57,438 nt of DNA. Origin: a virus. The notes under the pieces were generated by a model. The model worked only from the letters and a program-made list of their open reading frames with translations. It was not told where the DNA came from and ran no database searches. Shown here in pieces: positions 1-57,438 of this stretch. The stretch is taken from the IMG/VR virus record IMGVR_UViG_3300032356_000001. One strand, given 5' to 3'. Each line of letters begins with the position of its first letter. Position 1 is the first letter of the stretch. Both the position numbers and the translations under genes were made by a program.

Positions 1-127
1 CGCCCCAGCCCTACGGATTGGGCAGAGGTGAGGGAAGTCGAAGAATCGGCGGGGGCAGCAGGTATGGCGACAGGCGTGCGCCCCCGCCGTCGCGAGGTGT
101 GTATGACCGATGGAAGGCAAGCCTCCT
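1..127. repeat. Terminal overlap: 1-127 is identical to 57312-57438 (circular-contig signature; unique genome about 57,311 bp)
   Basis: Read directly: both ends spell cgccccagccctacggattggg...gatggaaggcaagcctcct. Confidence 0.95.
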
Positions 128-191
128 CGAACCGCTCGAATCCGATGCGACTTATAGGTCTCCCACATCATCCGTCCTTCCGTGCCCTATC

Positions 192-221
192 ACTATACCA
201 TTTCCGCTCGCGCCGAGTCAA
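192..221 (-). promoter_or_regulatory. Sigma70-type promoter TTGACT-18nt-TATAGT (TGG-extended -10) firing leftward across the contig junction
   Basis: Minus strand reads gacTTGACTcggcgcgagcggaaatggTATAGTgatagg; overlaps the stop codon of CDS 193-879. Confidence 0.6.
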
Positions 222-879
222 GTCTCTTCCGACTCACGCGGTCGAGGCGTCGATATCTGTGGTAGTCATCGAGGAGCGTGGTGATGGGCACGCCGAGCGC
301 CTGCGCGATGCGCTCGATGGTATCGAGCGAGTTCGGCAGCACGCCGTACCGTTCCCACTTGCTCAGCGTATAGTTCTGCACTTGGGCGCGGCGCGCCAGC
401 TCCTCGACGCTCAACTTGCGCTCCAGTCGCAAGTCGCGCAGTACCGTCGACTCGACAGGCGTGTAATCCATGTACCGCGTGCCGCGACGACCAAGTGGCG
501 GAACCGTCTCCCCGCGCTCCTGCGCCAAGACGCGCTCGCACATCTCGCGCGTCACATTCTCGATGAGCTGTTTCGCGAGCGCCTCATCGAGACGCGCGAG
601 CGACCGCGCGTAAACATAGATGTGGAGACACCGCGAGAACTCTTCGGGATACCGACGGATGCGCTCCGCGTTCCAGAAATTACCCGTCTGCTCCTGCAGC
701 CGCTTGTAGCGCCACAGGTACTGTGCAATTGTCGAGGTAGTTATCCGTACCGAATATTCATCCCATATCCAGTACGAAATCTCGCGAATCGTATACTTCT
801 CCTTCTCGCGCAGTTCGAGCATCTGCTCGAACAGCTGAGGGTGACTATGGTACAAGTCCCGAAACTCTCTGCGTCGCAT
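193..879 (-). CDS. HTH transcriptional regulator (C-terminal XRE/Cro-CI-type HTH, possible second N-terminal HTH); candidate phage repressor/regulator
   Basis: ORF 193-1041 trimmed to ATG 879, which lies 6 nt downstream of a minus-strand TGGTATAAT. The C-terminus LSVEELARRAQVQNYTLSKWERYGVLPNSLDTIERIAQALGV is a classic XRE HTH. Confidence 0.7.
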   Translation of the reverse strand: MRRREFRDLYHSHPQLFEQMLELREKEKYTIREISYWIWDEYSVRITTSTIAQYLWRYKRLQEQTGNFWNAERIRRYPEEFSRCLHIYVYARSLARLDEALAKQLIENVTREMCERVLAQERGETVPPLGRRGTRYMDYTPVESTVLRDLRLERKLSVEELARRAQVQNYTLSKWERYGVLPNSLDTIERIAQALGVPITTLLDDYHRYRRLDRVSRKRLDSARAEMV

Positions 880-880
880 G

Positions 881-927
881 CCTCTATTATACCACATCTC
901 AGCCTCTGTGATGGGGTATAATAGAGG
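881..927. promoter_or_regulatory. Divergent -10 promoter pair arranged as an imperfect inverted repeat (GCCTCTATTATACC / GGTATAATAGAGGGC)
   Basis: The minus-strand TATAAT (886-891) is 6 nt from ATG 879. The plus-strand TATAAT (917-922) is 7 nt from an ATG at 930. Confidence 0.6.
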
Positions 928-1058
928 GCATGAGGACACGGAATCGGACGATTTCGGGTCATCCCGAAAGCGGGGCTGCGCTGGGCGCAACGAGGACGCG
1001 CCACTGTGCCCGCACGGACGCGGGCTGCGCCTAACCGCCACATATGGAGGACACTGCC

Positions 1059-2174
1059 ATGAAAGTTCAGCTCAATCGCAAGCAGTTTGACGATGCGTTA
1101 AGCGTTGTAGCGGGCGCGGCGTCGGCGCGCGCCTCGTTGCCCATACTCAGCCACCTCTATATCGAAGCGCAAAGCGACACCTTGCGCCTGGTCGGCAGCG
1201 ACCTTGAGCAGTGGGTGGAGTGCCGCATTCCCGCACTGGTCGGCGAGGACGGCGCGACGACGCTGCCCGCGCGCCTGCTGACCGAGCTGGTCGACTCGCT
1301 CGGTGGCGAGGACATCCACATCGAATCGGACGAGCGTTACCAAGCCATCCTGACCTGCGGCGACTCGCGCTACCAGCTGATGGGGCTGCTCGCCGAAGAG
1401 TACCCACCCATCCCCGACATCGAATCGTCCAGCGAACTCGCGCTGCCCGCCAAGCTGTTTCTGGAAATGGTCGAGTCAGTGGGGTTTGCCGTGCCCAAAG
1501 AGGGAATTAACCAGACACTGACGGGCATCCGCATGGAGTTCGAGGGCGACACGCTGCGCTTGGCGGCGACCGACACGCATCGCCTCGCCGTGCGCACGGC
1601 GCGTATCGATTCGGGCGCAGGCGAGCCGACCGCCGCGATTGTGCCTCTGAAAGCCATCCAGCTTGTGCGGAAAATCCCCGCAGGCGAGATGATTACTCTG
1701 CAACTGGGGCAGCATCGCGCCGCGTTTCTGGGCGAGAACGCCGCCGTCTACACGCAGCTGATTGAGGGACAGTACCCGAACTACCAGCGCGTGATTCCGC
1801 AGGAGTTCACTCGCCGCTGGGTGCTAATGGTGAAGGAGTTCCGCGACGCGCTGCGCCGCGCCCACCTCATCGCTAAGAACAACTCCACTGACGGTCACAA
1901 GACCTACACCAGCAAGGTCTATCTGCGCACTGAGAGCGATAGGCTGGTCATCACAGCGCAGAGCTGCGTCGGCGAGGCTAAGGAGACGATCGGTCTGGTG
2001 CGCGAAGGCGACGACCTCGAAATCACCTTCAACGCCAAGTATCTGCTCGATATGCTGGATGTGCTGGAGAGCGAAGAGGTTGCCGTCGAACTCACCGAGT
2101 CGTTGCGACCCGCCGTCTTCAGACCCGCTGATCAAACCGATTACCTGTGCGTGATTATGCCGATGTCGAAGTAA
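1059..2174 (+). CDS. dnaN: DNA polymerase III beta subunit (sliding clamp)
   Basis: N-terminus MKVQLNRKQFDDALSVV..ASLPILSHLYIEAQSDTLRLVGSDLEQ, about 370 aa with three-domain length. GGAGGA SD sits 7 nt upstream of ATG 1059. Confidence 0.9.
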   Translation: MKVQLNRKQFDDALSVVAGAASARASLPILSHLYIEAQSDTLRLVGSDLEQWVECRIPALVGEDGATTLPARLLTELVDSLGGEDIHIESDERYQAILTCGDSRYQLMGLLAEEYPPIPDIESSSELALPAKLFLEMVESVGFAVPKEGINQTLTGIRMEFEGDTLRLAATDTHRLAVRTARIDSGAGEPTAAIVPLKAIQLVRKIPAGEMITLQLGQHRAAFLGENAAVYTQLIEGQYPNYQRVIPQEFTRRWVLMVKEFRDALRRAHLIAKNNSTDGHKTYTSKVYLRTESDRLVITAQSCVGEAKETIGLVREGDDLEITFNAKYLLDMLDVLESEEVAVELTESLRPAVFRPADQTDYLCVIMPMSK

Positions 2175-2205
2175 TTCAGTAAGGCGCGTTATTAGGAGGA
2201 ACAAG

Positions 2206-3477
2206 ATGGCTGGTATGCAACTGAAAATCGATGAGACCATCCGCAGGGTACTTATGCCTCTGCGCGACGACGAACTGCAACTGCTGGAACAGTCGGTACT
2301 CGCCGAAGGCATCCGCGACCCGCTTGTCGCATGGAACCGCAACGGCGAATATGTGCTACTGGACGGACACCACCGCTACCAGCTTGCACATAAGCACGGA
2401 CTCACTTTCAGCACGATTGGTCTGCAGTTCAACAGCCGCGAGGAGGCGATTCAGTGGATACTCCAAAACCAGCTCGCCAGACGCAACCTGACCGACGAGC
2501 AGCGCACCATCGTCATCGGACGCTACTACAATATGCTCAAGCGAGCGCCTCATCGTCCCGCCGATAAGGGTGACAATTTGTCACCCTTATCCGAGTCGGG
2601 CAAGACGGCGGAGCAGGTCGCGACGGTCTTCGGCGTCGACTCGCGCACGGTCTATCGCGCCGCGGAGTTCGCTGATGCGTTCGAACAGTTAGAGTCGGTC
2701 TCGCCTGAGGCGGCGCGTCGCGTCGAATCGGGCGAAGTCAAGGACGCGAAGACCATGCTCCCGAAAATCGAGCCCGACCTGCTGCCGAAGGTCGCTGAGC
2801 GCATCGCAAGAGGCGAGACGCGCGTGCAAGACGCCGTCGAACGCATCCGACGCGAGGAGCGACAGACCACGAGACCTGTCTTGCAGGGCGTCTACGACGG
2901 ACTCGACATCCGACGCGGCGACTTCCGCGAAGTGCTGGCAGACCTGCCCGATCGTTCCGTCGACATCATCCTGACTGACCCGCCATACACGCAGGAGTAT
3001 CTCCCGCTCTGGGATGACCTCGGCGCGTTCGCCGCGCGGGTACTCAAACCGACGGGCGTGCTGCTTGCCTATAGCGGGCAGCTCCATCTCCCGCAGGTCA
3101 TCGCGATGCTCACCCAGCACCTGCGCTGGTGGTGGATGTGTGCTATCCAGCATACAGGCGCAAGTGGATACATCGTCGCAGGTGGACGACGCATCATCAA
3201 CGACTGGAAACCGCTCCTGATACTCACCCCGCGCGATGCGCCGCCGCTCAACGCGCAGTTTAACGATCTCATCGAAGGCGGTGGGCGGCAGAAGGAACTC
3301 CATAACTGGGAGCAGTCGACCGACGAGGCGGTGCGCATCCTGCAGACCTTCGGCAACCCTGACGCGCTCGTCGTCGACCCGTTCGCAGGCAGCGGGAGCT
3401 TCGGACGCGCCGCGCTGCAGGCGGGCATGCGATTCATCGGCGCGGAAATCCTCGCCACGGAAGGAGAGAGCCGATGA
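2206..3477 (+). CDS. ParB-N (ParB/Srx) domain fused to an N6/N4 DNA methyltransferase
   Basis: N-terminal GIRDPLVAWNRNGEYVLLDGHHRYQLA (ParB-like). C-terminal half has DIILTDPPYTQEY and VVDPFAGSGSFG SAM-binding motifs. AGGAGGA SD present. Confidence 0.85.
   Translation: MAGMQLKIDETIRRVLMPLRDDELQLLEQSVLAEGIRDPLVAWNRNGEYVLLDGHHRYQLAHKHGLTFSTIGLQFNSREEAIQWILQNQLARRNLTDEQRTIVIGRYYNMLKRAPHRPADKGDNLSPLSESGKTAEQVATVFGVDSRTVYRAAEFADAFEQLESVSPEAARRVESGEVKDAKTMLPKIEPDLLPKVAERIARGETRVQDAVERIRREERQTTRPVLQGVYDGLDIRRGDFREVLADLPDRSVDIILTDPPYTQEYLPLWDDLGAFAARVLKPTGVLLAYSGQLHLPQVIAMLTQHLRWWWMCAIQHTGASGYIVAGGRRIINDWKPLLILTPRDAPPLNAQFNDLIEGGGRQKELHNWEQSTDEAVRILQTFGNPDALVVDPFAGSGSFGRAALQAGMRFIGAEILATEGESR
2564..2590. 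promoter_or_regulatory. 27-bp perfect palindrome ATAAGGGTGACAAtTTGTCACCCTTAT inside the ParB-MTase ORF; its 26-bp core recurs at 37661-37686
   Basis: Read directly; arms are exact reverse complements around a central T. Confidence 0.8.
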
Positions 3478-3484
3478 GACGCCG

Positions 3485-3490
3485 TATAAT
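3485..3490 (+). promoter_or_regulatory. -10 box (cCGTATAATTg), leaderless class
   Basis: TATAAT lies 8 nt upstream of ATG 3499. Confidence 0.55.
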
Positions 3491-3498
3491 TGCACAGG

Positions 3499-4029
3499 AT
3501 GCGCCGAGACGAGGTGTTCAAGGCGTTACATCAGCGACTCGCGCCGTCCAACTACTACGCTCTCGACGCGGACTTGATCCTCGTCGAGAAGATACCGCCA
3601 GCGACGGTCTATGTCGTCGCGCACCTCGAATTCAAGATGGGCGCGGAGTCCATCACCTTCACCCAAGCGGTCTATTTCAACCAGCTGGTCTCCGCGCCCG
3701 TGCCGTGGCGCGTGCCCGTCTACATCATCCGCGCACGCGAGCCCTACGACATGCCGCCGACGGAAGTGACTCGTCTCTCTTACGATTACTGTCGACACGC
3801 GCGAGAGACCCATCGATTCGATGTGGTAGAATACCTGTATGGAGACTGGAAGCCTGAGCCGCCGCGCGTCGGCGTCGCCACTATCGCGGAGGATATCGGA
3901 TGGCGCGAACTCGTAGAATGGGAACGGGAACTGAGACGAGCCAGACGCGCACAACTCGCGCCCTACATCGACGCGGGCTGGCAAACAAGGCACGAAACGA
4001 CGCAACTCCAGATGGTGCGAGTCGGGTAG
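3499..4029 (+). CDS. Hypothetical protein; possible PD-(D/E)xK-like motif (LDADLILVEK ... VAHLEFK)
   Basis: ORF 3490-4029 trimmed to the first ATG; leaderless context. Confidence 0.6.
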   Translation: MRRDEVFKALHQRLAPSNYYALDADLILVEKIPPATVYVVAHLEFKMGAESITFTQAVYFNQLVSAPVPWRVPVYIIRAREPYDMPPTEVTRLSYDYCRHARETHRFDVVEYLYGDWKPEPPRVGVATIAEDIGWRELVEWERELRRARRAQLAPYIDAGWQTRHETTQLQMVRVG

Positions 4030-4040
4030 CCGCTGAAGGC

Positions 4041-4409
4041 GTGAGCGAACGGCATCTGCAGAACGCCATCGTCAAAGCCGCGCGACTGCTCGGATGGCTC
4101 GTACACCACACGCGACCCGCGCTCAGCCAAACAGGACGCTGGCATACACCCCTGCAAGGACATACGGGGTTTCCTGACCTCGTGCTGGTCTACCCCGCAC
4201 AAAGCGAGAACGAACAGACCGCTATCATCTTCGCCGAACTCAAGTCTGAGCAAGGGCGAGTCTCCGATGCGCAACGCCGCTGGCAAGAGGCGCTCATGCA
4301 AGCGCAGGAGGTAGAATACTACATATGGCGACCGAGCGACCTACCGAGCATCCTCGCACGATTAGAGCGGCGGAACAAATCGCCACGCTCGTCCGAGAGG
4401 GAGACCTGA
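4041..4409 (+). CDS. VRR-NUC domain nuclease
   Basis: Motifs GFPDLVLVYP ... AIIFAELKSEQGRVSDAQRRWQ (D..ExK core). No in-frame ATG, so GTG 4041 is the assumed start. Confidence 0.7.
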   Translation: MSERHLQNAIVKAARLLGWLVHHTRPALSQTGRWHTPLQGHTGFPDLVLVYPAQSENEQTAIIFAELKSEQGRVSDAQRRWQEALMQAQEVEYYIWRPSDLPSILARLERRNKSPRSSERET

Positions 4410-4627
4410 TGGGCGCTATGACACTTCTCCAGCGGTATGACTGCGATGCGCAAATCTATGGCAAAGGTGGACTCATCCGCGTCTCGCGCGACCACGAGAT
4501 CGCGCTGCTCGCTACCTTCAACCCCATGCAGAAACTCCTCGCCGACATCGCGCGAGTCATAGGCGCGCCTCTGCCGCAACACGCAGGGCCATGCAACTGC
4601 CCCGATAGGGAGGTCTTCAACGGGTGA
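4409..4627 (+). CDS. Hypothetical protein (72 aa)
   Basis: ATG 4409 overlaps the upstream TGA (TGATG). GAGGGAG SD sits 6-12 nt upstream. Confidence 0.5.
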   Translation: MGAMTLLQRYDCDAQIYGKGGLIRVSRDHEIALLATFNPMQKLLADIARVIGAPLPQHAGPCNCPDREVFNG

Positions 4628-4965
4628 GACGACTATTGCACCTGAAGTTTGTGCAGACCTGCTACGCTGAAGAGGAACTCCGACGGCTCGTCGCCACGCG
4701 AGGGTACAGCGTCGTCTGCCGCGAATCCACACAACCGCTCCAGTTCACCGTCTACGATCCCGTCACCCCAGAGGAGGCGGACACCGTCATCGAGTTAGAC
4801 CCGCTGAGCGAACGGCGCACAGGCGACTTCGACCTCGCCGTGTACGCACTCTACAGACCCAACACCGCCGTGCGGTTCAACAGCGACTTCCTCGTCGCCG
4901 TCGTGTTCGACTGCATCGCACGCAATATCGCTCAGAAGAGTCGACCCGCGCCCAGCGAGGCATAG
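4624..4965 (+). CDS. Hypothetical protein (113 aa)
   Basis: GTG start overlaps the upstream stop (GTGA); no recognisable motif. Confidence 0.45.
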   Translation: MRRLLHLKFVQTCYAEEELRRLVATRGYSVVCRESTQPLQFTVYDPVTPEEADTVIELDPLSERRTGDFDLAVYALYRPNTAVRFNSDFLVAVVFDCIARNIAQKSRPAPSEA

Positions 4966-5606
4966 GCCGTGCCGTTGACGCCTATTGTCAGCGAGCCAAT
5001 CTCGACCCATGCGTCGGGTGTGTAATAGACGCCGCTGCCTGTGAGAGTCGCGCTGTGCGTCGCGGGCTCAATCGAGCCGTTCGTCAGCCGTCGCCTGCCT
5101 TCGATTATGAACGAGACATTGCCTGTATGCTCGATGCGCACGATGGTGCCTGCGTACTCGTTGGTATCGACCGAGAACCCCGCGGCGATCGGGTCAGCCT
5201 GCGTGTACCCATAGGCGAGAATCGGTTTGCCGCGCCCGCCGCGATAGGTCGCAAACAGCTCTGCGAACAGCGGATGGAGCAGCGCGTCCCACGGCGTCGA
5301 GTTCGTATTCTCGCGTTCCGCCCACAGCTCGATGGTCAGATAATCGTTCTGCGCCTCGCGACCGACGAGACGATTCAGCGTCATAATCATATGATGCAGC
5401 ACGCCGACGCCGACTCGCTCCGCGTCGCCTAACCGTTCCCATGTGTCCAGCGACCTGAGCAACTCCGCACGCACCTCGCGCGGAATCGACATCGCGCTCC
5501 AGTCGGATTCCAGTCCCGCAATCTCACCCGCGCCCGCCTGTAGCGCCGCCCGTACGGGCGCGTACCAGCGCACTATCCTATCCGTCGCACGCAATACCCA
5601 CTGCAT
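4932..5606 (-). CDS. Hypothetical protein (224 aa)
   Basis: ATG 5606 lies 8 nt downstream of the minus-strand GGTATAATT (5615-5620); convergent 34-nt overlap with CDS 4624-4965. Confidence 0.6.
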   Translation of the reverse strand: MQWVLRATDRIVRWYAPVRAALQAGAGEIAGLESDWSAMSIPREVRAELLRSLDTWERLGDAERVGVGVLHHMIMTLNRLVGREAQNDYLTIELWAERENTNSTPWDALLHPLFAELFATYRGGRGKPILAYGYTQADPIAAGFSVDTNEYAGTIVRIEHTGNVSFIIEGRRRLTNGSIEPATHSATLTGSGVYYTPDAWVEIGSLTIGVNGTAYASLGAGRLF

Positions 5607-5614
5607 GGCATGGA

Positions 5615-5635
5615 ATTATACCGCTCGCGTATAAT
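5615..5635. promoter_or_regulatory. Back-to-back divergent -10 boxes (ggAATTATAcc / cGTATAATTa)
   Basis: The minus-strand box serves ATG 5606. The plus-strand box (5630-5635) is 8 nt from ATG 5644. Confidence 0.6.
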
Positions 5636-5643
5636 TAGGCGAC

Positions 5644-5895
5644 ATGGCGCGACCACCCAAACGCTACTATCGGTACGAGACGGGCAAGTATGTGCGCGAG
5701 AAGCTGGGCGACAAGCGCGGATGCGAAGCCTACCGCACGAAGACCATCAAGTCAGGGCGCAAGCTACTCCTGTGCATCAAGTCGAGCGAGGGCGAACGCG
5801 GCGGGCGCACGAAGGGCGTCGCGCTCCTGCGCACTAAGAGTACCCCTAAAGGGCGAGCGCACTGGGACGACGCGGAAATCAAGAGAAGGCGGTGA
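5644..5895 (+). CDS. Small highly basic protein (83 aa), possibly nucleic-acid binding
   Basis: Leaderless ATG; K/R-rich sequence MARPPKRYYRYETGKYVREKLGDKRG... Confidence 0.55.
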   Translation: MARPPKRYYRYETGKYVREKLGDKRGCEAYRTKTIKSGRKLLLCIKSSEGERGGRTKGVALLRTKSTPKGRAHWDDAEIKRRR

Positions 5896-5898
5896 GTG

Positions 5899-6534
5899 AT
5901 GAGTTTCCAGCAGATTCACAGACCTGCTGACGGCGAACTCGTCACCGAGATGCGCAGTCTGCTAAGCCGAATCGCAGACCTGCGCCCGTTCTACCGCTAC
6001 GCCGCCAGTCGCATGCGTCAAGCGTTCCGCGAGAACTTCGCCGTCGGCGGACGACCCCCATGGCGACCGCTCGCTCCGTCGACCGTCGCAGCGAAACGCA
6101 TCATGGGGCTCCCTGCAGGGCTGCGCACGCCGTCGGGGCGCGTCCCGCGCCGACTCCTGCAGCGCGGGCAACTCAACGAGCGTACCATCCTCATCCTCAC
6201 AGGCGAGCTGCGCGACAGCGTCGCGCAGAAGAATCACCCACACCACATCACGCGCATCTCCAAAGACCGCGTCGAAGTCGGCACCTCGCATCCGCTCGCG
6301 CCCATCCACGAATTCGGCACGCGACCCTACTGGATCTACCCGCGACGCGCACGCGCACTCCGATTCGTTGATGCGAATGGACGCTGGGTGTATCGACGAC
6401 GCGTCTATCACCCTGGCGTGCCCGCGCGACCGTTCCTCAGGCTCACACAACAAGACGAGGACGACATCCACGACGCGCTCTTCGAATATCTTGTCGACGC
6501 CGTTATCCGACCCGACACAGAGGGACTGCTATGA
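5899..6534 (+). CDS. Phage virion morphogenesis protein (Mu gpG-like)
   Basis: WRPLAPSTVAAKR ... LILTGELRDSV ... VEVGTSHPLAPIHEFG matches the gpG/Phage_tail_S pattern. ATG 5899 (GTG 5896 also possible). Confidence 0.65.
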   Translation: MSFQQIHRPADGELVTEMRSLLSRIADLRPFYRYAASRMRQAFRENFAVGGRPPWRPLAPSTVAAKRIMGLPAGLRTPSGRVPRRLLQRGQLNERTILILTGELRDSVAQKNHPHHITRISKDRVEVGTSHPLAPIHEFGTRPYWIYPRRARALRFVDANGRWVYRRRVYHPGVPARPFLRLTQQDEDDIHDALFEYLVDAVIRPDTEGLL

Positions 6535-7325
6535 GTGACGAACTCCAACTCTGCACGGTCTACGAGAGCGATGTCTTCGACCTGCTCCGCAAGCTGCCCG
6601 ACCGCTCCGTCGACATGGTCTTTAGCGATCCCGACTACAATATGGGCATACGCTACAACGGGCGACGGCACAGGAAATCGTGGGACGACTACATCGACTG
6701 GTACATTCGGCTCGCGCGTGAGAGTCTGCGCGTGTTAAAAGACGATGGGAACGCTTTCTTCCTGAATATGCCGAAGCAGAACGCCTACCTGCGCGTGCGC
6801 TACCTCGACGACGCTTGCTACGATGTGCATGAGTACGCATGGTGCTACTCGCCCGATGTCGGGTTCAGCCCCTATCGGTTCACCACAGCGCACCGCACAA
6901 TCCTGCACGCGCGGAAGCAGAAGCGCACGCGCTGGTACAAGCACGCCGTCGTGCTGCCGTACAAGAACACGCGCGACAAGCGCATCCAGCGCACGCTCGC
7001 CGAAGGCTCGCCAGGACGCATGCCCTACGACTGGTTCCACATCGAGCTTGTCAAAGCAGGTTCGCGCGAGAAGACAATCCACCCGTGTCAGGTGCCGCGG
7101 CGGCTGTTTGAGCTGCTGCTCCGCGCGTCGACGCAGGAAGGCGACTTGGTGCTGGTGCTGTTCGGAGGCGCAGGCTCAGAAGTCGCTGTCTGCCATGAGC
7201 TGAATCGACGATGGCTCACTGCCGAAATCGACCCCGTGTACGCCGATCTGATTCGCAAGCGCGTCGCGCTCGGACGAATCCCAGACGAATACCGATGGCG
7301 ACCGAAAGGTACAATTCAGCGATGA
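6531..7325 (+). CDS. N6/N4 DNA methyltransferase (beta-class motif order)
   Basis: VDMVFSDPDYNMG (DPPY variant) followed by HPCQVPRRLFE..LVLVLFGGAGSE. Confidence 0.8.
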   Translation: MSDELQLCTVYESDVFDLLRKLPDRSVDMVFSDPDYNMGIRYNGRRHRKSWDDYIDWYIRLARESLRVLKDDGNAFFLNMPKQNAYLRVRYLDDACYDVHEYAWCYSPDVGFSPYRFTTAHRTILHARKQKRTRWYKHAVVLPYKNTRDKRIQRTLAEGSPGRMPYDWFHIELVKAGSREKTIHPCQVPRRLFELLLRASTQEGDLVLVLFGGAGSEVAVCHELNRRWLTAEIDPVYADLIRKRVALGRIPDEYRWRPKGTIQR

Positions 7326-8215
7326 GTGTCAAGTATCGTGTTTGGAAGGTGCGTCGGGATGGTGTGTCCCAGCGGTACAGGGTCGCGCCGACACGCGAGC
7401 ATAACGATGCGGTCACCGCAGTCATGAGCGGCGACCTCGCCAAGGCGAGATCGCGCAAGAAGCAGGAACTTGCACGGCAATTCCTGCAAGTCCCGTCGGT
7501 GCAGGAGTCGGTCTATCGCTCGCTGGTGCGACAGTATGAGGAAACAAACTCGACGGATGCGAAGCCGATGTTGTTCCTGAAATACTACTTGTCGCATGGG
7601 CATCCAGAGGCAGAGTCGCTGCTCGTGCGATTGGCGACCGAACCCTCCAACCTACATGTACGAGCCTCAGCTGTCCTTACGATGACGCTCTCTACGAATC
7701 CGCGTGTCCCGCGCTTGCTTCGCGAGGTTGCCGACAAGGCGCCCAACGAATGGACGGCTCGCTTCGCCATCGGCAAATTGGCAAGCTACCTTTTCATCAC
7801 GATGCAAGACATGATCGGTAAAGGAATCACGCCTGCAAGGGAGGCGGTACTCGATGCGATGGAGGCGCTCGGCATTGCGCTGCAAGGTAAGTGGGGCAGT
7901 CTCGAAGGCGAGATAACCTTCATCCTCGCCGCGTTGGACTACGAGCGGTGGAAATTCGAGAAGGCGGCTCACGGGCAGATACCCACTCGCGTTGAAAAGA
8001 CGGTTATCGACGGGCTGATGTCGCTTCTATCGTCAGGAGACTTGTCCACTGAGGTGTTCGATCGAACGCTAATAGTCATCAAGGAATGGCGATCAGAGTA
8101 CGCGCTCTCCAAGCTCCGTTCCTACTTGAGCGGTTCACTTCCGCACGAGCGTCGAGCGAAGGTTCTCGTCGCTATACAAGAGATAGAACACCGATCGAAG
8201 CGCAAGTCGAGATGA
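7322..8215 (+). CDS. HEAT-repeat protein, paralog 1, with the shared N-terminal tag MSVKYRVWKVRRDGVSQRYRVAPT
   Basis: ATG overlaps the methylase stop (ATGA). GGTACAATT (7310-7315) is 6 nt upstream. Repeats read LVRLATEPSNLHVRASAV..NPRVPRLLREVADKAPNEWTARFAI. Confidence 0.7.
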   Translation: MSVKYRVWKVRRDGVSQRYRVAPTREHNDAVTAVMSGDLAKARSRKKQELARQFLQVPSVQESVYRSLVRQYEETNSTDAKPMLFLKYYLSHGHPEAESLLVRLATEPSNLHVRASAVLTMTLSTNPRVPRLLREVADKAPNEWTARFAIGKLASYLFITMQDMIGKGITPAREAVLDAMEALGIALQGKWGSLEGEITFILAALDYERWKFEKAAHGQIPTRVEKTVIDGLMSLLSSGDLSTEVFDRTLIVIKEWRSEYALSKLRSYLSGSLPHERRAKVLVAIQEIEHRSKRKSR

Positions 8216-8226
8216 ACGTTGCGACG

Positions 8227-9039
8227 ATGAGTGTCAAGTATCGTGTTTGGAAGGTGCGTCGAGACGGAGTGTCCCAGCGGTACAGGGTCGCGCCGACACG
8301 CGAGTACGGTAAGTCGGTCGAGTCGATTGTCGTCAAGCAACTTCAGCACGCTCTGGAGACGGGTCAGCCCCCAGAAATCTCGCCCGCGAGCAACGACGGG
8401 CTGTTCCGCGTGTATGTCAACGCACTGGAGCGGAAGCTCGAACTGCAAGGAGACGCCGAGGCATATCAATTGCTGACTCCTCTCGAACCTTACCTCGCTC
8501 GTAATTTGCCTGAAGCGCATCGATTGATTGTCCGATTGGCAACCGAAGCGCCCCATCGGACACTGCGAAGCATCGCGATGGAGGTGTGCAAGCGTTCTGT
8601 GTACGAGACGCCCTCGCTGCTCAGCGAAATCGCGATTCAGTCACCTGATAGGTGGGGCGTGGACAAGGCGTTGAGAAATTTGCGAGAATACATAGACAAC
8701 GGATTGCGTTACCTCTTCGACACGCTTCTTCAGGGGAGGAAATTGAATGTAGACAAGTCAAAGTTCGAGCGCAGTCTCGTCAAGGGAATCGATGTGCTGC
8801 TCGACGGCTTGAACGGATTCGACGGGAAGTGGCAGATACCCGAATTGACTCTTAGCGGGTCAGTCGTCTGGATGCGCGACAATATTGGCGACATCCTTGA
8901 GCTACCGCTGACACAGAAGGTTCGTCGCAAGATGGAGCGCACGATGCAGGCAATCGCCAAGCGCGACGACCTCGATGATCAGGTACGCCACGATGCAGTC
9001 GGAGTGGCGCGGAAACTGCGGGAACGGCACGAATTGTAA
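8227..9039 (+). CDS. Tagged paralog 2: same N-terminal 26 aa, strongly diverged helical-repeat body
   Basis: The first 78 nt differ from paralog 1 at only 3 positions, then nucleotide identity stops abruptly. No own -10 box was seen. Confidence 0.65.
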   Translation: MSVKYRVWKVRRDGVSQRYRVAPTREYGKSVESIVVKQLQHALETGQPPEISPASNDGLFRVYVNALERKLELQGDAEAYQLLTPLEPYLARNLPEAHRLIVRLATEAPHRTLRSIAMEVCKRSVYETPSLLSEIAIQSPDRWGVDKALRNLREYIDNGLRYLFDTLLQGRKLNVDKSKFERSLVKGIDVLLDGLNGFDGKWQIPELTLSGSVVWMRDNIGDILELPLTQKVRRKMERTMQAIAKRDDLDDQVRHDAVGVARKLRERHEL

Positions 9040-9063
9040 GCAGGTCGGTACAATTCAGCAGCG

Positions 9064-9966
9064 ATGAGTGTCAAGTATCGTGTTTGGAAGGTGCGTCGAG
9101 ACGGGGTGTCCCAGCGGTACAGGGTCGCGCCGACACGCGAGCATGACGATGCGGTTATCGCTGTTATGAGCGACCGTCTCGCCACGGCGGAATCGCGCGA
9201 GGCGCAGGAACTTGCACGGAAACTCCTGCAGAATCCGTCGGTGCAGGAATTGCTCTATCGCTCGCTGGTGCGACAGTATGAGGAAACGAAGTCGTCGGAT
9301 GATGGGCCGATGTCGTTCCTGCAGCACTACTTGTCGCGCGGGCATCCTGGCGCAGAGGCGCTCCTCGTGCGATTGGCAACCGAACCCTCCAACTGGCATT
9401 TGCAATACGCAGCTGTCATTACGATAGCGAAATCTATGAATCCGCGTGCGCCGCGTTTGTTTCGCGAGATAGCCGACAAGGCGACCGACGAATGGACGGC
9501 TCGCTCCGCTATCTTCAACTTGGCAATCAATCTTAAAGTCACGATGGAAAACCTAATCGGTAAAGGAATCACGCCGACAAGGGAGGAGATACTCGATGCG
9601 TTGGAGACGCTCGGACTTGCGATGCAAGGCAAGTGGTTCGAGCCCAAACCCAAAGGCGAGATAAACCCCATCCTTGCCGCGTTGAACTACAAGCGTTCCG
9701 AATTCGAGAAGGCGACTCACGGGCAGATACCCACTCGCATCGAAGAGACGCTTATCGACGGGCTGATGTCGATTCTCTTGACCGAAGACTTGTCCACTGA
9801 GGCGTTCGATAGAACGCTGGATGTCATCAAGGAGTGGGGGTCAGAGTACGCGCTCTCCAAGCTCCGTTCTCTGTTGAGCGGTTCACTTCCGCACGAGCGT
9901 CGAGCGAATGTTCTCGACGCTATACAAGAGATAGAACATCGGCTGAAGCGCAATAGTAGTCAGTGA
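9064..9966 (+). CDS. HEAT-repeat protein, paralog 3, with shared N-terminal tag
   Basis: GGTACAATT (9049-9054) lies upstream; high nucleotide similarity to paralogs 1, 4 and 5 along the whole gene. Confidence 0.7.
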   Translation: MSVKYRVWKVRRDGVSQRYRVAPTREHDDAVIAVMSDRLATAESREAQELARKLLQNPSVQELLYRSLVRQYEETKSSDDGPMSFLQHYLSRGHPGAEALLVRLATEPSNWHLQYAAVITIAKSMNPRAPRLFREIADKATDEWTARSAIFNLAINLKVTMENLIGKGITPTREEILDALETLGLAMQGKWFEPKPKGEINPILAALNYKRSEFEKATHGQIPTRIEETLIDGLMSILLTEDLSTEAFDRTLDVIKEWGSEYALSKLRSLLSGSLPHERRANVLDAIQEIEHRLKRNSSQ

Positions 9967-10012
9967 ACTGCGGGAGCGGTACGAATTGTAAGCACGACGG
10001 TACAATTGAGCG

Positions 10013-10945
10013 ATGAGTGTCAAGTACCGTGTTTGGAAGGTGCGTCGGGATGGTGTGTCCCAGCGGTACAGGGTCGCGCCGACACGCGAGCATGACAGTG
10101 CGGTCGTCGGCGTCGTAAGCGGCGACCTCGCCTCGGCGGAGTCGCACAAGGAGCAGGAACTTGCACGAAAGCTCCTGCAGAATCCGTCGGTGCAGGAGTC
10201 GGTCTACCGCTCGCTGGTGCGACAGCATGAGAAAACGATCTCGACGGATGTGGGGCCGATGTTGTTCCTGCAAAACTACTTAGCGCATGGGTCTCCAGAG
10301 GCAGAGGCGCTGCTCGTGCGATTGGCGACCGAACCCTCCGACAGGAATGTACGATTCGCAGCTATCTATGCGATAGCGACCTCTATGGATCCGCGTGCGC
10401 CGCGCTTGATTCGCGAGGTTGCCGATAAGGCGCCCGACGAATGGACGGCTCGCACCGCCATCACCTACTTGGCAACATACCTTGAAGTCACGATGGAAAA
10501 CCTGATCGGTGAAGGAATCACGCCGACAAGGGATGAGGTACTCGATGCGCTGGAGATGCTCGGACTCGCGCTGCAAGGCGAGTGGTTCAGACCCGAAGAC
10601 GAGATACGCTACATCCTTGCCGCGTTGAACTACAAGCGTTCCGAATTCGAGCAAGCGGCTCACGGACAGATACCCGACAGCGTTGAAAAGCAGGTTATCG
10701 ACGGACTGATGTCGGTTCTCCCGATGGGAAGATTGTCCACCGAGGGGTTCGAGCAAACGCTGAATGTCATCAAGGAGTGGGGGTCAGAGTACGCGATTCG
10801 CAAGCTCCGTTCCTACTTGAGAGGCGCCATTTCCTTATTGAGAGACGCCATTTCGCAACAGCGTCGACGGATGGTTCTCGACGCTATACACGATATAGAA
10901 CAACGGCTGAAGCGCAAGTCGGTACAATTCGGCGATGAGCGGTAG
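10013..10945 (+). CDS. HEAT-repeat protein, paralog 4, with shared N-terminal tag
   Basis: GGTACAATT (10001-10006) lies 6 nt upstream of the ATG. Confidence 0.7.
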   Translation: MSVKYRVWKVRRDGVSQRYRVAPTREHDSAVVGVVSGDLASAESHKEQELARKLLQNPSVQESVYRSLVRQHEKTISTDVGPMLFLQNYLAHGSPEAEALLVRLATEPSDRNVRFAAIYAIATSMDPRAPRLIREVADKAPDEWTARTAITYLATYLEVTMENLIGEGITPTRDEVLDALEMLGLALQGEWFRPEDEIRYILAALNYKRSEFEQAAHGQIPDSVEKQVIDGLMSVLPMGRLSTEGFEQTLNVIKEWGSEYAIRKLRSYLRGAISLLRDAISQQRRRMVLDAIHDIEQRLKRKSVQFGDER

Positions 10946-11828
10946 GTATCAGGTACGGAAGGTGCGTCGGGATGGTGTGTCCCAACGGTACTGGGTCGCG
11001 CCGACAAGCGAGCATGACGATGCGGTTATTGCTGTCGTAAGCGGCGACCTTGCCACGGCGGAATCGCGCAAGATGCAGGAACTTGCACAGCAACTTATGC
11101 AAGCTCCGTCAGTGCAGGAGTCGGTCTATCGCTTGCTAATGCGACAGTATGAGGAAATTGGCACTTCGTATGCAAAGCCGATGTCGTTCCTGCAGCACTA
11201 CTTGTCGCGTGGGTATCCAGAGGCAGAGGCGCTGCTCGTGCGATTGGCGACCGAACCCTCCAACAGGCATGTACGAAGAGCAGCTATCGAAACGATAGCG
11301 ACCTCGACGAATCCGCGTGTCCCGCGCTTGATTCGCGAGGTCATCGACAAGGCGCCCGACGAAGACACGACTCGCTACGCCATCTTCTACTTGGCAACCT
11401 ACCTCAACGACACGATGCAGAATCTGATGACTCAAGGAATCACGCTTGCAAGGGAGGCGGTACTCGATGCGTTGGAGACGCTCGGACTTGCGATGCAAGG
11501 CAAATGGTTCGAGCCCAAAGGCGAGATAAGCAACATCCTCAACGCGTTGAAATACAAGCGTTCCGAATTCGAGCGGGCGGCTCAAGGGCAGATACCCGAC
11601 AGCGTTGAAAAGCAGGTTATCGACGGGCTGATGTCGGTTCTCTCGTTAGGAGACTTGGCTAATGAGGCGTTCAAGCAAATGCTGGGTGTCGTCGAGAAGT
11701 GGGGCTCAGAGTACGCGCTCTCCAAGCTTCGCTCTCTATGGAGCGGTTTAAGTTCGAAACGGCGTCGAGATATGGTCTTCGACGCTATGAACGAGATAGA
11801 ACACCAGCTGAAGCGCAAGTCGGGATAA
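10935..11828 (+). CDS. HEAT-repeat protein, paralog 5, with tag variant MSGRYQVRKVRRDGVSQRYWVAPT
   Basis: GGTACAATT (10923-10928) lies 6 nt upstream; 11-nt overlap with paralog 4. Confidence 0.7.
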   Translation: MSGRYQVRKVRRDGVSQRYWVAPTSEHDDAVIAVVSGDLATAESRKMQELAQQLMQAPSVQESVYRLLMRQYEEIGTSYAKPMSFLQHYLSRGYPEAEALLVRLATEPSNRHVRRAAIETIATSTNPRVPRLIREVIDKAPDEDTTRYAIFYLATYLNDTMQNLMTQGITLAREAVLDALETLGLAMQGKWFEPKGEISNILNALKYKRSEFERAAQGQIPDSVEKQVIDGLMSVLSLGDLANEAFKQMLGVVEKWGSEYALSKLRSLWSGLSSKRRRDMVFDAMNEIEHQLKRKSG

Positions 11829-11852
11829 ACGCGAGAGCGAGTGAGTTATCGG

Positions 11853-11858
11853 TATAAT
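11853..11858 (+). promoter_or_regulatory. -10 box (cGGTATAATTg), leaderless class
   Basis: 8 nt upstream of ATG 11867. Confidence 0.55.
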
Positions 11859-11866
11859 TGCACGGC

Positions 11867-12532
11867 ATGTCGCGGCGGAACCAACAGACGACGGCGCGTG
11901 TTGTGAGTGACGAGCCTATCTGCGATTGTGCGGATGAGCATCGCCTCGATGTTCATCTCGAAAGCGCGGATGGGTATCCAGCGGTTGCGAACCTCTGTAC
12001 CCGATGCGGGCGGATACATCGCTTGCCCGCGAACGCGCGTGTGCGCGAGCGTCACGATGAAGACACAGAGACCGAGCGCATGTTGAATCGCGTCTTGTCA
12101 GCGGATCGCGCCAACGCCCATCGTCTGCAAGAGGAGATGCTCGAATTGTACGAGCGCATCGAGCGCGAGCGCGACGAAATCGAGCGACGCGTCGAGATGT
12201 TCAGGCGACGCTACCCGCAGCCGCCCGTGCAGTCCACGGCACATTACCGTGACGCGCTCGCACAGTACGAAGCGGACATCGAGCGACTCCGCGAACTGGA
12301 GATGGCGGAAGCGCACGCTAACGAAACGCTCGGTATGCTCGGCATGCAGGAAGACCCAGACCCTGAGCAGTTCGAGCGCGTTCGAGCAATCGCGGGTATG
12401 CCGAGCCTTGACGCTACGATTCCGTCAGAACCTGACGACGCCACGCCAGACGCTATCCCATCGGAAGCGGAAACGACAGATTCGGAAGCGACGGATGCGA
12501 CTGCCAATACTGACCGTAGGTATTCTCCGTGA
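11867..12532 (+). CDS. Hypothetical coiled-coil protein with an N-terminal Cys cluster (CDC...CTRC) and an acidic tail
   Basis: ORF 11858-12532 trimmed to the ATG; E/R-rich heptad-like region. Confidence 0.55.
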   Translation: MSRRNQQTTARVVSDEPICDCADEHRLDVHLESADGYPAVANLCTRCGRIHRLPANARVRERHDEDTETERMLNRVLSADRANAHRLQEEMLELYERIERERDEIERRVEMFRRRYPQPPVQSTAHYRDALAQYEADIERLRELEMAEAHANETLGMLGMQEDPDPEQFERVRAIAGMPSLDATIPSEPDDATPDAIPSEAETTDSEATDATANTDRRYSP

Positions 12533-14453
12533 TACCGATTCGCAGTGGCATCCCCTGTGTCTTCTGTCGGAACTGTGCGTCCCAGTCGCCATCCCAGCCG
12601 GTCTCCCCGTCCGTTAGCACCAGCACGCCGCTGTACCCGCCCTCTTCATCCCTCTGGCGCGGCACGATTAATTTCTCGACGGCTTGCACGAGACTACCCG
12701 TCACATCCGTGCTGCCCGATACCTGCAGCTGCTTCGCGATGTCTTTAGTTCGACTGCGCAGTTCCTCAGCGCCAACCTCAATCGCGCGTTCAGCGTGCAG
12801 GGATCCCGTGAACGGCACGAAGGTGAACCGCACGCCCTCATCCGCGCCAGAGTTCTCGGCGAGGTCTTGCATGTGCCCCAGAAACTTGCTGAGCATCGCG
12901 TCGTCTATGGAGCCCGACGCATCGACGAGTACCAGTATACGCATCGAGTCGCGTCTTATCCCGCGCGGGAGCAGCACATTCCCGACGGCGAGCTGTGACG
13001 GGTGTCTGCGCCCGATGGCGATGTTCGGACGCCATCGCCTTGCGAATCCCATCGACTCGCTCATAAACTCGCGCAGCACCTGTTGCCAATTCACGCGGCG
13101 CATGCCTCGAATCGCGCTGATGAGACGCTGCGCGTCTGCGCTGCCCTTGCCAGCCTTCCGACCCGTCTCCTCCGACGCCGCGTGCGACTCGCGTGCCGTG
13201 CGGTTCCGCTCACGCTCCATGTATTCCTCAGGCGTCATGCCCGATTCTGCCGCGCGACGCTCGACCGTGCGACGCACCAGCTCATGATTCTCATCCAGCA
13301 TGTCGCTCCCCAGCGGATTCTGGGATGCCTGCTTGCCTGTTGCCCCGCTCGACTGCGACTGCGATGACTGCTGCGTCTGACTCCCGCTTGACTGCGACTG
13401 CGACTGCGATTGCGACGACTGCTGCGACTGCTTCCCGCCCGACTGCGACTGCGACGACTGCTGCGACTGACTCCCGCTCGACTGCGACTGCGACGACTGC
13501 TGCGACTGCTTCCCGCTCGACTGCGATTGCGACGACTGCTGCGACTGCTTCCCGCTCGACTGCGACTGCGACGACTGCTGCGACTGCTTCCCGCTCGACT
13601 GCGACTGCGACGACTGCTGCGACTGCTTCCCGCTCGACTGCGACTGCGACGACTGCTGCGACTGTGCCTCTGCGATTTGGTTCCTCGCATGCGTGCGGTA
13701 GTTCGACTCCCACGGCAGGTAGGGATCGCAATCCTCAAGCTTGTGTATTGCCCAATCGAAGTTCGCTTCTGACGAGACAACACGCGCCTCGCGCATCGAC
13801 TTCAGCAGCCCCTCGATGAGCGTGTTGATTTCCAAGTCCGCTACATCGTTGAATACCGAGTGCGGACTCGCGCCTGCTCGTTCCAGCTCGCCGATAATAT
13901 CGCGATTGAGACGCTTAAAGTCATCGAATCGTGGGAAGTGGGTGAGCGCGAGGTGCAGCGCCTCGTGCAACAGCACCACCTGCACCATGTCGACGGTCGC
14001 CCGCACGCGGTCGGACTCGCTTATCTCCTGTCCCGTGCGTTTCTGGTGCTGTTCCGCCATGATTTTCGGTATCTCGCGCGTCACGAAGTCTGGCGAGATG
14101 TAGAGGTGTCCGAACGGGTCGACCGCCATCGTATCCAGTTCGTTCGTGTAGACAATCTTCTGGAACGGGAGCAAGCGTGACAGGGACGGGAACACCGAGC
14201 GCAGTCGTGTGAAGGCGTTCCCGACGATTTCCTGCGCTCGCGCCAGAGACTGCGAAGGCGATGCAGGCGCGGGTTCCGACGGCGTCCCAGACCCCGCGCG
14301 GGCATGCACGGCAGACTCAGGGAGTACCCAGTACCGCCGTTGGAACACCCCGTGCTGCCCGTGCACCATGTGCGGTTCGGGATGGAGCCTGCCCCCGTGC
14401 GACGGGTCGCTCAGGATGACCGAATCCCACCAAACCACGCGCGACTTGCTCAT
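12453..14453 (-). CDS. Zn-metallopeptidase-like (HExxH) + von Willebrand A domain protein (DUF2201-like) with the N-terminal shared tag and an SQ-rich repeat linker
   Basis: Motifs VLLHEALHLALTH, MIDAS VLVDASGSID and ...LVLTDGETGW. ATG 14453 is preceded by GGAGAGG and TGGTACAAT (14466-14471). Confidence 0.8.
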   Translation of the reverse strand: MSKSRVVWWDSVILSDPSHGGRLHPEPHMVHGQHGVFQRRYWVLPESAVHARAGSGTPSEPAPASPSQSLARAQEIVGNAFTRLRSVFPSLSRLLPFQKIVYTNELDTMAVDPFGHLYISPDFVTREIPKIMAEQHQKRTGQEISESDRVRATVDMVQVVLLHEALHLALTHFPRFDDFKRLNRDIIGELERAGASPHSVFNDVADLEINTLIEGLLKSMREARVVSSEANFDWAIHKLEDCDPYLPWESNYRTHARNQIAEAQSQQSSQSQSSGKQSQQSSQSQSSGKQSQQSSQSQSSGKQSQQSSQSQSSGKQSQQSSQSQSSGSQSQQSSQSQSGGKQSQQSSQSQSQSQSSGSQTQQSSQSQSSGATGKQASQNPLGSDMLDENHELVRRTVERRAAESGMTPEEYMERERNRTARESHAASEETGRKAGKGSADAQRLISAIRGMRRVNWQQVLREFMSESMGFARRWRPNIAIGRRHPSQLAVGNVLLPRGIRRDSMRILVLVDASGSIDDAMLSKFLGHMQDLAENSGADEGVRFTFVPFTGSLHAERAIEVGAEELRSRTKDIAKQLQVSGSTDVTGSLVQAVEKLIVPRQRDEEGGYSGVLVLTDGETGWDGDWDAQFRQKTQGMPLRIGITENTYGQYWQSHPSLPNLSFPLPMG
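13351..13664. repeat. About 8 tandem copies of a 39-bp unit (gactgcgactgcgacgactgctgcgactgcttcccgctc), in frame, encoding (SSGKQSQQSSQSQ)n
   Basis: Read directly; copies differ by a few substitutions and one 6-bp insertion. Confidence 0.9.
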
Positions 14454-17068
14454 CGCCTCTCCGCGATTGTACCATACGGCGCATCGGTCAGGTGACCGTG
14501 TGCGCTCAGCAGATGCATCGCGTGGAGCAGCTCCTCGCGATGCTCGGGCGAGAGATGTTCCCACACATTGTTGACCGTCTGCCAGTGCTGTTCTACCGTG
14601 TCTCGGATTCTGCCGCGTGCGCTCGCATGCAACGGCGCGACATTCACAGCGGGATGCGACAGCACCTGCGCCACATGCTCAGGCGCATGACCTGCCAGCC
14701 GACCGAGTTCCGCATGCTGCTTGCGACGCGCATCCTCATGGTAGGCGCGATACTCGTCGTGAATCTCCTCTGGGAGTATCTCCTGACCCGATTCTACATC
14801 GATGACGGGCGTATGGAGCATCGAGAGCAGTCCCATCCCTGCAGCCGCGCGATGCGCCTCGCGCGAAATCGCATGCACCGTCGATGCATCGCGGTTCTGT
14901 GCGAGAGTCTCCAGCAGACCGTCGAGACGGTTGAGACTGCGTTCCGTCTCCGTGTGCGTGTCGTGCAGGCGCTGTGCGACGATTTCAGGGTTGCCCGAAC
15001 CGAGTATTGCACGCACGCCCCGTCCCAGCGGCGAGCGCGAGTCGACCGCTTCAAGGTGCAGCGCGTGCGCTGCAGGCGCGCCGTGCTGACCCGCCAAGTG
15101 GAGCAGATGCTTCGAGCGCGTGAGGTCGACCGATGCGTGCGAGTCGAACCCTGGCATGTGCAGTTCGGATGTTCCGTCGGGATTCGTACTGACATGCAGC
15201 TTGTCGGTGTCGGTATCCAGATAGTGCAGCGGGAGCGAGAACTCGTAGGGTTGCTGCGACGGGGGCGTGTCGTCGCTGGATAGCACGCGAATCAAGTCGT
15301 CGACGGTCTCAATCGGCTGGCTCTTGAAGGTCGCGCGGGTATGCTTCGCGCCCGCCTCCTTCGCGCGGTCGGAGTGCGTGATGAACACTCCCTCATGCGT
15401 CGCGGCGTCGTGTACCCGCGTCTCGCGATGCACTGTCCGACCGTGATGCGCATCGCTCCCTGCAGCGTCGTCCATAATCGCTTCGACCGATTCCGCGCCT
15501 CGCGGCTTGAGCGCCGTCTGGATAATCTCGTGAATCTTCGGAATGTTCGGGCGTCCCACATTACATGCGAGGAACCGCTCCACCTCTGGCGAGTCCAAGT
15601 CGTATCCCAGCGCGAACAGCACGGACAGCTGGTCAGCGAGTATCATCACGCGTCGCGGCGACATATGCTTGCGGTCGGAATCCATCGAGGCGTAATCGGG
15701 CATATAGTTCGGGTCTGACTTGAAGTTATGCCACATCCCCGCGAGGTCGCCTGATAGCATCGCGTCGATGAGCGCACTCGCGATGCGGTAGTTCGTGCTT
15801 GCGCATTCCGCGCGGAGATCCGAGCGTAGCCCGCGCGACGACATCAGCTTCAGCAGCGTCATCAGATTCTGATGCTCGCGCATCACCTCGCGTGCGGAAC
15901 GACCCGTCTCCAGTTTCGCCCGCATCTGTTCCAGCTCGCCCGCCGCGCCCGCCAGCTCGGGCGACGACGCCTGACGCGACTGACGCGCCTCTTCCGCTTC
16001 CCGCTCCGCATCCTCGTCATAATCCAGAACGAACCGACGCAGGCGATCACGCGCACCTGTCGCTTCGCGCGACGACTCCTGCTCAAACACCGACTGAATC
16101 GCGCGTACATACTCGTCCTCTTCCGACGGCGTCGTCGCATAGTAGAGGAACCTGTCCGCGAACGGAACCAGCGAGGAGCGCATCTTGCCCATCTCGCCTT
16201 CCCAGTCCGCGCGGTTACCGAGCATCACGATGCGGAACGGAACGCCGAGCCGACGGTCAGCGACGATACCGTTCGTGATGAGCGACAGCATCGTCTGCAG
16301 GATCTGGGGCGACTTCGTCGCCTCGTCGAACACCAGCACGAGCGGTACGCCGCGCTGCTTGCAATACTGAATCTTGTGTTCCAAGTCCGCCGTGAACATG
16401 AACCGCACCATGCCCTCGTCGATGGCTTGTGCGCCCATCTGCTCTGTAATGTTGTAGACTGCCGATTGCACATTCAGGATATGGACGCGGAACGGCGCTG
16501 CGTCCTGTTCCGACATAGCGTCGCTCATGTTCATCATCGCTTCCCACAGCGTGGTCTTGCCCACGCCAGGAGCGGAGAGCATCATCACGGGGTGTCCGAC
16601 GGCGCTCCCGTTCTCGTGGATACGCACGGCAAGATGTGCGAGCATCATCTGGCGCTCCATCGGGTTCAGTTGTTCGATGGCGTTGCGCAGCGCCTCGCGT
16701 ACCTCTTCAGGGAGCTGTTCGACATCCAGCCCTGCGGGCGAGGCGCTGGGGGCGCCCGCGCCGTGCGACGGCGCGGGCGCTGGGTGAGGAGACACGGAAG
16801 GAGAAGGTGAGGATGATGGCGATGTAGAGGAAGGCTTCCGCTTGCGTGCTTCGAGCGTCTCGCCGCGCACCCAGAAGGTCTGCTGGAAGGTCGTGCCCTC
16901 GCGATGCACAGTCCGCTCCTCAGGATGTAGACCACGCGACATCGGGTCTTGATGCAGCCCCGAATGGTGCGGGATACTCGGATGGTACTCGTACCGCTCC
17001 GAGAACAGCACCGTGCGCCACCAGACGCGACGCCTGCGATTAATCCGATTCGATGTACCGATTCGCAT
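14450..17068 (-). CDS. Large AAA+ ATPase (MoxR/AAA_5-like core) with the N-terminal shared tag and a long C-terminal extension
   Basis: Walker A LSAPGVGKTT and Walker B LVLVFDEATK. Start chosen at ATG 17068 (GGAGCG SD); 17080 is also possible. Confidence 0.75.
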   Translation of the reverse strand: MRIGTSNRINRRRRVWWRTVLFSERYEYHPSIPHHSGLHQDPMSRGLHPEERTVHREGTTFQQTFWVRGETLEARKRKPSSTSPSSSPSPSVSPHPAPAPSHGAGAPSASPAGLDVEQLPEEVREALRNAIEQLNPMERQMMLAHLAVRIHENGSAVGHPVMMLSAPGVGKTTLWEAMMNMSDAMSEQDAAPFRVHILNVQSAVYNITEQMGAQAIDEGMVRFMFTADLEHKIQYCKQRGVPLVLVFDEATKSPQILQTMLSLITNGIVADRRLGVPFRIVMLGNRADWEGEMGKMRSSLVPFADRFLYYATTPSEEDEYVRAIQSVFEQESSREATGARDRLRRFVLDYDEDAEREAEEARQSRQASSPELAGAAGELEQMRAKLETGRSAREVMREHQNLMTLLKLMSSRGLRSDLRAECASTNYRIASALIDAMLSGDLAGMWHNFKSDPNYMPDYASMDSDRKHMSPRRVMILADQLSVLFALGYDLDSPEVERFLACNVGRPNIPKIHEIIQTALKPRGAESVEAIMDDAAGSDAHHGRTVHRETRVHDAATHEGVFITHSDRAKEAGAKHTRATFKSQPIETVDDLIRVLSSDDTPPSQQPYEFSLPLHYLDTDTDKLHVSTNPDGTSELHMPGFDSHASVDLTRSKHLLHLAGQHGAPAAHALHLEAVDSRSPLGRGVRAILGSGNPEIVAQRLHDTHTETERSLNRLDGLLETLAQNRDASTVHAISREAHRAAAGMGLLSMLHTPVIDVESGQEILPEEIHDEYRAYHEDARRKQHAELGRLAGHAPEHVAQVLSHPAVNVAPLHASARGRIRDTVEQHWQTVNNVWEHLSPEHREELLHAMHLLSAHGHLTDAPYGTIAERR

Positions 17069-17387
17069 GAGACGCTCCATGAGGAGTATACGCCGTCGAG
17101 ACCAGCGCATCGACTCGCGAGACCAAATCCGTGTCGCTTGGCGCGTCGCTGTTGCGCACCTCATCCGCAAGCACATCGATGAGACCGACCAGCACCATCC
17201 ATGGCGAAGTGTCGGTGTCGCCCTGATACGACTCGGCTAAGTCCAGCAGGTGCTGTAGCAGCTCGCGCGGATTCGCATCGCCCAGACGCGCCATGGCGCA
17301 TGCGACGCCGACATCACGGACACGCTCCAGCAGCGCGTCGATGTCCTCAACCTGCAGAATCTCCTGCACAATCGGCGGTTGTCTCAT
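17040..17387 (-). CDS. Acidic hypothetical protein (115 aa) immediately downstream of the sigma factor; anti-sigma or adaptor role is speculative
   Basis: ATGA start/stop overlap with the sigma gene; D/E-rich. Confidence 0.55.
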   Translation of the reverse strand: MRQPPIVQEILQVEDIDALLERVRDVGVACAMARLGDANPRELLQHLLDLAESYQGDTDTSPWMVLVGLIDVLADEVRNSDAPSDTDLVSRVDALVSTAYTPHGASHANRYIESD

Positions 17388-17875
17388 TGAAGCCTCCGAC
17401 GAATCGATTCGATGACTGTCTCCAGATACCTGCTGCTCATGCCCAGCTCGCGTCTGATATCCGAGCGCGATTGACCCGACACGAGCCGTTCCGCCACCTC
17501 ACGCTCCTCTGGCGGCATCACTGCCAGAGTCGCCGTCCATTCCATAGCATCATCCGTCGCCTCAGCGTGCATCGCACACATGATATCCCATTCGTTGTAG
17601 GCAATCTCCTTCCGCTTGCGCAGGTAATCCCGACCCGTGTTCGCAATCGCGCGGCGGATATACCGCTCTGCGCTCTCTAATCGGATACGCGGCGCGTTCA
17701 CCCACAGTTTCACTGCGACCTCGTTCGCCAGCGACTCCGCCTCGTCGGACTCGATATGGTACGCCTTGAGATACCATGCGAACGCGCAGTCCCGCACACG
17801 CTCCGCAAACAGGTCGTACTCGCAGGTCTCATGACCGCGCTCCAAAGCGACGAGCATCTCCCGCCATCGCGTCAT
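17384..17875 (-). CDS. Sigma-70 family (ECF-like, regions 2 and 4) sigma factor
   Basis: Region 2-like YIRRAIANTGRDYLRKRK. Region 4-like MPPEEREVAERLVSGQSRSDIRRELGMSSRYLETVIESIRRRL. Confidence 0.7.
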   Translation of the reverse strand: MTRWREMLVALERGHETCEYDLFAERVRDCAFAWYLKAYHIESDEAESLANEVAVKLWVNAPRIRLESAERYIRRAIANTGRDYLRKRKEIAYNEWDIMCAMHAEATDDAMEWTATLAVMPPEEREVAERLVSGQSRSDIRRELGMSSRYLETVIESIRRRLQ

Positions 17876-17876
17876 C

Positions 17877-18305
17877 TCACCACCCGCTCCCCGTGCGACG
17901 CACACTCCGAATGCTCCGCACGGGCGTCGGCTGCGACTGCGGCGCAAAGACTGGGAGCATCCACTCGACCGACTCGCCCAGCACATGCGCCCAGCCCCGT
18001 TCCAGTCGCTGCAACTCGTCTTCCGCCTGCTGATACAGCTGCTGTGCGTAGGGGTTCATAGACGCGCCGACGTTGGTTATCGCCAGCGTTCGCGCCTCCA
18101 CCAGCGCCGCCGCCAGCTGCATCGTTATCGTCGGTATCGGCGGTTTCGCAGGCGCGTCCGTCACCATCATGCGCGGGTACAACCGCACCAAGCGCGAACG
18201 GATGTACGATTCCGCAGCATCGATAGCCGCCTGCAACACGGAATCGTCTATCGGCTCCAGATTCCGCACATAGAACCGCACTTGCGCTGGCGTCACCCAC
18301 GACAT
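17877..18305 (-). CDS. Head-tail connector/adaptor protein (Mu gp36/DUF1320-like)
   Basis: MSWVTPAQVRFYV..IDDSVLQAAIDAAESYIRSRLVRLYP pattern; sits directly downstream of the MCP. Confidence 0.55.
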   Translation of the reverse strand: MSWVTPAQVRFYVRNLEPIDDSVLQAAIDAAESYIRSRLVRLYPRMMVTDAPAKPPIPTITMQLAAALVEARTLAITNVGASMNPYAQQLYQQAEDELQRLERGWAHVLGESVEWMLPVFAPQSQPTPVRSIRSVRRTGSGW

Positions 18306-18368
18306 GACTAAGTTCTCCCGTAATGTGTGGATGCGGGTGCGCTCCGTATCAGAGCGCACCCGCTATGC

Positions 18369-19319
18369 TTATGCTGCCGACATCACATTCTGGATTAGCA
18401 CCCCGCATGCGCGGGCGATGACCTTGTGCGTGTAAATCCAGTCCACCTCGATCCATGTGCCGCTGTCGCGTTCGACATCGATGTAGGTGCGCACATTCCG
18501 CTGACGCGCCTCGAAGGTCGCCCCGTAGGTCAGACGACGCAGACCTGGCTTATCGACATAGCCCACCCAGACATCGCGTCCCCATATCTCATCCATCCGA
18601 CTGGTCACCGTGATTTCCTGCGGGTCGAGACTGCGCGAGCCGAACGGGTCTGTCGGGAGCTGAAGCGCCGCCGCTTCCAGCACTTCCAGACCCCACAGGT
18701 TCTGTGGGAGCCCGCTCTGGGTCAAGTCCGTCACATAGCGTCGCTCTTCCTTGATTTCCTCGATTGCCAGCATCCGCCGCGCAATCGTCGAGGGAATCAC
18801 GACCACATTCGGACGACGCCCCGTAGCCGTGAAGATGAAGTTGCTCGCGTTAATCAGGTCGACCTTCGGCGACGCGACGGTATAGTTGTCCCACGCCGTC
18901 GACGGCGTGAACGCATGCAGGTTGTTCGCAGGGTCGCGCAGGGTTCGCGCCGCGCGAATCTCGCGGTTGAGCATCAACAGGTCGGTCAGATGCTCCGTCA
19001 TATCGACTTCCAAGTCGATGGGCCCCGACACATTCTCACGCTGGCGCGGTGTGATAATCTCGCGCAGTGAGTGCTGCTCGCACATGTACCAGTCTGCCTT
19101 CCACCCGAACGACGCCTGCTTCGCCGTGTCGCCGTCCTGCCGCGTGTCATCGACATACCGAAACGCGGAGAGGTCGTACACATAGAACAGGTCGCTCTCC
19201 TTGTTCACAGGCATCGACGGGAAGATGCGATCCGCGATGTACCCTTCGGGACGGTACTTAATGCTGACATTCGTCAGCACCTCATCGTAGTGAACTCGTT
19301 GCGCTTGTGCGACTGCCAT
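18369..19319 (-). CDS. Major capsid protein (lambda gpE-like family)
   Basis: 316 aa; SIKYRPEGYIADRIFPSMPVNKESDLFYVYD N-terminal signature; position after the protease/scaffold and a decoration-like gene. Confidence 0.8.
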   Translation of the reverse strand: MAVAQAQRVHYDEVLTNVSIKYRPEGYIADRIFPSMPVNKESDLFYVYDLSAFRYVDDTRQDGDTAKQASFGWKADWYMCEQHSLREIITPRQRENVSGPIDLEVDMTEHLTDLLMLNREIRAARTLRDPANNLHAFTPSTAWDNYTVASPKVDLINASNFIFTATGRRPNVVVIPSTIARRMLAIEEIKEERRYVTDLTQSGLPQNLWGLEVLEAAALQLPTDPFGSRSLDPQEITVTSRMDEIWGRDVWVGYVDKPGLRRLTYGATFEARQRNVRTYIDVERDSGTWIEVDWIYTHKVIARACGVLIQNVMSAA

Positions 19320-19332
19320 CTTCTTAGCCTCC

Positions 19333-19995
19333 TTATTGCACGAATACGGTGCTTGTCAGCATGCGGACAGGGATGACCTGCGGGTTCGTCGCGGCGTCGG
19401 CGGTTGTCGAACGCATCGCGACGCCGATGGGGAAGAACCACTGCTGCTGGTTCGTACCCGTGCGGTTAAACGCTGGGGCATTGTTCGCAAGCGCACGCAC
19501 GGGGGTAATCAGGAAGTTGTAGTCGCGTCCGAACTCTGGGTGGATAATCGGACGGAGTTCGGGGATGCGACTGAACGGCGTCTGCGACGATGAGCGTACC
19601 AGCAGACGGTTGCCTGCCGTCGTGTCGTTGCCTGCCAGCGCCGCGAACAGCAGGTCGCCCGCGTTTACCTGCGCGTTCACGATGAGCGGAGTAATCCCGT
19701 CCAGTGCGACCATGACCTCCTTCCCGTCCAGTGCGTACTGGAGCGTGACGCCGATGATGGGACGCACCAGCGCCCACTGCGGCGTAGCGCCCTGCGCGAC
19801 ATTTGCCCAGTGCTGCGTCGGGTTCCCAGCGGAGACAACCAGTCCCGCTTCGGGGTTGACGCCAGGCTCAGGAATCGAGCCGTGTCCCGCGTCCCACAGG
19901 ATGACCGCTGTGTACCGCGCAATCGCTGCGCGGCGCGTGCGATCGAAGTCGTAGTACCGAAAGGTCGTCGTGAAATGGGTCTTATATGCTTGCAT
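19333..19995 (-). CDS. Putative head decoration or accessory capsid protein
   Basis: Position between the scaffold/protease and the MCP only; no motif recognised. Confidence 0.35.
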   Translation of the reverse strand: MQAYKTHFTTTFRYYDFDRTRRAAIARYTAVILWDAGHGSIPEPGVNPEAGLVVSAGNPTQHWANVAQGATPQWALVRPIIGVTLQYALDGKEVMVALDGITPLIVNAQVNAGDLLFAALAGNDTTAGNRLLVRSSSQTPFSRIPELRPIIHPEFGRDYNFLITPVRALANNAPAFNRTGTNQQQWFFPIGVAMRSTTADAATNPQVIPVRMLTSTVFVQ

Positions 19996-20007
19996 TTATG
20001 TCACCCC

Positions 20008-21000
20008 CTAAATCTCGCGTGCGGCGCGTTTAATCGCCTCACCGAAGGCGATGCCCTCGCTCGCGGCGACGCGCTCAGCGCGTGCGATGAGTTCGCGCGT
20101 GGTGCGTTCCTCGCCCGTGCGTAGCGTGTACCGTAGCGGCTGCTCCGACAGGTTCACGCGCGGGCGGTTCGGAACCATCTGCGCGACCTCTTCGAGTATC
20201 GCGAGTACGAAGTCCTCAACGGGAACTCGCGCGTCCGACGACGCGTTCTCGCTTAGACGCACAATCCGCGACTCGGGCATCTCCGAGCGCACATCCGACA
20301 GCGACACTGCACGACCGCGCAGCGAGTCGAAGATGTACCGCGCGAGACGCAGCATTGACGGCGGAACGGCATGCTCGTACTCCGACAGGAGCAAGTCCCT
20401 GTCCGATTCCCACTGACGCTCCTCAAGCTCCGACAGACGCACTCGCAAATCGCGAACCTCGTCCTGTGGTACGGTTCCTTGCGTATTCATCGAGTTGTAG
20501 CCTCCCTGATGTGTTGCAGTTCGAGCGCGTTCCGATAGCGTGACCACTTGTGCGGGATCCATGCGCTTGATATACGGGCGGTTCGTCAGAGCGACCGCGC
20601 GGAGCGCGGTGACCTCACGGCGCGTCTCAGGATCTCGCCCGCGCACCGTCAGCTCCGCACTGGCAAACCGCAGACGACCATCCCGCACGCGGTCGAGAAC
20701 CTCGTCGGCGGTCGGTCGAATCGTCGCGTACAGCGATTCGCCTTGACGCTCCAGCGCCGTTACCCATCCGACCGCGTCGGTCGAATCGTCCATGTGGTTC
20801 AGATTGACGGGCAGCTCGTACCCGAACACCCCGTCGCGGAAGTTCCGAACGATTTCGTCCAGCTCGCGTTCCGTGACGACGAGGCGCCCCTCAGGCGCCA
20901 TCTCGTGCAGCCATTCGCCCGTGCGAAGCACCTCCACGCGAATCGCAGGGCGCGACCCGCGCGTTACCGTCTCCGCATCCGACAGTGTCACGACTATCAT
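20008..21000 (-). CDS. Mu gpI-like prohead protease/scaffold protein
   Basis: ELPVNLNHMDDSTDAVGWVTALERQGESLYATIRPT...LRFASAEL matches the Mu-like prophage I pattern. GGGAG SD precedes ATG 21000. Confidence 0.75.
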   Translation of the reverse strand: MIVVTLSDAETVTRGSRPAIRVEVLRTGEWLHEMAPEGRLVVTERELDEIVRNFRDGVFGYELPVNLNHMDDSTDAVGWVTALERQGESLYATIRPTADEVLDRVRDGRLRFASAELTVRGRDPETRREVTALRAVALTNRPYIKRMDPAQVVTLSERARTATHQGGYNSMNTQGTVPQDEVRDLRVRLSELEERQWESDRDLLLSEYEHAVPPSMLRLARYIFDSLRGRAVSLSDVRSEMPESRIVRLSENASSDARVPVEDFVLAILEEVAQMVPNRPRVNLSEQPLRYTLRTGEERTTRELIARAERVAASEGIAFGEAIKRAAREI

Positions 21001-21069
21001 TCTGCGCTCCCTAAACGAAGCAGGCGGTGCGCTCGCATGATGCAAGCGCACCGCCTGCTACATCGACCA

Positions 21070-21075
21070 ATTATA
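21070..21075 (-). promoter_or_regulatory. -10 box (cCGTATAATTg) in the gap upstream of the protease/scaffold gene; about 65-nt leader, not leaderless
   Basis: Minus strand reads gccgTATAATtggtcg. Confidence 0.45.
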
Positions 21076-21087
21076 CGGCGGAATTCG

Positions 21088-21465
21088 CTATTTCGCATCG
21101 AGCAGCAGCTCGTCGACTGCCTTGTTCCGCAGCTCCGCACGCGATGGTAAGTCGGGATAATAGTTCCAGCTGACGGGAATACCGTCCTTGACCGCGACTC
21201 GGATGAACCCGCGCTGAACCGAGCGTATCAGGTGGACGAGTCGCTCCTCATTGGGATGGAGTGCGACATCCGCCTCAGGCTCCTGCAGTTCGAACGGCTC
21301 CACGCAGCGCGAGTCGCCCTTCGTGGGATCGATGCGACACTCAATCGCGCGTTCCCCCACCAGATGCGACGGCTCGCGTTCCGAGACATACAGCGCGTCT
21401 ATATGACCGTACCCGATAATCCGACAGAGACGGATGACCCGCTGCTCCGCGACCGAGAGTATCAC
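21088..21465 (-). CDS. Hypothetical protein (125 aa)
   Basis: ORF in an operon-like tight array. Confidence 0.5.
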   Translation of the reverse strand: MILSVAEQRVIRLCRIIGYGHIDALYVSEREPSHLVGERAIECRIDPTKGDSRCVEPFELQEPEADVALHPNEERLVHLIRSVQRGFIRVAVKDGIPVSWNYYPDLPSRAELRNKAVDELLLDAK

Positions 21466-21941
21466 TATCCATCACCTCGCGTGCCGCCGCGCACGATGCG
21501 CGTCACCATCACCTCGCACGACCACCCATGCAACGGATGCTCCTGTATGTAGACGGGCGTCATCGTGACCTGAGGCGTCCATGTATCCGATGTGTAAAAC
21601 TCCGACGCATGCATACGGAACCGATGCGGATGCTGATGCACATAGTCCAGCCAGAGGTCGGCGTACCACTCCTGCTGCAGGATGCTCTCGCGCGGGTCAG
21701 GCGAGTAGACTGCCCCGACGATGCTATACACATGACGCTGCTCGAACAGTTCAGGGAGCGCCAGCGAGAACAGCGAGGACTGCAGCTTGCCCACCATCAC
21801 GATGGGGAACCTGTCGAACGGCACTTCCGACGGATACCATTCGTACACCGTCGGGCGCGCGAGCCCGAACGCCTCGCAGTAGCTCGCGTACTCCATGAGC
21901 CGTTCCATGATCCACTGCCGCATGGGCGCTATCGGGGTCAT
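21465..21941 (-). CDS. Hypothetical protein (158 aa)
   Basis: ORF coupled to its neighbours by start/stop overlaps. Confidence 0.5.
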   Translation of the reverse strand: MTPIAPMRQWIMERLMEYASYCEAFGLARPTVYEWYPSEVPFDRFPIVMVGKLQSSLFSLALPELFEQRHVYSIVGAVYSPDPRESILQQEWYADLWLDYVHQHPHRFRMHASEFYTSDTWTPQVTMTPVYIQEHPLHGWSCEVMVTRIVRGGTRGDG

Positions 21942-22699
21942 CGCTTCTTTCGCAACCTCCTCGGCGTCGTCTTCTGACTCGTCGTGAGTTCCTCGATCCA
22001 GCAGCGACAGTTATTCAAGCAGCGCGTCTTGCCTGTGCCTGGCAGACCCAGCGTGACGAGTTCGTCGTAAGTGTACCCGCCCTTCGCTCGCGATTCCGTC
22101 GCGCGTTGCATGCAGTCCTCGCAGTGTTCCGCATCGGGCGAGAGACGCCACAGGAACCGATGCGAGCGGTCTGCGCCGTAGGCGAACCATGCAGTCATGA
22201 AGACCCCGTACAAGTCGCGCCCGTACAGCTCCAGACGCTGACGGTACGACATCCGTCCGCGACCCGCACGCACATCGCGCATGAACCGATGGAAGTAGCG
22301 CATCTGCTGCGAGTATTGACCGTGCAGGTAGCGCAGCTCGTCGTCCGTGAACCGTGTCTTGCCGCGTATCCCGCGACCTGCCAGACCGAGCGCGAACGCA
22401 TGCACCAGCGTCTCCTGCTGACGCACAGCGAACCAGCCCTCGAACTCTTCCAGCGTCATCTGTCCCGATTCATACTTGTCCCACTGCTCCAAGAGTTCCT
22501 TGCGGAAGGCTCGCTCCAGCTTGGTATACGACGCGCGTGCATCCTGCGGACGCTTATACCCCCGCGTCACCCGACTCGGAACCCCGTGCCTGCGATAACT
22601 TAACAAGATGATTTCGCAGTCGGTCGCGCCAGATTGCCCGCAGCTCAAAGCATAGCCGAGCATATCCTGCAGGAGCATGTTCCAAATCGAGTCGCGCAT
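21938..22699 (-). CDS. Minor head / head morphogenesis protein (Mu gpF / SPP1 gp7 family)
   Basis: C-terminal EHCEDC...TRCLNNCRCW cysteine pattern and its position after the portal. Confidence 0.65.
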   Translation of the reverse strand: MRDSIWNMLLQDMLGYALSCGQSGATDCEIILLSYRRHGVPSRVTRGYKRPQDARASYTKLERAFRKELLEQWDKYESGQMTLEEFEGWFAVRQQETLVHAFALGLAGRGIRGKTRFTDDELRYLHGQYSQQMRYFHRFMRDVRAGRGRMSYRQRLELYGRDLYGVFMTAWFAYGADRSHRFLWRLSPDAEHCEDCMQRATESRAKGGYTYDELVTLGLPGTGKTRCLNNCRCWIEELTTSQKTTPRRLRKKR

Positions 22700-22717
22700 C
22701 GCCTGACTCCCATAGGA

Positions 22718-23152
22718 TTACGAACCTGCTGATGGCGAGCTGGGGCTCGTCGCTGGTGAGGAGTTCGACGCGGGCACGCTCGGCAATATCAGGTTTGGGT
22801 CGGATAGCCTCGTTACCATCGACGCGAGCTTCTCGCCGACGGGTTTAGGAAGCGATGCAATCGTATCCGCGTCGAGTCCCGTCGCTGTCTTCAGCAGTTC
22901 CAACATGTAGCGACTCGCTGAGATGACCGCTTGACTCGTCGCAGCGTCGATGTCGGTCGCAGCGTCCTGCGCACGCAGACTCTCGATATACGATATCGCG
23001 CGTACCTGCACCTCATGCGACTCGGTCACCCGCCACGGCGGCGGCGGGTTATCGTCCGTATGCTCGCACAGCCAGACCGTCCTATCGCCCGTCATCGGAT
23101 TCTCGATAAGGCAGAGTCGAACGGTTATTCGCATCCGTTCCACTGTCCACAT
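22718..23152 (-). CDS. Hypothetical protein; start uncertain (overlaps the portal 3' end)
   Basis: ORF 22718-23167; several candidate Met codons. Confidence 0.4.
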   Translation of the reverse strand: MWTVERMRITVRLCLIENPMTGDRTVWLCEHTDDNPPPPWRVTESHEVQVRAISYIESLRAQDAATDIDAATSQAVISASRYMLELLKTATGLDADTIASLPKPVGEKLASMVTRLSDPNLILPSVPASNSSPATSPSSPSAGS

Positions 23153-24563
23153 CGTCGTCACCTCCAAACATACCGTCTCGTTCGGCGTCTTCGTTCATAT
23201 TCCTGCCGCCCTGCCATGCGACTCCGTGCAGGTAGTCCATCTCCGACGCGGCTTGCGTGCGTACGGGCACGCCCGCGTCTTCGGCGATGAGCGCCCAGTC
23301 GGGCACAATCACATCCCCGTCCGCCGTCGTCACAGGCTGACCTGCCGCCAGACGCTGCACGAACGACTCGACCAGATGCTTCGTGTACGCATGATCGATG
23401 CGCATCACGATTCGTGCCTTTGCATCGCTCCCGAAGTTATAGCGCACCAAGTCGGGAATCAGCTGTTTGTTCAGCACCGACTCGATTTGCGTGAGGTACG
23501 CATCCTCGTTCTGCAAGAAGAGGTCAATCTGCGACTGACCCAGTGCGTAGGTGCCTCGTTGCGGATGAATCGTCGCCAGCGAGGGCACCAGCATCGCTTG
23601 ACGCATCTGCTCGTCGAGGAACTGGATGTAGTTCTCGATGGAGACAGCGGGCGGCACCTCGAACGCCTCGACTTCCCACATCCGCTGACCGTTCGCGTCA
23701 TAGAGTGACGGTAGCACGATGGAGTGCGCGTTTGCCAGCTTATCGAGCTGCTCGCTCAGGTACTGCATGTTATCCACCACGATAGGGTCGCCCGATTCCG
23801 TCGTGCCGATGGGCGTCTTGCCAGGCGGCGCGAACCCCTTCTTCGTCGGCACGGCGTAGGTCGAGTAGTAGGTCGCCATATCCTGCAGGGCGCGTTGCTT
23901 CAGCTCGAAGAACGGCAGCGCGGGCTTAATCAGCGGGTTCCCGTACACCTCGTTGAACTCGGCGTCGAGTGCGAAGTGTATCAGTCGTCCCTCTTCGATG
24001 ATTTCGCCTTCGGGCGCGAACGGCGTCACGAGGTGTCGCACGCCTGCGAACTCGCCTGTGGGATACACCAGCGCCCAGTAGATGGACGGGTCGAGGTGTC
24101 CCACGCGCGAGAGTATCCATACATCGCGCAGGCGCAGTTCCTGCCGTGCGGGCGTCGTCGACATCGTGCGCGTCGTGCGGTAATCCTTACGGTACTCCAG
24201 CACCTTCTCGACGAACGCGACCCCGAAGTCGAACGCCGTGCAGAGCGCCCAGAGCATGTCGTACATGTGGGGCTCCAGCGCGGACTGCAGGAACGCTCCG
24301 ACGCGCTCGTCTTCGGCGTTGATGTACCAGTCGCAGCGCAGGATGGGCAGCTTGATGAGGCGCAGCGAGGCGCGTATCACGGGGTCTTGGCGCAGACGGT
24401 CGAGGTCGCGGATGGTGACATCGTCCAGACGGTACGCCAGCATGCGTCCGTCGGGCGAGTAAGCGGCTGACGGCGCGCCGAGTCGGTTCTGGCCGACTCG
24501 CGCCTGCTGACCCTGCACGGGCGATGCAGGCTTTGCGAACCGCTGCAACAGTTTCCGTATCAT
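23082..24563 (-). CDS. Portal protein (Mu gp29/DUF935-like)
   Basis: 493 aa; DLDRLRQDPVIRASLRLIKLPILRCDWYI motif; sits upstream of MuF. Confidence 0.7.
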   Translation of the reverse strand: MIRKLLQRFAKPASPVQGQQARVGQNRLGAPSAAYSPDGRMLAYRLDDVTIRDLDRLRQDPVIRASLRLIKLPILRCDWYINAEDERVGAFLQSALEPHMYDMLWALCTAFDFGVAFVEKVLEYRKDYRTTRTMSTTPARQELRLRDVWILSRVGHLDPSIYWALVYPTGEFAGVRHLVTPFAPEGEIIEEGRLIHFALDAEFNEVYGNPLIKPALPFFELKQRALQDMATYYSTYAVPTKKGFAPPGKTPIGTTESGDPIVVDNMQYLSEQLDKLANAHSIVLPSLYDANGQRMWEVEAFEVPPAVSIENYIQFLDEQMRQAMLVPSLATIHPQRGTYALGQSQIDLFLQNEDAYLTQIESVLNKQLIPDLVRYNFGSDAKARIVMRIDHAYTKHLVESFVQRLAAGQPVTTADGDVIVPDWALIAEDAGVPVRTQAASEMDYLHGVAWQGGRNMNEDAERDGMFGGDDDVDSGTDANNRSTLPYRESDDGR

Positions 24564-27500
24564 GTGGACTGCGCCTCGTTATGCCGTAGCAGTATACCGC
24601 TATCGTCCATCAGATGTCGTCCTGCGGGCTTGAGCGCCTCCATCGCACGACCCTGCTGCTCCAGCTGCCGTTGCTGAAGTTGCTCCTTCGGCACCTCGGC
24701 GACGATGGTGTGCGTGTGTACGCTGAACCGTTGTCCCTTGCGGAACGCGCGTGCGTTTCGCTGGTCGAGTTCCGCCTTGCTGAACGGCAGCCCGTAGTGG
24801 ACGATGTAGTTCGCGCCTTGCAGGTTCAGCCCCGTGCTACCCGCAGAGGTCGCCGCGACGAGTTTGACGCCCGAACGCGGGTTCTGCTCAGGACGCACGG
24901 TCATTTCGCGTCCATCGTCGAGTCGCACGCGCACGCTACCGCTGCGTCCCACTCGGATCGCGACGCCTTCGCCCCCGTCGAAGATGACGCGTCCGCCTGG
25001 CACAATCGCGCGTTCGTTCACCGCCGCGCGTACCTGCTGACGACGCGCTCCGTTATCCTCGCCCGTGTAGGTCAGCACCTCGCCTGGCTTAAACGCCTGC
25101 TGAATCGTGCGCGTGCCCGAGAGGTAGTTCGCAAACACGATGCCGACAGGATGATGACCCGCGTCGCGCAGGTCGCGCAGGTCGTCGCGCTGATGCTCCG
25201 ACTCCATCACCTGCCGAAGGTGCTGAATCAGCGCGTTGCGCTCAGGATCGCCGTTCTCTATCGCCTGCAGACGCTGGTAATCGCGCTCCGCTGCAGGTGT
25301 CGTGTCCTCTGCAGCGGTTATCCGACGGAGTTCCTCTAACTGGTGCGTGCTGAGGGGAATGCTATGCTCGAAATCGCGACGCTGCACATTCAGCTGGTAA
25401 TGCTCGCTGATGACGACGGGGTCGATAGCGCGGTTCAGGTTCTCCTCCTTGATTTGGTGTACCGCGCTCGCGCCGAGACCAATGCCGTCGAACGCCAGCT
25501 GGAAACTCGATTCGGGGATCATGCGCGGCTCGACCCAGCCCACCATCCTGTGCAAGTTGCTCACGCGCGAGCGAATCGGCGTGCCCGTCATCGCGACCAT
25601 GTAGGTGTCATCGTTCGTCGCCTCGCTAATCTTCTCCATCGCTTGCATAATCTGCGACGCTTCGCCCGTGCCAGGCGAGAACGCTTGGTGCGCCTCGTCG
25701 AGTACGAGCAGCACGCGCCCGTTGTGCTTGCGGATACGGTCGATAATCGCGTCGACATCGTTGCGGATGGTGGCGTGTCCCACGATGAGGAACTGCGCGT
25801 CGCCCTCGCGGATGAGACGCTGTCGTTCCTCTGCGCCCGTTGCATGGGCGTCGGCGAGCGCACGACTCTCAGGCGCGAGGTCGCCCGCGACGCCGACGCG
25901 GATGCCGTTCCCGAAGAACTTGCGATGCTCGTGCAGCATCGTGTCGCGCAGGTTGCTCGGTGCCATCATGATGACCGCGTCGACCTGTCCTGTGTCGAGC
26001 AGGTGCTTACCCAGCGCAATCGACGAGAGCGACTTCCCGATGCCCGCCTTTAAGTCCCATACGACTCGCTTGCGCTGCAGCGCGAACTCTATCGCCGCGC
26101 GTTGCTCCTCGCCCAGCTTCACAGTGGGATCCATCCCGTCGGGACGCCAGTCCTCGCCGAGCGTCAGCTCGTGTCGCTTGATGCGCTTCGCCTCCTCGTC
26201 CTCTTTGAACTCCATCGTCGCGCGTTTCATGAGTTGTGAGACCGCATCGCGCTTGATGACGAGTCGCGTCTGTCCGTCCTGCGTGCGCGAGATGGAGTAA
26301 TCACCCTCCTTGAGCCCCATCCGCCTTGCGATAGCGTTCAGTCGAGACGGCTCAGCGACGCCTTGCACCACCACATCGTCGTTGTAGGTGTCTCTGCGGA
26401 GCGCGTCGGCGAGTGCTGCCGTGAACGCCAGCGACCCTGCGGCTTGTCCCAGCACGGCTTGTCGATACAGCGTGTTCCGCGTCGCGAGTCGACCCGCGTA
26501 GGCAGCCGAGAGCGCATCGCGCGAGCGCAGGTCTTCAATCAGCTGGCGTGTGCGTTCCGCTTCCTCTTCCGCTCGGCGGAGCGTCTCCGCAGGTACTCGC
26601 ATCGCCGCCTCCGCATGCATCTGTTCGATGTCGCGTGTCAGCGCCTCGATGTCCTGCGTTCGCTGTGCGAGGTATATCGCTGTCGCGTGCGCTGCACCTT
26701 CGACGCCCAGCAGTTGCACCAGCGCGGGGTGTACCGCCGCGCCTGTGTGACGCAAAGTGAGGTTCGCCAGCGACTCCGCCGCGCCCTTGCTGTACCGCGC
26801 ATGCACCCCGCGACCCGCGTTGTCAAACGCATCCCAGAACGCGATGTTGCGCCGCGCGGCGACTTCCAGCTCCGCCGCGTTCCGCGCACGCTGCCACGCC
26901 TGCGCAACCGCCGACTCAAGCGCCTCATCGTCGACGGGCTGCCCCGTCAGAATCGACGCCGAGGTCGCCATCGGCGCATTCTCGCGCATGACACGCTCAT
27001 ACCGCGCCTTGTGCCTGCGCAGCTCGTTCGTCAGCAGCCCGATCGCCTCTATCTGCTCCTCGTTCAGGTTGCGCAGACGCTGACCCAAGTCTTCGGGTAC
27101 ATCCTTGATGTCGACGCCGATGGCGAGCCCGAGTTCCTCCAGTGCGCGTTTCGCGATATTGTCCGACGCCTCACGGATGCGCTCCGCCTGCGCGAGCTTG
27201 CGCTTCTCCTCGTCCTCTGGCGACTTCTCAGACGGCGTCTCCGCATCCGCCTCAGGCGGCTTCGGTTCCCGTTGCGGTTTCTCAGGCTGGCGTCGCGTGC
27301 GCTCCACGCGCACGGCGCGGAGCAGATGACCCACGAGTTCGTCGGCATCGGTCTGCTGGAGCGTCTCAGCGTCGTATCCGAGCAGTTTCGCGGCGGATTG
27401 CGCGTACTTGTCGCGTTCCTGCGCCCACGATTCGGAGACGCGCTGCTTGAGCGCCTCGCGCTTCGACTCATCCATCGGTTCGCGCACGCGACGGGAACCG

Positions 27501-27727
27501 CCCTCTGTCACATGCACGCGCAGATGCATGAGATTCGCGCTGCCCGCCCAGACGACGCGGAATCCCGTCGTCGTAGGCTTAATCAGCACATGGCGGTAGT
27601 CAGGGTGATCGGGCCCGTGCGGCTTGATGGTAATCCAGCGACAGTCGGGGCACGCCGCCATGACGGAGTCCCACGGCTTCTCGCTGAGTCGTATCAGTAG
27701 CCGCTCAAGCAACGCAGACGCATGCAT
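24560..27727 (-). CDS. 1055-aa protein with a C-terminal SNF2/DEAH-type helicase core and a long N-terminal region of unknown function
   Basis: Motif I KAGIGKS, motif II LLVLDEAHQAF, MTGTPI, and motif VI QRNARAFRKGQ. Confidence 0.8.
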   Translation of the reverse strand: MHASALLERLLIRLSEKPWDSVMAACPDCRWITIKPHGPDHPDYRHVLIKPTTTGFRVVWAGSANLMHLRVHVTEGGSRRVREPMDESKREALKQRVSESWAQERDKYAQSAAKLLGYDAETLQQTDADELVGHLLRAVRVERTRRQPEKPQREPKPPEADAETPSEKSPEDEEKRKLAQAERIREASDNIAKRALEELGLAIGVDIKDVPEDLGQRLRNLNEEQIEAIGLLTNELRRHKARYERVMRENAPMATSASILTGQPVDDEALESAVAQAWQRARNAAELEVAARRNIAFWDAFDNAGRGVHARYSKGAAESLANLTLRHTGAAVHPALVQLLGVEGAAHATAIYLAQRTQDIEALTRDIEQMHAEAAMRVPAETLRRAEEEAERTRQLIEDLRSRDALSAAYAGRLATRNTLYRQAVLGQAAGSLAFTAALADALRRDTYNDDVVVQGVAEPSRLNAIARRMGLKEGDYSISRTQDGQTRLVIKRDAVSQLMKRATMEFKEDEEAKRIKRHELTLGEDWRPDGMDPTVKLGEEQRAAIEFALQRKRVVWDLKAGIGKSLSSIALGKHLLDTGQVDAVIMMAPSNLRDTMLHEHRKFFGNGIRVGVAGDLAPESRALADAHATGAEERQRLIREGDAQFLIVGHATIRNDVDAIIDRIRKHNGRVLLVLDEAHQAFSPGTGEASQIMQAMEKISEATNDDTYMVAMTGTPIRSRVSNLHRMVGWVEPRMIPESSFQLAFDGIGLGASAVHQIKEENLNRAIDPVVISEHYQLNVQRRDFEHSIPLSTHQLEELRRITAAEDTTPAAERDYQRLQAIENGDPERNALIQHLRQVMESEHQRDDLRDLRDAGHHPVGIVFANYLSGTRTIQQAFKPGEVLTYTGEDNGARRQQVRAAVNERAIVPGGRVIFDGGEGVAIRVGRSGSVRVRLDDGREMTVRPEQNPRSGVKLVAATSAGSTGLNLQGANYIVHYGLPFSKAELDQRNARAFRKGQRFSVHTHTIVAEVPKEQLQQRQLEQQGRAMEALKPAGRHLMDDSGILLRHNEAQST

Positions 27728-27732
27728 ATCTG

Positions 27733-28071
27733 TTAGTCAGGCAGAATCGGGAACTGCGCGGGCGGAATGTCGTTGGGGTCGCCTGTGGTTGTCAGCGCGA
27801 ACAGGCGCGCCGCCCAGTCGCCCAATGTCCAAACTCGCACGGTGTAGCCGAGTCCTGTCGTGAGTTCGGCTTGCGTCGCAGCAACAGCGTTGACCCAATC
27901 GCCAGAGCTGTCGATGGAATCCCAGACGATGGCGAGTCGCGTCTGGGCGGGGTCATGGAACACGCGCACGCCTGATCCCGCCAGTTCGACCCGTCGCTCC
28001 CACAGGCGCCTTAGCAGCTTGCGTGCGCGTCGACGACGCTCCTTCGATGTGCGCAATAGGATTCGGTTCAT
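27733..28071 (-). CDS. Hypothetical protein (112 aa)
   Basis: Leaderless ATG 28071, 8 nt downstream of the -10 box. Confidence 0.5.
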   Translation of the reverse strand: MNRILLRTSKERRRRARKLLRRLWERRVELAGSGVRVFHDPAQTRLAIVWDSIDSSGDWVNAVAATQAELTTGLGYTVRVWTLGDWAARLFALTTTGDPNDIPPAQFPILPD

Positions 28072-28079
28072 CTCGCTCA

Positions 28080-28085
28080 ATTATA
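28080..28085 (-). promoter_or_regulatory. -10 box (gGCGTATAATTg), leaderless class; overlaps the terL stop codon
   Basis: Minus strand reads ggcgTATAATtgagcgagATG. Confidence 0.55.
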
Positions 28086-29385
28086 CGCCGCGCATCCAGC
28101 GGTCATCGACCATCGGCAGGTATCCGACCGAGCGCGTGTACGGGATAGCGAGTTCCCAAGCGAGCGCGACCGCTATCACGATGTCGTCGTGCTTCCCTTC
28201 GGGCGCCTTCACACGGAGTCGTCCCGCGTCTGTGCGCTCGTATTCGAACCGTGTGAACTCGTCGATGAGTATCGGGTCGTTGAGCAGTTGCAGCCCGTCG
28301 TATTCCAGCCCCATCGAGAGCTTGGAGACGACTGCGAGCTTGCTCATCGGCGTGAACACGAACGGGTAGACCGCCAGCCCGTTGCGCAGGAGCGTGTCTG
28401 CCATGTGGTCGTTGCCTGTGGCGTCGATGCATATCGGCGCGTGGAACCTGCGGGCGACATGCATGATGCGCTCCGCTTGCGTGTTCCAGTCGACGCGGTT
28501 GAACCGCTCCATATAGCACAGGTGCTTGCGAGTCGCGTCGATGACGGCGATAACGGTGAAGTCGCGGTACTTGGCGAGGTCGACTCCGACGGTGTATTGG
28601 TGTCCCGTGATGGGCGCGGGCTGCCACTCCGCGCTGAGACAGCGCGTAAAGTTGCGGAACACGCTCCCGCCATCGGGCAGGAACTCGGCATAGATTTCCT
28701 GCCGCGCGGTATCCTCGTCGAGTTCGGCGAGCATCTGCTCAATCTCATCGCGCGGGATGTACGGGTTGCGATGCGTAGGCATCTGGAACGCTGCGAACAG
28801 CGGCTGTGCGGGGTCTTTCCCAGCGACGAACAAGTCCCAGAACCAGTTCATGCGCTTCGGCGTCGAGATGACGAGCGCGTGACCCTCGCGGTCGGTCAGC
28901 ATGGGACGCAGGTACTGCGACCAGATGAACCCCTCGCGGATGGTCGCCGCTTCGTCGATGACGAGCAGGTCAATCGCGCGTCCTTGCAGCGAGCGCGGGT
29001 TCTCCGCCGTGCGCGACTGGAGTATCCCGCCCGTTGTGAACTCTAACTCGTAGGGCACGGAGCGCCGTCGGGCGACGATGTCCTTATACTGCAGCCCCGA
29101 CTTGAGACAGAGGTTGCGCAGGATCGATTCGACGCCGTAGGTGAGCGGTCGCGTGAGGTCATAAGTCGGCGCGACGATCCAGACATGTCCGCCCAGCAGC
29201 GCGTGAGCAACGGCTTCTGCAGACGCGGCGGTCGTCTTGCCAAACCGTCGTCCGCACGCGACGATGCGGAACCGCGCGGGGCTATAGAGTATCTCCGCTT
29301 GCGCGTCGTGCGGGCGGAAGTCCATCAGCTGGTAGAGCTGCGGCTTCCACCGTATCGGCGGGAGACGATTCCACGCTGGGAGCAT
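28081..29385 (-). CDS. terL: Terminase large subunit
   Basis: Walker A ACGRRFGKTT and Walker B LLVIDEAATI; C-terminal nuclease-like half. Confidence 0.9.
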   Translation of the reverse strand: MLPAWNRLPPIRWKPQLYQLMDFRPHDAQAEILYSPARFRIVACGRRFGKTTAASAEAVAHALLGGHVWIVAPTYDLTRPLTYGVESILRNLCLKSGLQYKDIVARRRSVPYELEFTTGGILQSRTAENPRSLQGRAIDLLVIDEAATIREGFIWSQYLRPMLTDREGHALVISTPKRMNWFWDLFVAGKDPAQPLFAAFQMPTHRNPYIPRDEIEQMLAELDEDTARQEIYAEFLPDGGSVFRNFTRCLSAEWQPAPITGHQYTVGVDLAKYRDFTVIAVIDATRKHLCYMERFNRVDWNTQAERIMHVARRFHAPICIDATGNDHMADTLLRNGLAVYPFVFTPMSKLAVVSKLSMGLEYDGLQLLNDPILIDEFTRFEYERTDAGRLRVKAPEGKHDDIVIAVALAWELAIPYTRSVGYLPMVDDRWMRGV

Positions 29386-29887
29386 GCGAGGACAATTCTA
29401 CTTGACTGCGTATCTCTCGTAGTGCCTGCACGAGCGGGTTCGTCTCAGGCGTGCTGGATGTCCATTCGACGCGCGACTCCTCGCGTAGCACGCCGACGCC
29501 ACGCAACACATCAGTCGCTAACGACGCGCGAACATTCGGCGGGGTCTGGTCATCGCGCAGGAGCTGCTCAATCGTTCGCGCCGCCAGCGGGGTCAGATGG
29601 AGCGCGTAGTGCAGACGGATGTTGTTAATCTGCTCTTGGATGCGCTGTTCGTATTCGACGATGCGTTCGCGCCAGCGGTACTTCTGCGCCCATCGCGCGA
29701 TGGTCGGAAGCGATGCGTTCACGGCGACCGCCGCTTGACGCATGGAGCGAGCGACCGTGGCGTAGTGGCAGAACGCGCGGTACGCCCGTGTCGGCTCGCC
29801 CTCAATCGGCTCCAGCAGGATGTTCTGTACGGCGGAGGAGTGCTGTGAAGAGGCGCCCGTCGTACTGCTCTTCGGTGTCTTCGGCAT
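29282..29887 (-). CDS. terS: Terminase small subunit (HTH type)
   Basis: SMRQAAVAVNASLPTIARWAQKYRWRERI HTH; lies immediately upstream of terL with a 104-nt overlap. Confidence 0.55.
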   Translation of the reverse strand: MPKTPKSSTTGASSQHSSAVQNILLEPIEGEPTRAYRAFCHYATVARSMRQAAVAVNASLPTIARWAQKYRWRERIVEYEQRIQEQINNIRLHYALHLTPLAARTIEQLLRDDQTPPNVRASLATDVLRGVGVLREESRVEWTSSTPETNPLVQALREIRSQVELSSHAPSVESSPADTVEAAALPADGLPPARRASGDTL

Positions 29888-30485
29888 ATTCAGAGTCTAC
29901 CTCGCGCAGGTGCGCATGGAGTTGACGCGCGAGCAGGTCATCGTCGCGCGTCACGGCGACCATCACGGTACGGATGATTGCCGCCGCGGCAGGGTTGCGC
30001 ACGGCAGACGCTCCGCGCTCCGTGCGGTCAACAGGCAGGAACTCATTCTGCATCACGGCGTTCGTCTGCGCTTCGAGGATCGCGTCCAGCTCGATTTCAA
30101 CCATGCGCACGAACGATTCGTCGAACACGGGCATCTCCAGCACGGGCTGGAGTTCGGGGATGGCAACCATCGATTCGTAGTCCCACCAGCTGAGTTCCGC
30201 GAGGCGGTTGTCCGCCATGAGTATCGCAAGCGCATGGGTCTCATCGCACTCGACGCGCACGATGCGAATCGTCTCCCAGCCGAGCTGGCGCGCCGCCTCG
30301 TAGACGCCGTTGCCCGCGAGGATGTAATCCGTGCCCGCATGCACGACAATCGGACGGTACTGACCAAACTCGCGCAGCGAGTTCTTAAGCAGTTCGAGCT
30401 GCTCATGCGGGTGACGGCGCGTGTTCTTCGGATGGGAACGAACGGAGTCGATAGGTACGACCTCGACCTGTGGGCTTACCGTCAT
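29802..30485 (-). CDS. ParB N-terminal domain (ParB/Srx nuclease-like) protein
   Basis: VVPIDSVRSHPKNTRRHPHEQLELLKNSLREFGQYRPIVV..ILAGNGVYEAARQLGW. GGAGAG SD precedes ATG 30485. Confidence 0.75.
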   Translation of the reverse strand: MTVSPQVEVVPIDSVRSHPKNTRRHPHEQLELLKNSLREFGQYRPIVVHAGTDYILAGNGVYEAARQLGWETIRIVRVECDETHALAILMADNRLAELSWWDYESMVAIPELQPVLEMPVFDESFVRMVEIELDAILEAQTNAVMQNEFLPVDRTERGASAVRNPAAAAIIRTVMVAVTRDDDLLARQLHAHLREVDSEYAEDTEEQYDGRLFTALLRRTEHPAGAD

Positions 30486-30495
30486 CGCGTCTCTC

Positions 30496-30684
30496 CTATC
30501 GCGTCCGTCGCATGCGCAGCGTCGATTTCGGCGTCCTGCGTCGCTGGAACGAGGGTTGCATACCGCGCCGCGTGGGCACGGTGGATGCCTCATGGTGGCA
30601 GTTGCCGAGCGAATACTTGCCGTACTTGTCGGTTCCGCCCTTCGGGTGCGATGAGCCGATGTGGATGTGTTTCGTCTTCTCCAT
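30496..30684 (-). CDS. Small basic protein (62 aa), MEKTKHIHIGSSHPKGGTDKYGKYSLG...
   Basis: ATG 30684 lies 8 nt downstream of the -10 box; the longer in-frame alternative (30689) belongs to a different frame. Confidence 0.4.
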   Translation of the reverse strand: MEKTKHIHIGSSHPKGGTDKYGKYSLGNCHHEASTVPTRRGMQPSFQRRRTPKSTLRMRRTR

Positions 30685-30692
30685 AGCATTCA

Positions 30693-30698
30693 ATTATA
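30693..30698 (-). promoter_or_regulatory. -10 box (gTCGTATAATTg), leaderless class
   Basis: Overlaps the stop codon of the 806-aa gene. Confidence 0.55.
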
Positions 30699-33114
30699 CG
30701 ACGGCGTCGCCGAAGTACCGCGCGGTGAGCGTCGTCTCGCCGTGCGAGCCGCCCCAGACGCGATGCTGCACGCTGGTCACCAAGTACCGCTTGTTATTGA
30801 TACCGAACCTGTTATTGCGCGAGATGAACCGCACGCCCGCGCCAGGGAACAGGTTCGGCGTGAGCGGCACGCGCATGGTGATCGTCTCGTTCGGCTGGCG
30901 GAAGAGCTGGAAGATGGTATCGGCGGCGGCGCGTGCGAACTCCAGCCGTGCGAACTGCGAGTCTGCCCAGACGAACGGCTGTGGGTAGCCGATGTAGTTT
31001 GGCGCGGTCGGGTCGTTCATGCTGGCAGTGTCGATGCGATGCGAGACGATGGGCAGCTGGAGCGGGGCGTAGGCGTCGACGCCGATGATGGTGACCGTGT
31101 TGCGCACATCGCCGAGGTCGCGCTGGAGCGAGACGGTCGACTCCTGCTCGGTAAAGACGAAGTCGTCGGATGGAGGCGTCTCCAGCCCGCGAAACTTATG
31201 GAACGCGAGTTTCCCGTGCTGGTTGAAGTAGAGCAGGAACCCGATGGTCTTCGCGATGCGTCCCATCACCTCCCAGAGCGGGACGCCTGTGAACCGTGTG
31301 AGCGGCGTGCCTGCCGCGCCGACGGGCAGGAACCATGCGGGCTCGGGCGCGGGAACCTCATCATACGGCGTGCTGGGCACGAGTCCTGCGAAGAGCAGGT
31401 CGTCGGTCGCGATTCCGCCGAGTCCTGCGATGTACGCCATCGCGTAGTAGCTGTTCCAGCCGTCCATCCATGCGAGCCACCAGCGCGGCTGCTCCAGTTG
31501 CGCCACGCGGTCGACGCACTGCACGACGAGCTGCTGCACGCCGCTCTGACCCGTGCTGACCGTACCGCTCCGATGCATGTAGCCTGTGAACACGGTCGTG
31601 AGCGGGATAGTGTGTGGAGGCGGGAGCTGCACATCGACTCCGCCGACGACATCGTGCGCGTACCGTGCGAGCTGGATGCGTATCGCGCGTTGTCCCACCT
31701 GCTGGTTCCAGTTCGCCCAGTACCCGTCGGGGTCGAGGTAGACCAGTTGCGCCTGCGAGCGTATCTGCAATCGCGCGATATCGTAGTGCCACGCGACGGT
31801 TATCTCCTGCGGCTGTGCAAACGACGGGTCGGACAGGTCGCGCTGGGGCGTCGGGTCGAACCCGAAGTCGACGCCGCGCACGATGGGCGTGTCGGGCGCG
31901 ACGGTGCGGTCGCCGACGGTGCGCTGTTGCGTGGAGTCCGTGTGGCGCAGGGTGAGCTTGTACCGCAGGGTGGGGATGTCCTCGATGGTGACATTCGCAT
32001 CGGTATCCGTCGGCTTCGGCACGGCGTAGCGCACTTCTTTGGTGTCGGGCTCGGCGGTGGGCACGAACCCGACCTGCTGCTCGCCGCCCTCAATCTCGCC
32101 GACGGCGTCGAACCACATGGGGCTTAGGGCGAGCATCATGCTGCGCCAGCGCCACCAGCGGATATGCACGACCTCGATGAGCCTATCGGGCGGGATAGGC
32201 GTCGGCTGATACGGCGGGAGCGGGCTGGATGGGTCTTGGGCGTAGTCGCTGAACGCGGGCGGGCGAACCAGCGGGATGACCAGCGGGGCTTGCAGACCTT
32301 CGAGGTCGATGAGCAGTCGCCCGCCGAGAACGATGACGCGCAGCCCGTGCATGAGGCTGGCAGGTCGCGGCTCCTCACGGTAGGTATCCAGCGTTTGGGC
32401 GAGTTCGGCGTCCATGCCGTCGATGCGGAGCGAGCGGAGCGGCGTCCATGTGATGTTGGTGAGCGTGCGCATATCGCTCAGCGTCGCGCGGGTCACGAGC
32501 AGCTCGGGCGCACGGCTCGGCGTGACCTGCAGGGCGTACCAGAGATACTCGGTCGCCTCGTCCGACTCGCGCAGTCCGAGCGTGATACGGATGCCAGGAC
32601 GCGACTCGTTCGTCGCCGTGTGCGGCTCCATGCGCCAGCGGATGATGTACCCGCGTCGGGCGAGCTGGGCGTCCACCCAGCGGTCGTCGCCGCTGGCGGC
32701 GGGGATATGCTCCGCGCGTTCACAGAGTACCGCATACGCCGTATGGGGCGTCATGCGCTCGTACCAGTGCAGGTACTTCTGCCCGCCGAGCGTGTATTCC
32801 CATACTTTGCCGACGCCTGGCACATTCGACGAGACCAGCGTCGGAGTCACGGAGTGGCTCACCTGCAGCGTCGGCGCAGGAGGGTCTTCGGGCGTGGTAC
32901 GATGCGATGCGAGCAGTTCCGTCGGCAGTTCATGCTCGCGCAGTCGCACGGCGTCGATAATCGGCTCGATGACGATGCCCGCGTCGGACTTATCGTACCG
33001 CCACGGACTGCCCCGCGCGGGAAAGTCCGTCCAGCGCAGGCGCGGATAGGGGTAGTAGTCCCAGACCGCGTGGGGCAGGTCAATCACACACTGGGCTGCA
33101 GCGCGTACTCGCAT
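30694..33114 (-). CDS. Large tail structural protein (distal tail / baseplate-like), 806 aa
   Basis: Size and position directly downstream of the tape-measure-like gene; no motif recognised. Confidence 0.45.
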   Translation of the reverse strand: MRVRAAAQCVIDLPHAVWDYYPYPRLRWTDFPARGSPWRYDKSDAGIVIEPIIDAVRLREHELPTELLASHRTTPEDPPAPTLQVSHSVTPTLVSSNVPGVGKVWEYTLGGQKYLHWYERMTPHTAYAVLCERAEHIPAASGDDRWVDAQLARRGYIIRWRMEPHTATNESRPGIRITLGLRESDEATEYLWYALQVTPSRAPELLVTRATLSDMRTLTNITWTPLRSLRIDGMDAELAQTLDTYREEPRPASLMHGLRVIVLGGRLLIDLEGLQAPLVIPLVRPPAFSDYAQDPSSPLPPYQPTPIPPDRLIEVVHIRWWRWRSMMLALSPMWFDAVGEIEGGEQQVGFVPTAEPDTKEVRYAVPKPTDTDANVTIEDIPTLRYKLTLRHTDSTQQRTVGDRTVAPDTPIVRGVDFGFDPTPQRDLSDPSFAQPQEITVAWHYDIARLQIRSQAQLVYLDPDGYWANWNQQVGQRAIRIQLARYAHDVVGGVDVQLPPPHTIPLTTVFTGYMHRSGTVSTGQSGVQQLVVQCVDRVAQLEQPRWWLAWMDGWNSYYAMAYIAGLGGIATDDLLFAGLVPSTPYDEVPAPEPAWFLPVGAAGTPLTRFTGVPLWEVMGRIAKTIGFLLYFNQHGKLAFHKFRGLETPPSDDFVFTEQESTVSLQRDLGDVRNTVTIIGVDAYAPLQLPIVSHRIDTASMNDPTAPNYIGYPQPFVWADSQFARLEFARAAADTIFQLFRQPNETITMRVPLTPNLFPGAGVRFISRNNRFGINNKRYLVTSVQHRVWGGSHGETTLTARYFGDAVV

Positions 33115-33116
33115 GG

Positions 33117-35996
33117 CTATTGCGTCGGTACAGGCACGGTGACGGTCACGGATTCGACCGCTCGCGTCTGGTTATTCATGTTCAGATGCACTTGCTGCGC
33201 GTCGATGAGTCGGTTGCCCGAATCCTCGACGACGATTTGGATGCGCAAGTCGCCGCTGAAGGCGTTCTGTGCGCCCGCCATGATAGACGCCATAGCGGTC
33301 TCGACGATTCCCTCTTGCGTGCCGAGCCTGCCGATGAGCGTGCGGTACATCATCGGCACGGTCTCGCGCATCCACTGGGCGCGTTCGCGCGTGCCGCCGA
33401 ACGCCCACGGCACGATGTCATAGAACAGGCTCGCCTCGCGCCGTGTGAACGATGCCGCGACGGCGTCCATGCGTGCGGGCGCGTTCCAGACCTGCGAGAC
33501 GAGTCGGTCGAGCCAGCGGTTCTCGTAGGCTTGCTGGTACTGCGCGAGTTCGACGACCTGTTGCATCGACTCCTGTCGCCATCGGGTCTCCATCTCCTCT
33601 GTCCACAGCCCGCGCTCGCGCATGCGCTCCCGATGCATCGCCATCCCGCGAAGTCGCTCGCCCGTCTGGCGCATGAGCGATTCGTAGAGGGCGCGGATGT
33701 CCGCGAACTGTGCGAAGGTGGTCTGCGCGGTGGTCAGTATCGCTTGCGTCGCGGCGCGTCGTCGGAGCCAGTCCTGCGTGGGCGGTGGGGTAGCCATCGA
33801 TTCGAGACCCGCGATGCGCTGGAGTTCGAGCTGCTGGATTTGCGTCTCGATTTGCATCGATTCGACCTCGCCGACCTGCGCTTGGAGCTGACGGAGCGCC
33901 CCGATTCGCGCGTCGGTCGTGCGCACAAGGGTCTCGGCGCGTGTGAGCATCGCGCCGCCGACAGTATCCACAGTGCCGCGTCGCGCGATGACGAGCCCGT
34001 ACTCCGCCTGCACGGTCGCCAACGCGCTGGTCGTCTCCGTAACCTGCACGCGGAACTGTGCGAAGGACACGGCGATTTCGCGCAGGCGGAGCGCGAGCTG
34101 CTCCGCCGTGACGAGCAGTTGCCTGAACTCGGGCGTGTCCATCAGCGCAGGCGCATACGCTTGTATGTTGGCGATGCGCTGATTGATGAGCTGCGCTTCA
34201 GTGGCGCTCGTCTCGTACAGGCGCTCGAACGCCGCGGTCGTATCGCGGATAGCGCCGAACCGCTGCGCTTGCGCGAGCTGAATCTGTGCGCGTGCGGTCT
34301 CGACGCCTGCGAGCTGCTGCCCGCGCTGGAGATAGAACATCTCCCACGCGATATCGCGTAGGTTTCGCCCATCGGGCGCGTTGGCGAACTGGAGCGAGAC
34401 CATGCGCGGGTCGCCCTGCATCGCGAGCGTCATGAGCGCGTAATCCCAGCGGTTGACTGCGCCCGAGCCGAAGAGCTGCATCATGACGGGCGTGTTGACC
34501 GCCGTGACGAGTTCGTCGAGTACCTGCTCGGCGATGGGGTTGACTACGCCGCTGAACATCGGGAACCGTCGCAGCAGCGTGTGTCGGAGCATGCCCGTGA
34601 ATTCGAGGATGTTGGCGGGCGTGCGCGGGAAGGCGCGCCCTGCGGCGGTGGGCGTGGCGACGGGTGTTTCGGGCACATAGTCCGTATCGAGCAGTTGCTC
34701 GATATACCGATAGCCGCGCAGTTCGGGGATGTCGATGTCAGCGCCGATGCGGTGTCGCTTCAGGCGGATCCTTGTCGCCGGTTTGACACCCGAACGGAGA
34801 AGATGAAAATAGGGCGAATTTGACAACACGGCTCGCGATCGGTCTTCTTCTACGCTCATGGTGTAGAAGTCGAGTTCGCCGCTGAGCGTGCGGGTTCCGA
34901 ATTCGGGTTGCAGTGCGCCGCGCACGGCGAATCCCTGTTGGAATCGGAACCCGCGCAGCATAAGGTCGGCGGCGCGTTGGAGTTCGACGGCACTGTAGTA
35001 GGGTGAGAATCCGAGCAGGTCTGCGCCCATGCCCATGATACCGAGCGTGCCGCCCATGCCTGCGAGCGGGAGCGCCATGAGCGGTTGCTGGCGCGTGATG
35101 CTCGCGGCGATGTATTGCGACTCGTAGGCACGCATGAACCGCGCGTGTCCCTGCACGGCGGCTTCCATCTGGGGCCCGAAGAAGGGTATCCACGACAGCA
35201 CGCGGAAGATGGGGTTCGCGGTGACGGCGTCGTAGAAGATGCTGCTGGGCGTGGTGCCGCCTTGTCCCGTGACGCCCGCCATCATCTCCGCGCCGAGGTT
35301 GCGCCCGACGGCGTTGAGCGACGGGGAGATGAGGAACATCGCCGCGGCGGCTGCCATCGTGGCGGGATTGAGCGCGAGTCCGAGCGCGGGGATGGATTGC
35401 ATCGCGGTGGCAAGTCCAGAAGCGACCTGTCCCATCGCCCAAGTGCCGAGTCCCATGCGCCCGCCTGCGTACCCCATGCGGGCGATATTCTGGAGCATCG
35501 TGACCATCGGATCGTATAGGTCAGGCGGTTGCGGGGGTGTCTGCGGCGTGAGTACCTGCGTCGGGTTAGCCATGCTAATCGTCGGCTGCTGCTGTGCTGG
35601 CTGTTGTGCTGATTGTTGTGTTGGCTGCGAGGTCGCACTCGGCGTTGGCGGAGGCGGTTGCGTCGCCTGCGTGATTTGCTGAGTCGCCTGCACATACGGT
35701 TGCGTCGCGTGTTGAAGCGTCTGCGCAGGGCTGGGTGGCGGCGTGGGTGGTCGAGTCTGTTGCGTGGCTTGCATGCCGTGTGCGTGCGCTTGCTGGGCTA
35801 CTGGGAGACTCGACGGGATCGCGGTGGGCGTCGGGGGCACAGCGATTCCTGACGGCGCGACGCTCCAGCCCGTCGGCATGGCGGGTGCGCTGGGCATGAG
35901 CGATTGGAGCGTTTGTACGAGCGATTCGAGGTCGGACTTGAGCTTCTCAAGTCCGTCCAGCCGAACTTTGAAGGTTACATCGCGCTCGCGTTCCAT
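33117..35996 (-). CDS. Tape-measure-like protein (959 aa) with an N-terminal P/T/Q-rich tract
   Basis: Length, Gly/Ala/Met-rich hydrophobic segments (GMGLGTWAMGQVASGLATAM...) and a long helical C-terminal part. Confidence 0.5.
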   Translation of the reverse strand: MERERDVTFKVRLDGLEKLKSDLESLVQTLQSLMPSAPAMPTGWSVAPSGIAVPPTPTAIPSSLPVAQQAHAHGMQATQQTRPPTPPPSPAQTLQHATQPYVQATQQITQATQPPPPTPSATSQPTQQSAQQPAQQQPTISMANPTQVLTPQTPPQPPDLYDPMVTMLQNIARMGYAGGRMGLGTWAMGQVASGLATAMQSIPALGLALNPATMAAAAAMFLISPSLNAVGRNLGAEMMAGVTGQGGTTPSSIFYDAVTANPIFRVLSWIPFFGPQMEAAVQGHARFMRAYESQYIAASITRQQPLMALPLAGMGGTLGIMGMGADLLGFSPYYSAVELQRAADLMLRGFRFQQGFAVRGALQPEFGTRTLSGELDFYTMSVEEDRSRAVLSNSPYFHLLRSGVKPATRIRLKRHRIGADIDIPELRGYRYIEQLLDTDYVPETPVATPTAAGRAFPRTPANILEFTGMLRHTLLRRFPMFSGVVNPIAEQVLDELVTAVNTPVMMQLFGSGAVNRWDYALMTLAMQGDPRMVSLQFANAPDGRNLRDIAWEMFYLQRGQQLAGVETARAQIQLAQAQRFGAIRDTTAAFERLYETSATEAQLINQRIANIQAYAPALMDTPEFRQLLVTAEQLALRLREIAVSFAQFRVQVTETTSALATVQAEYGLVIARRGTVDTVGGAMLTRAETLVRTTDARIGALRQLQAQVGEVESMQIETQIQQLELQRIAGLESMATPPPTQDWLRRRAATQAILTTAQTTFAQFADIRALYESLMRQTGERLRGMAMHRERMRERGLWTEEMETRWRQESMQQVVELAQYQQAYENRWLDRLVSQVWNAPARMDAVAASFTRREASLFYDIVPWAFGGTRERAQWMRETVPMMYRTLIGRLGTQEGIVETAMASIMAGAQNAFSGDLRIQIVVEDSGNRLIDAQQVHLNMNNQTRAVESVTVTVPVPTQ

Positions 35997-36929
35997 CTAT
36001 GAGGTCGCATGGTATATCGGCGGCGTGCCCGTCGCGTTCGCGATGGGCGTGCCCAGGGCGACGCACTGCACTTGTTTGAACATCGGGCCGTAGTTGACGG
36101 GCAGGTCGATAGGGTTCTCGGCGACGAGCCGCGGGAATCGGATGAATCGGTTGCTCGGCGTACTGAATCGGACGCCGAAGTCGAACCCGTTCGGGTTGTA
36201 GAGGCTGGCGAGCTGGTCGTCGCGGTAATACTGGAGCGTGATAGTCGCCGAGGCTTGCACCTGTCCGCCGTCCCATCGCGACAGCGCCGTGCCGAAGTTG
36301 TCAGTGCCTTCAGCGATGGGCGCGTTCATGACGAGGTTGTTGGCGACAGAGAACTCAACGCTGTAGATGGGCTGAAGGTCGATGTCGCCGCCCGAGACGA
36401 ACAGCACATCGCGCCAAGTGAGCGGCGTGTCGGCGAACTGGGGATAGACGAGCTGGGACGGGTTCGTGCTGAGCTGCGCGCCGATATTCGGCGCTTGCGC
36501 GACGATGTTCCACATGACCAGCTCACCTTTGGTCAGGGTCATCTGCGCCGTCTGCACCTTGCAGCCGTGAAACTGGTAGGTCGCGTTGCCGTCGTAGAGA
36601 CGGATCGACGCGGCATAGGAGTCGCCGTCGGCTTTGCGAGCCATAATCCAGTCGAGCAGCGTCGCGTCCATGCCGAGTCCGAATCCAGTCGCGTGTCGCA
36701 TGCAGAGGATGCGCAGCTGAATCTGCGCGAACTGCACGCCGTCGCTATAGAGGAACGCCCAGTCGCGCGAGTGGATGGGCGGAACGATGAGATTGCGCCG
36801 TCGCATGACCGCCGCGCCAACGAGCGGGTACGGCGTGTAGTTGGCATCCGCTGGGGGCGCAGCGGGATCAAGCGTCTGCGCGATGCCGAGTACGGCGCGC
36901 CTACCATGCGGGATGTAGAGTACGGGCAT
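35997..36929 (-). CDS. Putative major tail (tube) protein
   Basis: Position immediately upstream of the tape-measure-like gene only. Confidence 0.35.
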   Translation of the reverse strand: MPVLYIPHGRRAVLGIAQTLDPAAPPADANYTPYPLVGAAVMRRRNLIVPPIHSRDWAFLYSDGVQFAQIQLRILCMRHATGFGLGMDATLLDWIMARKADGDSYAASIRLYDGNATYQFHGCKVQTAQMTLTKGELVMWNIVAQAPNIGAQLSTNPSQLVYPQFADTPLTWRDVLFVSGGDIDLQPIYSVEFSVANNLVMNAPIAEGTDNFGTALSRWDGGQVQASATITLQYYRDDQLASLYNPNGFDFGVRFSTPSNRFIRFPRLVAENPIDLPVNYGPMFKQVQCVALGTPIANATGTPPIYHATS

Positions 36930-37279
36930 CAGTCGTCACCTCCCTCGCCGAGACGAACCGTGACAACACCGCCGAAATCCGTCACGCGACAACGGAACGC
37001 CAGCTCGCGCGAGATGGTCATGAAGCTGGCGAGGTCGTCGAGGATGCGTTGGAAGGCGTCCCATTCGTCCGCGCGGAGACAGCGGTAGCGACTGCCGTCC
37101 TGCGGGTCGGGTACGCCGTAGTAGACGCCGCCCTTCGTGACGAGTCGTCGCACGCTCTCGTAGCCGTCGACAATCTCGCACTCCGTCGCCACGATTCCGT
37201 CCGCTGCAGGCTGTACCACCACCTGCGGCTCGTTCGCAGTCGTCGTCTCGTTTACCGTGCGCTTGCGTCGGGTAGCCAT
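36929..37279 (-). CDS. Hypothetical protein (116 aa), first gene of the tail operon
   Basis: Leaderless ATG 37279, 6 nt downstream of the -10 box. Confidence 0.5.
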   Translation of the reverse strand: MATRRKRTVNETTTANEPQVVVQPAADGIVATECEIVDGYESVRRLVTKGGVYYGVPDPQDGSRYRCLRADEWDAFQRILDDLASFMTISRELAFRCRVTDFGGVVTVRLGEGGDD

Positions 37280-37285
37280 CGCTGA

Positions 37286-37291
37286 ATTATA
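37286..37291 (-). promoter_or_regulatory. -10 box (gGCGTATAATTc) of the tail operon, leaderless class
   Basis: Minus strand reads ggcgTATAATtcagcgATG. Confidence 0.6.
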
Positions 37292-37320
37292 CGCCGCGCG
37301 TTAGCCTTTGCGAGCGGATG

Positions 37321-37376
37321 ACTACATGTCAACCACATGTCGACTACATGTCAACCACATGTCGACTACATGTCGA
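37321..37376. promoter_or_regulatory. Array of five ACATGT hexamers at exact 11-bp spacing (2.5 copies of a 22-bp unit ACTACATGTCAACCACATGTCG)
   Basis: ACATGT begins at 37324, 37335, 37346, 37357 and 37368. The array lies 33-85 nt upstream of the tail-operon -10 box. Confidence 0.85.
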
Positions 37377-37566
37377 GTCGTTTCTGCTCGGTGTTCGGCT
37401 TCTTCGCGGGCTTCGGCTGGCTGGCACGCTTGCGCGGGATGCGCAAGGTGTATTGCGGCGTGCGCGGTTTCGCGAGTTCGTCGGTCACCTCGCGTCCGTT
37501 CAGTTCGCGCTTGAGCGCCTCGACGAGTTCGTCGCCGCTGAGCCATCGTTCGCGCTTGCGAGCCAT
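37366..37566 (-). CDS. Small basic protein (66 aa), MARKRERWLSGDELVEALK...; possible DNA-binding regulator
   Basis: Leaderless ATG 37566, 7 nt downstream of CGTACAATT (37574-37579); its 3' end overlaps the ACATGT array. Confidence 0.5.
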   Translation of the reverse strand: MARKRERWLSGDELVEALKRELNGREVTDELAKPRTPQYTLRIPRKRASQPKPAKKPNTEQKRLDM

Positions 37567-37573
37567 CGTTAGA

Positions 37574-37579
37574 ATTGTA
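37574..37579 (-). promoter_or_regulatory. -10 box (cCGTACAATTc), leaderless class
   Basis: Read directly; a second GGTATAATT lies at 37646-37651 on the same strand. Confidence 0.5.
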
Positions 37580-37660
37580 CGGCAGGAAGTGGAGTCGCGC
37601 GTCGTGACGCCTCCCATTGGATTCGAGCCGTGTGTGTGGTGACGAATTATACCGCATGCT

Positions 37661-37686
37661 TAAGGGTGACAATTTGTCACCCTTAT
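37661..37686. promoter_or_regulatory. Second copy of the TAAGGGTGACAAtTTGTCACCCTTAT palindrome, abutting the left end of the tnpB element
   Basis: 26/26 identity with 2565-2590. Confidence 0.8.
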
Positions 37687-37730
37687 ATCTGTCGCCTTTA
37701 TGCGACAGAGGAATGCCGCCAATCACCCCC

Positions 37731-37759
37731 TTGACAAATTCTGGAATGTAGGGTACAAT
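37731..37759 (+). promoter_or_regulatory. Consensus promoter TTGACA-17nt-TACAAT driving tnpB; GTG start lies 7 nt downstream
   Basis: Sequence ccTTGACAaattctggaatgtagggTACAATccaagcgGTG. Confidence 0.7.
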
Positions 37760-37766
37760 CCAAGCG

Positions 37767-38927
37767 GTGGAACTGACCGTTGTCGCCAAACTTGACCTGT
37801 CGCAACAGGATAAGGAGCGGTTGGAACGAACGCTCGAAGTGTTCGCCGTCGCCTGCAACGCCATCAGTCAAGTGGCATTTGCCGAGCGATGCTTCCATCC
37901 CGTCGCTCTTCAGCAACTGACCTACTACGACATCCGACAACGGTTCAACCTCCTCGCTAATTATACCGTCCGTGCCATTAGCCGTGTGGCAAAAGCATAC
38001 AAAACCGCCAAAGCCAAGAACCAACCCCTGAAACTTCTGACCTTCAAAGTCCAATCGTTGGATTTGGACGCGAGACTCTTCCGACTGTTTCTGAAAGACG
38101 ACGAAGTTTGGGTGAGCCTCGCGGCTTGCGACGGAAAACGAATCAAGTGCCCTGTCAAGGTCGGGCAACGCTACCTGCCAATCCTCAAAGCCTCCAACCC
38201 GACTTCTGCAGTTCTCAAACGCCACAGGGACGGAGAACTCTACCTGCATATCGCTGTTTCTGTTCCAGTCCCTAAGCCGAGCGACCCGCCACAGAATGTT
38301 GTCGGTGTTGACCTCGGCGAGATTGACTTGCTTGTGGCTTCTAACGGTGTTAAGATTTCGGGTGTAGAATCGATTGAGCGGCGCAAGCGGTTCCGTGCCC
38401 GACGGAGTATCCTTCAACGCAAAGGCACGAGAGCCAAACGGGCTCGGACACGGCTGGGCGATAAGGAACGCCGTTGGGCACGCAACTACTTGCATACCGT
38501 TAGCCGTCGCTTCGTCGATAGTCTCCCACCCAACAGCCTCGTTGTGCTGGAAGACCTCGGCGGTATCCGCGATCGCTGTAAGCGTCGCGGCGCCGAGCAG
38601 CGGGCGCAGTTCCACACTTGGGCGTTTCGGCAACTCCAGTTTATGATTGACTACAAAGCCCGATTGGCGGGTCATCAAGTGGTGTTCGTTAGACCCGCCT
38701 ACACTTCGCGAACTTGTCCTCGCTGTGGTCATGTCAGTTCTTCCAATCGTCTAAGTACCCGTCTATTCCGTTGCCAGCAGTGTGGCTTCCAGCACAACGC
38801 TAACTTTGTTGCATCCATAAACATTGCTACTCGTGCCGTCCAAGCGGGCTTGGGCGGTGCTGGGCTGCCGTCAACCAGCCTCAGGCTGAGAGAGTTCCAT
38901 CCTCTCTCAGCAAACTGTCGGCTTTAG
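37767..38927 (+). CDS. tnpB: TnpB (RuvC-like, OrfB_Zn_ribbon) with the third catalytic Asp replaced by Asn
   Basis: RuvC-I VVGVDLGE, RuvC-II LVVLEDLG, zinc ribbon CPRCGH..CQQCG. The RuvC-III position reads QHNANFVASINIA where NADxNAAxNI is expected. Confidence 0.85.
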   Translation: MELTVVAKLDLSQQDKERLERTLEVFAVACNAISQVAFAERCFHPVALQQLTYYDIRQRFNLLANYTVRAISRVAKAYKTAKAKNQPLKLLTFKVQSLDLDARLFRLFLKDDEVWVSLAACDGKRIKCPVKVGQRYLPILKASNPTSAVLKRHRDGELYLHIAVSVPVPKPSDPPQNVVGVDLGEIDLLVASNGVKISGVESIERRKRFRARRSILQRKGTRAKRARTRLGDKERRWARNYLHTVSRRFVDSLPPNSLVVLEDLGGIRDRCKRRGAEQRAQFHTWAFRQLQFMIDYKARLAGHQVVFVRPAYTSRTCPRCGHVSSSNRLSTRLFRCQQCGFQHNANFVASINIATRAVQAGLGGAGLPSTSLRLREFHPLSANCRL

Positions 38928-38945
38928 CCGACAGTAGTTGACCCT
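38880..38945 (+). ncRNA. Candidate 3' part of a TnpB omega/right-end RNA scaffold
   Basis: Two hairpins: ctgagagag-ttccatc-ctctctcag (38886-38910) and ctgtcggc-ttta-gccgacag (38915-38934). They overlap and follow the tnpB stop codon. Confidence 0.4.
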
Positions 38946-38948
38946 TAC

Positions 38949-41900
38949 TTATGTGAGGCAGGTCTCCCAGTTGATGCCGTCAGTGGAGCGTGCGATAGCG
39001 ACGGTTGCGCTGCGTTTGTAGGTGAGGTATAGCACGCGATGTCTGCGGTCGAGCGTGCAGTCGCCGAGGTCGTCGGCGTCGAAGGGTGCGCTGTCGAGTA
39101 TGCAGTCGGTTGGGTTTGTCCATGTGCGTGCGTGGTCGCGTGAGACTCGCATGCGCACGCGGCTGTCCTGTCCGAGTATCCATGCGTAGATGGCGTACTC
39201 CTCGCCCCAAGTCTGTATGAGGATTCGCTTCCCGTTCATCGTCCAGACCTCTGTGATTGTACCGTCGGCGGGCAGGATGGCGAGCGTGACGCTGGTATCG
39301 TGCTGGTATCCGATGAGGAGTTGCGGGAGGTCGGTACGGTCGTTGGCTTCGAGCGCGTGGAGCGGTCGCGGCGTGCTGCGCGGCGTGCGCTGCCTGAGCA
39401 GGGGCGGCGCGACGAATTCGAGTGTGTTGGCTTGCAGGGCGAAGTAGAGTCGGTCGCGCAGTTGCGACACGACGATGGGGATAGCGAGCGATGGCGAGGT
39501 CTGTACGGTTGCGGAGACGCATGCGTGCGAGAAGAAGGGCGTGGTGCGTGCGAGCGTGCGCGTGCCGACACGGATGCGCCACTGCTTGGTGGGGTGTTGC
39601 ATCGTCTCCGTGCCGTCGACGGACATGTCGTGTCGCGTGATGAGGTAGCGTCCGACAGTGCGGTCAGTCACCGTGCGCTGAGTCTCTGTAGTGCCCTCAA
39701 TCTCCCAGAGGTGCGCGTTCTCGTCGGGATGGAGATAGTAGCGTCGGCTGGGCGCGGCGAAGTAGCACCACTGTCCCCAGTTGCCTGTGAACCCGAATTG
39801 TGGGCTGAGCTGGAATCGGCGCGTCGGCAGCGTCGGGAGCGCGGGGCACTCGCGCAGGTCGTTAATCAGCCAGAGCGCGAGCCGAGTCGTGTAGGGCAGC
39901 AGCGCGGCGCGGCACATCTGCCTGACGCGCGGCACGCCTGCAGGATGACCGCCCGTCTCAACATCATCAATACCCCACTCCAGAATCTGCGCCATAATCG
40001 CGGCTGTGCTGGCTGCGTCTTGCCCCAGTTGCAGCTGGCGATAGAGGGCGGCGGCGTCGTAGAGCGTCATGGGCTGATGAGGCAACCGCACGCTCGGCGC
40101 GTTGCTCGCAGTAGGATAGACGAGCAGACCCCAGTTGAGCGTTTGCGGATTGCGCACATGGGAGTAGGTGTGTGCGCCGTTATCGGTGGCAATCGCGTTC
40201 GTGACCGAGTCGCGATAGAAGGTGGGGTACTCCATCACATACGGCGTCGGTGTGGTTTGTGTGATGGTGATGCGCAGCCGTGCGCCCGCGCGTGCCCCAA
40301 GCAGTTGCCAAAGCGTCGCGCGTCTGGCGTCGCCGAAGGTCGCGTTGCTTACCCCGTCGGCGTCCCAGTCGCTGCCAAGCTCAGAGTAGCCCGCTGCAAG
40401 CGCGGCGTATTGCCTGCGCCATGTCCCAGCGTACTTCGTGTCGTCTCCGTGCGGGATGGCATGCGTGCCGCGTGTGTTGGCGATGAGAGCGATCTCGTTC
40501 TCGGCGCTCACGAGTTCGATGTTGACGCTGGTATAGGCGGTGTCAGTCAGCCAGATACGGACGCGGTCAGCAACAGCGGGATAGAGGAACGGCGACGCGT
40601 TCCAGTCTGCCAGCGTGAATTCGAGCGTGTGTGTGGCGCTGGTTGGCGTGACGGTAATACCGAGCGGGGTAAACGCCAGCGTCGCGTTAGTGGCGCTCCA
40701 GCGCGGCGCAGAGTCGGATGTGAGCTGCAGGTCGCTCGGCGGGAGCCACTCCACGAGCGCAGGGCGCACACTGCCCACCCAGCCGCTCGGCACGCCGTAC
40801 AAAGCGTCAATCCACGCGCTCCATGTGCCGTGCGCGAGCGCATCGAGCAGTAAGTAGCTCCGTCGCCTACTGCGGATAGCACTTGGCAGCGCGGGATGCT
40901 CGATGTGCTGGCACTGATGCGGACGCCAATAATCCGCCACAGGCGTCGGCTCCGCTAACCCGTCCCCGTCGCGGTCTAATCCCCAGTTCTGCAACCAGCA
41001 GATGTACGACCACATCGGCGCGGCGTGCGTGTTCCAGAAGCGTGCGTGCAGGCTGCCGTGGCGATACTGCGGATGACAGTGCGCGTTGACCTCCAGCATG
41101 TGCGACTCGCTGTAGTTCACAAGGCTATCTGTGAGCGTGCCGCAGCATGGGTCAGTGCTGCCCTGGTAATCAGGCGGGCATACGGGGCAGGGCCACGGAC
41201 AGATGTTGTGCGTCACGGCGCGAGTGAGTGTGATGCCCAGCGTGTATGGGCAGTGCAGCGGCTCACCCATCGGCTCGTTGAGTGGGTTGCTCGCGCCGCC
41301 GTCATGCACATAAAGCAGCTCGTCGCGCTGGGGGTGGAGCAGAACGGGTTCGCTCAGCATGCTGCTGCACGGCGTCGCGTTGCCCGTGTCGCAGTTATAC
41401 TCCGTGCGCACGCCACTCGCATGCCGCGCGACGCGCACCTCTGGAAACTTAGCACGGTACATCAGGTATTCGTGCGTGAGGCTCTCGCCGAGCGGCACGA
41501 ACTCGCGCGGCAGGTCGGGCACGACCCACAGACTCGTGGCACGCTCGCGCGTGGTGGATGTCTGGCGGTAGATGGGAATCGATCCGTAGACAGTGTTGCC
41601 ATTTTCGTCGGGGCACGGGCAGCGACAGGTCACAGTCCCAATCGATGTGTTGCTTGCGGATGAGTGCTGCTCCGCGAATACGACCGCGCTCCAAGTGTCG
41701 TTCCCGCCGAGTTCGGGCGCTGGTGGCGTCTCTCCGCACGGGTTGCCAAGCAGCGGCTGGCGGATAGCGCGGATGGAATACGCTGTCCAGTCGTCTGCGC
41801 CATGCGCCCAGATGCGCCAGCCGCCCACGACGCGCACGCTCGACTCAGCGGTAAACGACCACGCTTGACACGCCCCGCCCGTGCTGCCAATCCCGCTGCC

Positions 41901-42395
41901 CGCTGTGGCGGTAGCGTGCAATCGCGACATAGCCATCGGCAGCCCCGCAGGCGCGAAGTAGGTGTCGTTCCGCACGCTGCCTGTCGTGGGGAGCGTGTGC
42001 GTGACCTCGACGAAGTCGACGTAATCGATGCCGGTGATGTAGATGCGCAGATTCGACCACCTGAATTCCCACGCGGGCGTGCCGTCCGAAAGCGGCGAGT
42101 TGTACCAGCGCGGCTGCTCGAACTCCACGATAAGCTCGTGCGCCTCAATCGGAGCCGTATCCGTGCGCGTCCAAGTCAGCGAGCCGAGTTGCACAGTTGC
42201 GACGCGCGAGGTGGTGGTTCCGCTCACAGTGAGCGCGAGGGTGAGCTTGAGGTACTCCGTGAGCGTGGATAGGTCGGGAGCGAATGGCACGGTCAGCACG
42301 CCGCTAACGCCCTCGCCGTCCGTGTTCTGCATGCTCGGCTCAATCCGCACGCGCAGTTGCATCTTCTCCCATCCGCCGACGCGCCCTGCGAACAT
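38949..42395 (-). CDS. Large fibre/receptor-binding-like structural protein (1148 aa) with C-terminal BNR/Asp-box repeats and a Cys-rich segment
   Basis: Asp-box-like VSRDHARTWTNP and ARSTDGINWETC; segment CPWPCPVCPP..CCG; size and position next to the lysis and tail genes. Confidence 0.5.
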   Translation of the reverse strand: MFAGRVGGWEKMQLRVRIEPSMQNTDGEGVSGVLTVPFAPDLSTLTEYLKLTLALTVSGTTTSRVATVQLGSLTWTRTDTAPIEAHELIVEFEQPRWYNSPLSDGTPAWEFRWSNLRIYITGIDYVDFVEVTHTLPTTGSVRNDTYFAPAGLPMAMSRLHATATAGSGIGSTGGACQAWSFTAESSVRVVGGWRIWAHGADDWTAYSIRAIRQPLLGNPCGETPPAPELGGNDTWSAVVFAEQHSSASNTSIGTVTCRCPCPDENGNTVYGSIPIYRQTSTTRERATSLWVVPDLPREFVPLGESLTHEYLMYRAKFPEVRVARHASGVRTEYNCDTGNATPCSSMLSEPVLLHPQRDELLYVHDGGASNPLNEPMGEPLHCPYTLGITLTRAVTHNICPWPCPVCPPDYQGSTDPCCGTLTDSLVNYSESHMLEVNAHCHPQYRHGSLHARFWNTHAAPMWSYICWLQNWGLDRDGDGLAEPTPVADYWRPHQCQHIEHPALPSAIRSRRRSYLLLDALAHGTWSAWIDALYGVPSGWVGSVRPALVEWLPPSDLQLTSDSAPRWSATNATLAFTPLGITVTPTSATHTLEFTLADWNASPFLYPAVADRVRIWLTDTAYTSVNIELVSAENEIALIANTRGTHAIPHGDDTKYAGTWRRQYAALAAGYSELGSDWDADGVSNATFGDARRATLWQLLGARAGARLRITITQTTPTPYVMEYPTFYRDSVTNAIATDNGAHTYSHVRNPQTLNWGLLVYPTASNAPSVRLPHQPMTLYDAAALYRQLQLGQDAASTAAIMAQILEWGIDDVETGGHPAGVPRVRQMCRAALLPYTTRLALWLINDLRECPALPTLPTRRFQLSPQFGFTGNWGQWCYFAAPSRRYYLHPDENAHLWEIEGTTETQRTVTDRTVGRYLITRHDMSVDGTETMQHPTKQWRIRVGTRTLARTTPFFSHACVSATVQTSPSLAIPIVVSQLRDRLYFALQANTLEFVAPPLLRQRTPRSTPRPLHALEANDRTDLPQLLIGYQHDTSVTLAILPADGTITEVWTMNGKRILIQTWGEEYAIYAWILGQDSRVRMRVSRDHARTWTNPTDCILDSAPFDADDLGDCTLDRRHRVLYLTYKRSATVAIARSTDGINWETCLT

Positions 42396-42397
42396 GT

Positions 42398-43420
42398 CTA
42401 TCCGAGCAAGTCCGCAAGCAAGACCGCCTGCGGATGCGGCCTGCAGTTCGGCGAGATGTAGAGTACCTCGCGAAGCGGATTGAGACTGACTTTATGTTTG
42501 CTTAATGACGAATATCCACCTTGTGTTCTCCAATTGATGATTCGCCATCCGCCTGCAGCGAGCCGTTCACACCACGGCGGGTTCAAGAACTCGTCATACG
42601 AGGAGAACACGATGCGCATCCACGGCTCGTGCGCGTGCTGGAGACACCACTCCATCGCCTCATAAGCGACTTCGTGAGATTCGTGCGTATACACATCGGC
42701 GCGGTCGGTGGCAGCATACGGCGGATCCATGTAGACGCCGACAGTGAGTTGGGAGCCCGTCGATTCTTTACCGCGCCAGTAGTAGCCTGTGAAGCATCGC
42801 GACCAGTCACCGCAGAGGATACGCACATAGCGTAGTCGCCTTGCGATAGCGTAGAGCTGCGCCGCGCCGCGCTTGTCAAAGATCGCACGACGTAGGTCGC
42901 CATCGCGCACCAGCAGCAGTTGGTAATTGCGTCGGTTGACCGAGTGCTGGGGTTTGGCTACATGGAGAGTTCCCTGCAATTGGACACCGCCAATCATGTT
43001 TCCGAGGCAGTGTAGGTGGTATGCAGCTGCGAGCGAGTCGCATGCGTCGGGATGGCTCTTAACGAGCTGTTCGATGCGCTCCTTGTTCTCGACGAGGTAG
43101 TTGTGCGCCGCGATGAGGTCGACTTCTGCAGGGGGACGATCGAGCCACACAGCGAGCGTTTCGGGGTCTTGTCGGATGCTCCGCCAGATGTTGACGATTG
43201 TGCCGTCGATGTCGTTGACGATCTCATGCACATTCGAGGCGATGGGCATGGGTCGCGCGAGCAGCACGGCGAGTCCGCCCGCGAACGGCTCGATATACGT
43301 CTGCGGGTTGCCTAACAGCTCCCAGACGATTGGAGCGATGCGCCGCTTCCCGCCGAAATACTTGAACGGCGGTTCAAGTCGCGTTGGACGCTTCGATGCC
43401 TTCGACGATGGCTTTGGCAT
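42398..43420 (-). CDS. dam: DNA adenine methyltransferase (Dam, D12 class)
   Basis: PPFKYFGGKRRIAPIVWELL..YIEPFAGGLAV and YMDPPYAATD. Confidence 0.85.
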   Translation of the reverse strand: MPKPSSKASKRPTRLEPPFKYFGGKRRIAPIVWELLGNPQTYIEPFAGGLAVLLARPMPIASNVHEIVNDIDGTIVNIWRSIRQDPETLAVWLDRPPAEVDLIAAHNYLVENKERIEQLVKSHPDACDSLAAAYHLHCLGNMIGGVQLQGTLHVAKPQHSVNRRNYQLLLVRDGDLRRAIFDKRGAAQLYAIARRLRYVRILCGDWSRCFTGYYWRGKESTGSQLTVGVYMDPPYAATDRADVYTHESHEVAYEAMEWCLQHAHEPWMRIVFSSYDEFLNPPWCERLAAGGWRIINWRTQGGYSSLSKHKVSLNPLREVLYISPNCRPHPQAVLLADLLG

Positions 43421-43928
43421 AGGCGATTCGCACCTCGCGCTGCAGGATCAGTCTGAGGTCGGCTGCGGAATCGATGAACCCGATTTCTACAAGCACGACA
43501 GGGCAGCGCATGGAGAGTATACCCATGCGTTTGCCCTTATGCCATGTGGATTCGTGTTTGAGCCCGCGTTCTCGGAGCGGGGACAGGAGCGGTTGTTTGC
43601 GGATTGCGGCGGTAATCGCCTGTGCGAGTCGTCGGTCGTCCTCGTCTCTGTACCAGATTTCCCAGCCTGTGCCGCCGCCCGCGTTGAGATGGATGCTAAT
43701 ACATGCATCGTACCGCTTGAGCAGCGACATCGCGACGCGCAACGGGATGGGTTTACCAGCATCTTCGCCGCGCGTGTAGTCGGCGGAATGTCCGCTAAGG
43801 ACGAGGTGGTGCTTGAGCGTGCGTGCGTAGGCGTAAGCGATGTCCGCCTCGCGCCTTTCAACGCTGTCGTGCGTCGCAACCGCGCCAGGGTCTTTCCCGC
43901 CGTGTCCAGGATCAATCAGCACGGTCAT
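43374..43928 (-). CDS. N-acetylmuramoyl-L-alanine amidase (Amidase_3) endolysin
   Basis: MTVLIDPGHGGKDPGA ... ISIHLNAGGG ... VLVEIGFI motifs. Confidence 0.9.
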   Translation of the reverse strand: MTVLIDPGHGGKDPGAVATHDSVERREADIAYAYARTLKHHLVLSGHSADYTRGEDAGKPIPLRVAMSLLKRYDACISIHLNAGGGTGWEIWYRDEDDRRLAQAITAAIRKQPLLSPLRERGLKHESTWHKGKRMGILSMRCPVVLVEIGFIDSAADLRLILQREVRIAYAKAIVEGIEASNAT

Positions 43929-44331
43929 TGGTTCGTTCTCCTCGCGATTCCTGATATTCCGAGAGTCTGTCGCGCAGCCATTTGGGTACAGGCGCGCCGA
44001 GCAGCGACATCTTCTCGCTGATACTTAGCAGCTCGCCGATGGTATAGAAGATGCACGCTGCGGTTGCAACACCCTCGATACGCACAACAGACTGCTCCAG
44101 CCATACAAGCGCGGCGAGGAAGAGCAGAATCATCGACTTGCGCAATATGCCGTCAGTGTACGATCGGCTGCGGAGCCGACGGCGTGCGCCGAAGTAGAGT
44201 AGCCCCGCAACGACATCAATCATCGCAAGCGTCGCGTAGATAACGATTGGATTCGCAAGTAGCGGGTGCGCCAGCACCGCTGCCGCGAACGAAATCGCCA
44301 CGACGAGCTTACCACCCAGTGCCGCGTTCAT
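43912..44331 (-). CDS. Holin (phage_holin_4-like, multi-TM)
   Basis: Three to four hydrophobic helices and GELLSISEKMSLLG. The leaderless ATG 44331 is preferred over ATG 44373. Confidence 0.7.
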   Translation of the reverse strand: MNAALGGKLVVAISFAAAVLAHPLLANPIVIYATLAMIDVVAGLLYFGARRRLRSRSYTDGILRKSMILLFLAALVWLEQSVVRIEGVATAACIFYTIGELLSISEKMSLLGAPVPKWLRDRLSEYQESRGERTNDRAD

Positions 44332-44337
44332 CGAGGA

Positions 44338-44363
44338 ATTATACGGCGGTTCCTGCGTATAAT
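44338..44363. promoter_or_regulatory. Back-to-back divergent -10 boxes (gGAATTATAcg / gCGTATAATTc)
   Basis: The minus-strand box is 6 nt from ATG 44331. The plus-strand box (44358-44363) is 8 nt from ATG 44372. Confidence 0.6.
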
Positions 44364-44371
44364 TCCCTGCC

Positions 44372-44839
44372 ATGACGATCGAGTATTCGCGGGATGACCA
44401 GCGTACCAAAGAGACCGTCTCGCCGTCGACGCCGCTGCCCGTGCGCGACACGAGGCGGTTCGCCGACACCCTCCTCGTCGCCACAACCAGCGTCACCGCC
44501 GACGCCAACCGCGACCTGCTGGGTAGCACCAGCACGGAACTGCCGACGCTGGATGGGTGCATGCAGTACCGCAAACTCGTCTGGTTCTACTTCCGCGCGG
44601 GCGCAGACGCGACCAACTACCGCGTTCTCGCACGCGCCACCGACCTGAGCGGCGCACCGCTCGGCGCAGGCTGGCAGGAGATTGTGCCCGCCACGACGCT
44701 GCCAGGCGGCGCGAACAGCTGGGGACGCATCGAAATCCCCGCAAGCAGCGACGGCTACTACGACCAGTACCGCATCGAAGTCCAGCGCACAGCGGGCAGC
44801 AACTACAACTTGACCAGCAAGATCGTGGGGGTACGGTAA
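44372..44839 (+). CDS. Hypothetical protein (155 aa)
   Basis: Leaderless ATG; appears beta-rich by composition. Confidence 0.55.
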   Translation: MTIEYSRDDQRTKETVSPSTPLPVRDTRRFADTLLVATTSVTADANRDLLGSTSTELPTLDGCMQYRKLVWFYFRAGADATNYRVLARATDLSGAPLGAGWQEIVPATTLPGGANSWGRIEIPASSDGYYDQYRIEVQRTAGSNYNLTSKIVGVR

Positions 44840-46977
44840 TGCCGCCGAAGGTGTGCCTTATAGTGCGCGAGTTTGGTACCTTCAACCGCGCGTGGACACA
44901 AATCCTGCGCAATCTCGGCATCGACTACACGCTGTGCGCCACCACAGGTAGCGCCACAAGCGCAAGCATCCAGACCCCGCAGGGTGTGTTCGCTGCTAAC
45001 AGCCCAGACCTGCGGGGCTACTTCCGCCAGTTCGACGCCGTCATCCTCTGCGACAACGGGAACAACCTCGCGGCAATTTCGCTCATCAACTACTCCGTCT
45101 TCTGGATGAGCTGGAACGACCCTGAAGACCCTGCGTTCCTGTTTTTCAACCCGCACTTTTCCGCGGCGATTACCGAGAGCGGATACAACAGCAACTTCCC
45201 CAGCGACTTCCCGATTGTGCGTCCCAGCCCCAGCGATATTGCAGGCACGCTCTACGCAGCGGATGGTGGCAGCGCGTCTGCCGTCAATCCACTTGGCGCG
45301 TCGAATGTTGGCGGACGCGGCGCGTGCGTGCTGTTTCTTGCCGAGAACATCCGCGCCCATGTGCAGACCATTTGCAACGCACATACGGATAACATCCCGT
45401 ACTACTGGCGACTGGACACCGCGAAGCACAGCACGCTGGCAAGCACGACCTACACGCATCGCGTCGCTCGAAACGAACGCGCGGGCGAGATTCTCGCTGT
45501 GCCCGCGCCGCCGACCAGCAGCGAAGACACGGAGACCTACCCCAGTGATTGCGTCGTCGCCTACCGCTACCGCAACTGTTTCTGGCTCCCGCACGCGATG
45601 GTGCGTTCCGCGCTGTCGGTAAACCTCTGGGACTCAACGGTCAATAGCTTCCTCTTCTGGCTGCTGTACGGCTTGCAGCTGGCAGGCGTGCGCCCGCGCT
45701 ATCGGCTCCCTGTGCAAATCGAGACCGACCACCCGCTGGAAGCAAAGGGTGCTGGAGCACCGTTTGGTATCGCGTCTCAGATGCGCATTCTCGAGGCAAG
45801 CTGGGACTACATGCGCGATCTCGCACGGCGCAAGGGTACGGCAATCGTGAACGGCGTCGTGGTCGGTACAAAGCATCGCAACACAGCAACAACATTCCAC
45901 TGGCACTCACTTTATAGCACATCGCGCACGCAAGCGGAACGCGACGCGGCGATGCGCGTGCATCAGATCCTCGTAGCGGGACACCGCGAGGGCACGACGC
46001 CTTGTGGGGTGCATGACCACACCATCGGCAGCGGCAACGGCTACTGGTCTGCAGCGGTCAGCGCGAACTTCGTGCGCCACGGTGGGATGCGCTACGGTGC
46101 GCCCAACGATGTGCCGATTGCGCGAGGCGGGTGTTGCGTCGCGCCGCATGTGCTGCCTGCAGGCGTCGCAGGTGCGGACGCGCAAACCGTGCAGGTCGGC
46201 GATACCGAACTGGTGGAATGGGACTTCACAGGGCGCACCAGCGGCACAGGTACGACCTTCGATCTGCCGATGGACAACATTCACGCGGCGCGGGTCATCA
46301 TCGAGAGCGAGATTGAAGAGATGCTGGCGCTCGGGTTCGGCGACGGCTACTGCGCAGGACACAAGTATACGAACACTGCCGCGAACAACTCGGGCGGCGA
46401 ATGCTACTGGCAAGCCCTGAAAGAGTTCGGGTTTCGTGGGATTCGTTCGCGAAGTAGCTGCACGGGGATTGACATCAAGCGTGTGCCGCCAAACCGCATT
46501 TGGCATGGGTTCCACCTTGTAGGCGCTCAACCGATCGACAACTGCAGTTCGGGGGCTACTTTTTCGCGCGGGTTATATTTGCCCAGCGCTCCTGCGGGCG
46601 GGGACGCGGTGAGACACTACTCGCTGGATCACGGCAGCGACATCAGCGCGAACTGGGCGACAGGGCAGGTTGCCGCGTGGCGTGCGTATCGGCGGCTGCT
46701 GTGCCAGACGACGAGCAATTGGCTGCACAGCACGGCGGTAGAACTCAGCGGCGCGTATTTTCATCCGAACCAGTCGCTGATGTGCGTTTCGCTTGCGGAC
46801 GCTGCCTTGCCGTTCGAGGGCTGGTCGCGCTTGGGTCCGTACGGCACGCCGCACTACAACCATGCCGTAGAGCTGCTGGAGAACATGGACGCGGTGGTGC
46901 GGCTCTTGCCTGAGTATCTGTATTGGGGCACGATTACGGATGTGATGGATCATCGCGAGCGGGTGATGAAATCATGA
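44839..46977 (+). CDS. Hypothetical large protein (712 aa); enzyme-like, function unknown
   Basis: ORF 44557-46977 trimmed to the ATG overlapping the upstream stop (TAATG). Confidence 0.55.
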   Translation: MPPKVCLIVREFGTFNRAWTQILRNLGIDYTLCATTGSATSASIQTPQGVFAANSPDLRGYFRQFDAVILCDNGNNLAAISLINYSVFWMSWNDPEDPAFLFFNPHFSAAITESGYNSNFPSDFPIVRPSPSDIAGTLYAADGGSASAVNPLGASNVGGRGACVLFLAENIRAHVQTICNAHTDNIPYYWRLDTAKHSTLASTTYTHRVARNERAGEILAVPAPPTSSEDTETYPSDCVVAYRYRNCFWLPHAMVRSALSVNLWDSTVNSFLFWLLYGLQLAGVRPRYRLPVQIETDHPLEAKGAGAPFGIASQMRILEASWDYMRDLARRKGTAIVNGVVVGTKHRNTATTFHWHSLYSTSRTQAERDAAMRVHQILVAGHREGTTPCGVHDHTIGSGNGYWSAAVSANFVRHGGMRYGAPNDVPIARGGCCVAPHVLPAGVAGADAQTVQVGDTELVEWDFTGRTSGTGTTFDLPMDNIHAARVIIESEIEEMLALGFGDGYCAGHKYTNTAANNSGGECYWQALKEFGFRGIRSRSSCTGIDIKRVPPNRIWHGFHLVGAQPIDNCSSGATFSRGLYLPSAPAGGDAVRHYSLDHGSDISANWATGQVAAWRAYRRLLCQTTSNWLHSTAVELSGAYFHPNQSLMCVSLADAALPFEGWSRLGPYGTPHYNHAVELLENMDAVVRLLPEYLYWGTITDVMDHRERVMKS

Positions 46978-47795
46978 GTAAGGGTACGCAGTGGTGGGCG
47001 ATGCATCGGCACGATATACCCGTAGATGGGGACTGGTCGGGTTTCGCTGGGGTTGCGCACGGGGGATACCGCCGTCAAGACGCGATTATCCGCCGCAACC
47101 CGCACATGTTCAGCGTGGTCTATACCCCGCCGTTCAATAGCGTATCGATGGAGACGAACCGTCCGCTTGACTTCCCAAGCTACGGCAACCTGTTCGATGG
47201 GTACGACGGTGATTTACCGCGCACGGGAAGCGAGTTCCGCTGGAGCTGGTTTCGCGGCTGGTGGGTGGACTGGACGCGCGTGGATATTGACCAGATTATC
47301 GATCGTTGGCGACCGCGCGTGCCGAACCATATCGCTTACTGGATGGTGGATAACATTCCTGAGTGGTACAGCGCTTGCGGGCGGAACGCGACTCGGTTTG
47401 CGGAGCAGGCGCACGCGCTCTGCAAGTGCTTGCGCAATATTGCCGATGTGCCCGTTGTGGGCAACATTTACCAGGGCGGCGCACATGCTGATGCGTTTAT
47501 TCAAAGTGCCGACGGGCTGCTGTATGAGAACTGGCTCTGGTTTTGGTCAGGCGGCAGCCCGCTCAGCGATTCGACTCGTCGCACAATACAGCAGCGCGTG
47601 GAGCGCGTGCTTGCAGACCCGTCGAAGTGCGTGGTGTTGCATGTGCCTGCTATGCCCGCGCATCAGGTCGCGCATGCGCAGGAGCGTATCTTGGATATGC
47701 TTGACCGACATGGCTTTGAGCGCGTGCTGTTTTACGAGCATCGTCCCGCGCAGGGTACAGTGAGTGTGCGGAGGGTCATGCAGGGGTTGCCGTGA
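46974..47795 (+). CDS. Hypothetical protein (273 aa), Trp-rich
   Basis: ATGA start/stop overlap with the upstream gene. Confidence 0.55.
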   Translation: MSKGTQWWAMHRHDIPVDGDWSGFAGVAHGGYRRQDAIIRRNPHMFSVVYTPPFNSVSMETNRPLDFPSYGNLFDGYDGDLPRTGSEFRWSWFRGWWVDWTRVDIDQIIDRWRPRVPNHIAYWMVDNIPEWYSACGRNATRFAEQAHALCKCLRNIADVPVVGNIYQGGAHADAFIQSADGLLYENWLWFWSGGSPLSDSTRRTIQQRVERVLADPSKCVVLHVPAMPAHQVAHAQERILDMLDRHGFERVLFYEHRPAQGTVSVRRVMQGLP

Positions 47796-47830
47796 TGCGC
47801 GTCCCCAGCGCGGAATCGACTGGGGACGCG
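47796..47830. terminator. Bidirectional terminator-like hairpin between convergent genes
   Basis: 12-bp perfect stem gcgcgtccccag / ctggggacgcgc with an 11-nt loop. Confidence 0.6.
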
Positions 47831-47846
47831 CGGTGGAGGAGACATG

Positions 47847-48440
47847 TCAGGTGGAAGACGCTCGCTCTAACTGTTCGACATGCTCCTCGCTTGTAGTGAG
47901 GCATAGCACGATTGCCGTCTCGTGCTTGCGTGCGATGTCCTGAAGGTAGCCCGTGAGTTCCATCGCGTCGTCGGGGTCTTTCGCCACGGCGTCGGGCGCG
48001 TAGAAGAAGACCACCGACGGCGACAGTTCGCCGATCACCTCTTCCAGCACTGGCACCGCCTCACGGCGCGGTATATTTACCACGCCGAACTTTGCGTGCG
48101 GTCTCTCCCAGCCGTTCGACTCGCGTATCCTGTCGGCAATCTCGCCGACGACGGCGATGTCGTCGAGGCTGGCGCGGGGAATCGCGACAAGCACGGTGTT
48201 TGGTCGAAATGTCTGGAATGGATGCACGGACTCGCCGACGCATGTCGCGACGGCGACTCGGAGCATACGCTCCATCATCGCATACATGCGCTCGGTATTA
48301 TCAACGGCTGCGTCGTCGGCGTAGAACCAAATCATGCACTCCCCCATCGCGGCGAGGGGTTGAACCACCCACGCCGCTTCGGGCAGAGTCGGGGGCTCGT
48401 CCTGCCCCTCTCGTCCAATCAGCACCGTAATCTCTCTCAT
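47847..48440 (-). CDS. Hypothetical protein (197 aa)
   Basis: Last ORF of the leftward early operon. Confidence 0.5.
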   Translation of the reverse strand: MREITVLIGREGQDEPPTLPEAAWVVQPLAAMGECMIWFYADDAAVDNTERMYAMMERMLRVAVATCVGESVHPFQTFRPNTVLVAIPRASLDDIAVVGEIADRIRESNGWERPHAKFGVVNIPRREAVPVLEEVIGELSPSVVFFYAPDAVAKDPDDAMELTGYLQDIARKHETAIVLCLTTSEEHVEQLERASST

Positions 48441-48769
48441 GGCATGCCTCCTGTGACCGCCTTGTCGTAGAGGTAGACCGCGACGGCGGCAATCGCGATC
48501 ATGACGAGGAGCGCGACGCGCAGGATGCGGTTCTCGCGTTCAAGCTCCGCGATGCGCTCCGAATCAGTCTCTGTCGCGTCGATGACTGGTGCGGGTATGA
48601 ATCCACCGCATCGCTCACATAGCGAGGGGCGTCGAGACGGGTCGCTGACAGGGATGGGGTAGGTGCAGTAGCACCTTCGCGCTATCCATCGTCGCCAGCG
48701 ACGGTCTTGCGCGTCATCCATGATCGCGTCTTGCTCCAGCCTGACCTTGTCTTGCTCATGCATCTCCAT
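48437..48769 (-). CDS. Small protein with a Cys cluster (CYC..CERC) and a C-terminal transmembrane helix
   Basis: GGGAGGA SD precedes ATG 48769; hydrophobic stretch LLVMIAIAAVAVYLY. Confidence 0.5.
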   Translation of the reverse strand: MEMHEQDKVRLEQDAIMDDAQDRRWRRWIARRCYCTYPIPVSDPSRRPSLCERCGGFIPAPVIDATETDSERIAELERENRILRVALLVMIAIAAVAVYLYDKAVTGGMP

Positions 48770-49547
48770 CTTCGTCCTCCCATTCGTCGAGTTCGATGTC
48801 TGCATACTCGTCGGGCTCCTGCTCCACGCGCACTGGTGGCGGGTCGATGGCGCGGTCGCGGTTTCTCAGTTCGCCGACGATGGCGAGCTGCCGCGCCTGC
48901 GCGAATGTGAGGTCGGAGACGGCGTTCGCGCCGAGGTTCGCAAGCACCTGCCGTACCTCGTCCGCGCTGTAAAGTGCGCGGAGCTGGTCGCGCAACAGCC
49001 GCGCCTCCTCGTCGCCCTGCGCGATGAGTTCGCGCATGAGTCGATCGTCGCGCGATAGAGCATACTCCCACGCCTCGGCGTCGACGGGCTCAAGGCTGGA
49101 CGCCTCGTCAGGGTCGAGCAGACCCATCACGACATCGGGCGCGATTATCCTCAGCGCGTCCCCGATGGCGCGCCAGCGGAGCATCTGGCGTGGGTAGAGC
49201 CGCCAGTTTCGCTGGTCAGCCAACCCCGCGCGCCGCGCGTCCGCGAGGGTGTAGGTGACCGTCACGCGCTCGCCATCGCGCACCAGCGTGACGGTGACGG
49301 CGGTTCCATCCGCCGACTCTTCAAGCGTCTCGACGCGCACGCCCGCTCGCTGACGCGCCATCGCCAGCTGGAGCTGAACGCTCATCGTCAACCTACCCCT
49401 GATGAAGGACATGGTTCTCAGAGCCTGCAACGGTTGCAGACCCATCTCCTGCCCTGCGGCGATGATAATCATCGCCTGCGCGTCATTGATGTCGGGGGGA
49501 ATCATCCCCCCTGTTCGTGCCATTCGGATGGTTTCTACCGCGTTCAT
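48756..49547 (-). CDS. recT: RecT-family single-strand annealing protein
   Basis: GLQPLQALRTMSFIRGRL ... NWRLYPRQMLRWRAIGDALRIIAPDVVMG; acidic tail. Confidence 0.75.
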   Translation of the reverse strand: MNAVETIRMARTGGMIPPDINDAQAMIIIAAGQEMGLQPLQALRTMSFIRGRLTMSVQLQLAMARQRAGVRVETLEESADGTAVTVTLVRDGERVTVTYTLADARRAGLADQRNWRLYPRQMLRWRAIGDALRIIAPDVVMGLLDPDEASSLEPVDAEAWEYALSRDDRLMRELIAQGDEEARLLRDQLRALYSADEVRQVLANLGANAVSDLTFAQARQLAIVGELRNRDRAIDPPPVRVEQEPDEYADIELDEWEDEDGDA

Positions 49548-50327
49548 TTATACCACCTCCATAAGCAGGTCAGCAGTTATCAGCTGCGCGTCTTCAGTCT
49601 CCATCTCCTCGCGCATCTGTTGCATCAGCGCGAGGTAGTGGTCGAGGTGCTTCTTTACTTCCTGCAGTCGCTTCAGGCTCTTCGTCTTCCGCGCATCGGA
49701 CTTCGCAGACTCAAACGCCCGCTGTAACTGTTGCATTAAAGCCGTCAGTAACTTGACTGCGTCCCGCGCGATTTCTCGCGCGACCTCGGACTGTGGATCG
49801 ACCTCTATGGTGCGAACCCTTCCCCCCTCGCGCTGAATCGCTTCGAATACTGGGCTGAGTTCGTCGTAGGCGTCGGGAGGCAGGTAGTACGCACCCCCCG
49901 CCGCCCGCACCGTGACGCCGCCCAGTCGCTCGATGCGTTTCACGATGGCGGGCGTGAGTGCGAGCGCGTCAAACTCAAGCGGGAGCGTCTCCAGAGCAGT
50001 GCGGGTCTCGTCGTCTTTAGACTCGACGACGGACATCGACGGATAGACAATCACGCCGAGTCTTTCGGCACGGTAGTCTGGCGTTAGCGAGTCACTGAAT
50101 TCACAGCGCAGCGCAAACAGCGCCGTCATGCCTTCGAAAGAGCGGTAGAAGATATAATCAGCGTCGTTCAGCACGCCACAGTCTCTCAGGTGCTTCTGCC
50201 ACCGCAACTGGTGGCGATACACCGTCGGCGTCTTCAGCAAGGCTCGTAGCTCTGGGCTCTGCGGGAATCCCATCCCGCGCAAGTCCCAAGTTACGATTAG
50301 TCCGACTCCAGTCGTTGCGTTCATCAT
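49548..50327 (-). CDS. Hypothetical protein (259 aa), first gene behind promoter module A
   Basis: GAGGAGGAG SD precedes ATGATG. Confidence 0.55.
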   Translation of the reverse strand: MMNATTGVGLIVTWDLRGMGFPQSPELRALLKTPTVYRHQLRWQKHLRDCGVLNDADYIFYRSFEGMTALFALRCEFSDSLTPDYRAERLGVIVYPSMSVVESKDDETRTALETLPLEFDALALTPAIVKRIERLGGVTVRAAGGAYYLPPDAYDELSPVFEAIQREGGRVRTIEVDPQSEVAREIARDAVKLLTALMQQLQRAFESAKSDARKTKSLKRLQEVKKHLDHYLALMQQMREEMETEDAQLITADLLMEVV

Positions 50328-50482
50328 GTCTCCTCCTCGGCTGGTATCCAGCCTACCCATATTATACCACATCCCAGACGGGAAAGTCAAGTCCTTTGCT
50401 GGGTAAACCCGAAATCTGGTAAATCTGCGTGGGTCTCGCGCGTTTCGCGCTCCAAAGAGTTTAGCGCGGTTCAGGAGCTGGT
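50328..50482 (-). promoter_or_regulatory. Early promoter module A: TTGACT-18nt-TATAAT (TG-extended), conserved 5'UTR hairpin and strong SD
   Basis: Near-identical to 54026-54180; -10 at 50361-50366, -35 at 50385-50390. Confidence 0.7.
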
Positions 50483-50514
50483 GTCGATGATGCGCTGGGC
50501 ACAGTTGGAATTGG

Positions 50515-50546
50515 CACGCCACGCGCTGTATATCGCGCGTGGCGTG
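50515..50546 (-). terminator. Terminator-like hairpin separating the module-B operon from promoter module A
   Basis: 12-bp perfect stem cacgccacgcgc / gcgcgtggcgtg with an 8-nt loop; no clear U-tract. Confidence 0.5.
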
Positions 50547-50550
50547 TATG

Positions 50551-51021
50551 TCAGGTCTTCGCCGTCATTTTCGCTGCAGTCGCGCGGTTCTGGATTTCGG
50601 CAACCGCGCGTCGCTGCTGTCGTAGCACCTCCTCGGCGTGTCGCTTGTGCCCTTCGGCGCGGGCGCGGAGCCATCGCTCGATGCGCTCCAGCCAGCGCAC
50701 CGCGGCAAGCACGCGCGAGGGATAGCCGTTGAGCTTGTCAACGATAGTCTCGGCATCCTCGCGATTGCCATTGAAGGATATTGTTCGTACACTGCCCCCG
50801 ACATGCATTTCTATCCCGTCGAGCTGCGGCTCGTCGGACATGAAACGCTTTGCAGGGTACACGAACTGCACTCCGCCGAGGCGCAGTTCGAACCGCTTCA
50901 GCCGCCCACGAGGCACTCGTGGGAAGGTGTGCGCCTCATACGCTTTGCGTGCCTCGTTGCACGCCTGCAAAGCGTCGTGGAGCGCAGTAACCATCGCCTC
51001 TCTGAGTTTAGGCTCACTCAT
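50551..51021 (-). CDS. Hypothetical protein (156 aa)
   Basis: AAGGAGGTGG SD; start overlaps the VWA gene stop. Confidence 0.55.
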   Translation of the reverse strand: MSEPKLREAMVTALHDALQACNEARKAYEAHTFPRVPRGRLKRFELRLGGVQFVYPAKRFMSDEPQLDGIEMHVGGSVRTISFNGNREDAETIVDKLNGYPSRVLAAVRWLERIERWLRARAEGHKRHAEEVLRQQRRAVAEIQNRATAAKMTAKT

Positions 51022-52624
51022 CGATAACCACCTCCTTGACCCACGCAGGCGTGTTGTCTCGTCGCCCGCGCGGGGTGATGACGGCGATAACGGGCACGCG
51101 CGTGCGTGGGGCGCGTCCCCACGGCGTCTCGCCGTCGGTGACGACCACCACCAGCTGTGGCGGTCGCGACTTCGGGCTGCTGGAGTCGGCGACCTCACGC
51201 ACAAGGTATCCCATATCCGTGCCGCCGCCCCCGCGCACCCTGCGGAACGCCTTCACAGCTTCCGCCGCTGTGCGCACGCGAGCCTCGGCGCGTACGCTCG
51301 TGTCGCCGAACACGACGCGCATCTCGGCGACTCCGCCTCGCTTGAGTATCGCCTGTACCTCGCGCAGGGCGACGCCCAACTCGCCGTCGCTGATTGAGCC
51401 GCTCGTGTCGACGATGACGGCGACATCGAGCATGGGCTGGCGGAGCGTCGGTAAGACGACATCTGGGATGGCGCTCTGGCGGCGATTGGGTCTCGCGTAG
51501 GAGTAATCGAGGCGTCCCGCGCCGTAAGTGCGCCCTCGCGCAATATGCCGCGCGAGTATCCGCTGCCACGGCAGCGGCTTGTTCGTCGTGGCAGCGTCGT
51601 ACCGCCTCGCCATGTTCGCGCCCTGCGAGCCGCGAGTCTTAGCATACTCGGCGGCGGCTCTAAGGGTGGATTCGACGAGCTGGTCAATCTCCACCTGCGA
51701 GACAGGCTCCTCATCGGTCTCCCACGGCGCAGGTCGTCCCGTGGCAGCGGAGCCTTGTTGCGACGATTGCGTGGATGACGACTCGGGCGCGGAGTCGCTG
51801 CCGCGTGCGTCGTCGTCGCCCGATGCGTCGGACGAACGCTGCGCGTCGCATGCGCCATCTGCGCCGCTCGCTCCGCCACTCTGCCCAACCTGCGACGAGT
51901 CGCCTGCGTTTTCGCTCGATGATTGGGGAGATGAGTCGCCGCGGCTGCGACCACACGCGCCGTGTGAGGACTGGTCTTTACCAGCCCCCTCAGCGGGCGT
52001 GCCCGCGCCCTGCGACGAGTCTGTAGCGTGCGCAGACGAGCCGTCGTCATTAGTAGCAGAGGGAGACGGCGCGTCACCAGCAGATGCACCGTCGCGCCCA
52101 TCCGACTCTTCTTCGGACGAGGATTCCGCGACCGCGCCAGTCGACCCCGCGTCTGAGTCGCCATCCTGCGAGTCGCCATCTTGCGGAGTCGTTGAAGTCG
52201 AACTTGAATCGCTCAACATATCGAGGAGCGCGAGGGCGTACTCCTCTGCGGTACGCCCCGCCTCAAGTCCAACTTCCTGTGGGAGCGTCCAGTCGGGACG
52301 GCTGCCGTACTCGCCCGCGAGGTCGTCGTCGATTTCCATCGCGGAGGCAGTCTCAGCAATATCGCGAGGCAGCGACTTGAGCCGTCGCGCGTGGCGGCGG
52401 ATCAGACGCTCGACCTCACGGCGAAGCTGGATGACGAGAGTCTCCAGCTCCGTCTGCTCTACGACAGTCGGATTGTAATACAGCGTCCAGCCCTCGCTGG
52501 CGGCGAGGGCGTGCGGGCACGCCTCGCTCGCCACCATTCTCAGGCGAATCGTCGCTGTTGCGAGGTACGGACGTCCCCTCATGAGGGCGTACCTCGCAAT
52601 CTGCACCTTCTGACTCGCTTTCAT
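51014..52624 (-). CDS. VWA-domain protein (DUF2201-like; HExxH position degenerate) with an acidic Ser/Asp-rich insert
   Basis: MIDAS VAVIVDTSGSISD and ..VVVVTDGETPW. The N-terminal domain is homologous in layout to CDS 12453-14453 but reads RREVERLIRRH where HExxH is expected. Confidence 0.75.
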   Translation of the reverse strand: MKASQKVQIARYALMRGRPYLATATIRLRMVASEACPHALAASEGWTLYYNPTVVEQTELETLVIQLRREVERLIRRHARRLKSLPRDIAETASAMEIDDDLAGEYGSRPDWTLPQEVGLEAGRTAEEYALALLDMLSDSSSTSTTPQDGDSQDGDSDAGSTGAVAESSSEEESDGRDGASAGDAPSPSATNDDGSSAHATDSSQGAGTPAEGAGKDQSSHGACGRSRGDSSPQSSSENAGDSSQVGQSGGASGADGACDAQRSSDASGDDDARGSDSAPESSSTQSSQQGSAATGRPAPWETDEEPVSQVEIDQLVESTLRAAAEYAKTRGSQGANMARRYDAATTNKPLPWQRILARHIARGRTYGAGRLDYSYARPNRRQSAIPDVVLPTLRQPMLDVAVIVDTSGSISDGELGVALREVQAILKRGGVAEMRVVFGDTSVRAEARVRTAAEAVKAFRRVRGGGGTDMGYLVREVADSSSPKSRPPQLVVVVTDGETPWGRAPRTRVPVIAVITPRGRRDNTPAWVKEVVIDE

Positions 52625-53679
52625 CGTTGCATCGCCTCCTCAACGGCACCCATAAACTCGGAGAACTGAGACAGGTCTGGTGTGCCGTAAAGCGCACGCC
52701 CTCGCTTCAGCAGACGACCCGCTGCCAGTGCAGCGAGGTCTGTTGCACTCTGTGCAACGCCACGGAGGACTTCCCACGCCCTCTCCCAAGACTCGGGCGA
52801 CTCGATTGCCTCTGCCGACTCCGCCAGCGCGGTGAGTTCGGCATGGGCGATGTCGCCTCGGCTTGGCAACCGATAGGCTCGCCCAAGCGCGAGGATTTCG
52901 ACAGGCTCGCGCAAGTCAAGCGTCACCAGCCATGACGAGAACTCAGCCGCAGGCGCGTCGCCGACAAGCGCCGCGGCGAGGTCGCCTGCCGATGTGGGAT
53001 CGAGACTCGCCGCGGCCCACGCGCGGGAAAACATATCCCAAGTTCGCGGGGTCGCGAATCGAGTCTCTTCTCGCGACGGATCGAATGTATAAAGCAGATT
53101 CGGTCGTCGCGTGAGGAATGCTGCCACGCGGGCTCGTGCGCGAGACCAGATAGTCTCTTCCACTCCCTCCAGCTGGGGCGGGTTGCCCCAGTACGAGGGG
53201 AAGTGGCGCACCCACTCACCTGCGTCGAGCGAGTAGGTGAGATGCGCGAAGCGGTTCGCAAGCGGGGGCGCGAGTTCCCATCCGTTCGCTGCCATCTCAG
53301 GGGGATTGGCAGCAGCGACGACGCGCACGCCTGCAGGCAGGCTGTGTGCGCCGACCTTGCGCTCCAGCACCAAGCGCAGCAGCGCCGCTTGCACCGTCGG
53401 CGGCGCGGTAGTCAACTCGTCCAGAAACAGGATGCCCTGCCCGCTCTCCTCGAACTGGTAGACCCAGTCAGGCGGAGCGAAGCGCACGCGCCCATCGTGC
53501 AGCGCAGGCAGCCCGTTGAAGTCGGTCGGGTCGTGCAGGCTGGCGATAATCTCGATGAGTTGCCAGCCCCGTTTGCTCGCCACGGCTCGAATGTGAGCCG
53601 TCTTACCTACGCCAGGGGCGCCCCACACGAGGGTGGGGACGCCCGCGTCTATCAATCTGCCAAGTACCTTACCGTTCAT
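52621..53679 (-). CDS. MoxR-like AAA+ ATPase
   Basis: Walker A VWGAPGVGKT, Walker B ILFLDELTTAPP, VRVVAAANP; 352 aa. Confidence 0.85.
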   Translation of the reverse strand: MNGKVLGRLIDAGVPTLVWGAPGVGKTAHIRAVASKRGWQLIEIIASLHDPTDFNGLPALHDGRVRFAPPDWVYQFEESGQGILFLDELTTAPPTVQAALLRLVLERKVGAHSLPAGVRVVAAANPPEMAANGWELAPPLANRFAHLTYSLDAGEWVRHFPSYWGNPPQLEGVEETIWSRARARVAAFLTRRPNLLYTFDPSREETRFATPRTWDMFSRAWAAASLDPTSAGDLAAALVGDAPAAEFSSWLVTLDLREPVEILALGRAYRLPSRGDIAHAELTALAESAEAIESPESWERAWEVLRGVAQSATDLAALAAGRLLKRGRALYGTPDLSQFSEFMGAVEEAMQR

Positions 53680-54025
53680 CGCATGCCTCCTCCTTGATGG
53701 TAACAGGCTCGGTCAGCATGAGCATGGCATAGAACGGGTACTCCCAGTCGTCGGGCTGCTCGTCGCCGACGATGGGCTGTCGGTAGTCGAGTACCCTTTT
53801 CACGAAGTCCTCATACGCAATCTCGCTGCAATACAGCTTGTGCAAGACGAGCATCGCGTCTGTCCGTTCGTAGTCGACGAGGAGCTGCGCTATCTCGAAA
53901 AGCAGCTCATTCGCGACCTCTTCTATTTTGCGGCCCAGTCCATCGGCGCTCTCGATTGCAAGCGCCCTCATCGACTTAACGGCTTCGACTATCTCGTTCA
54001 GCATCCTCATCTGCATGCGCATCAT
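53669..54025 (-). CDS. Hypothetical protein (118 aa), first gene behind promoter module B
   Basis: GAGGAGGAG SD precedes ATGATG. Confidence 0.55.
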   Translation of the reverse strand: MMRMQMRMLNEIVEAVKSMRALAIESADGLGRKIEEVANELLFEIAQLLVDYERTDAMLVLHKLYCSEIAYEDFVKRVLDYRQPIVGDEQPDDWEYPFYAMLMLTEPVTIKEEACDER

Positions 54026-54180
54026 ATGTCTCCTCCTCGGCTGTTTCCAGCCTACCCATGTTATACCACATCCCAGACGGGAAAGTCAAGTCCTTTGCTG
54101 GGTAAACCCGAAATCTGGTAAATCTGCGTGGGTCTCGCGCGTTTCGCGCTCCAAAGAGTTTAGCGCGTTTCAGGAACTGG
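54026..54180 (-). promoter_or_regulatory. Early promoter module B (copy of module A; -10 is TATAAC)
   Basis: -10 at 54060-54065, -35 at 54084-54089; the 5'UTR hairpin carries compensatory changes (GGCTG-gaaa-CAGCC). Confidence 0.65.
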
Positions 54181-54214
54181 CGCGTTGCAGACCTACAGGT
54201 TGTCGCGTTCTACC

Positions 54215-54358
54215 CTATGCGTCCTGATTTACGATGGGGTACATTATAAATGTGTCGCCCCCCCTCTCTGAATCTTCCAGCAGCCCTTCTGGCGACACAT
54301 TCAAGGCGCGTGCTATCTTCTCGACCGTACTAAACTCTTTGGAGCGCGAAACTCGCAA
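54215..54358 (-). pseudogene. Remnant of a Cro/CI-type HTH gene (only the C-terminal helices, no credible start)
   Basis: Translation reads ..RVSRSKEFSTVEKIARALNVSPEGLLEDSE; there is no Met upstream short of 54559, and that stretch overlaps module C. Confidence 0.3.
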
Positions 54359-54465
54359 GCACCCCGCAAATTTACCATATTTTGGGTTTACCCCATAGGG
54401 ACTTGACTTTCGCGTCTCCGATGTGGTATAATATAGACAGGCTGGATACCAGCCGAGGAGGAGAC
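54330..54465 (+). promoter_or_regulatory. Early promoter module C (inverted, diverged copy of A/B): TTGACT-18nt-TATAAT
   Basis: -35 at 54403-54408, -10 at 54427-54432, same UTR hairpin ggctggataccagcc and the same GAGGAGGAGACATGATG. Confidence 0.7.
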
Positions 54466-54753
54466 ATGATGAAACTATTGGAAGAAGTGCTGGAACTGTT
54501 GGAGCAGTCGGAAGATGTCGTGCGCTTGGATAGTCGCACGCGCGACCATATCGAGTCACTGCCGAAAGCGGAGTGGTGGGACTTGAGCCACTCCCGCGAC
54601 GGGAGCGAGCGACTGGAGATACGGGTCGGTAGACGCTACTACTACATCTACTACTGGACTCGGTATCTGATTGACGGATGGTCTCCTGACCGATGCGTCA
54701 GGATCCGAAGAGACAGCGCCGAGGGCAAGCGGATTGCCGAAATGCTGCAGTAA
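54466..54753 (+). CDS. Hypothetical protein (95 aa)
   Basis: ORF 54382-54753 trimmed to the SD-preceded ATGATG. Confidence 0.55.
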   Translation: MMKLLEEVLELLEQSEDVVRLDSRTRDHIESLPKAEWWDLSHSRDGSERLEIRVGRRYYYIYYWTRYLIDGWSPDRCVRIRRDSAEGKRIAEMLQ

Positions 54754-54767
54754 GGGGAGAAAGGACA

Positions 54768-55571
54768 GTGAGGAGACGATTGCGCTCATTTGAAGTCACG
54801 GTAAACATCCCATTCACTGCGGGGTCGCCCCATCTGGTGCGGGTGACCCCGCGCGACTGGGACGAGTACGACACTGAGCGAGTGCGCGTCCACGACACTG
54901 TAACGGACGAAGAGATTCGACGCGCACTCGCGTCACACAACGAACTTCGCCACGCGCTTGCGCTCGACGCGCACGCGCAGCGCGATGTGGCGCGCCTCAT
55001 CGCCATGGTGCAGTGGCAGGGGCACTATGCCGCGGGGAGCGAGAACGCGATGCAGTGGCTCTGTGACCACTACACGCGCGAGGAGCGACGCGAGCCGCTG
55101 CGTCGCGCGTTCGGGCATGAGGCGGCGCACATCCGCCGCGCGGCGTGTCTGGTCGCGTGGCGAGCGCACGATGAGTTCGTATTAGACACTCTCGTCGCGC
55201 TGGCACAGCACGACGCGGATGACACCGTCGCGGTGACGGCAGTCTCCGCGCTGAGCGCGATGCCGTGCGAGCAAGCGTTTCGAGCGATCCAGAGCGTGGC
55301 GATGAACTCGCAACGGCACTGGGCGACGCGGGTGGACGCCGCGCACATGCTCGGGCAGACCCGTCGCGCAGACGCGATTCCGTATCTGCTGGAAATCACA
55401 CTGCGCTGCGACTGCGAACGGACTGTGGATTGTGCGCGGGAGATGATTGCGCACATCCAACAGGCAGCGCAGGGCGTCTGGGAGCGGTTCGATGCACACG
55501 CGCCTCGCGTCGGTCGACCGATCCCGTACAACCGTCGCTGGTTCTCAATCCAGCGACGGCGAGAGTCATAG
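54768..55571 (+). CDS. HEAT-repeat-like protein (no N-terminal tag)
   Basis: GTG 54768 follows a GGGGAGAAAGG SD. Repeats read DTLVALAQHDADDTVAVTAVSALSAM.. / ..HWATRVDAAHMLGQTRRADAIPYLLEI. Confidence 0.5.
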   Translation: MRRRLRSFEVTVNIPFTAGSPHLVRVTPRDWDEYDTERVRVHDTVTDEEIRRALASHNELRHALALDAHAQRDVARLIAMVQWQGHYAAGSENAMQWLCDHYTREERREPLRRAFGHEAAHIRRAACLVAWRAHDEFVLDTLVALAQHDADDTVAVTAVSALSAMPCEQAFRAIQSVAMNSQRHWATRVDAAHMLGQTRRADAIPYLLEITLRCDCERTVDCAREMIAHIQQAAQGVWERFDAHAPRVGRPIPYNRRWFSIQRRRES

Positions 55572-55761
55572 TACCTCACGCGATTAAACCATCGACGCCC
55601 AACAGCCAGATGTATATGTAAACCAAGACAGCGTGTCAACGCACGAACGATGCGCATGGACGCGAACGCCGCGCCACGCACGCAGCGTATTTAAGCATAA
55701 TTAGACCCTCCTTTAAGACGCCCCGCGATTCGTGCCTGATTTCGACTTAAGTCGTTCCACC

Positions 55762-55810
55762 TGTGACGCGAGGAGTTCCATATGTGACGCGAGGAGTTCC
55801 ATATGTGCCG
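55762..55810. repeat. Tandem 21-bp direct repeats (TGTGACGCGAGGAGTTCCATA x2 plus a partial third)
   Basis: Read directly in the 425-bp non-coding gap. Confidence 0.85.
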
Positions 55811-55909
55811 CATGGGGGGCGTGCAGGTCGCCATCTCGCGCTGTCGGAAGCGATAATCACTATCAACTAAGAGCGATTTTCGCGAGATTTGCGCCGAATC
55901 GGCGTGCAT

Positions 55910-55969
55910 GTGGGGAATTCGCGCGTCTATGAGGCGTGAGAACGCGCCGCGCGTCGCGCGTGGGGAATT
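55910..55969. repeat. Two GTGGGGAATT decamers 50 bp apart (iteron-like)
   Basis: Located at 55910-55919 and 55960-55969. Confidence 0.7.
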
Positions 55970-55996
55970 TCTACCCGCGTGATGGGTGATTATCGC

Positions 55997-56881
55997 CTAC
56001 TCAGGCGGCGGATGTTCGCCGTCGGTCATCGTCAGCGCCCGTGCGCCGTACCTGCGCGTGAGTTCGACCGCCTCTTCGGGGCTCACCCCGCGCCTCACCA
56101 GCTGCAGCACGATCTCGGTCGCGTTCTGAGGACGAGACGAAGGCGACTCGTCACGCGGTACGACTGCTTGCGGCGCTATCGGTTTCGCCGTCTCCAGAGA
56201 GTCCATGTGCTTGCGGAATTGCTGGAAGCCCTCCCTATGAATGCCCACCTCGCGCAAGCGCATCGCCTTCGCGTGGGCAGATGTACCGATGAGGTATCGC
56301 TCCCCGCGCGTGTCCATCACGAGCAGACCCGCCTCGCGCAGCCCGCGCATCGCACGATAGAGACGACTGCGCGACCAGCCGAGCGTCTCCATCAGGCGCA
56401 ACCACGACCACTTCGACGCGTCCTCGCGAAGCTTGAGCAGCATCGCAAGACGCAGACCGTCGACCGTGATGACGCCCTCTTCGAGCTTCTGTGCGAACAC
56501 GCGCGGGAGACGCGCATGCGAGACGCGACCGAAGTCAATCTCTATTGTGCCGTCCGCCGACTTGCGCTTGTAGAGTCGGCGCTCTGCGTTCGGCGTGACG
56601 AGTTTGCAACGCACGCGCAATCCGTCATACTCGTACCGCGCGAGGTATCCCATCGCCTGCAGCGTGTGAATCGCGCGACGCACGCGATGCTCGCACACAT
56701 GCAGACTCCGCGCGAGCGCAGGGGTATTGACACGGCGCGGCTCAATAAGGTACAATTGGAGCAGGTAAAACACGCCTGCTGCAACAGAATCACCGATCAG
56801 CTCGGCAGGTATGTTGAACCCAACCGAACCACTCTCCGATGGGGGAGCCCCACGCTCCCCCACTCTCTTTAACTGTCTCAT
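55997..56881 (-). CDS. Winged-helix DNA-binding protein; candidate replication initiator
   Basis: Two MarR/wHTH-like segments (LARSLHVCEHRVRRAIHTLQAMGYLAR and LMETLGWSRSRLYRAMRGLREAGLL). AAGGAGGTGA SD precedes ATG 56881. Confidence 0.45.
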   Translation of the reverse strand: MRQLKRVGERGAPPSESGSVGFNIPAELIGDSVAAGVFYLLQLYLIEPRRVNTPALARSLHVCEHRVRRAIHTLQAMGYLARYEYDGLRVRCKLVTPNAERRLYKRKSADGTIEIDFGRVSHARLPRVFAQKLEEGVITVDGLRLAMLLKLREDASKWSWLRLMETLGWSRSRLYRAMRGLREAGLLVMDTRGERYLIGTSAHAKAMRLREVGIHREGFQQFRKHMDSLETAKPIAPQAVVPRDESPSSRPQNATEIVLQLVRRGVSPEEAVELTRRYGARALTMTDGEHPPPE

Positions 56882-56914
56882 CGTCACCTCCTTAGTGCGA
56901 AGTCGCTCCGCCAT

Positions 56915-57268
56915 TCATGCATCGCGTCTCTCCTCGCTCGTAAAAGACGCGGCGGGGATGCAAGGAGAGCAACCATCCCCGCCGCTATTTGCAGACTCGC
57001 TCCGTGTAAAGACGCCAAGCTCTTCAGCGACCAACTGCCACGCCACAAGGCAAGCGTGCAACGCCTGCAGCCCATCCTCCAACTCGCGCAGGAGTCTCAC
57101 ATTATTCGTCGACGCAGCTGCCACGATGCGATCTGCGTACTTGCCCAGAGCATGCTGCAATCGCTGCCCAAAGCTCAGAAACATCGCAAGAGAAGCCTTC
57201 TCAAATTCACTGTCGCCCACTGCACGGGCATCCACTATCCTCTTGCGCAACATCTCAACCGTGTCCAT
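56915..57268 (-). CDS. Hypothetical protein (117 aa)
   Basis: ORF 56915-57280; ATG 57268 is preferred because GGAGG sits 5 nt upstream. Confidence 0.5.
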   Translation of the reverse strand: MDTVEMLRKRIVDARAVGDSEFEKASLAMFLSFGQRLQHALGKYADRIVAAASTNNVRLLRELEDGLQALHACLVAWQLVAEELGVFTRSESANSGGDGCSPCIPAASFTSEERRDA

Positions 57269-57281
57269 GTCGGCCTCCATT

Positions 57282-57322
57282 AAAAAGCGGGCTGGGGCGG
57301 AACTGCGGCAACGCCCCAGCCC
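57282..57322 (-). terminator. Intrinsic terminator (11-bp GC stem plus TTTTT on the minus strand)
   Basis: Minus strand reads gggctggggcg-ttgccgcagttc-cgccccagccc-gcTTTTTaa. Confidence 0.65.
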
Positions 57323-57438
57323 TACGGATTGGGCAGAGGTGAGGGAAGTCGAAGAATCGGCGGGGGCAGCAGGTATGGCGACAGGCGTGCGCCCCCGCCG
57401 TCGCGAGGTGTGTATGACCGATGGAAGGCAAGCCTCCT
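57312..57438. repeat. Second copy of the terminal overlap (identical to 1-127)
   Basis: Exact identity read directly. Confidence 0.95.

Follow-up and report, generated by a model that had tools for sequence, protein, structure and literature searches.

A predicted beta-hairpin peptide shared by seven N-termini of an uncultured phage, probably a docking or loading tag

Introduction

N-terminal capsid-targeting peptides are known from T4 IPIII and P1 DarB, and that of DarB has been proven experimentally (PMC9024508). Phage proteins of the 'polyvalent' type are predicted to be packaged in the capsid and injected (PMC5512222), and a DarB-like protein of the Thermus phage Lalka was hypothesised by its authors to be virion-packaged (PMC11437467). 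Another class of small modules, the effector-associated domains (EADs), has been proposed to couple effectors to vWA-MoxR cores (PMC7159879).

The window analysed here is the whole 57,438-nt stretch of the uncultured phage recorded as IMGVR_UViG_3300032356_000001 in IMG/VR. Seven N-termini encoded in it carry one beta-hairpin peptide; they belong to five helical-repeat proteins, an ATPase and a metallopeptidase-like protein. The peptide probably serves them as a common tag for docking or loading. It bears no sequence similarity to the DarB peptide, and nothing connects it to the capsid-targeting sequence (CTS) of T4.

Results and Discussion

Organization of the tagged genes

The N-termini of the AAA+ and VWA proteins share a two-part module, consisting of motif A (RVWWxSVLxSE) and motif B (LHPExRxVHxxGxxFQxxYWV), while the HEAT proteins share motif B only. 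The features, with the -10-like boxes described below, are as follows.

7308-7316: GGTACAATT box of H1
7322..7399, + strand: tag of the HEAT paralog H1 (gene 7322-8215), translated as MSVKYRVWKVRRDGVSQRYRVAPTRE, a shortened motif B hairpin
8227..8304, + strand: tag of H2, a divergent paralog (gene 8227-9039), peptide identical to that of H1
9047-9055: GGTACAATT box of H3
9064..9141, + strand: tag of the HEAT paralog H3 (gene 9064-9966)
9999-10007: GGTACAATT box of H4
10013..10090, + strand: tag of the HEAT paralog H4 (gene 10013-10945)
10935..11012, + strand: tag of the HEAT paralog H5 (gene 10935-11828), MSGRYQVRKVRRDGVSQRYWVAPTSE
12453..14309, - strand: body of the tagged VWA protein, with a Ser/Pro-rich linker, an HExxH domain, SQ-rich 13-aa repeats and a VWA domain
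14310..14390, - strand: motif B of the VWA/metallopeptidase protein, RLHPEPHMVHGQHGVFQRRYWVLPESA
14406..14441, - strand: motif A of the same protein, RVVWWDSVILSD
14450..16855, - strand: body of the tagged MoxR-like AAA+ protein, with a Ser/Pro/Ala-rich linker of ~60 aa, a P-loop ATPase and a long C-terminal extension
16856..16936, - strand: motif B of the AAA+ protein, RGLHPEERTVHREGTTFQQTFWVRGET
16994..17029, - strand: motif A of the AAA+ protein, RVWWRTVLFSER

Four of the five plus-strand paralogs start with MSVKYRVWKVRRDGVSQRYRVAPTRE and the fifth with MSGRYQVRKVRRDGVSQRYWVAPTSE. The body of H1 matches Pfam HEAT_2 at 29.1 bits, against a cut-off of 27.7. On the minus strand, the VWA/HExxH protein (start 14453) has the N-terminus MSKSRVVWWDSVILSDPSHGGRLHPEPHMVHGQHGVFQRRYWVLPESA, and that of the AAA+ protein (start 17068) reads MRIGTSNRINRRRRVWWRTVLFSERYEY...RGLHPEERTVHREGTTFQQTFWVRGET. 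The VWA body matches phrog_1314 (E=1e-24) and DUF2201 (E=2e-4), with PF13203, PF00092 and PF09967 found in its homologues; its SQ-rich repeats correspond to a 39-nt tandem repeat at 13344-13664. The AAA+ body matches phrog_1297 (E=8e-4), and one homologue is named 'MoxR-like ATPase' by JGI; the tag was not found in the AAA+ homologues P0003-P0005. The first-pass annotation had described a module of ~25 aa on seven unrelated proteins. The sharing holds, although the seven proteins amount to about four independent bodies (the HEAT family, the very divergent paralog H2, VWA and AAA+) and the AAA+/VWA module is bipartite, spanning 48-71 aa.

The AAA+ and VWA genes lie on one strand, directly downstream of the major capsid protein (MCP) gene, a 160-aa ORF and a sigma-factor gene; no family match was found for this ORF. 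The HEAT genes are transcribed divergently from the head operon. A canonical second MoxR/VWA pair is encoded without tag at 51014-53679, so that MoxR-VWA function as such does not depend on the tag. Neither motif A nor motif B was found in any other reading frame of the window.

Relatedness, structure and conservation of the tags

The alignment of the VWA and AAA+ N-termini noted in the first pass is real and was understated: the Smith-Waterman score is 85, against 25.6 +/- 5.2 for shuffled sequences (z=11.4), and was reached by 0 of 2000 shuffles. Pairwise comparison of the HEAT tag with either protein is marginal, the score being reached by 10 to 689 of 2000 shuffles depending on the paralog. 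Its proposed kinship with the distal part of the AAA+/VWA module was nevertheless borne out by profiles. When a VWA+AAA+ profile was run against the six-frame translation, the next five matches were the HEAT N-termini (E 0.001-0.12), and profile-profile comparison (hhalign) of the HEAT tags with motif copies of unrelated phages gave a probability of 94.7% (P=6e-8). The tags of the window are thus homologous and form one motif family, in which the HEAT tag is a motif B variant with a 2-residue deletion in the hairpin. The HEAT tag is fused directly to the solenoid, whereas in the AAA+ and VWA proteins motif B is preceded by motif A and followed by the flexible Ser/Pro-rich linker.

AF2 models predict a beta-hairpin in both forms. 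In H5 it comprises strands 5-10 and 16-21 (pLDDT 62-73), next to an all-alpha solenoid with pLDDT above 90; in the VWA protein it occupies residues 24-32 and 35-43 (pLDDT 80-87). When the AAA+ protein was compared with that of a relative (60% overall identity), identity was 100% in motif A and 85% in motif B but fell to 63% in the body and 54% in the linker. No part of this protein is better conserved than the tag, which is under purifying selection. As codon changes in AAA+ motif B are mostly synonymous (9 synonymous and 4 non-synonymous in 22 codons), the tags are judged to be translated. Four HEAT genes carry a -10-like GGTACAATT box 5 nt upstream of the ATG, an arrangement that would fit leaderless mRNAs beginning at the tag. 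Between H2 and H1, the tag is identical at 96% of nucleotides and 100% of amino acids, against 40% and 22% for the remainder of the gene; the tag thus behaves as a cassette exchangeable between paralogs.

Occurrence in other phages

Motif B, a predicted free-standing beta-hairpin of ~25 aa with the consensus xLxPxxRxVxRxGKTFxQTxWVxPE, has no match to Pfam or NCBIfam models, nor to any PDB sequence. A profile search of phage and metagenome proteins, suggested in the first-pass annotation, did recover it outside the clade: the window-module profile, searched against 1.84 billion representative proteins, gave multi-copy matches in polyvalent proteins (E 1.6e-5 to 6e-4). The shortness of the motif limited the search to six credible outside proteins at E<=1e-3. 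Motif A is restricted to this phage clade and absent from these outside matches. Conversely, an external-only HMM, built from 22 motif copies outside the clade and searched against the six-frame window, recovers both the AAA+ protein (E=3e-12) and the VWA protein (E=2e-6) but scores the HEAT tags at E about 5 only.

The outside matches bear ART-PolyVal, InPase, DUF5661, DUF6582, LPD1, RadC and ADP-ribosyltransferase exoenzyme domains and HipA-like kinases. Among other phages, the unrelated effector domains behind the hairpin comprise ART, NUDIX, GNAT, HipA-like kinase, RadC/JAB, InPase and a DarB-like methylase-helicase. The tag thus extends beyond this genome. Judging from these sequences, motif B belongs to a widespread short module, uncurated in Pfam and NCBIfam, which phages place before effector ('cargo') domains. 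The core of the first-pass idea, namely that unrelated proteins carry the same short peptide as a shared signal for addressing or docking, is supported. The description as an N-terminal tag applies to this phage; in the polyvalent effectors of others, copies sit between domains as well as at N-termini, often in several adjacent genes. Motif copies share a mean identity of 59% within one genome or protein versus 39% between genomes, a difference consistent with gene conversion or with a tag that co-evolves with a partner particular to each genome.

Wherever a lineage offered enough context, motif-bearing genes were located within or next to the head/packaging module, typically near portal, MuF or prohead-protease genes. 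In Thermus phiMa, the portal and minor-head genes are followed by the tagged gene and then by TerL. In Bacillus phage YungSlug, the motif occupies residues 5-28 of an ART-type protein, whose gene directly precedes those for portal, protease and MCP. L024 has the motif in four adjacent ORFs, one ORF upstream of an S78 prohead-protease ORF; in L025 a Phage_Mu_F ORF precedes an InPase-DUF5661-MuF_C ORF with 2 copies, after which comes an ORF with an N-terminal copy. In the DarB-like protein of Lalka the motif corresponds to residues 87-112. In each of the metagenome contigs L035, L039, L040 and L042, the motif is found in 2-3 adjacent ORFs, within the first ~80 residues of the stop-to-stop frame. 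The label 'virion structural protein' on weak Bacillus-phage matches comes from annotation only, and the phiAGATE paper contains no virion proteomics.

Possible functions of the tag

With slightly less than even confidence, the hairpin is best read as a docking element by which cargo proteins are brought into the procapsid and delivered along with the DNA. Counted in favor of this reading are the single motif family, the variety of effectors, the head-module setting, the hairpin prediction, the selection and the cassette exchange, as well as the place of the AAA+ and VWA genes downstream of MCP and the precedents of T4 IPIII and P1 DarB. In the assembling head, one phage-encoded partner would serve as the common docking site of the hairpin, with beta-strand augmentation as the probable mode of binding; the portal, a MuF-like protein, the scaffold/protease and the inner capsid surface are candidates. 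The procapsid would in this way take up all tagged proteins together, and they would enter the next cell with the DNA; the tag may later be cleaved near its conserved Pro-Glu end. Packaging followed by tag removal by the Mu-type protease, as envisaged in the first pass, is a conjecture of the same kind. Internal copies between domains would not be predicted from a simple N-terminal signal and count against loading. The HEAT genes may not be late genes because of their own -10-like boxes and divergent transcription. Moreover, all tagged proteins of this phage could form one AAA+/VWA/HEAT machine, for which an adaptor would suit equally well.

Such an adaptor would join the MoxR-like AAA+ protein, the VWA/metallopeptidase and the HEAT solenoids in one cytoplasmic complex without virion packaging or, more broadly, would cluster a phage's effectors by homotypic or heterotypic association; the first pass had itself offered docking to a shared partner such as the AAA+ ring, which may be retained. 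All tagged proteins are neighbors (7322-17068) in a plausible system of MoxR, VWA and repeat proteins, and the untagged canonical pair suggests that the tag marks a separate complex. As in EAD systems, the same small module occurs on core components and stand-alone neighbors (PMC7159879), with copies closer within than between lineages, and several copies per polypeptide and per genome would suit multimerisation. We consider this role rather unlikely: lacking a Pfam match, the module is none of the curated EAD families, and EAD systems were described from bacteria with a multicellular habit, not from phage head modules (PMC7159879). Elsewhere the motif occurs on effectors with no AAA+/VWA gene nearby (ART, NUDIX, GNAT, kinases, JAB), in or beside head/packaging modules, and the AF2 models, a weak test, give no sign of self-association. 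Binding of DNA or RNA by the Arg/Lys-rich hairpin, with its conserved Arg, Gln and Trp, is quite unlikely. It would hold effectors on the phage genome for co-packaging or co-ejection, or send them to host nucleic acid. The first strand is basic, usually after Lys/Arg runs (KKVQVTR, RKVRR, PVKRQVTR), some carriers, such as the DarB-like methylase-helicase, are nucleic-acid enzymes, and SPP1 gp7, a head protein of the MuF family, binds DNA. However, an acidic Pro-Glu-Asp/Glu stretch ends the motif and brings the net charge near neutral in many copies, the motif matches no known nucleic-acid-binding families, and conservation on both hairpin faces (V, R, G, F, Q, W, V) is more reminiscent of a protein-buried element.

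It is very unlikely that the hairpin serves only as a protease recognition element, without targeting role, through which the Mu-type prohead protease, the tagged HExxH protein itself or a host enzyme would free domains from polyvalent precursors and trim N-termini. Internal copies do fall exactly between domains of polyvalent proteins, the conserved Pro-Glu comes after the hairpin, and a Mu-type protease gene is present at 20008-21051 (PF10123 in a relative). Many prohead proteases cut after Glu. In P1, the capsid protein is cut at the bond between Glu120 and Ser121 (PMC9024508), and proteolytic processing has been proposed for polyvalent proteins (PMC5512222). A structured hairpin of 25 residues, with both faces conserved, nevertheless goes far beyond the needs of a cleavage site; in the HEAT proteins no linker separates it from the solenoid, and a cleavage consensus could not be derived. 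Processing is also compatible with loading rather than exclusive of it; the T4 CTS is a targeting signal as well as a cleaved peptide. Most improbable is a partial artefact at the DNA level, in which the HEAT tags resemble each other through a copied 5' segment (gene conversion among paralogs, or a nucleotide-level element of leaderless mRNA) and the AAA+/VWA resemblance is due to chance. The tag DNA is indeed 95-99% identical among H1-H4, even with bodies 40% identical, and the HEAT tags score marginally in pairwise comparison with VWA/AAA+ and lie out of reach of the external-only HMM (E about 5). Against this stand the profile results given above, both the hhalign comparison with outside copies and the HEAT N-termini as the top five non-self matches of the VWA+AAA+ profile. 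In the 60% relative, the four HEAT-like paralogs retain VRRDGVTQRYWVRP, although the residues on either side differ, as do the codons for R, D and G; one of these paralogs also has the upstream LHP of AAA+/VWA. Within the window, the same residues are encoded by different codons in the AAA+ and VWA modules.

Tagged genes and homology of their N-termini

A single short hairpin, kept under purifying selection, has been fused ahead of unrelated domains, both in this phage and in many phages that are not related to it. In the window, a phage genome of 57.4 kb with 62% G+C, seven genes carry it:

Tagged genes of the window
7322 (start), + strand: H1, HEAT paralog
8227 (start; gene 8227-9039), + strand: H2, divergent HEAT paralog
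9064 (start), + strand: H3, HEAT paralog
10013 (start), + strand: H4, HEAT paralog
10935 (start), + strand: H5, HEAT paralog
12453-14453, - strand: VWA, a protein of 666 aa combining an HExxH motif with a VWA domain (phrog_1314, E=1e-24)
14450-17068, - strand: AAA+, an 872-aa P-loop ATPase (weak match to phrog_1297, E=8e-4, and Walker A)

The head module of this genome is Mu-like and comprises TerL, portal, a protease assigned to head-maturation-protease PHROGs and an MCP of phrog_1005; the protease of a related contig (L028) carries PF10123 (Mu-like_Pro_N). Portal is encoded at 23082-24563, a 253-aa ORF occupies the MuF position (21938-22699), and protease/scaffold (20008-21051), a 220-aa ORF (19333-19995) and MCP (18369-19319) complete the set. 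Among GenBank phages, neither a DNA-level relative of the window nor a relative of the AAA+ protein was found, and distant Mu-like capsid matches at the protein level are the sole relatives found in that set. The HEAT array adjoins a virion-morphogenesis gene. The Pfam HEAT_2 cut-off of 27.7 bits is passed by H1 (29.1 bits) and H5 (30.4 bits), with H2 below this threshold, and the AF2 model of H5 is an all-alpha solenoid (pTM 0.83) whose nearest PDB folds, according to Foldseek, are ARM/HEAT proteins. A homologue of AAA+ is named MoxR-like by JGI. The VWA protein scores 21.8 bits against DUF2201, under the cut-off of 26.4, and its homologues have PF13203, PF00092 and PF09967. The genes on the - strand are ordered MCP, a 160-aa ORF that matches no family, a sigma-factor gene, a 115-aa ORF, AAA+ and VWA, and the AAA+ stop codon overlaps the VWA start as ATGA. 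Located between the 160-aa ORF and AAA+, the sigma-70-family gene (17384-17986, - strand; Sigma70_r2, phrog_1740) belongs to the head operon. At 13344-13664, the VWA gene contains 7.9 copies of a 39-nt tandem repeat, translated as an SQ-rich repeat of 13 aa (SSQSQSSGKQSQQ). In close relatives, complete homologues of VWA measure 589 to 657 aa, a range that possibly originates from changes in repeat copy number.

The alignment of the AAA+ and VWA N-termini is significant against shuffled controls (z=11.4; 0/2000 shuffles reach its score). The module common to both proteins is bipartite: motif A (RVWWxSVLxSE) lies near the first residue and motif B, (R/G)LHPExRxVHxxGxxFQxxYWV(R/L)(G/P)E, is found downstream, the two being separated by a variable His-rich insert and followed by a Ser/Pro-rich low-complexity linker. 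The tag of the HEAT paralogs, of which four out of five start MSVKYRVWKVRRDGVSQRYRVAPTRE and the fifth MSGRYQVRKVRRDGVSQRYWVAPTSE, is equivalent to motif B only. Pairwise similarity between the HEAT tag and motif B is marginal. When a profile of VWA and AAA+ was used, the next five matches were the HEAT N-termini, all of them in the correct position, and the profile-profile comparison (hhalign) of HEAT tags with the motif copies of unrelated phages yielded a probability of 94.7% (P=6e-8), two residues being cleanly deleted from the hairpin of the HEAT tags. An HMM constructed from 22 outside copies only, none belonging to the clade, retrieved AAA+ (E=3e-12) and VWA (E=2e-6) from the six-frame window and did not reach the HEAT tags (E about 5). 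Neither motif was found in any other frame of the window. Hairpin strands are predicted by AF2 in the VWA copy (24-32 and 35-43, pLDDT 80-87) and in H5 (5-10 and 16-21, pLDDT 62-73); motif A alone was left without confident structure. The 52.5-kb contig L011, whose AAA+ and VWA proteins are 60% and 50% identical to those of the window, encodes four HEAT-like paralogs starting ..VLHPRRVVRRDGVTQRYWVRP and a VWA protein that reads RLHPEPRMVRGERKVFTRRYWVRG. The claim of the first-pass annotation that a single short module is common to the seven N-termini is confirmed by the shuffled alignments, the outside HMM and hhalign, and is generalised by the presence of the module in unrelated phage proteins recovered by profile searching of databases.

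Distribution of motif B in other phages

A 50-position profile of the window modules was searched against 1.84 billion representative proteins. Outside the clade, five credible proteins were obtained, each with 2-3 matches (E 1.6e-5 to 6e-4), and all five are typical phage 'polyvalent' proteins; a sixth was discarded as a low-complexity false match. The outside matches covered profile positions 16-46, corresponding to motif B, and motif A was not found outside the clade. Additional carriers were collected by tblastn and pattern scans.

Carriers of motif B outside the clade; [B], one copy of the motif
P0048: [B]-ART-PolyVal-[B]-InPase-DUF5661-DUF6582-[B]-LPD1
P0047: InPase-[B]-ADP-ribosyltransferase-[B]-MuF-like end (end read from the sequence, no Pfam match)
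P0045: [B]-...-[B]-RadC/JAB-[B]-...-DUF5661-DUF6582
P0043: [B]-HipA-like kinase-[B]-kinase
Thermus phage Lalka27a: DarB-like protein, motif at residues 87-112
Thermus phiMa_19: motif at residues 40-63; gene after portal and minor-head genes, before TerL
Bacillus phage YungSlug: ART-type protein, residues 5-28; gene directly preceding those of portal, protease and MCP
IMG/VR contig L024: seven copies on four adjacent ORFs (DUF5661, NUDIX, GNAT, one without assignment)
IMG/VR contig L025: Phage_Mu_F ORF, InPase-DUF5661-MuF_C ORF (two copies) and 1075-aa ORF (N-terminal copy)
Metagenome contigs L035, L039, L040 and L042: 2-3 adjacent ORFs each, motif no further than ~80 residues into the stop-to-stop frame

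The motif is also present on two more contigs, one gammaproteobacterial and the other from the bin of a Thermoplasmatales MAG. Examples of outside copies are LTRKEITVTRGGTTFKQTRWVRPEQV, VPVKRQVTRGGKTFQQTFWVNPED, NLHPEQRTVERDGKTFEQTKWV and ITVHGPEGVFQRRAWVLPSEV, and the consensus of the family is xLxPxxRxVxRxGKTFxQTxWVxPE. In every lineage with enough context, the carrier genes fall within the head/packaging module or next to it; those of L024 are found one ORF upstream from an S78 prohead-protease ORF. A genome often has the motif on more than one gene, with seven such genes in the window, and copies are 59% alike within a genome or protein versus 39% between genomes.

No match was obtained in Pfam with the isolated modules (E<=10) or in NCBIfam with the AAA+ module (E<=1). 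PADLOC returned nothing for the full-length tagged proteins, a profile search of PDB sequences gave chance DHFR matches only, and no paper was retrieved by full-text literature search for the motif strings. Likewise, no Pfam, NCBIfam or literature name was found for the hairpin of polyvalent proteins, and the portion consulted of the paper devoted to these proteins does not seem to describe it. A word-indexed search of 5.8 billion sequences with the tag alignment produced 1242 candidates and none at E<=10, because the profile is too short for a collection of this size. At the DNA level, a degenerate HEAT-type pattern retrieved this clade only from IMG/VR, and the canonical GKTFxQTxW[VI] patterns were present at 2 viral, 3 genome and 11 metagenome loci. 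Exact motif words are rare although the motif itself is widespread. The vWA/hypothetical/AAA genes of Lalka27a (contig L026, 3660-7878, between the minor-head gene and TerL), an unrelated set that may resemble a PrkA/YeaH/SpoVR-type triad, have no motif B and were rejected as a parallel. The 'virion structural protein' label of phiAGATE was dropped as packaging evidence because the phiAGATE paper has no virion proteomics.

Translation, selection and expression of the tags

The tags are translated and under purifying selection. Between the AAA+ proteins of the window and of L011, identity amounts to 100% in motif A, 85% in motif B, 54% in the linker and 63% in the body; the corresponding values for VWA are 78%, 59%, 24% and 56%. 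Over the 22 codons of the AAA+ motif B, 9 synonymous and 4 non-synonymous differences separate the two genomes.

A GGTACAATT box precedes the ATG of H1, H3, H4 and H5 by ~5-8 nt and was not seen at H2. When one mismatch is allowed, the -10-like box GGTA(C/T)AATT occurs in 17 copies in the window versus 2.9 expected, mostly 5-8 nt upstream of an ATG. Its sites include 7308-7316, 9047-9055, 9999-10007, 10921-10929, 11851-11859, 5614-5622 (- strand), 14465-14473 (- strand), 37573-37967 and 56749-56757. The box looks like the -10 element of leaderless mRNAs starting at the first tag codon, and either the host sigma factor or that of the phage may read it; no enrichment was detected in a sigma-70 promoter/terminator scan of positions 6400-18500.

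The H2 gene has a chimeric appearance. Its 26-codon tag is 96% identical to that of H1 in nucleotides and 100% in amino acids, versus 40% and 22% for the remainder of the gene, and the differences within the paralog tags are few and all synonymous. The tag thus behaves like a cassette among the paralogs, which indicates that gene conversion or recombination acts on the HEAT tags on top of protein-level constraint.

Untagged relatives

The tag is dispensable for some members of the family: AAA+ homologues at 49-53% identity have neither the module nor the linker. One such homologue (49%) is encoded in the chromosome of the Fimbriimonadales bacterium MAG GCA_026418845.1 (L012, 10001-12268), with no VWA gene and with an SMC_N/AAA_23 ATPase and an HxlR regulator as neighbours; it may be a clue to the lineage of the host, or to the ATPase having come from a cell. 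The window itself contains a second pair devoid of tags:

Untagged MoxR/VWA pair of the window
52621-53679, - strand: canonical MoxR ATPase (phrog_1297, E=9e-56)
51014-52624, - strand: DUF2201/VWA protein (phrog_1314, E=9e-41)

The phage thus probably has two MoxR/VWA pairs, and the tag is present only on the divergent pair beside the head genes. In some close relatives an extra gene, absent from the window, follows MCP and precedes the next ORF; its product of 184 aa starts MR(V/I)WWxSVLLSE and displays motif A without motif B (L011, 449-1003; L004, 524-1177; L007, 8100-8753).

Comparison with known systems

The same motif and predicted hairpin are found in the phage polyvalent carriers (P0045, P0047, P0048, the DarB-like protein of Lalka, phiMa_19 and the ART protein of YungSlug). 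As in the window, the hairpin precedes effector domains, a low-complexity linker often comes next, several carriers occur per genome, and their genes lie in or beside head modules. The carriers of the window are nevertheless single-domain proteins whereas the polyvalent ones are multi-domain, and no AAA+ ATPase, VWA/metallopeptidase or HEAT solenoid was seen among the other motif B carriers. In addition, AAA+ and VWA of the window display the clade-specific motif A, and the HEAT version is two hairpin residues shorter.

For T4 IPIII and P1 DarB, capsid targeting by an N-terminal peptide is established, and in DarB the first 30 residues suffice; in both cases a short N-terminal peptide is common to, or sufficient for, procapsid loading of unrelated proteins (PMC9024508). 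The DarB-like protein of the Thermus phage also has motif B in its N-terminal region. T4 and P1 cargo is delivered with the DNA; for the motif B carriers, packaging and cleavage are proposals. The motif HMM found no match in the P1 Dar proteins, the best being E=0.77 at DarB residues 425-434 with none to residues 1-30. Unlike the T4 and P1 signals, motif B is also internal and multi-copy, and it is conserved across distant phage groups, in contrast to the N-termini of the P1 Dar proteins, for which no common consensus was found (PMC9024508). The interpretation of the first-pass annotation, with the T4 signal as precedent, is partly supported: the shared addressing or docking tag gains from the association with effectors and head modules, whereas its packaging and cleavage are conjectural. 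Encapsulin cargo-loading peptides, usually C-terminal, mark diverse cargo for one container, and the MIX motif marks secreted type VI effectors and is usable to predict new cargo; sequence, position and machinery differ from those of motif B, and the analogy is functional only.

Functional interpretation

The reading that we favor, tentatively and with nearly even confidence, is that of a docking hairpin loading cargo into the procapsid via one head component. The hairpin would recruit cargo proteins to this component, and the recruited proteins would thereby be loaded. Packing into the capsid and injection are presumed for polyvalent proteins (PMC5512222), and the authors of the Lalka study hypothesize that its DarB-like protein is virion-packaged (PMC11437467). 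Together with the T4 and P1 peptides, these proposals make a docking hairpin the most economical reading. Flexible linkers such as those of AAA+ and VWA are what a docking peptide on a tether would be expected to have; the internal copies need an extra assumption, either multivalent docking or processing at the motif. In a broader version, tailed phages in general, across host phyla, would use motif B as a tag for loading and delivery; every carrier would be packed and injected, and this phage would deliver a complete machine made of AAA+, VWA and five HEAT proteins. This version is somewhat less likely than not. The breadth across phage groups, the internal copies and the presence on the AAA+/VWA/HEAT set are unusual.

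Among the alternatives, a coupling adaptor assembling AAA+, VWA and the HEAT solenoids would be comparable to the EADs of bacterial vWA-MoxR ternary conflict systems, small modules duplicated on the MoxR/vWA core and on stand-alone repeat neighbours, with copies more alike within than between lineages and a predicted coupling-adaptor role (PMC7159879). The layout of the window fits this logic, as the same tag is found on AAA+, VWA and five neighbouring solenoid proteins. The curated EAD families are not matched by motif B, however; the tag resides in a phage instead of a cellular defence locus, no VMAP-like third component was noticed, and in other phages the hairpin occurs without a nearby MoxR or vWA gene. 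We consider such an adaptor rather unlikely. A hairpin binding nucleic acids appears improbable. A role as protease recognition element only, which would be compatible with loading, is quite improbable. Pro-Glu is conserved after the hairpin and a Mu-type protease gene is present in the window; no cleavage consensus emerged. Finally, the resemblance of the HEAT tags could be a by-product of the gene conversion proposed for these paralogs; the paralogs of L011 and the hhalign result speak against this explanation, which is very hard to credit.

It is hard to predict which phage proteins enter the host along with the DNA. To our knowledge, the known capsid-targeting peptides of T4 and P1 are each specific to one phage; the carriers of motif B span Bacillus and Thermus phages, a gammaproteobacterial assembly contig and the high-GC phage of the window. 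If motif B were indeed a loading tag, it would constitute a sequence marker for cargo or injected proteins across phage genomes, a handle on the head component recruiting them and possibly a portable tag to load foreign proteins into capsids. The unusual late pair of AAA+ and VWA would then, together with the HEAT array, represent a delivered anti-host machine and not assembly chaperones. If the adaptor were correct instead, coupling of the EAD type, as described for bacterial conflict systems, would extend to phages.

An SNF2-type helicase gene

Between TerL and portal, a position typical for polyvalent or injected proteins, the gene at 24560-27727 (- strand) encodes an SNF2-type helicase protein of 1055 aa that matches PBECR5 faintly (E=0.027) and has no motif B. 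Its family, phrog_62, also adjoins motif-bearing ORFs in L025.

Follow-up and report, generated by a model that had tools for sequence, protein, structure and literature searches.

Tandemly amplified repeat-scaffold paralogs with a variable recognition surface are found among the ankyrin/PRANC proteins of poxviruses and the ankyrin, Sel1, and TPR proteins of giant viruses. The poxvirus ankyrin/PRANC proteins have a constant terminal adaptor module, F-box-like and C-terminal, and in such families copy number varies between strains. With regard to expression, leaderless genes with -10-only promoters are known from Deinococcus, Actinobacteria, and further lineages. The T-even phages' internal proteins IPI, IPII, and IPIII are encoded at a polymorphic locus and, diverse in other respects, share a capsid-targeting sequence; IPI*, at least, is injected and inhibits a restriction enzyme of the host (PMC3012670). 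In alphaRep binders, the randomised positions 18, 19, 22, 23, 26, and 30 form a concave binding face (PMC3754942).

We analysed an array of paralogous genes in an uncultured, tailed phage whose head module is Mu-like (IMG/VR record IMGVR_UViG_3300032356_000001); the window is the whole stretch of DNA analysed, 57,438 nt, and all coordinates refer to it. Two genome scans for a host gave no match. An earlier note on this DNA had claimed five consecutive plus-strand paralogs downstream of a methyltransferase, and the ORF list and alignment confirm them: p1 (7322-8215, 297 aa), p2 (8227-9039, 270 aa), p3 (9064-9966, 300 aa), p4 (10013-10945, 310 aa), and p5 (10935-11828, 297 aa). The gene directly upstream, also on the plus strand, encodes an N6/N4 DNA methyltransferase (6531-7325; Pfam PF01555, E 8e-29), whose stop codon overlaps the p1 start in an ATGA arrangement. 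The copies p1, p3, p4, and p5 form a long type (A), with 65-72% protein identity and 80-84% DNA identity among them, whereas p2 is a short, divergent type (B) with about 31% protein identity and 47-49% DNA identity to the others; the claim that four copies are alike at the nucleotide level and that p2 has diverged is thus borne out. Only over its first 84 nt does p2 stay close to the other copies, with 79-94% identity. What makes p4 longer is a tandem duplication of 21 nt at 10810-10854 together with a read-through tail, which runs 11 nt into p5. The spacer between p3 and p4 shows homology to the 3' end of p2. The G+C of the array copies is 0.56 vs about 0.62, and their GC3 is also below that of the neighbouring genes.

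On the same strand, the array comes after a Mu gpG-like virion-morphogenesis gene, and it converges on the late structural block, where a Mu-type prohead protease (20008-21051) and a portal are encoded. Its right-hand flank (11851-12532, plus strand) opens with a GGTATAAT box at 11851-11858, and behind this lies a 221-aa gene with its ATG at 11867; the product is zinc-ribbon-like, coiled-coil, and acidic, and is represented by only 13 clusters in the database at 90% identity. Elsewhere, the phage encodes a RecT-like recombinase and a MoxR-VWA pair. Next to the head genes are two large proteins, one a VWA/DUF2201 protein and the other of 872-908 aa, with a common N-terminal module.

The five genes belong to a new helical-repeat (HEAT-like) protein family. 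Given a gathering score of 27.7 bits for Pfam HEAT_2 (PF13646), the matches of p1 (29.1 bits), p3 (34.8 bits, E 2e-8), p4 (32.2 bits), and p5 (30.4 bits) are above the cut-off, each spanning residues ~92-154 only; p2 gives no HEAT_2 hit. The AlphaFold model of p3 (pLDDT 89.5, pTM 0.84) has strands at residues 5-10 and 16-21 followed by 15 helices, and that of p2 (pLDDT 86.9) likewise shows an N-terminal beta-hairpin and then an alpha-solenoid; past residue 24 both models are all-helical, built of stacked helix pairs. The HEAT-like character that had been read from the sequence therefore holds, through Pfam in four copies and through the predicted alpha-solenoids of p3 and p2. The Foldseek check proposed at the same time supports the alpha-solenoid but returns only generic HEAT/ARM/alphaRep folds, the best matches for the two models being alphaRep, APC-ARM, p115, CAND1, and designed helical repeats with TM-scores of 0.3-0.5 and E of at least 1e-3.

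Full-length relatives are confined to this phage clade in an exhaustive profile search. There was no sequence-level match to the family among solved structures, no match by tblastn in 50,697 GenBank phage records, and no significant match in PHROG, including its virion and structural families; PADLOC/NCBIfam defence and anti-defence profiles gave only chance-level matches over short stretches (E at least 3e-4). Taken together, the profile, tblastn, PHROG, and PADLOC/NCBIfam searches returned no homolog with a studied function. A further HEAT gene at 54768-55571 (plus strand, 267 aa), which the earlier note had counted as a sixth member, is a real HEAT_2 protein (Pfam E 3e-10, 40.6 bits) but not demonstrably part of the array family, to which it shows no more than a generic relationship (hhalign probability 7.8%, E 0.0045); it has no N-terminal tag and starts with GTG behind a Shine-Dalgarno sequence.

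In the array, p1 and its paralogs each begin with a tag, a basic beta-hairpin of about 27 residues with the core [VI]RRDGVxQRYW[VI]xP (RRDGVxQRYWVxP), ahead of the HEAT-like solenoid. Within the family, conservation is highest in the tag (dN/dS 0.34), which carries a charge of +4 to +6 in 27 residues. It is common to the A- and B-type bodies despite their 31% identity: p1-p4 have identical tags, including R6, W8, and R20 in the B-type p2, and p5 is 78% identical (6 of 27 residues differ), keeping the clade-consensus variant with Q6, R8, and W20. In one relative, L002, all five copies have T16, and within each genome the tags show concerted evolution; between A and B types, pS is 0.30 in the tag vs 0.62-0.75 in the body. 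Gene conversion alone cannot explain the conservation of the tag, because a distant phage, too, keeps the tag core in four paralogs that have diverged deeply; there, the tags are preceded by 5-8 variable residues.

The bodies evolve much faster. For A-type pairs, body pN/pS is 0.59-0.89, and a tree-based count gives a dN/dS of 0.67, compared with 0.09-0.29 for neighbouring genes at similar pS. There are 49 sites individually under purifying selection, and a non-synonymous excess at p<0.1 is seen at 6-9 of about 300 sites, no more than expected by chance; with dN/dS below 1 and a chance-level site test, relaxed constraint and diversifying selection are not cleanly separable in these numbers. 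Entropy peaks every 3-4 residues along helices, at 111/115/119/123 and at 148/151/152/155/158/159. In an hhalign comparison of weak register (E 0.031), residues 111, 112, 115, 119, and 123 align with alphaRep positions 18, 19, 22, 26, and 30; together with the helical periodicity, this weak alignment suggests that the hypervariable positions may correspond to the alphaRep binding face. Depending on the paralog, the body has a net charge anywhere from -8 to +7. We considered the array as the target of a diversity-generating retroelement and rejected the idea: there is no RT domain among the 38 ORFs scanned against Pfam, and the variable codons are numerous and scattered across entire paralogs, not gathered in one variable repeat.

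A survey of related metagenomic phages, as the earlier note had suggested, shows that copy number does vary, from two to five: five, five, four, three, three, and two copies (the last in several phages), while partial contigs give minimum counts of four and three. About 30 sampled copies have intact frames of 270-310 codons; in one relative with three copies (L011), one is broken by frameshifts into three frames. The accessory nature of the region holds as well, in that copy number varies between conserved flanks. These flanks are mostly 86-95% identical in relatives, including the methyltransferase (86-95%, pN/pS 0.29), and the 221-aa gene is 77-94% identical (pN/pS 0.20); the best cross-genome identity of array copies is just 65-90%. 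Orthologs of the B-type p2 are present in most relatives, and one relative (L013) has lost the methyltransferase and kept two copies. A distant syntenic phage carries four paralogs with mutual identity of 22-54% at the same locus, behind gpG and the methyltransferase and ahead of the conserved downstream gene, with two extra ORFs between methyltransferase and array; four paralogs this far apart without loss indicate long-term retention of several distinct copies. By comparison, then, the array is shown to be one that evidently expands, contracts, and reshuffles.

Most of the genes were claimed to have their own leaderless promoter, with GGTACAATT 6-9 nt upstream of the ATG. This motif occurs five times in the window vs 0.12 times expected by chance, and the spacing stands for p1, p3, p4, and p5 (6, 9, 6, and 6 nt). 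The plus-strand boxes lie at 7308-7316 for p1, a -10-only promoter-like box in the last codons of the methyltransferase whose TACAAT ends 6 nt before the ATG; at 9047-9055 for p3; at 9999-10007 for p4; and at 10921-10929 for p5, inside the 3' end of p4. By sequence, all four genes look leaderless: the -10 spacing would put the start of transcription on the start codon or within about 3 nt of it, and there is no Shine-Dalgarno sequence. A two-hexamer sigma-70 scan had no match at the array boxes because there is no -35 element there. In relatives the hexamer differs solely at the third position (TACAAT, TATAAT, TAAAAT), and it is kept even inside the methyltransferase frame where the encoded residues change. 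While the layout of -10 box and ATG fits the claim, it is not specific to the array: GGTACAATT is one case of a genome-wide GGTAnAAT -10 box (18 sites vs 1.4 expected), and 18 of the 40 TAnAAT hexamers in the window end 6-9 nt before the start of a long ORF, which points to leaderless expression as the general style of this phage. The phage also encodes a small sigma-70-region-2-like protein.

Copy p2 lacks a -10 box, and its ATG lies 11 nt past the p1 stop codon. At this second type of junction (8205-8226, plus strand), the p1 stop codon (8213-8215) falls inside a Shine-Dalgarno-like GAGATGA; given that a -10 box is lacking here, p2 is probably translated by coupling or from an internal ribosome-binding site. 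The same arrangement is found again in relatives as GGGGTGA-N11-ATG, and Shine-Dalgarno-like coupled junctions make up about 40% of the junctions in relatives and four of four in the distant relative. Judging from the junction sequences, the putative leaderless-type promoter and the coupled junction are interchangeable within the family.

The data favour a putative target-binding accessory role. The explanation that we prefer, and to which we give an even chance of being right, is that the array is an accessory, fast-diversifying family of small alpha-solenoid binding proteins with a common N-terminal handle. Each protein consists of an invariant, strongly basic hairpin (~27 residues) and a HEAT-like solenoid (~270 residues) with a conserved structural core and hypervariable exposed helix positions. 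The solenoid surface of each paralog may face a different, or differently evolving, target, most plausibly a host protein such as a defence or takeover target, and the common hairpin would provide the same second interaction for all paralogs, whether docking on a shared partner, localisation, or contact with nucleic acid. Unequal recombination, aided by the near-identical 5' segments of ~84 nt, probably drives the dynamics of the array. A copy with a GGTAnAAT -10-only box 6-9 nt before its ATG would stand first on a leaderless transcript of its own, and a copy with a Shine-Dalgarno-like stop-start junction would be translated by coupling.

A constant tag on a variable body also raises the idea that these proteins are virion cargo, directed by the hairpin to the capsid or scaffold, packed into the head, and injected with the DNA to act immediately against host defences. 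There is a T4 precedent for this (PMC3012670), and the position of the array, behind the gpG-like gene on the same strand and converging on the late structural block with its prohead protease and portal, fits. So does a likeness between the tag and the last part of the module shared by the VWA/DUF2201 and 872-908-aa proteins (..VH...G..Q..YWV.PE; hhalign 69%, E 4e-5, 19 columns), the VWA/DUF2201 protein being the top non-family match of the tag HMM. This likeness is not significant, however, in either of two direct HMM searches between the tag and the module (E 0.19 and 0.69); Mu-type proteases have no known cleavage motif, the tags of the distant phage start only after their variable residues, and neither T4 internal proteins (tblastn, 50,697 GenBank phage records) nor PHROG virion proteins show homology. 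We regard cargo as unlikely; as a version of the binder idea, T4-like tagged and packaged cargo is possible but weakly supported. Somewhat less likely again is a phage-encoded binder library in which each solenoid is aimed at a different host protein, for example of a defence system, and the hairpin links all of them to a single common machine. One candidate is the capsid interior, in which case the hairpin could be a new capsid-targeting signal, also found on the neighbouring VWA and ~900-aa proteins; another is a phage or host machine of the AAA+/protease type, such as the MoxR-VWA pair, with the HEAT proteins as substrate adaptors. If the binder library is real, recombination of the 5' cassette (promoter or ribosome-binding junction, ATG, and tag) would allow specificities to be gained, lost, and swapped.

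Could the copies instead be neutral or decaying duplicates, generated by unequal recombination and drifting under relaxed constraint without distinct functions? A dN/dS that is high yet below 1, the broken copy in L011, the unstable copy number, and the lower G+C and GC3 are what such drift would leave, but the roughly 30 intact frames, the 49 sites under significant purifying selection, the almost invariant tag, the conserved -10 boxes, and the four paralogs retained in the distant phage all argue otherwise, and we think this improbable. A DNA-directed role is very improbable. Here the HEAT-like proteins would work with the methyltransferase as AlkD-like binders, modification cofactors, or shields of phage DNA, the hairpin contacting DNA. 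Its positive charge, the ATGA overlap that couples translation of p1 to that of the methyltransferase, and matches to DNA_alkylation (PF08713) in p3 (E 0.001, 19.3 bits) and p1 (E 0.064, 13.4 bits) might suggest as much. These matches are below the 21-bit cut-off, though, and p2, p4, and p5 have none; AlkD-type glycosylases are absent from the best 50 structural matches, the body charge ranges from negative to positive, L013 keeps its copies without the methyltransferase, and two ORFs intervene in the distant phage. We see hardly any likelihood that the array encodes a structural or assembly component (head decoration, tail-fibre chaperone, or scaffolding): it does have the structural block and a gpG-like morphogenesis gene as neighbours, but a number of copies that ranges from two to five and includes a pseudogene, evolution 3-10 times faster than that of structural neighbours such as gpG, and the lack of a match to any PHROG structural family all speak against it.

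How does the family of candidate binding proteins compare with the described systems? Like PBS-lyase-type HEAT_2 proteins and alphaRep, a binder design derived from such proteins and one of the best Foldseek matches, the array proteins form a predicted solenoid of two-helix repeats; unlike them, they show only about two sequence-recognisable repeats, the rest of the solenoid being idiosyncratic, and add the basic N-terminal beta-hairpin. With the leaderless genes of Deinococcus and Actinobacteria they share a TAnAAT that ends 6-9 nt before the start, without Shine-Dalgarno sequence or -35 element. In contrast to a pure leaderless style, however, this phage also has classical TTGACT-N18-TATAAT promoters with Shine-Dalgarno leaders.

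The T-even internal proteins resemble the array in being an accessory gene cluster that varies between related phages and in the short conserved N-terminal segment, here carried by divergent proteins. They have no sequence or fold relationship to it, and the array bodies are mutually homologous, a single diversified fold and not a set of unrelated proteins; the tag is predicted to be a structured hairpin of 27 residues, compared with a peptide of ~10 residues in T-even phages. Structural matches in BFVD are giant-virus repeat proteins, all of them weak (E at least 7e-3). The poxvirus and giant-virus families differ from the array in being eukaryotic-viral, with another type of repeat and another constant module, but the array is like them in its design: tandemly amplified repeat-scaffold paralogs with a candidate variable recognition surface, a variable copy number, and, as in poxviruses, a constant terminal module.

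The window sequence is that of ENA contig k141_204867. Both the ORF list and a protein alignment bear out the claim of the earlier note that five consecutive HEAT-repeat paralogs lie behind a methyltransferase: p1 (7322-8215, 297 aa), p2 (8227-9039, 270 aa), p3 (9064-9966, 300 aa), p4 (10013-10945, 310 aa), and p5 (10935-11828, 297 aa), all on the plus strand. The gene just upstream (6531-7325) encodes an N6/N4 DNA methyltransferase (Pfam PF01555, E 8e-29) whose stop codon overlaps the p1 start as ATGA. As the note had also proposed, p1, p3, p4, and p5 (the long A type) are alike and p2 (the short B type) has diverged; the A-type copies are pairwise 65-72% identical in protein and 80-84% in DNA, whereas for p2 against the other copies the figures are ~31% in protein and 47-49% in DNA. 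Only in its first 84 nt does p2 come closer to them, at 79-94% identity. Among the A-type copies, protein identity is below DNA identity, a sign that many substitutions are non-synonymous. p4 is longer than the rest owing to a tandem duplication of 21 nt (10810-10854) and to a read-through tail extending into p5. The G+C content of the array is 0.56 compared to ~0.61-0.63 around it, and GC3 is also lower. The gene at 54768, noted earlier as a sixth HEAT-like gene, does show a generic HEAT relationship, but its membership in the array family is not demonstrable and we rejected it as a sixth paralog.

Pfam HEAT_2 scores above its gathering threshold in p1, p3, p4, and p5, where it covers only residues ~92-154; p2 has no match above this threshold. 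The AlphaFold model of p3, built from a 65-sequence alignment, has a pLDDT of 89.5 and a pTM of 0.84, and consists of two short strands (residues 5-10 and 16-21, pLDDT 56-70) followed by 15 helices. The model of p2 (pLDDT 86.9) has the same layout. Foldseek matches in the PDB include alphaRep (proteins designed from HEAT-like repeats), APC armadillo repeats, p115, CAND1, and designed helical repeats, all with E-values of at least 1e-3 and TM-scores of 0.3-0.5; in the viral structure library BFVD, only weak matches to giant-virus repeat proteins appeared. The models and these matches therefore uphold the predicted alpha-solenoid, yet without a specific structural relative. The array is real, and its proteins join an N-terminal hairpin to a solenoid body.

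Profiles from PHROGs, PADLOC, and NCBIfam gave no significant match to the array proteins, PDB sequence searches gave none, and no protein of known function emerged as a remote homolog from the profile, PDB sequence, and Foldseek searches. An exhaustive profile search of 1.84 billion representatives returned 38 matches: the full-length ones fall only within this phage clade, and the remainder are generic HEAT proteins aligned on profile positions ~92-160. Among GenBank phages, megablast and tblastn found no match to the locus or to p3. Generic HEAT_2 is the sole family covering the array proteins.

A word-indexed search of 5.8 billion proteins recovered 71 clusters, all metagenomic and all of the array family; about 13 lineages make up this rare clade in the set. 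On the related contigs, the methyltransferase (at 86-95% identity) flanks the locus on one side and a conserved downstream gene of 221 aa (at 77-94%) on the other. The survey of related phages suggested in the earlier note reveals that copy number varies between them: the window and L002 carry A-B-A-A-A, L010 A-B-A-A, L012 A-B-A, L011 A-B plus a frameshifted third copy, L013 B-A, and L003, L004, and L005 A-A, with at least four copies on the partial contig L006 and at least three on the partial contig L007. Copies at equal positions across genomes are not each other's closest relatives, so the array has also been reshuffled. A distant syntenic contig, L014, is the only one to carry the three further full-length relatives from the profile search. 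Its order is gpG, methyltransferase, two small ORFs, four HEAT paralogs, the downstream gene, and convergent VWA and 888-aa genes; its four paralogs are 22-54% identical to one another and 25-34% identical to the window copies.

No part of the family is more conserved than the N-terminal hairpin, or tag. Residues 1-27 of p1-p4 are identical (MSVKYRVWKVRRDGVSQRYRVAPTRE), R11, D13, G14, Q17, R18, and Y19 are invariant, and the net charge is +4 to +6. Where the tags of other genomes read Q6/R8/W20, p1-p4 all read R6/W8/R20, even the B-type p2, and T16 is common to all five L002 copies. Synonymous divergence between A and B types is 0.30 in the tag vs 0.62-0.75 in the body. Such concerted evolution within genomes is a sign that the 5' ends recombine or undergo gene conversion; such conserved ends would supply homology for unequal crossing-over, and the window carries a RecT-like gene. 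All four L014 paralogs keep [VI]RRDGV.QRYW[VI].P. Given that the core persists across these diverged paralogs, conversion alone does not explain its conservation; the array and its nearly invariant tag therefore go back a long way, as does the retention of several distinct paralogs.

Two further ideas, one on the conserved 5' segment and one on the tag, were rejected. An RNA element finds no Rfam match; some copies could form a hairpin over codons 13-23, but the folding z-score averages -0.76 and is ~0 for the window copies, and substitutions break pairs without compensation, so we rejected it as a conserved structure. A twin-arginine or secretion signal in the tag was rejected because inspection showed no hydrophobic stretch after the RR.

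Adjoining the array, downstream of the head genes, are a VWA/DUF2201 protein (12453-14453, minus strand) and an 872-908-aa protein (14255 to ~17050, minus strand). They share an N-terminal module of ~50 residues, RVWW..V..S...LHPE..VH...Q..YWV, that is conserved in all relatives including L014. The last part of this module aligns with the HEAT tag over 19 columns (hhalign probability 69%, E 4e-5). The VWA protein is the best non-family match of a tag HMM (E 0.19; reverse search E 0.69), a similarity that is not significant in either direction. A common N-terminal signal carried by several of the phage's proteins would agree with these sequence comparisons, which do not establish it. The VWA gene also contains a 39-nt tandem repeat of ~8 copies, Ser/Gln-rich ((SQSQSSGKQSQQS)n; 13344-13664, minus strand), and its product, as called, is 600-650 aa long and differs in length among relatives.

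The earlier note gave most paralogs their own leaderless promoter, with a box 6-9 nt upstream of the ATG in p1, p3, p4, and p5. Indeed, GGTACAATT occurs five times in the window vs 0.12 expected; four of these sites stand before these genes, with 6, 9, 6, and 6 nt from the end of the TACAAT hexamer to the ATG. The four boxes lack a Shine-Dalgarno sequence and a -35 element, and a two-hexamer sigma-70 scan is blank there. Genome-wide, GGTAnAAT occurs 18 times vs 1.4 expected, and of the 40 TAnAAT sites on both strands, 18 are followed at a distance of exactly 6-9 nt by the ATG or GTG that opens a long ORF, whereas most other offsets account for 0-1 each. Examples lie at 3484, 4311, 5629, 11852, 37753, and 44357 on the plus strand and at 892, 5621, 28086, 29401, 37292, 37580, and 44344 on the minus strand. 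In relatives, the hexamer varies only at its third position (TACAAT, TATAAT, TAAAAT), and this holds even within the methyltransferase frame, where the encoded residues change. This genome-wide arrangement and the conservation of the hexamer make the leaderless reading credible, and we infer that the array boxes probably act as such promoters. What does not stand is any link specific to the array; the box is a common gene-start mode of this phage.

The start signals of the copies have a defined architecture: at 13 related loci there are two junction types, one or the other standing before each copy. The type I layout is ...GTCGGTAnAATT-N5-8-ATG; that of type II is ...GTCGGGGTGA-N11-ATG, in which the previous copy's stop codon lies inside a Shine-Dalgarno-like GGGGTGA. 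In the window, p2 uses a type II variant, GAGATGA. Type II accounts for ~40% of junctions in relatives, and all four L014 copies start at Shine-Dalgarno-like or ATGA-coupled junctions. A copy would be translated in one of two ways: from the 5' end of a leaderless transcript of its own, as the first cistron, or by coupling to the preceding copy. In a phage with many leaderless starts, a -10 box, an ATG, and the conserved 5' coding segment would make a duplicate copy self-sufficient for transcription and translation, and so short a cassette may explain the easy expansion of such arrays.

Classical promoters are also present, with TTGACT-N18-TATAAT and then GAGGAGGA at ~54402 (plus) and ~50395 (minus). 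They belong to two near-identical cassettes made up of a promoter and a 5' leader (54402-54470, plus, and ~50395-50330, minus; TTGACTTTC.CGTCT..GATGTGGTATAAT, a GGCTGGATACCAGCC hairpin, and GAGGAGGA) that each precede a different operon and look like co-regulated, perhaps early, promoters. The fifth GGTACAATT (56725-56757, plus) has a perfect TTGACA 18 nt upstream and lies inside a minus-strand HTH gene. It is not followed by an ORF start and may be either a chance match or a promoter for antisense transcription. Sigma70_r2 matches a small ORF (17384-17986, minus) weakly (E 5e-4, below cut-off). The many -10-only boxes raise, as speculation, the question of a late transcription scheme like that of T4 gp55/gp45.

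The array proteins evolve fast on a conserved scaffold. Between A-type pairs, pN/pS is 0.59-0.89 in the solenoid body and 0.37 in the tag; a tree-based count gives a dN/dS of 0.67 overall and 0.34 in the tag. The flanking genes, at a synonymous divergence similar to that of the array copies, have a pN/pS of 0.09 (gpG-like gene), 0.14 (83-aa ORF), 0.20 (downstream gene), and 0.29 (methyltransferase). Variation is very uneven: at a few dozen positions entropy exceeds 2 bits, and these follow one another along helices at intervals of 3-4 residues (111/115/119/123, 148/151/152/155/158/159, 201-210, 240-253, and 274-284). A weak hhalign alignment (E 0.031) to an alphaRep sequence places 111/112/115/119/123 on alphaRep 18/19/22/26/30, positions that are naturally variable, were randomised to obtain binders, and line the concave interaction face (PMC3754942). 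With an alignment this weak, the register is supportive, not conclusive. A low-power parsimony and binomial count found 6-9 sites with non-synonymous excess at p<0.1, within chance, and we do not claim positive selection as demonstrated. A diversity-generating retroelement was rejected, with no reverse transcriptase in the Pfam-scanned ORFs.

The phage encodes a Mu-type portal, only ~23% identical to that of any cultured phage, a Mu-type prohead protease, a gpG-like protein, and a large terminase; none of the annotated genes is a Mu transposase. DNA transactions are represented by RecT, ParB-N, an SNF2 helicase, a DNA polymerase III beta clamp (1044-2174, plus), TnpB, and three DNA methyltransferases (2206-3477, 6531-7325, and 42398-43420; two of N6_N4 type and one of D12 class), a number that in a 57-kb phage suggests strong pressure from host restriction. 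The ORFs scanned include no DNA polymerase, and the window has no tRNA genes. There are also a holin, the small sigma-70-region-2-like protein mentioned above, and a MoxR-type AAA+ ATPase (52621-53679, minus) followed by a DUF2201_N metallopeptidase-like/VWA protein (51014-52624, minus), a canonical MoxR-VWA pair besides the second VWA protein beside the array. GC is lower around the TnpB/IS605 OrfB-like gene (37767-38927, plus; Cas12f1-like TNB domain, E 1e-22), whose GTG start codon follows GTACAAT at a distance of 7 nt; the 11-nt repeat GACTACATGTC is present ~5 times nearby (37320-37376). Beside the HTH regulator gene (55997-56914), non-coding DNA holds a 21-nt tandem direct repeat, GTTCCACATGTGACGCGAGGA (55754-55811, 2.8 copies), and two copies of GTGGGGAATT (~55909 and ~55961); these may be operators or iterons. 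Genome-contig scans with the HEAT family and with the phage TnpB found no relative that would point to a host.

We give an even chance to the reading that the array is a diversifying accessory binder family, in which the solenoids would be target-binding surfaces, their targets probably host proteins, and the hairpin a common handle. Its most interesting specific form, which we hold to be doubtful, makes the proteins tagged virion cargo on the model of the T4 internal proteins (PMC3012670); the near-invariant tag and the nearby head genes are consistent with it. A broader reading around this form, in which the shared hairpin would connect every paralog to one common machine, we consider unlikely. 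No described phage system was found that matches the array.

Neutral decay of the copies is more improbable still. It would account for a pseudogene in L011, where the third HEAT copy is broken over three reading frames (11791-12681) and the flanking genes are intact; across the family, 49 codons are individually under purifying selection. A DNA-directed role together with the methyltransferase would suit a basic tag and the adjacent gene, and L013 has lost that methyltransferase and keeps its array; we regard this role as very improbable. We give hardly any weight to a structural role, which the head genes nearby would allow, in a family whose copy number varies this much.

Should the proteins prove to bind specific targets, the locus would give a tailed phage a compact repertoire of naturally diversified repeat proteins. 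It could also yield candidate anti-defence proteins in which the variability pattern already marks the positions that determine specificity. If the invariant 27-residue hairpin is a targeting signal, it would be reusable and portable. The clade is rare and the immediate practical impact modest; the locus is a good candidate for follow-up despite its rarity. The literature searched contained no phage HEAT arrays or diversified phage HEAT repertoires. Diversified repeat-protein repertoires are well known from poxviruses and giant viruses, and the array locus resembles in kind both such viral repeat-protein multigene families and the polymorphic internal-protein locus of T-even phages.

Follow-up and report, generated by a model that had tools for sequence, protein, structure and literature searches.

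The window, by which we mean the whole 57,438-nt stretch of viral DNA analysed (IMGVR_UViG_3300032356_000001), carries four tightly packed minus-strand genes at 12453–17875, downstream of the capsid and head–tail adaptor genes and at the 3′ end of a protease–MCP–adaptor operon (Table 1). The coupling described in the initial annotation is borne out by the gene boundaries: the sigma factor ATG lies 1 nt past the adaptor stop codon (17877–17879); ATGA overlaps join the sigma stop to the start of the acidic protein gene and the AAA+ stop to the start of the VWA gene; and the AAA+ and acidic genes overlap by 29 nt, an overlap that is identical in the relatives L001 and L003. The AAA+ ATG is preceded by GGAG, 6 nt upstream. 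The DNA is 62% GC, and a codon-usage score favoured the minus-strand frames over many plus-strand ORFs. All four assignments made earlier, to a sigma-70 family protein, an acidic 115-aa protein, an AAA+ protein and a protein combining HExxH with VWA, hold by HMM searches, fold matches and motifs; none of the four genes looks like a conventional neck or tail protein, the alternative considered at that stage. The same annotation placed them where neck and tail-completion genes are expected, but those genes are found elsewhere in the window, and the module displaces none of them.

Table 1. Coordinates of the genes, motifs and promoter-like element discussed in the text.
Feature	Position	Strand	Details
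Sigma gene	17384..17875	-	163 aa
Acidic protein gene	17040..17387	-	115 aa, pI 4.28
AAA+ gene	14450..17068	-	872 aa
AAA+ N-terminal tag	16859..17068	-	RVWWRTV...LHPEERTVHREGTTFQQTFWV; pI 11.3
Walker A	16550-16573	-	APGVGKTT; AAA+ gene
Walker B	16316-16336	-	LVFDEAT; AAA+ gene
Sensor-1 N	16214-16225	-	AAA+ gene
FADRF	16148-16162	-	AAA+ gene
VWA protein gene	12453..14453	-	666 aa
HExxHxxxxH	13938-13967	-	HEALHLALTH; VWA gene
39-nt tandem repeat	13344..13664	-	7.9 copies; encodes (SQSQSSGKQSQQS)n linker; TRF score 485
MIDAS	12909-12923, 12705-12719, 12603-12617	-	VWA gene
Five tandem HEAT-repeat paralogues	7322-8215, 8227-9039, 9064-9966, 10013-10945, 10935-11828	+	Pfam HEAT_2 1.4e-7, 1.9e-6
Neck1/tail-completion gene	5896-6534	+	
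Tail-tube-like gene	35997-36929		upstream
Nearest upstream GTATAATT element	21069..21076	-	promoter-like
Canonical paralogous pair	51014..53679	-	AAA_5/AAA_3 ATPase and DUF2201_N+DUF2201 protein
Canonical AAA_5/AAA_3 ATPase	52621-53679	-	352 aa; PHROG 1297 9e-56; Pfam above gathering score
Canonical DUF2201_N+DUF2201 protein	51014-52624	-	536 aa; PHROG 1314 9e-41; Pfam above gathering score

The first gene encodes a divergent ECF-like (group 4) member of the sigma-70 family with two helical domains, one sigma2-like and one a sigma4-like HTH. It misses every curated cut-off, with Pfam Sigma70_r2 (E = 4.6e-4) under the gathering score and TIGR02937 sigma70-ECF (E = 5.9e-6, 129 of 163 residues aligned) under its own; further matches were to TIGR02983 and TIGR02985 (1–2e-7) and PHROG 1740 (E = 8.6e-7). 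The AF2 model (pLDDT 86.7) was compared with the PDB using Foldseek, and the top 17 matches are all ECF sigmas, with per-domain TM-scores of 0.6–0.68, while the top matches in BFVD are phage ECF sigmas. Sequence similarity to any GenBank phage sigma was not detectable.

The transcript that includes this gene likely starts at the nearest upstream GTATAATT element and runs through the protease gene, a 220-aa gene with a weak head-scaffolding PHROG match, the MCP and adaptor genes and then the sigma, acidic, AAA+ and VWA genes, so that the module would be co-transcribed with the head genes. Between 21068 and 12453 the coding (minus) strand holds no exact GTATAATT copy or terminator-like site; a near-variant, GTACAATC, lies at 14465–14472, 11 nt ahead of the VWA ATG. 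GTATAATT occurs 12 times in the window against 0.16 copies expected, with an ATG 5–7 nt downstream in 10 of the 12 and no conserved −35 element, and it contains TATAAT, a perfect primary-sigma −10. That the phage sigma itself reads these leaderless promoters, as the initial annotation suggested, appears somewhat unlikely to us. The abundance, ATG spacing and missing −35 element of GTATAATT speak for it, but so perfect a −10 does not, and the sigma gene itself lies downstream of a GTATAATT promoter with no other promoter in sight. Moreover, GTATAATT marks no single temporal class, because it is found before DNA-metabolism genes (ParB and an SNF2-like gene) as well as before head genes, and a second promoter-like class, TGTGGTATAATA, is present at four sites. 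A precedent does exist in phiEco32 gp36, a phage ECF-like sigma acting at promoters with one conserved element, AATGTA centred at −11.5, for which the structure indicates that −35 region contacts are needed too (PMC12276001).

The acidic protein matched nothing in Pfam, PHROG, NCBIfam or PADLOC and is the most conserved of the four products, with 77% identity to its counterpart in L001 versus 66%, 60% and 50% for the others. Its homologues immediately precede AAA+ homologues in L014 (hhalign 2e-39), L015 and L002 (5e-24; a Fimbriimonadales chromosome), three loci that have no VWA gene and in which tblastn found no sigma; because of this pairing, we assign it as a putative dedicated partner of the AAA+ protein rather than of the sigma. 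The two-gene acidic and AAA+ core is also found by itself in bacteria, and in a bacterial chromosome it adjoins a mad3-like ATPase and a PIN toxin module, away from any virion genes. A sigma/anti-sigma gene pair is the usual ECF arrangement, the acidic gene directly follows the sigma gene with an ATGA overlap, and many of the best fold matches of the sigma model are sigma/anti-sigma co-structures. Nonetheless, a reading of these two genes as such a pair, with AAA+ and VWA as unrelated cargo, is highly improbable in view of the sigma-free loci, the conserved 29-nt overlap with the AAA+ gene and an acidic protein that has neither an anti-sigma domain match nor an HxxxCxxC motif.

The 872-aa protein is an AAA+ ATPase with MoxR-like affinities and intact Walker motifs, comprising an N-terminal tag (aa 1–70), a Ser/Pro linker (aa 70–115), the core (aa ~125–330) and a helical C-terminal extension (aa 330–872), with 35 His in the C-terminal 353 aa. 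It has no Pfam match and reaches PHROG 1297 at 8e-4; the window's own AAA_5/AAA_3 ATPase is matched at 1e-7 by BLASTP and with 91.6% probability by hhalign. The best Foldseek match of its weak model (pLDDT 63.7) is RavA (E = 1.8e-3), followed mostly by AAA+/STAND-type ATPases, and only five homologues were found among 5.8 billion proteins. The 666-aa protein combines a DUF2201_N-type zincin-like domain with a VWA/MIDAS domain, its N-terminal tag (aa 1–45) being followed by HExxHxxxxH, a Ser/Gln linker and the VWA. The complete MIDAS (D511xS513xS515...T582...D615) and HEALHLALTH are conserved in the family, with motif columns invariant or nearly so. The protein matches PHROG 1314 (E = 8e-25) and, under the gathering score, Pfam DUF2201 (2.6e-4); relatives carry PF13203, PF09967 and PF00092, and the family profile matched VWA/I-domains in the PDB, among them ITIH4 (4e-8) and integrin I-domains. 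Q/S/G-rich linkers occupy the (SQSQSSGKQSQQS)n position across the family, and the linker differs in length among relatives of 534 to 666 aa at 77–97% identity. The sigma, AAA+ and VWA proteins themselves all stay below the curated family thresholds.

The genome already holds a canonical AAA+/DUF2201 pair, which is N4 gp24/gp25-like judging from how phage Pollock is annotated, and the focal AAA+/VWA pair is its diverged paralogue. In the canonical DUF2201 protein the alignment shows RREVER in place of a lost HExxH. AAA+ and DUF2201/VWA pairs of this kind (PHROG 1297 and PHROG 1314) are a recurrent phage module. The earlier remark that no characterised phage is known to combine a sigma with a MoxR–VWA pair in a virion operon is supported: neither megablast nor tblastn with the sigma, acidic and AAA+ proteins turned up a phage, characterised or in GenBank, that has the same combination. 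The full module is conserved in a small clade of uncultured phages, L001 (50–77% identity) and L003 keeping the sigma–acidic–AAA–VWA order followed by convergent HEAT genes.

Turning to what may connect these proteins, AAA+ and VWA begin with a common basic N-terminal tag, LHPExRxVxRxGxxFxQxxWV, whose sharing would tie the two together. The AAA+ tag is missing in the non-phage (bacterial) homologues P0003–P0005, and no fold is predicted for it because its AF2 pLDDT is below 35. Convergent to the module, each of the five HEAT paralogues begins with a short tag, MSVKYRVWKVRRDGVSQRYRV, that is 100% identical even in a copy with 30% identity elsewhere; in the L001 HEAT proteins the RRDGVxQRYWV core is retained and the remainder has diverged. 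A tag HMM run against the six-frame window matched only the five HEAT paralogues, AAA+ and VWA, and it recovers L001 proteins that were not in the seed. Reciprocal HMM tests between the HEAT and AAA+/VWA tags, which share a core of about 12 residues, were correct in rank and position with non-significant E-values (0.07–0.8). The HEAT tags are probably the short form of the AAA+/VWA tag and the HEAT proteins a third component, and the unit is probably larger than the four genes, comprising AAA+/VWA and the five HEAT genes on the other strand.

The motif also occurs, as xRxVxRxGxTFxQTxWV, in two polyvalent proteins, P0051 and P0048, where it lies between or before domains of the InPase, ADP-ribosyltransferase and kinase-like types, and close to the N-terminal end of a protein of at least 740 aa, so far uncharacterised, from viral contig L017; an HMM built from these outside proteins alone matched the AAA+ tag at 6e-11. 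Its presence in polyvalent, virion-type proteins is as compatible with a signal for packaging as with a tag for complex assembly. The tag might thus direct AAA+, VWA and HEAT proteins into procapsids for injection with the DNA as a host-takeover or anti-defence kit, for which T4 Alt and internal proteins, the P1 Dar proteins and the N4 virion RNAP are the proposed parallels. The genes close the head operon behind the capsid genes' promoter type, and the tags are basic, with flexible linkers behind them. In addition to a large protein encoded on an 86.9-kb viral contig, the motif is found in P0051, where InPase and ADP-ribosyltransferase are accompanied by a weak Mu F match. P0051 matches minor head, virion structural and DarB-like families of PHROG, its tag region itself being covered by PHROG 1917 ('virion structural protein'), and it is of a type predicted to be packaged (PMC5512222). 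We nevertheless judge encapsidation rather unlikely: a ring-forming 96-kDa ATPase with a 73-kDa adaptor would be unusual cargo, P0048, in which the tag is paired twice with a HipA-like kinase, lacks any virion signature, the tag is not borne by any other head protein of the window, no tag-binding partner is evident, and the HEAT genes are served by promoter-like elements of their own, outside the head operon.

With middling confidence, we instead propose a composite, late-expressed accessory module that forms a tag-assembled remodelling complex, with the sigma as a separate function and no part in virion structure. Three functional units would be transcribed with the head genes: the sigma, which would bind the host RNA polymerase core and redirect it to another promoter set; the acidic protein with the MoxR-like AAA+ core; and a zincin-like/VWA adaptor of the N4 gp25 type. 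The phage AAA+ and VWA proteins would each have gained a basic, hairpin-like N-terminal tag on a flexible Ser/Pro linker, the short form of which probably heads the five diversified HEAT proteins of the convergent operon. By analogy with RavA–ViaA, CbbQ–CbbO and Rea1/midasin, the AAA+ ring may supply ATP-driven force while the VWA/MIDAS protein grips the target, and the tag may unite ATPase and adaptor with interchangeable HEAT scaffolds in a single complex or place, where, late in infection, they could act on a host or phage protein complex by remodelling or stripping it. Complex formation, the part played by the HEAT proteins, the target and the promoters used by the sigma are all inferred; if this reading of the tag is true, the genes would encode one multi-part machine rather than virion parts. 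MoxR–VWA pairs are established as assembly or maturation chaperones of large complexes (CbbQO, NorQD and CoxDE), and the position past the MCP and adaptor genes implies late co-expression. That the pair serves as a chaperone in head or tail morphogenesis is still very unlikely, considering the acidic and AAA+ homologues beside a toxin module and away from virion genes, a link to five diversifying HEAT paralogues that would be unexpected for a capsid chaperone, and the failure of tblastn against phage records to match the focal AAA+ in phages with related MCPs (RcapMu and Vibrio phages).

Among known systems, phiEco32 gp36 and other phage ECF sigmas, such as those of Cronobacter phage GAP52 and Agrobacterium phage Atu_ph04, are likewise small proteins with two domains and a relationship to ECF sigmas; gp36 has a partner, gp79, whereas no gp79-like partner of the focal sigma was identified, and the focal gene lies in the late head operon and not in an early or middle region. 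The conflict-system reading of MoxR–VWA pairs did not carry over to this module. It shares with the MoxR–vWA ternary conflict systems described by Kaur, Burroughs, Iyer, Aravind 2020 (PMC7159879) a MoxR and vWA core with further components; themes there include HEAT/TPR repeat scaffolds and the coupling of components through short shared adaptor domains (EADs). However, we place it outside them because VMAP, iSTAND, FtsH and beta-propeller components were not detected, and PADLOC returned no match; the module fits no known defence model. In addition, the vWA here is C-terminal to a zincin-like domain rather than N-terminal to effectors, and the module is encoded by a phage, not by chromosomes of multicellular bacteria. 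In phage polyvalent proteins the motif links domains within one polypeptide, whereas here it heads separate single-function proteins; Iyer et al. 2017 (PMC5512222) apparently do not describe it.

A further close parallel is N4 gp24 (AAA ATPase) and gp25 (metallopeptidase–VWA) of the Schitoviridae, similarly an adjacent AAA+ and zincin-like/Q/S-rich linker/VWA–MIDAS pair. The focal ATPase is 2.5 times longer, with the N-terminal tag, the Ser/Pro linker and 540 aa of C-terminal extension, and an acidic partner gene accompanies it; the focal pair lies in the head operon and retains HExxH, whereas the window's canonical pair lies among DNA-metabolism genes. As in RavA–ViaA, CbbQ–CbbO, NorQ–NorD and Rea1/midasin, an AAA+ motor is joined to a MIDAS-bearing adaptor, although the focal AAA+ has no AAA_3/AAA_5 matches and no sequence-level membership among MoxR–VWA pairs, its extension has no solved relative and the tag is not a UBL domain. 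A MIDAS-ligand role for the tag is unsupported because the acidic residue in its turn is not conserved (HRGHTT in the L001 AAA+). Midasin is the best PDB sequence match of the canonical paralogue. In the Rea1 system repeat-scaffold substrates (Ytm1 and Rsa4) have a small domain at the N-terminus on which the MIDAS docks, a layout that the tagged HEAT proteins resemble.

Four genes encoding a sigma factor-like protein, an acidic protein, an AAA+ protein and a zincin-like/VWA protein close a long minus-strand array at its 3′ end (see table). The sigma ATG follows the stop codon of the adaptor-like gene after a 1-nt gap; the sigma and acidic genes share an ATGA overlap, the acidic and AAA+ genes overlap by 29 nt, with GGAG positioned 6 nt upstream of the AAA+ ATG, and a second ATGA overlap joins the AAA+ and VWA genes. 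Both the 29-nt overlap and the AAA+/VWA adjacency are retained in the phage relatives L001 and L003. L001 (a 52.5-kb contig, 50–77% protein identity), L003 and ten IMG/VR fragments (89–97% identity) all keep the order of the module. Scanning viral contigs with the AAA+ alignment recovered only loci at 89–97% identity, and the corresponding scan of genome contigs gave no confirmed relative; among GenBank phages, megablast of 12453–19400 found no close relatives, and tblastn of the AAA+, acidic and sigma proteins returned nothing or one marginal match. Gene boundaries, motifs, profiles and folds confirm the four-gene set described in the initial annotation.

Coordinates of the four genes, their neighbours, the second AAA+/VWA pair and promoter-like motifs
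Feature	Position (nt)	Strand	Remarks
Tail-tube-like gene (Phage_tube_2)	35997–36929	minus	head of the long minus-strand array
Two large ORFs, then ParB-like gene		minus	between tail-tube-like gene and TerL
TerL	28081–29385	minus	
SNF2-helicase-like protein, 1055 aa	24560–27727	minus	between terminase and portal
Portal	23082–24563	minus	
Mu-like protease	20008–21051	minus	
220-aa protein	19333–19995	minus	weak head-scaffolding match
MCP	18369–19319	minus	PHROG 1005, 3e-48
160-aa protein, weakly adaptor-like	17877–18359	minus	directly before the four genes
Sigma	17875→17384	minus	163 aa
Acidic protein	17387→17040	minus	115 aa
AAA+	17068→14450	minus	872 aa
VWA protein	14453→12453	minus	666 aa
Canonical ATPase, 352 aa	52621–53679	minus	PHROG 1297, 9e-56; AAA_5 and AAA_3 above gathering score
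Canonical DUF2201_N+DUF2201 protein, 536 aa	51014–52624	minus	PHROG 1314, 9e-41
GTATAATT copies	3484, 5614, 5629, 11852, 21069, 28079, 30692, 37285, 37645, 37959, 44337, 44357	both	
GGTACAATT copies	7309, 9048, 10000, 10922	plus	before four HEAT paralogues
Promoter-like class gatgTGgGTATAATA, extended −10 type	885–892 (−), 916–923 (+), 50360–50367 (−), 54426–54433 (+)	both	4 copies with common flanking sequence

On the coding strand, neither a terminator-like site nor an exact copy of the genome promoter motif occurs across 21068–12453, and on this basis the simplest reading is that the four genes would be co-transcribed from GTATAATT at 21069–21076. Rfam identified no RNA family across 7000–21500. 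Their location, where neck and tail-completion genes are expected, raised the alternative that these are conventional neck or tail proteins; none of the four matched a neck or tail-completion family in Pfam, PHROG or NCBIfam profiles, and the structural models of the sigma and AAA+ proteins, the two compared, matched sigma and AAA+ folds rather than connector, neck or tail-terminator folds. A Neck1/tail-completion gene was found elsewhere (5896–6534, plus strand; phrog_26, 1.6e-22), widely separated from the tail-tube-like gene and on the opposite strand, which makes the morphogenesis gene order unusual.

The interval between terminase and portal is the usual site of MuF-type or polyvalent virion proteins; the 1055-aa protein encoded there carries an SNF2/DEAD helicase core at aa 390–1027, preceded by 390 N-terminal residues without a family assignment. 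A 224-aa gene (11858–12532, plus strand) starts at a GTATAATT element, encodes a product that contains a CxC...CxxC motif, resembles a coiled coil in its middle part and ends in an acidic tail, and converges on the 3′ end of the VWA gene with an 80-nt overlap; because this overlap is conserved (80–86 nt in L001 and L003), antisense interplay is possible. Other genes of the phage specify a DnaN-type sliding clamp and no fewer than three proteins similar to DNA methyltransferases (1044–2174, 2206–3477, 6531–7325 (+), 42398–43420 (−)).

The product of the first gene is accepted here, from profiles and a predicted fold, as a divergent ECF-like sigma factor. It matched Pfam Sigma70_r2 (E = 4.6e-4, 20.4 bits against a cut-off of 24; aa 72–126 of the 200-aa ORF), TIGR02937 sigma70-ECF (E = 5.9e-6, 26.0 bits against a cut-off of 42.9; aa 35–163 aligned to profile positions 17–162 of 165), TIGR02983 and TIGR02985 (E = 1–2e-7) and PHROG 1740 (E = 8.6e-7). 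Several independent sigma models were matched end to end and every curated threshold was missed, so we treat the protein as a divergent relative and do not call it a member of the ECF (group 4) family. In ECF sigma factors, the sigma2 domain (region 2) binds the RNAP core and reads the −10 element, and a sigma4 HTH domain is present without regions 1.1 or 3. The AF2 model, built from six sequences (pLDDT 86.7), comprises two helical domains in 163 aa; ECF sigma factors, among them SigH, AlgU, CnrH, RpoE, SigW and SigK, account for all of its top 17 PDB matches (probability 0.8–1.0; domain-level TM 0.58–0.68). The N-terminal domain superposes on sigmaE region 2 (TM 0.58–0.64, rmsd 2.6–3.2) and the C-terminal domain on SigD sigma4 (TM 0.67, rmsd 1.9), and the closest fold matches in BFVD are phage-encoded ECF sigma factors. 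Pfam returned no separate Sigma70_r4 match. The earlier assignment to the sigma-70 family with regions 2 and 4 is thus borne out by ECF profiles and fold matches, below curated cut-offs.

Candidate promoter motifs of the window include GTATAATT, GTACAATT and TGTGGTATAATA. The 8-mer GTATAATT occurs 12 times on the two strands against 0.16 expected, lacks a conserved −35 element upstream, and is followed by an ATG 5–7 nt 3′ at ten of the 12 copies, a geometry that suggests leaderless mRNAs; these sites look like promoters. Two pairs (5614/5629 and 44337/44357) are divergent and back to back. Four of the five HEAT genes described below carry GGTACAATT, a variant of GTATAATT with comparable geometry (ATG 5–8 nt later); the remaining paralogue has a degenerate copy near 8210, and the HEAT homologues of L001 lack GGTACAATT and have GAGG-type leaders instead. 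A further promoter-like class, TGTGGTATAATA, occurs four times in the window, and gatgTGgGTATAATA may be an early class apart from GTATAATT.

As for which factor reads GTATAATT, the host primary sigma is favoured because the phage sigma gene itself lies behind GTATAATT and the motif precedes DNA-metabolism and head genes alike. Recognition by the phage sigma, the alternative raised in the initial annotation, runs against these same two observations and still deserves to be taken seriously, given the precedent of phiEco32 gp36, whose promoters have a single conserved −10-proximal element in common and also need −35 contacts (PMC12276001). ECF-type −35/−10 promoters were not found, a consensus scan yielding fewer promoter-like sites than shuffles, and the window offered no candidate promoter class specific to the phage sigma.

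The AAA+ protein retains an intact Walker A (APGVGKTT), Walker B (LVFDEAT), sensor-1 Asn (MLGN) and FADRF motif, and these catalytic motifs are conserved in its homologues P0001, P0002 and P0005. Pfam and NCBIfam gave no match, so the protein does not belong to AAA_3 or AAA_5 at the level of sequence; it matched PHROG 1297 (8e-4) and the window's canonical AAA_5/AAA_3 ATPase (BLASTP 1e-7; hhalign probability 91.6%). A helix-2 insert and a pre-sensor-1 hairpin are typical of the AAA_3/AAA_5 clade. AF2 gave a weak model (mean pLDDT 63.7; core 45–80 with gaps), which in Foldseek found RavA as the closest PDB match (E = 1.8e-3, TM 0.28), followed mostly by AAA+/STAND-type ATPases. RavA is a MoxR protein that pairs with the VWA protein ViaA, and in the window the AAA+ gene likewise has an adjacent VWA/MIDAS partner, which is absent in L002, L014 and L015, three loci with acidic and AAA+ homologues. 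Sequence searches of the PDB with the AAA+ protein, single-sequence and profile, gave noise only, as did single-sequence searches with the VWA and sigma proteins. The earlier description as a MoxR/AAA_5-like ATPase with a long extension is supported by the motifs and the VWA neighbour, at a distance from AAA_3 and AAA_5 in sequence. Residues 520–872 (14450–15508, minus strand) contain 35 His in 353 residues (10%), of which few in the C-terminal third are invariant (H644, H654, H657, H739, H752 and H849); metal binding by this region is possible.

The VWA protein carries HEALHLALTH (HExxHxxxxH) at aa 163–172, of which E164 and H172 are invariant and H163 and H167 at least 90% conserved across distant homologues, and a complete MIDAS in which D511, S513, S515, T582 and D615 are invariant. 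Its family profile matched ITIH4 (4e-8) and the integrin alpha-M I-domain (4e-6) in the PDB, and the protein matched PHROG 1314 (8e-25). Pfam DUF2201 scored 21.6 bits, under the gathering score of 26.4, and DUF2201_N gave no match; relatives at 77–97% identity carry precomputed PF13203, PF09967 and PF00092 assignments. Its Ser/Gln linker is encoded by a 39-nt tandem repeat (7.9 copies) whose length differs among relatives, giving proteins of 534–666 aa. The combination of an intact HExxH with a VWA/MIDAS domain therefore holds, and the profile annotation proposed earlier supported the sigma and VWA assignments below curated thresholds and the AAA+ assignment through PHROG 1297.

A second, canonical AAA+/VWA pair is encoded elsewhere in the window. 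Its phage relatives are N4-like viruses, whose annotations name the two products N4 gp24-like ATPase and gp25-like metallopeptidase, and the AAA+ and VWA proteins of the late operon are ~25% identical to it. The canonical VWA copy has lost HExxH (RREVERLIRRH) and kept MIDAS, whereas the late-operon copy keeps both. Given this pair and its N4-like relatives, an AAA+/VWA pair is not new to phages, and the initial interpretation is upheld in part: the novelty lies in the rebuilt form of the pair and in its location.

Related basic sequences stand at the N-termini of the AAA+ and VWA proteins (RVWWRTVLFS...LHPEERTVHREGTTFQQTFWV and VVWWDSVILS...LHPEPHMVHGQHGVFQRRYWV, respectively), each followed by a Ser/Pro-rich linker. 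This tag is absent from untagged bacterial AAA+ homologues and from the canonical pair. Five tandem HEAT_2 paralogues on the plus strand (7322–11828), convergent with the module, all begin with MSVKYRVWKVRRDGVSQRYRV, which is 100% identical even in a copy only 30% identical elsewhere; the core RRDGVxQRYWV is retained in L001, where the remainder of the proteins has diverged. An HMM of the tag matched exactly seven proteins in a six-frame search of the window (AAA+, VWA and the five HEAT proteins), as well as non-seed L001 proteins, and an HMM from outside proteins alone matched the AAA+ tag at 6e-11 to 1.5e-9. HMMs restricted to AAA+/VWA or to HEAT tags recovered the other class weakly (E 0.07–0.8), with rank and position right. 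By these reciprocal tests, the AAA+–VWA link is solid and the link to the HEAT tag probable. Pfam found no family in the isolated tags, and AF2 yields no fold for the AAA+ tag (pLDDT below 35). The idea that the Asp/Glu of the tag turn (RRDG/HREG) serves as a MIDAS ligand was dropped, as the L001 AAA+ protein has HRGHTT and P0051 has TRGG.

Profile searching among 1.84 billion proteins turned up two carriers of the motif outside the clade. P0048 combines it with a HipA-like kinase domain, twice (E = 2e-7), and P0051 (E = 9e-5) with InPase and ADP-ribosyltransferase domains and a weak Mu F match; P0051 also has minor-head, virion-structural and DarB-like PHROG matches, and PHROG 1917 covers the motif itself. 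P0049, P0050 and P0053, with LHPE...GRNYF repeats, and P0054, with surface repeats, also came up in the tag search and were set aside as unrelated. A DNA pattern scan located the motif in a protein of at least 740 aa on an 86.9-kb viral contig (L017); since neither Pfam nor PHROG assigns this protein a family, we do not call it an ADP-ribosyltransferase. The tag, which polyvalent virion proteins also contain, may be a docking or targeting element open to reuse.

The acidic protein has no family match in Pfam, PHROG, NCBIfam or PADLOC and is the most conserved of the four relative to L001 (77% identity; sigma 66%, AAA+ 60%, VWA 50%). Only five AAA+ homologues were found among 5.8 billion proteins; three of the five are untagged and lie outside the phage clade, each with an acidic homologue directly before it: in L014 (111 aa, 64% identity, hhalign 2e-39), in L015 (56% identity) and in L002, a Fimbriimonadales chromosome (99 aa, 47% identity, hhalign 5e-24). 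By tblastn, these loci show no sigma, VWA or HEAT similarity, and the acidic and AAA+ genes are thus a separable two-gene core. The same observation bears on a sigma/anti-sigma pairing of the first two gene products. A co-transcribed cognate anti-sigma is frequent, not universal, among ECF sigma factors; here the protein encoded downstream of sigma accompanies AAA+ where sigma is absent, which makes that pairing unlikely and leaves no cognate anti-sigma beside the sigma gene. An L014 ORF ending ...SIRRRLR was considered as a decayed sigma and rejected on the same tblastn result.

P0003 and P0004, the AAA+ homologues in L014 and L015, are probably ATPase-dead derivatives: both Walker A (AHSVSKMT, APSEDRTT) and Walker B (VFDKAT, VFDNST) have degenerated, although the acidic partner is still present and the C-terminal extension still long. 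In L002 the neighbours of the pair on its island are a PIN toxin module, a mad3-like ATPase (PADLOC 1e-40) and a second copy of the miaA 5′ end. At 7624–9480 of this locus (MAG JAOAAO010000003.1), the first ~20 miaA codons (ERALVILGPTATGKTA...) are repeated ~900 nt apart; the duplicates flank the PIN toxin module, itself next to the acidic/AAA+ pair and the mad3-like ATPase, and the arrangement has the look of a defence island or of a scar left by integration. The origin of the only named cellular homologue found, in a Fimbriimonadales genome, offers weak evidence for an Armatimonadota host. With its divergent ECF-like sigma in a head operon, the phage adds an example for studying how late transcription is rewired in phages whose host lineage has received little attention.

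The best-supported reading is a composite late module of three units: an ECF-like sigma, an acidic-partner/AAA+ motor and a zincin/VWA adaptor. The sigma would serve a function separate from the other two units, and the phage-specific tag would bring together motor, adaptor and, probably, interchangeable HEAT scaffolds, the tagged module working like other MoxR-VWA remodelling systems. The main rival holds that the tag is an encapsidation signal, a view that the operon position and the polyvalent-protein carriers of the motif both support. For the composite module, neither the tag nor the acidic partner was found described. AAA+/VWA pairs of the N4 gp24/gp25 type recur across phage genomes, and to our knowledge none has been assigned a function; the late-operon module supplies handles for learning their role. 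It constitutes a natural experiment in which a canonical copy with a dead HExxH accompanies a rebuilt copy with intact motifs, the latter with a newly recognised small acidic partner and a shared tag that points to the five HEAT paralogues as candidate clients or adaptors.

MoxR-vWA ternary conflict systems have as third component a VMAP, an iSTAND, an FtsH-type ATPase or a vWA-fused beta-propeller (PMC7159879). The four proteins and their neighbours include no VMAP, iSTAND, FtsH or beta-propeller, Pfam giving HEAT_2 only. PADLOC 2.0 matched none of the sigma, acidic, AAA+ and VWA proteins, and one HEAT paralogue marginally (E = 0.007). In the ternary systems, effector and EAD domains lie C-terminal to the vWA or on partner proteins, whereas here the VWA protein ends in its VWA domain, and no effector was recognised in it. 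The module thus resembles such conflict systems in logic and does not belong to them. A bolder proposal, which taken as a whole we regard as improbable, is that the ~25-residue basic motif LHPExRxVxRxGxTFxQTxWV is an undescribed portable phage docking or targeting signal that marks the AAA+ motor, the MIDAS adaptor and the diversifying HEAT scaffolds for one machine, or for capsid loading and injection, would be reused in polyvalent virion proteins, and would make the module a phage-borne counterpart of the ternary systems directed against host defences. With respect to the EADs of those systems, the shared tag is analogous in logic rather than a member of the same class.
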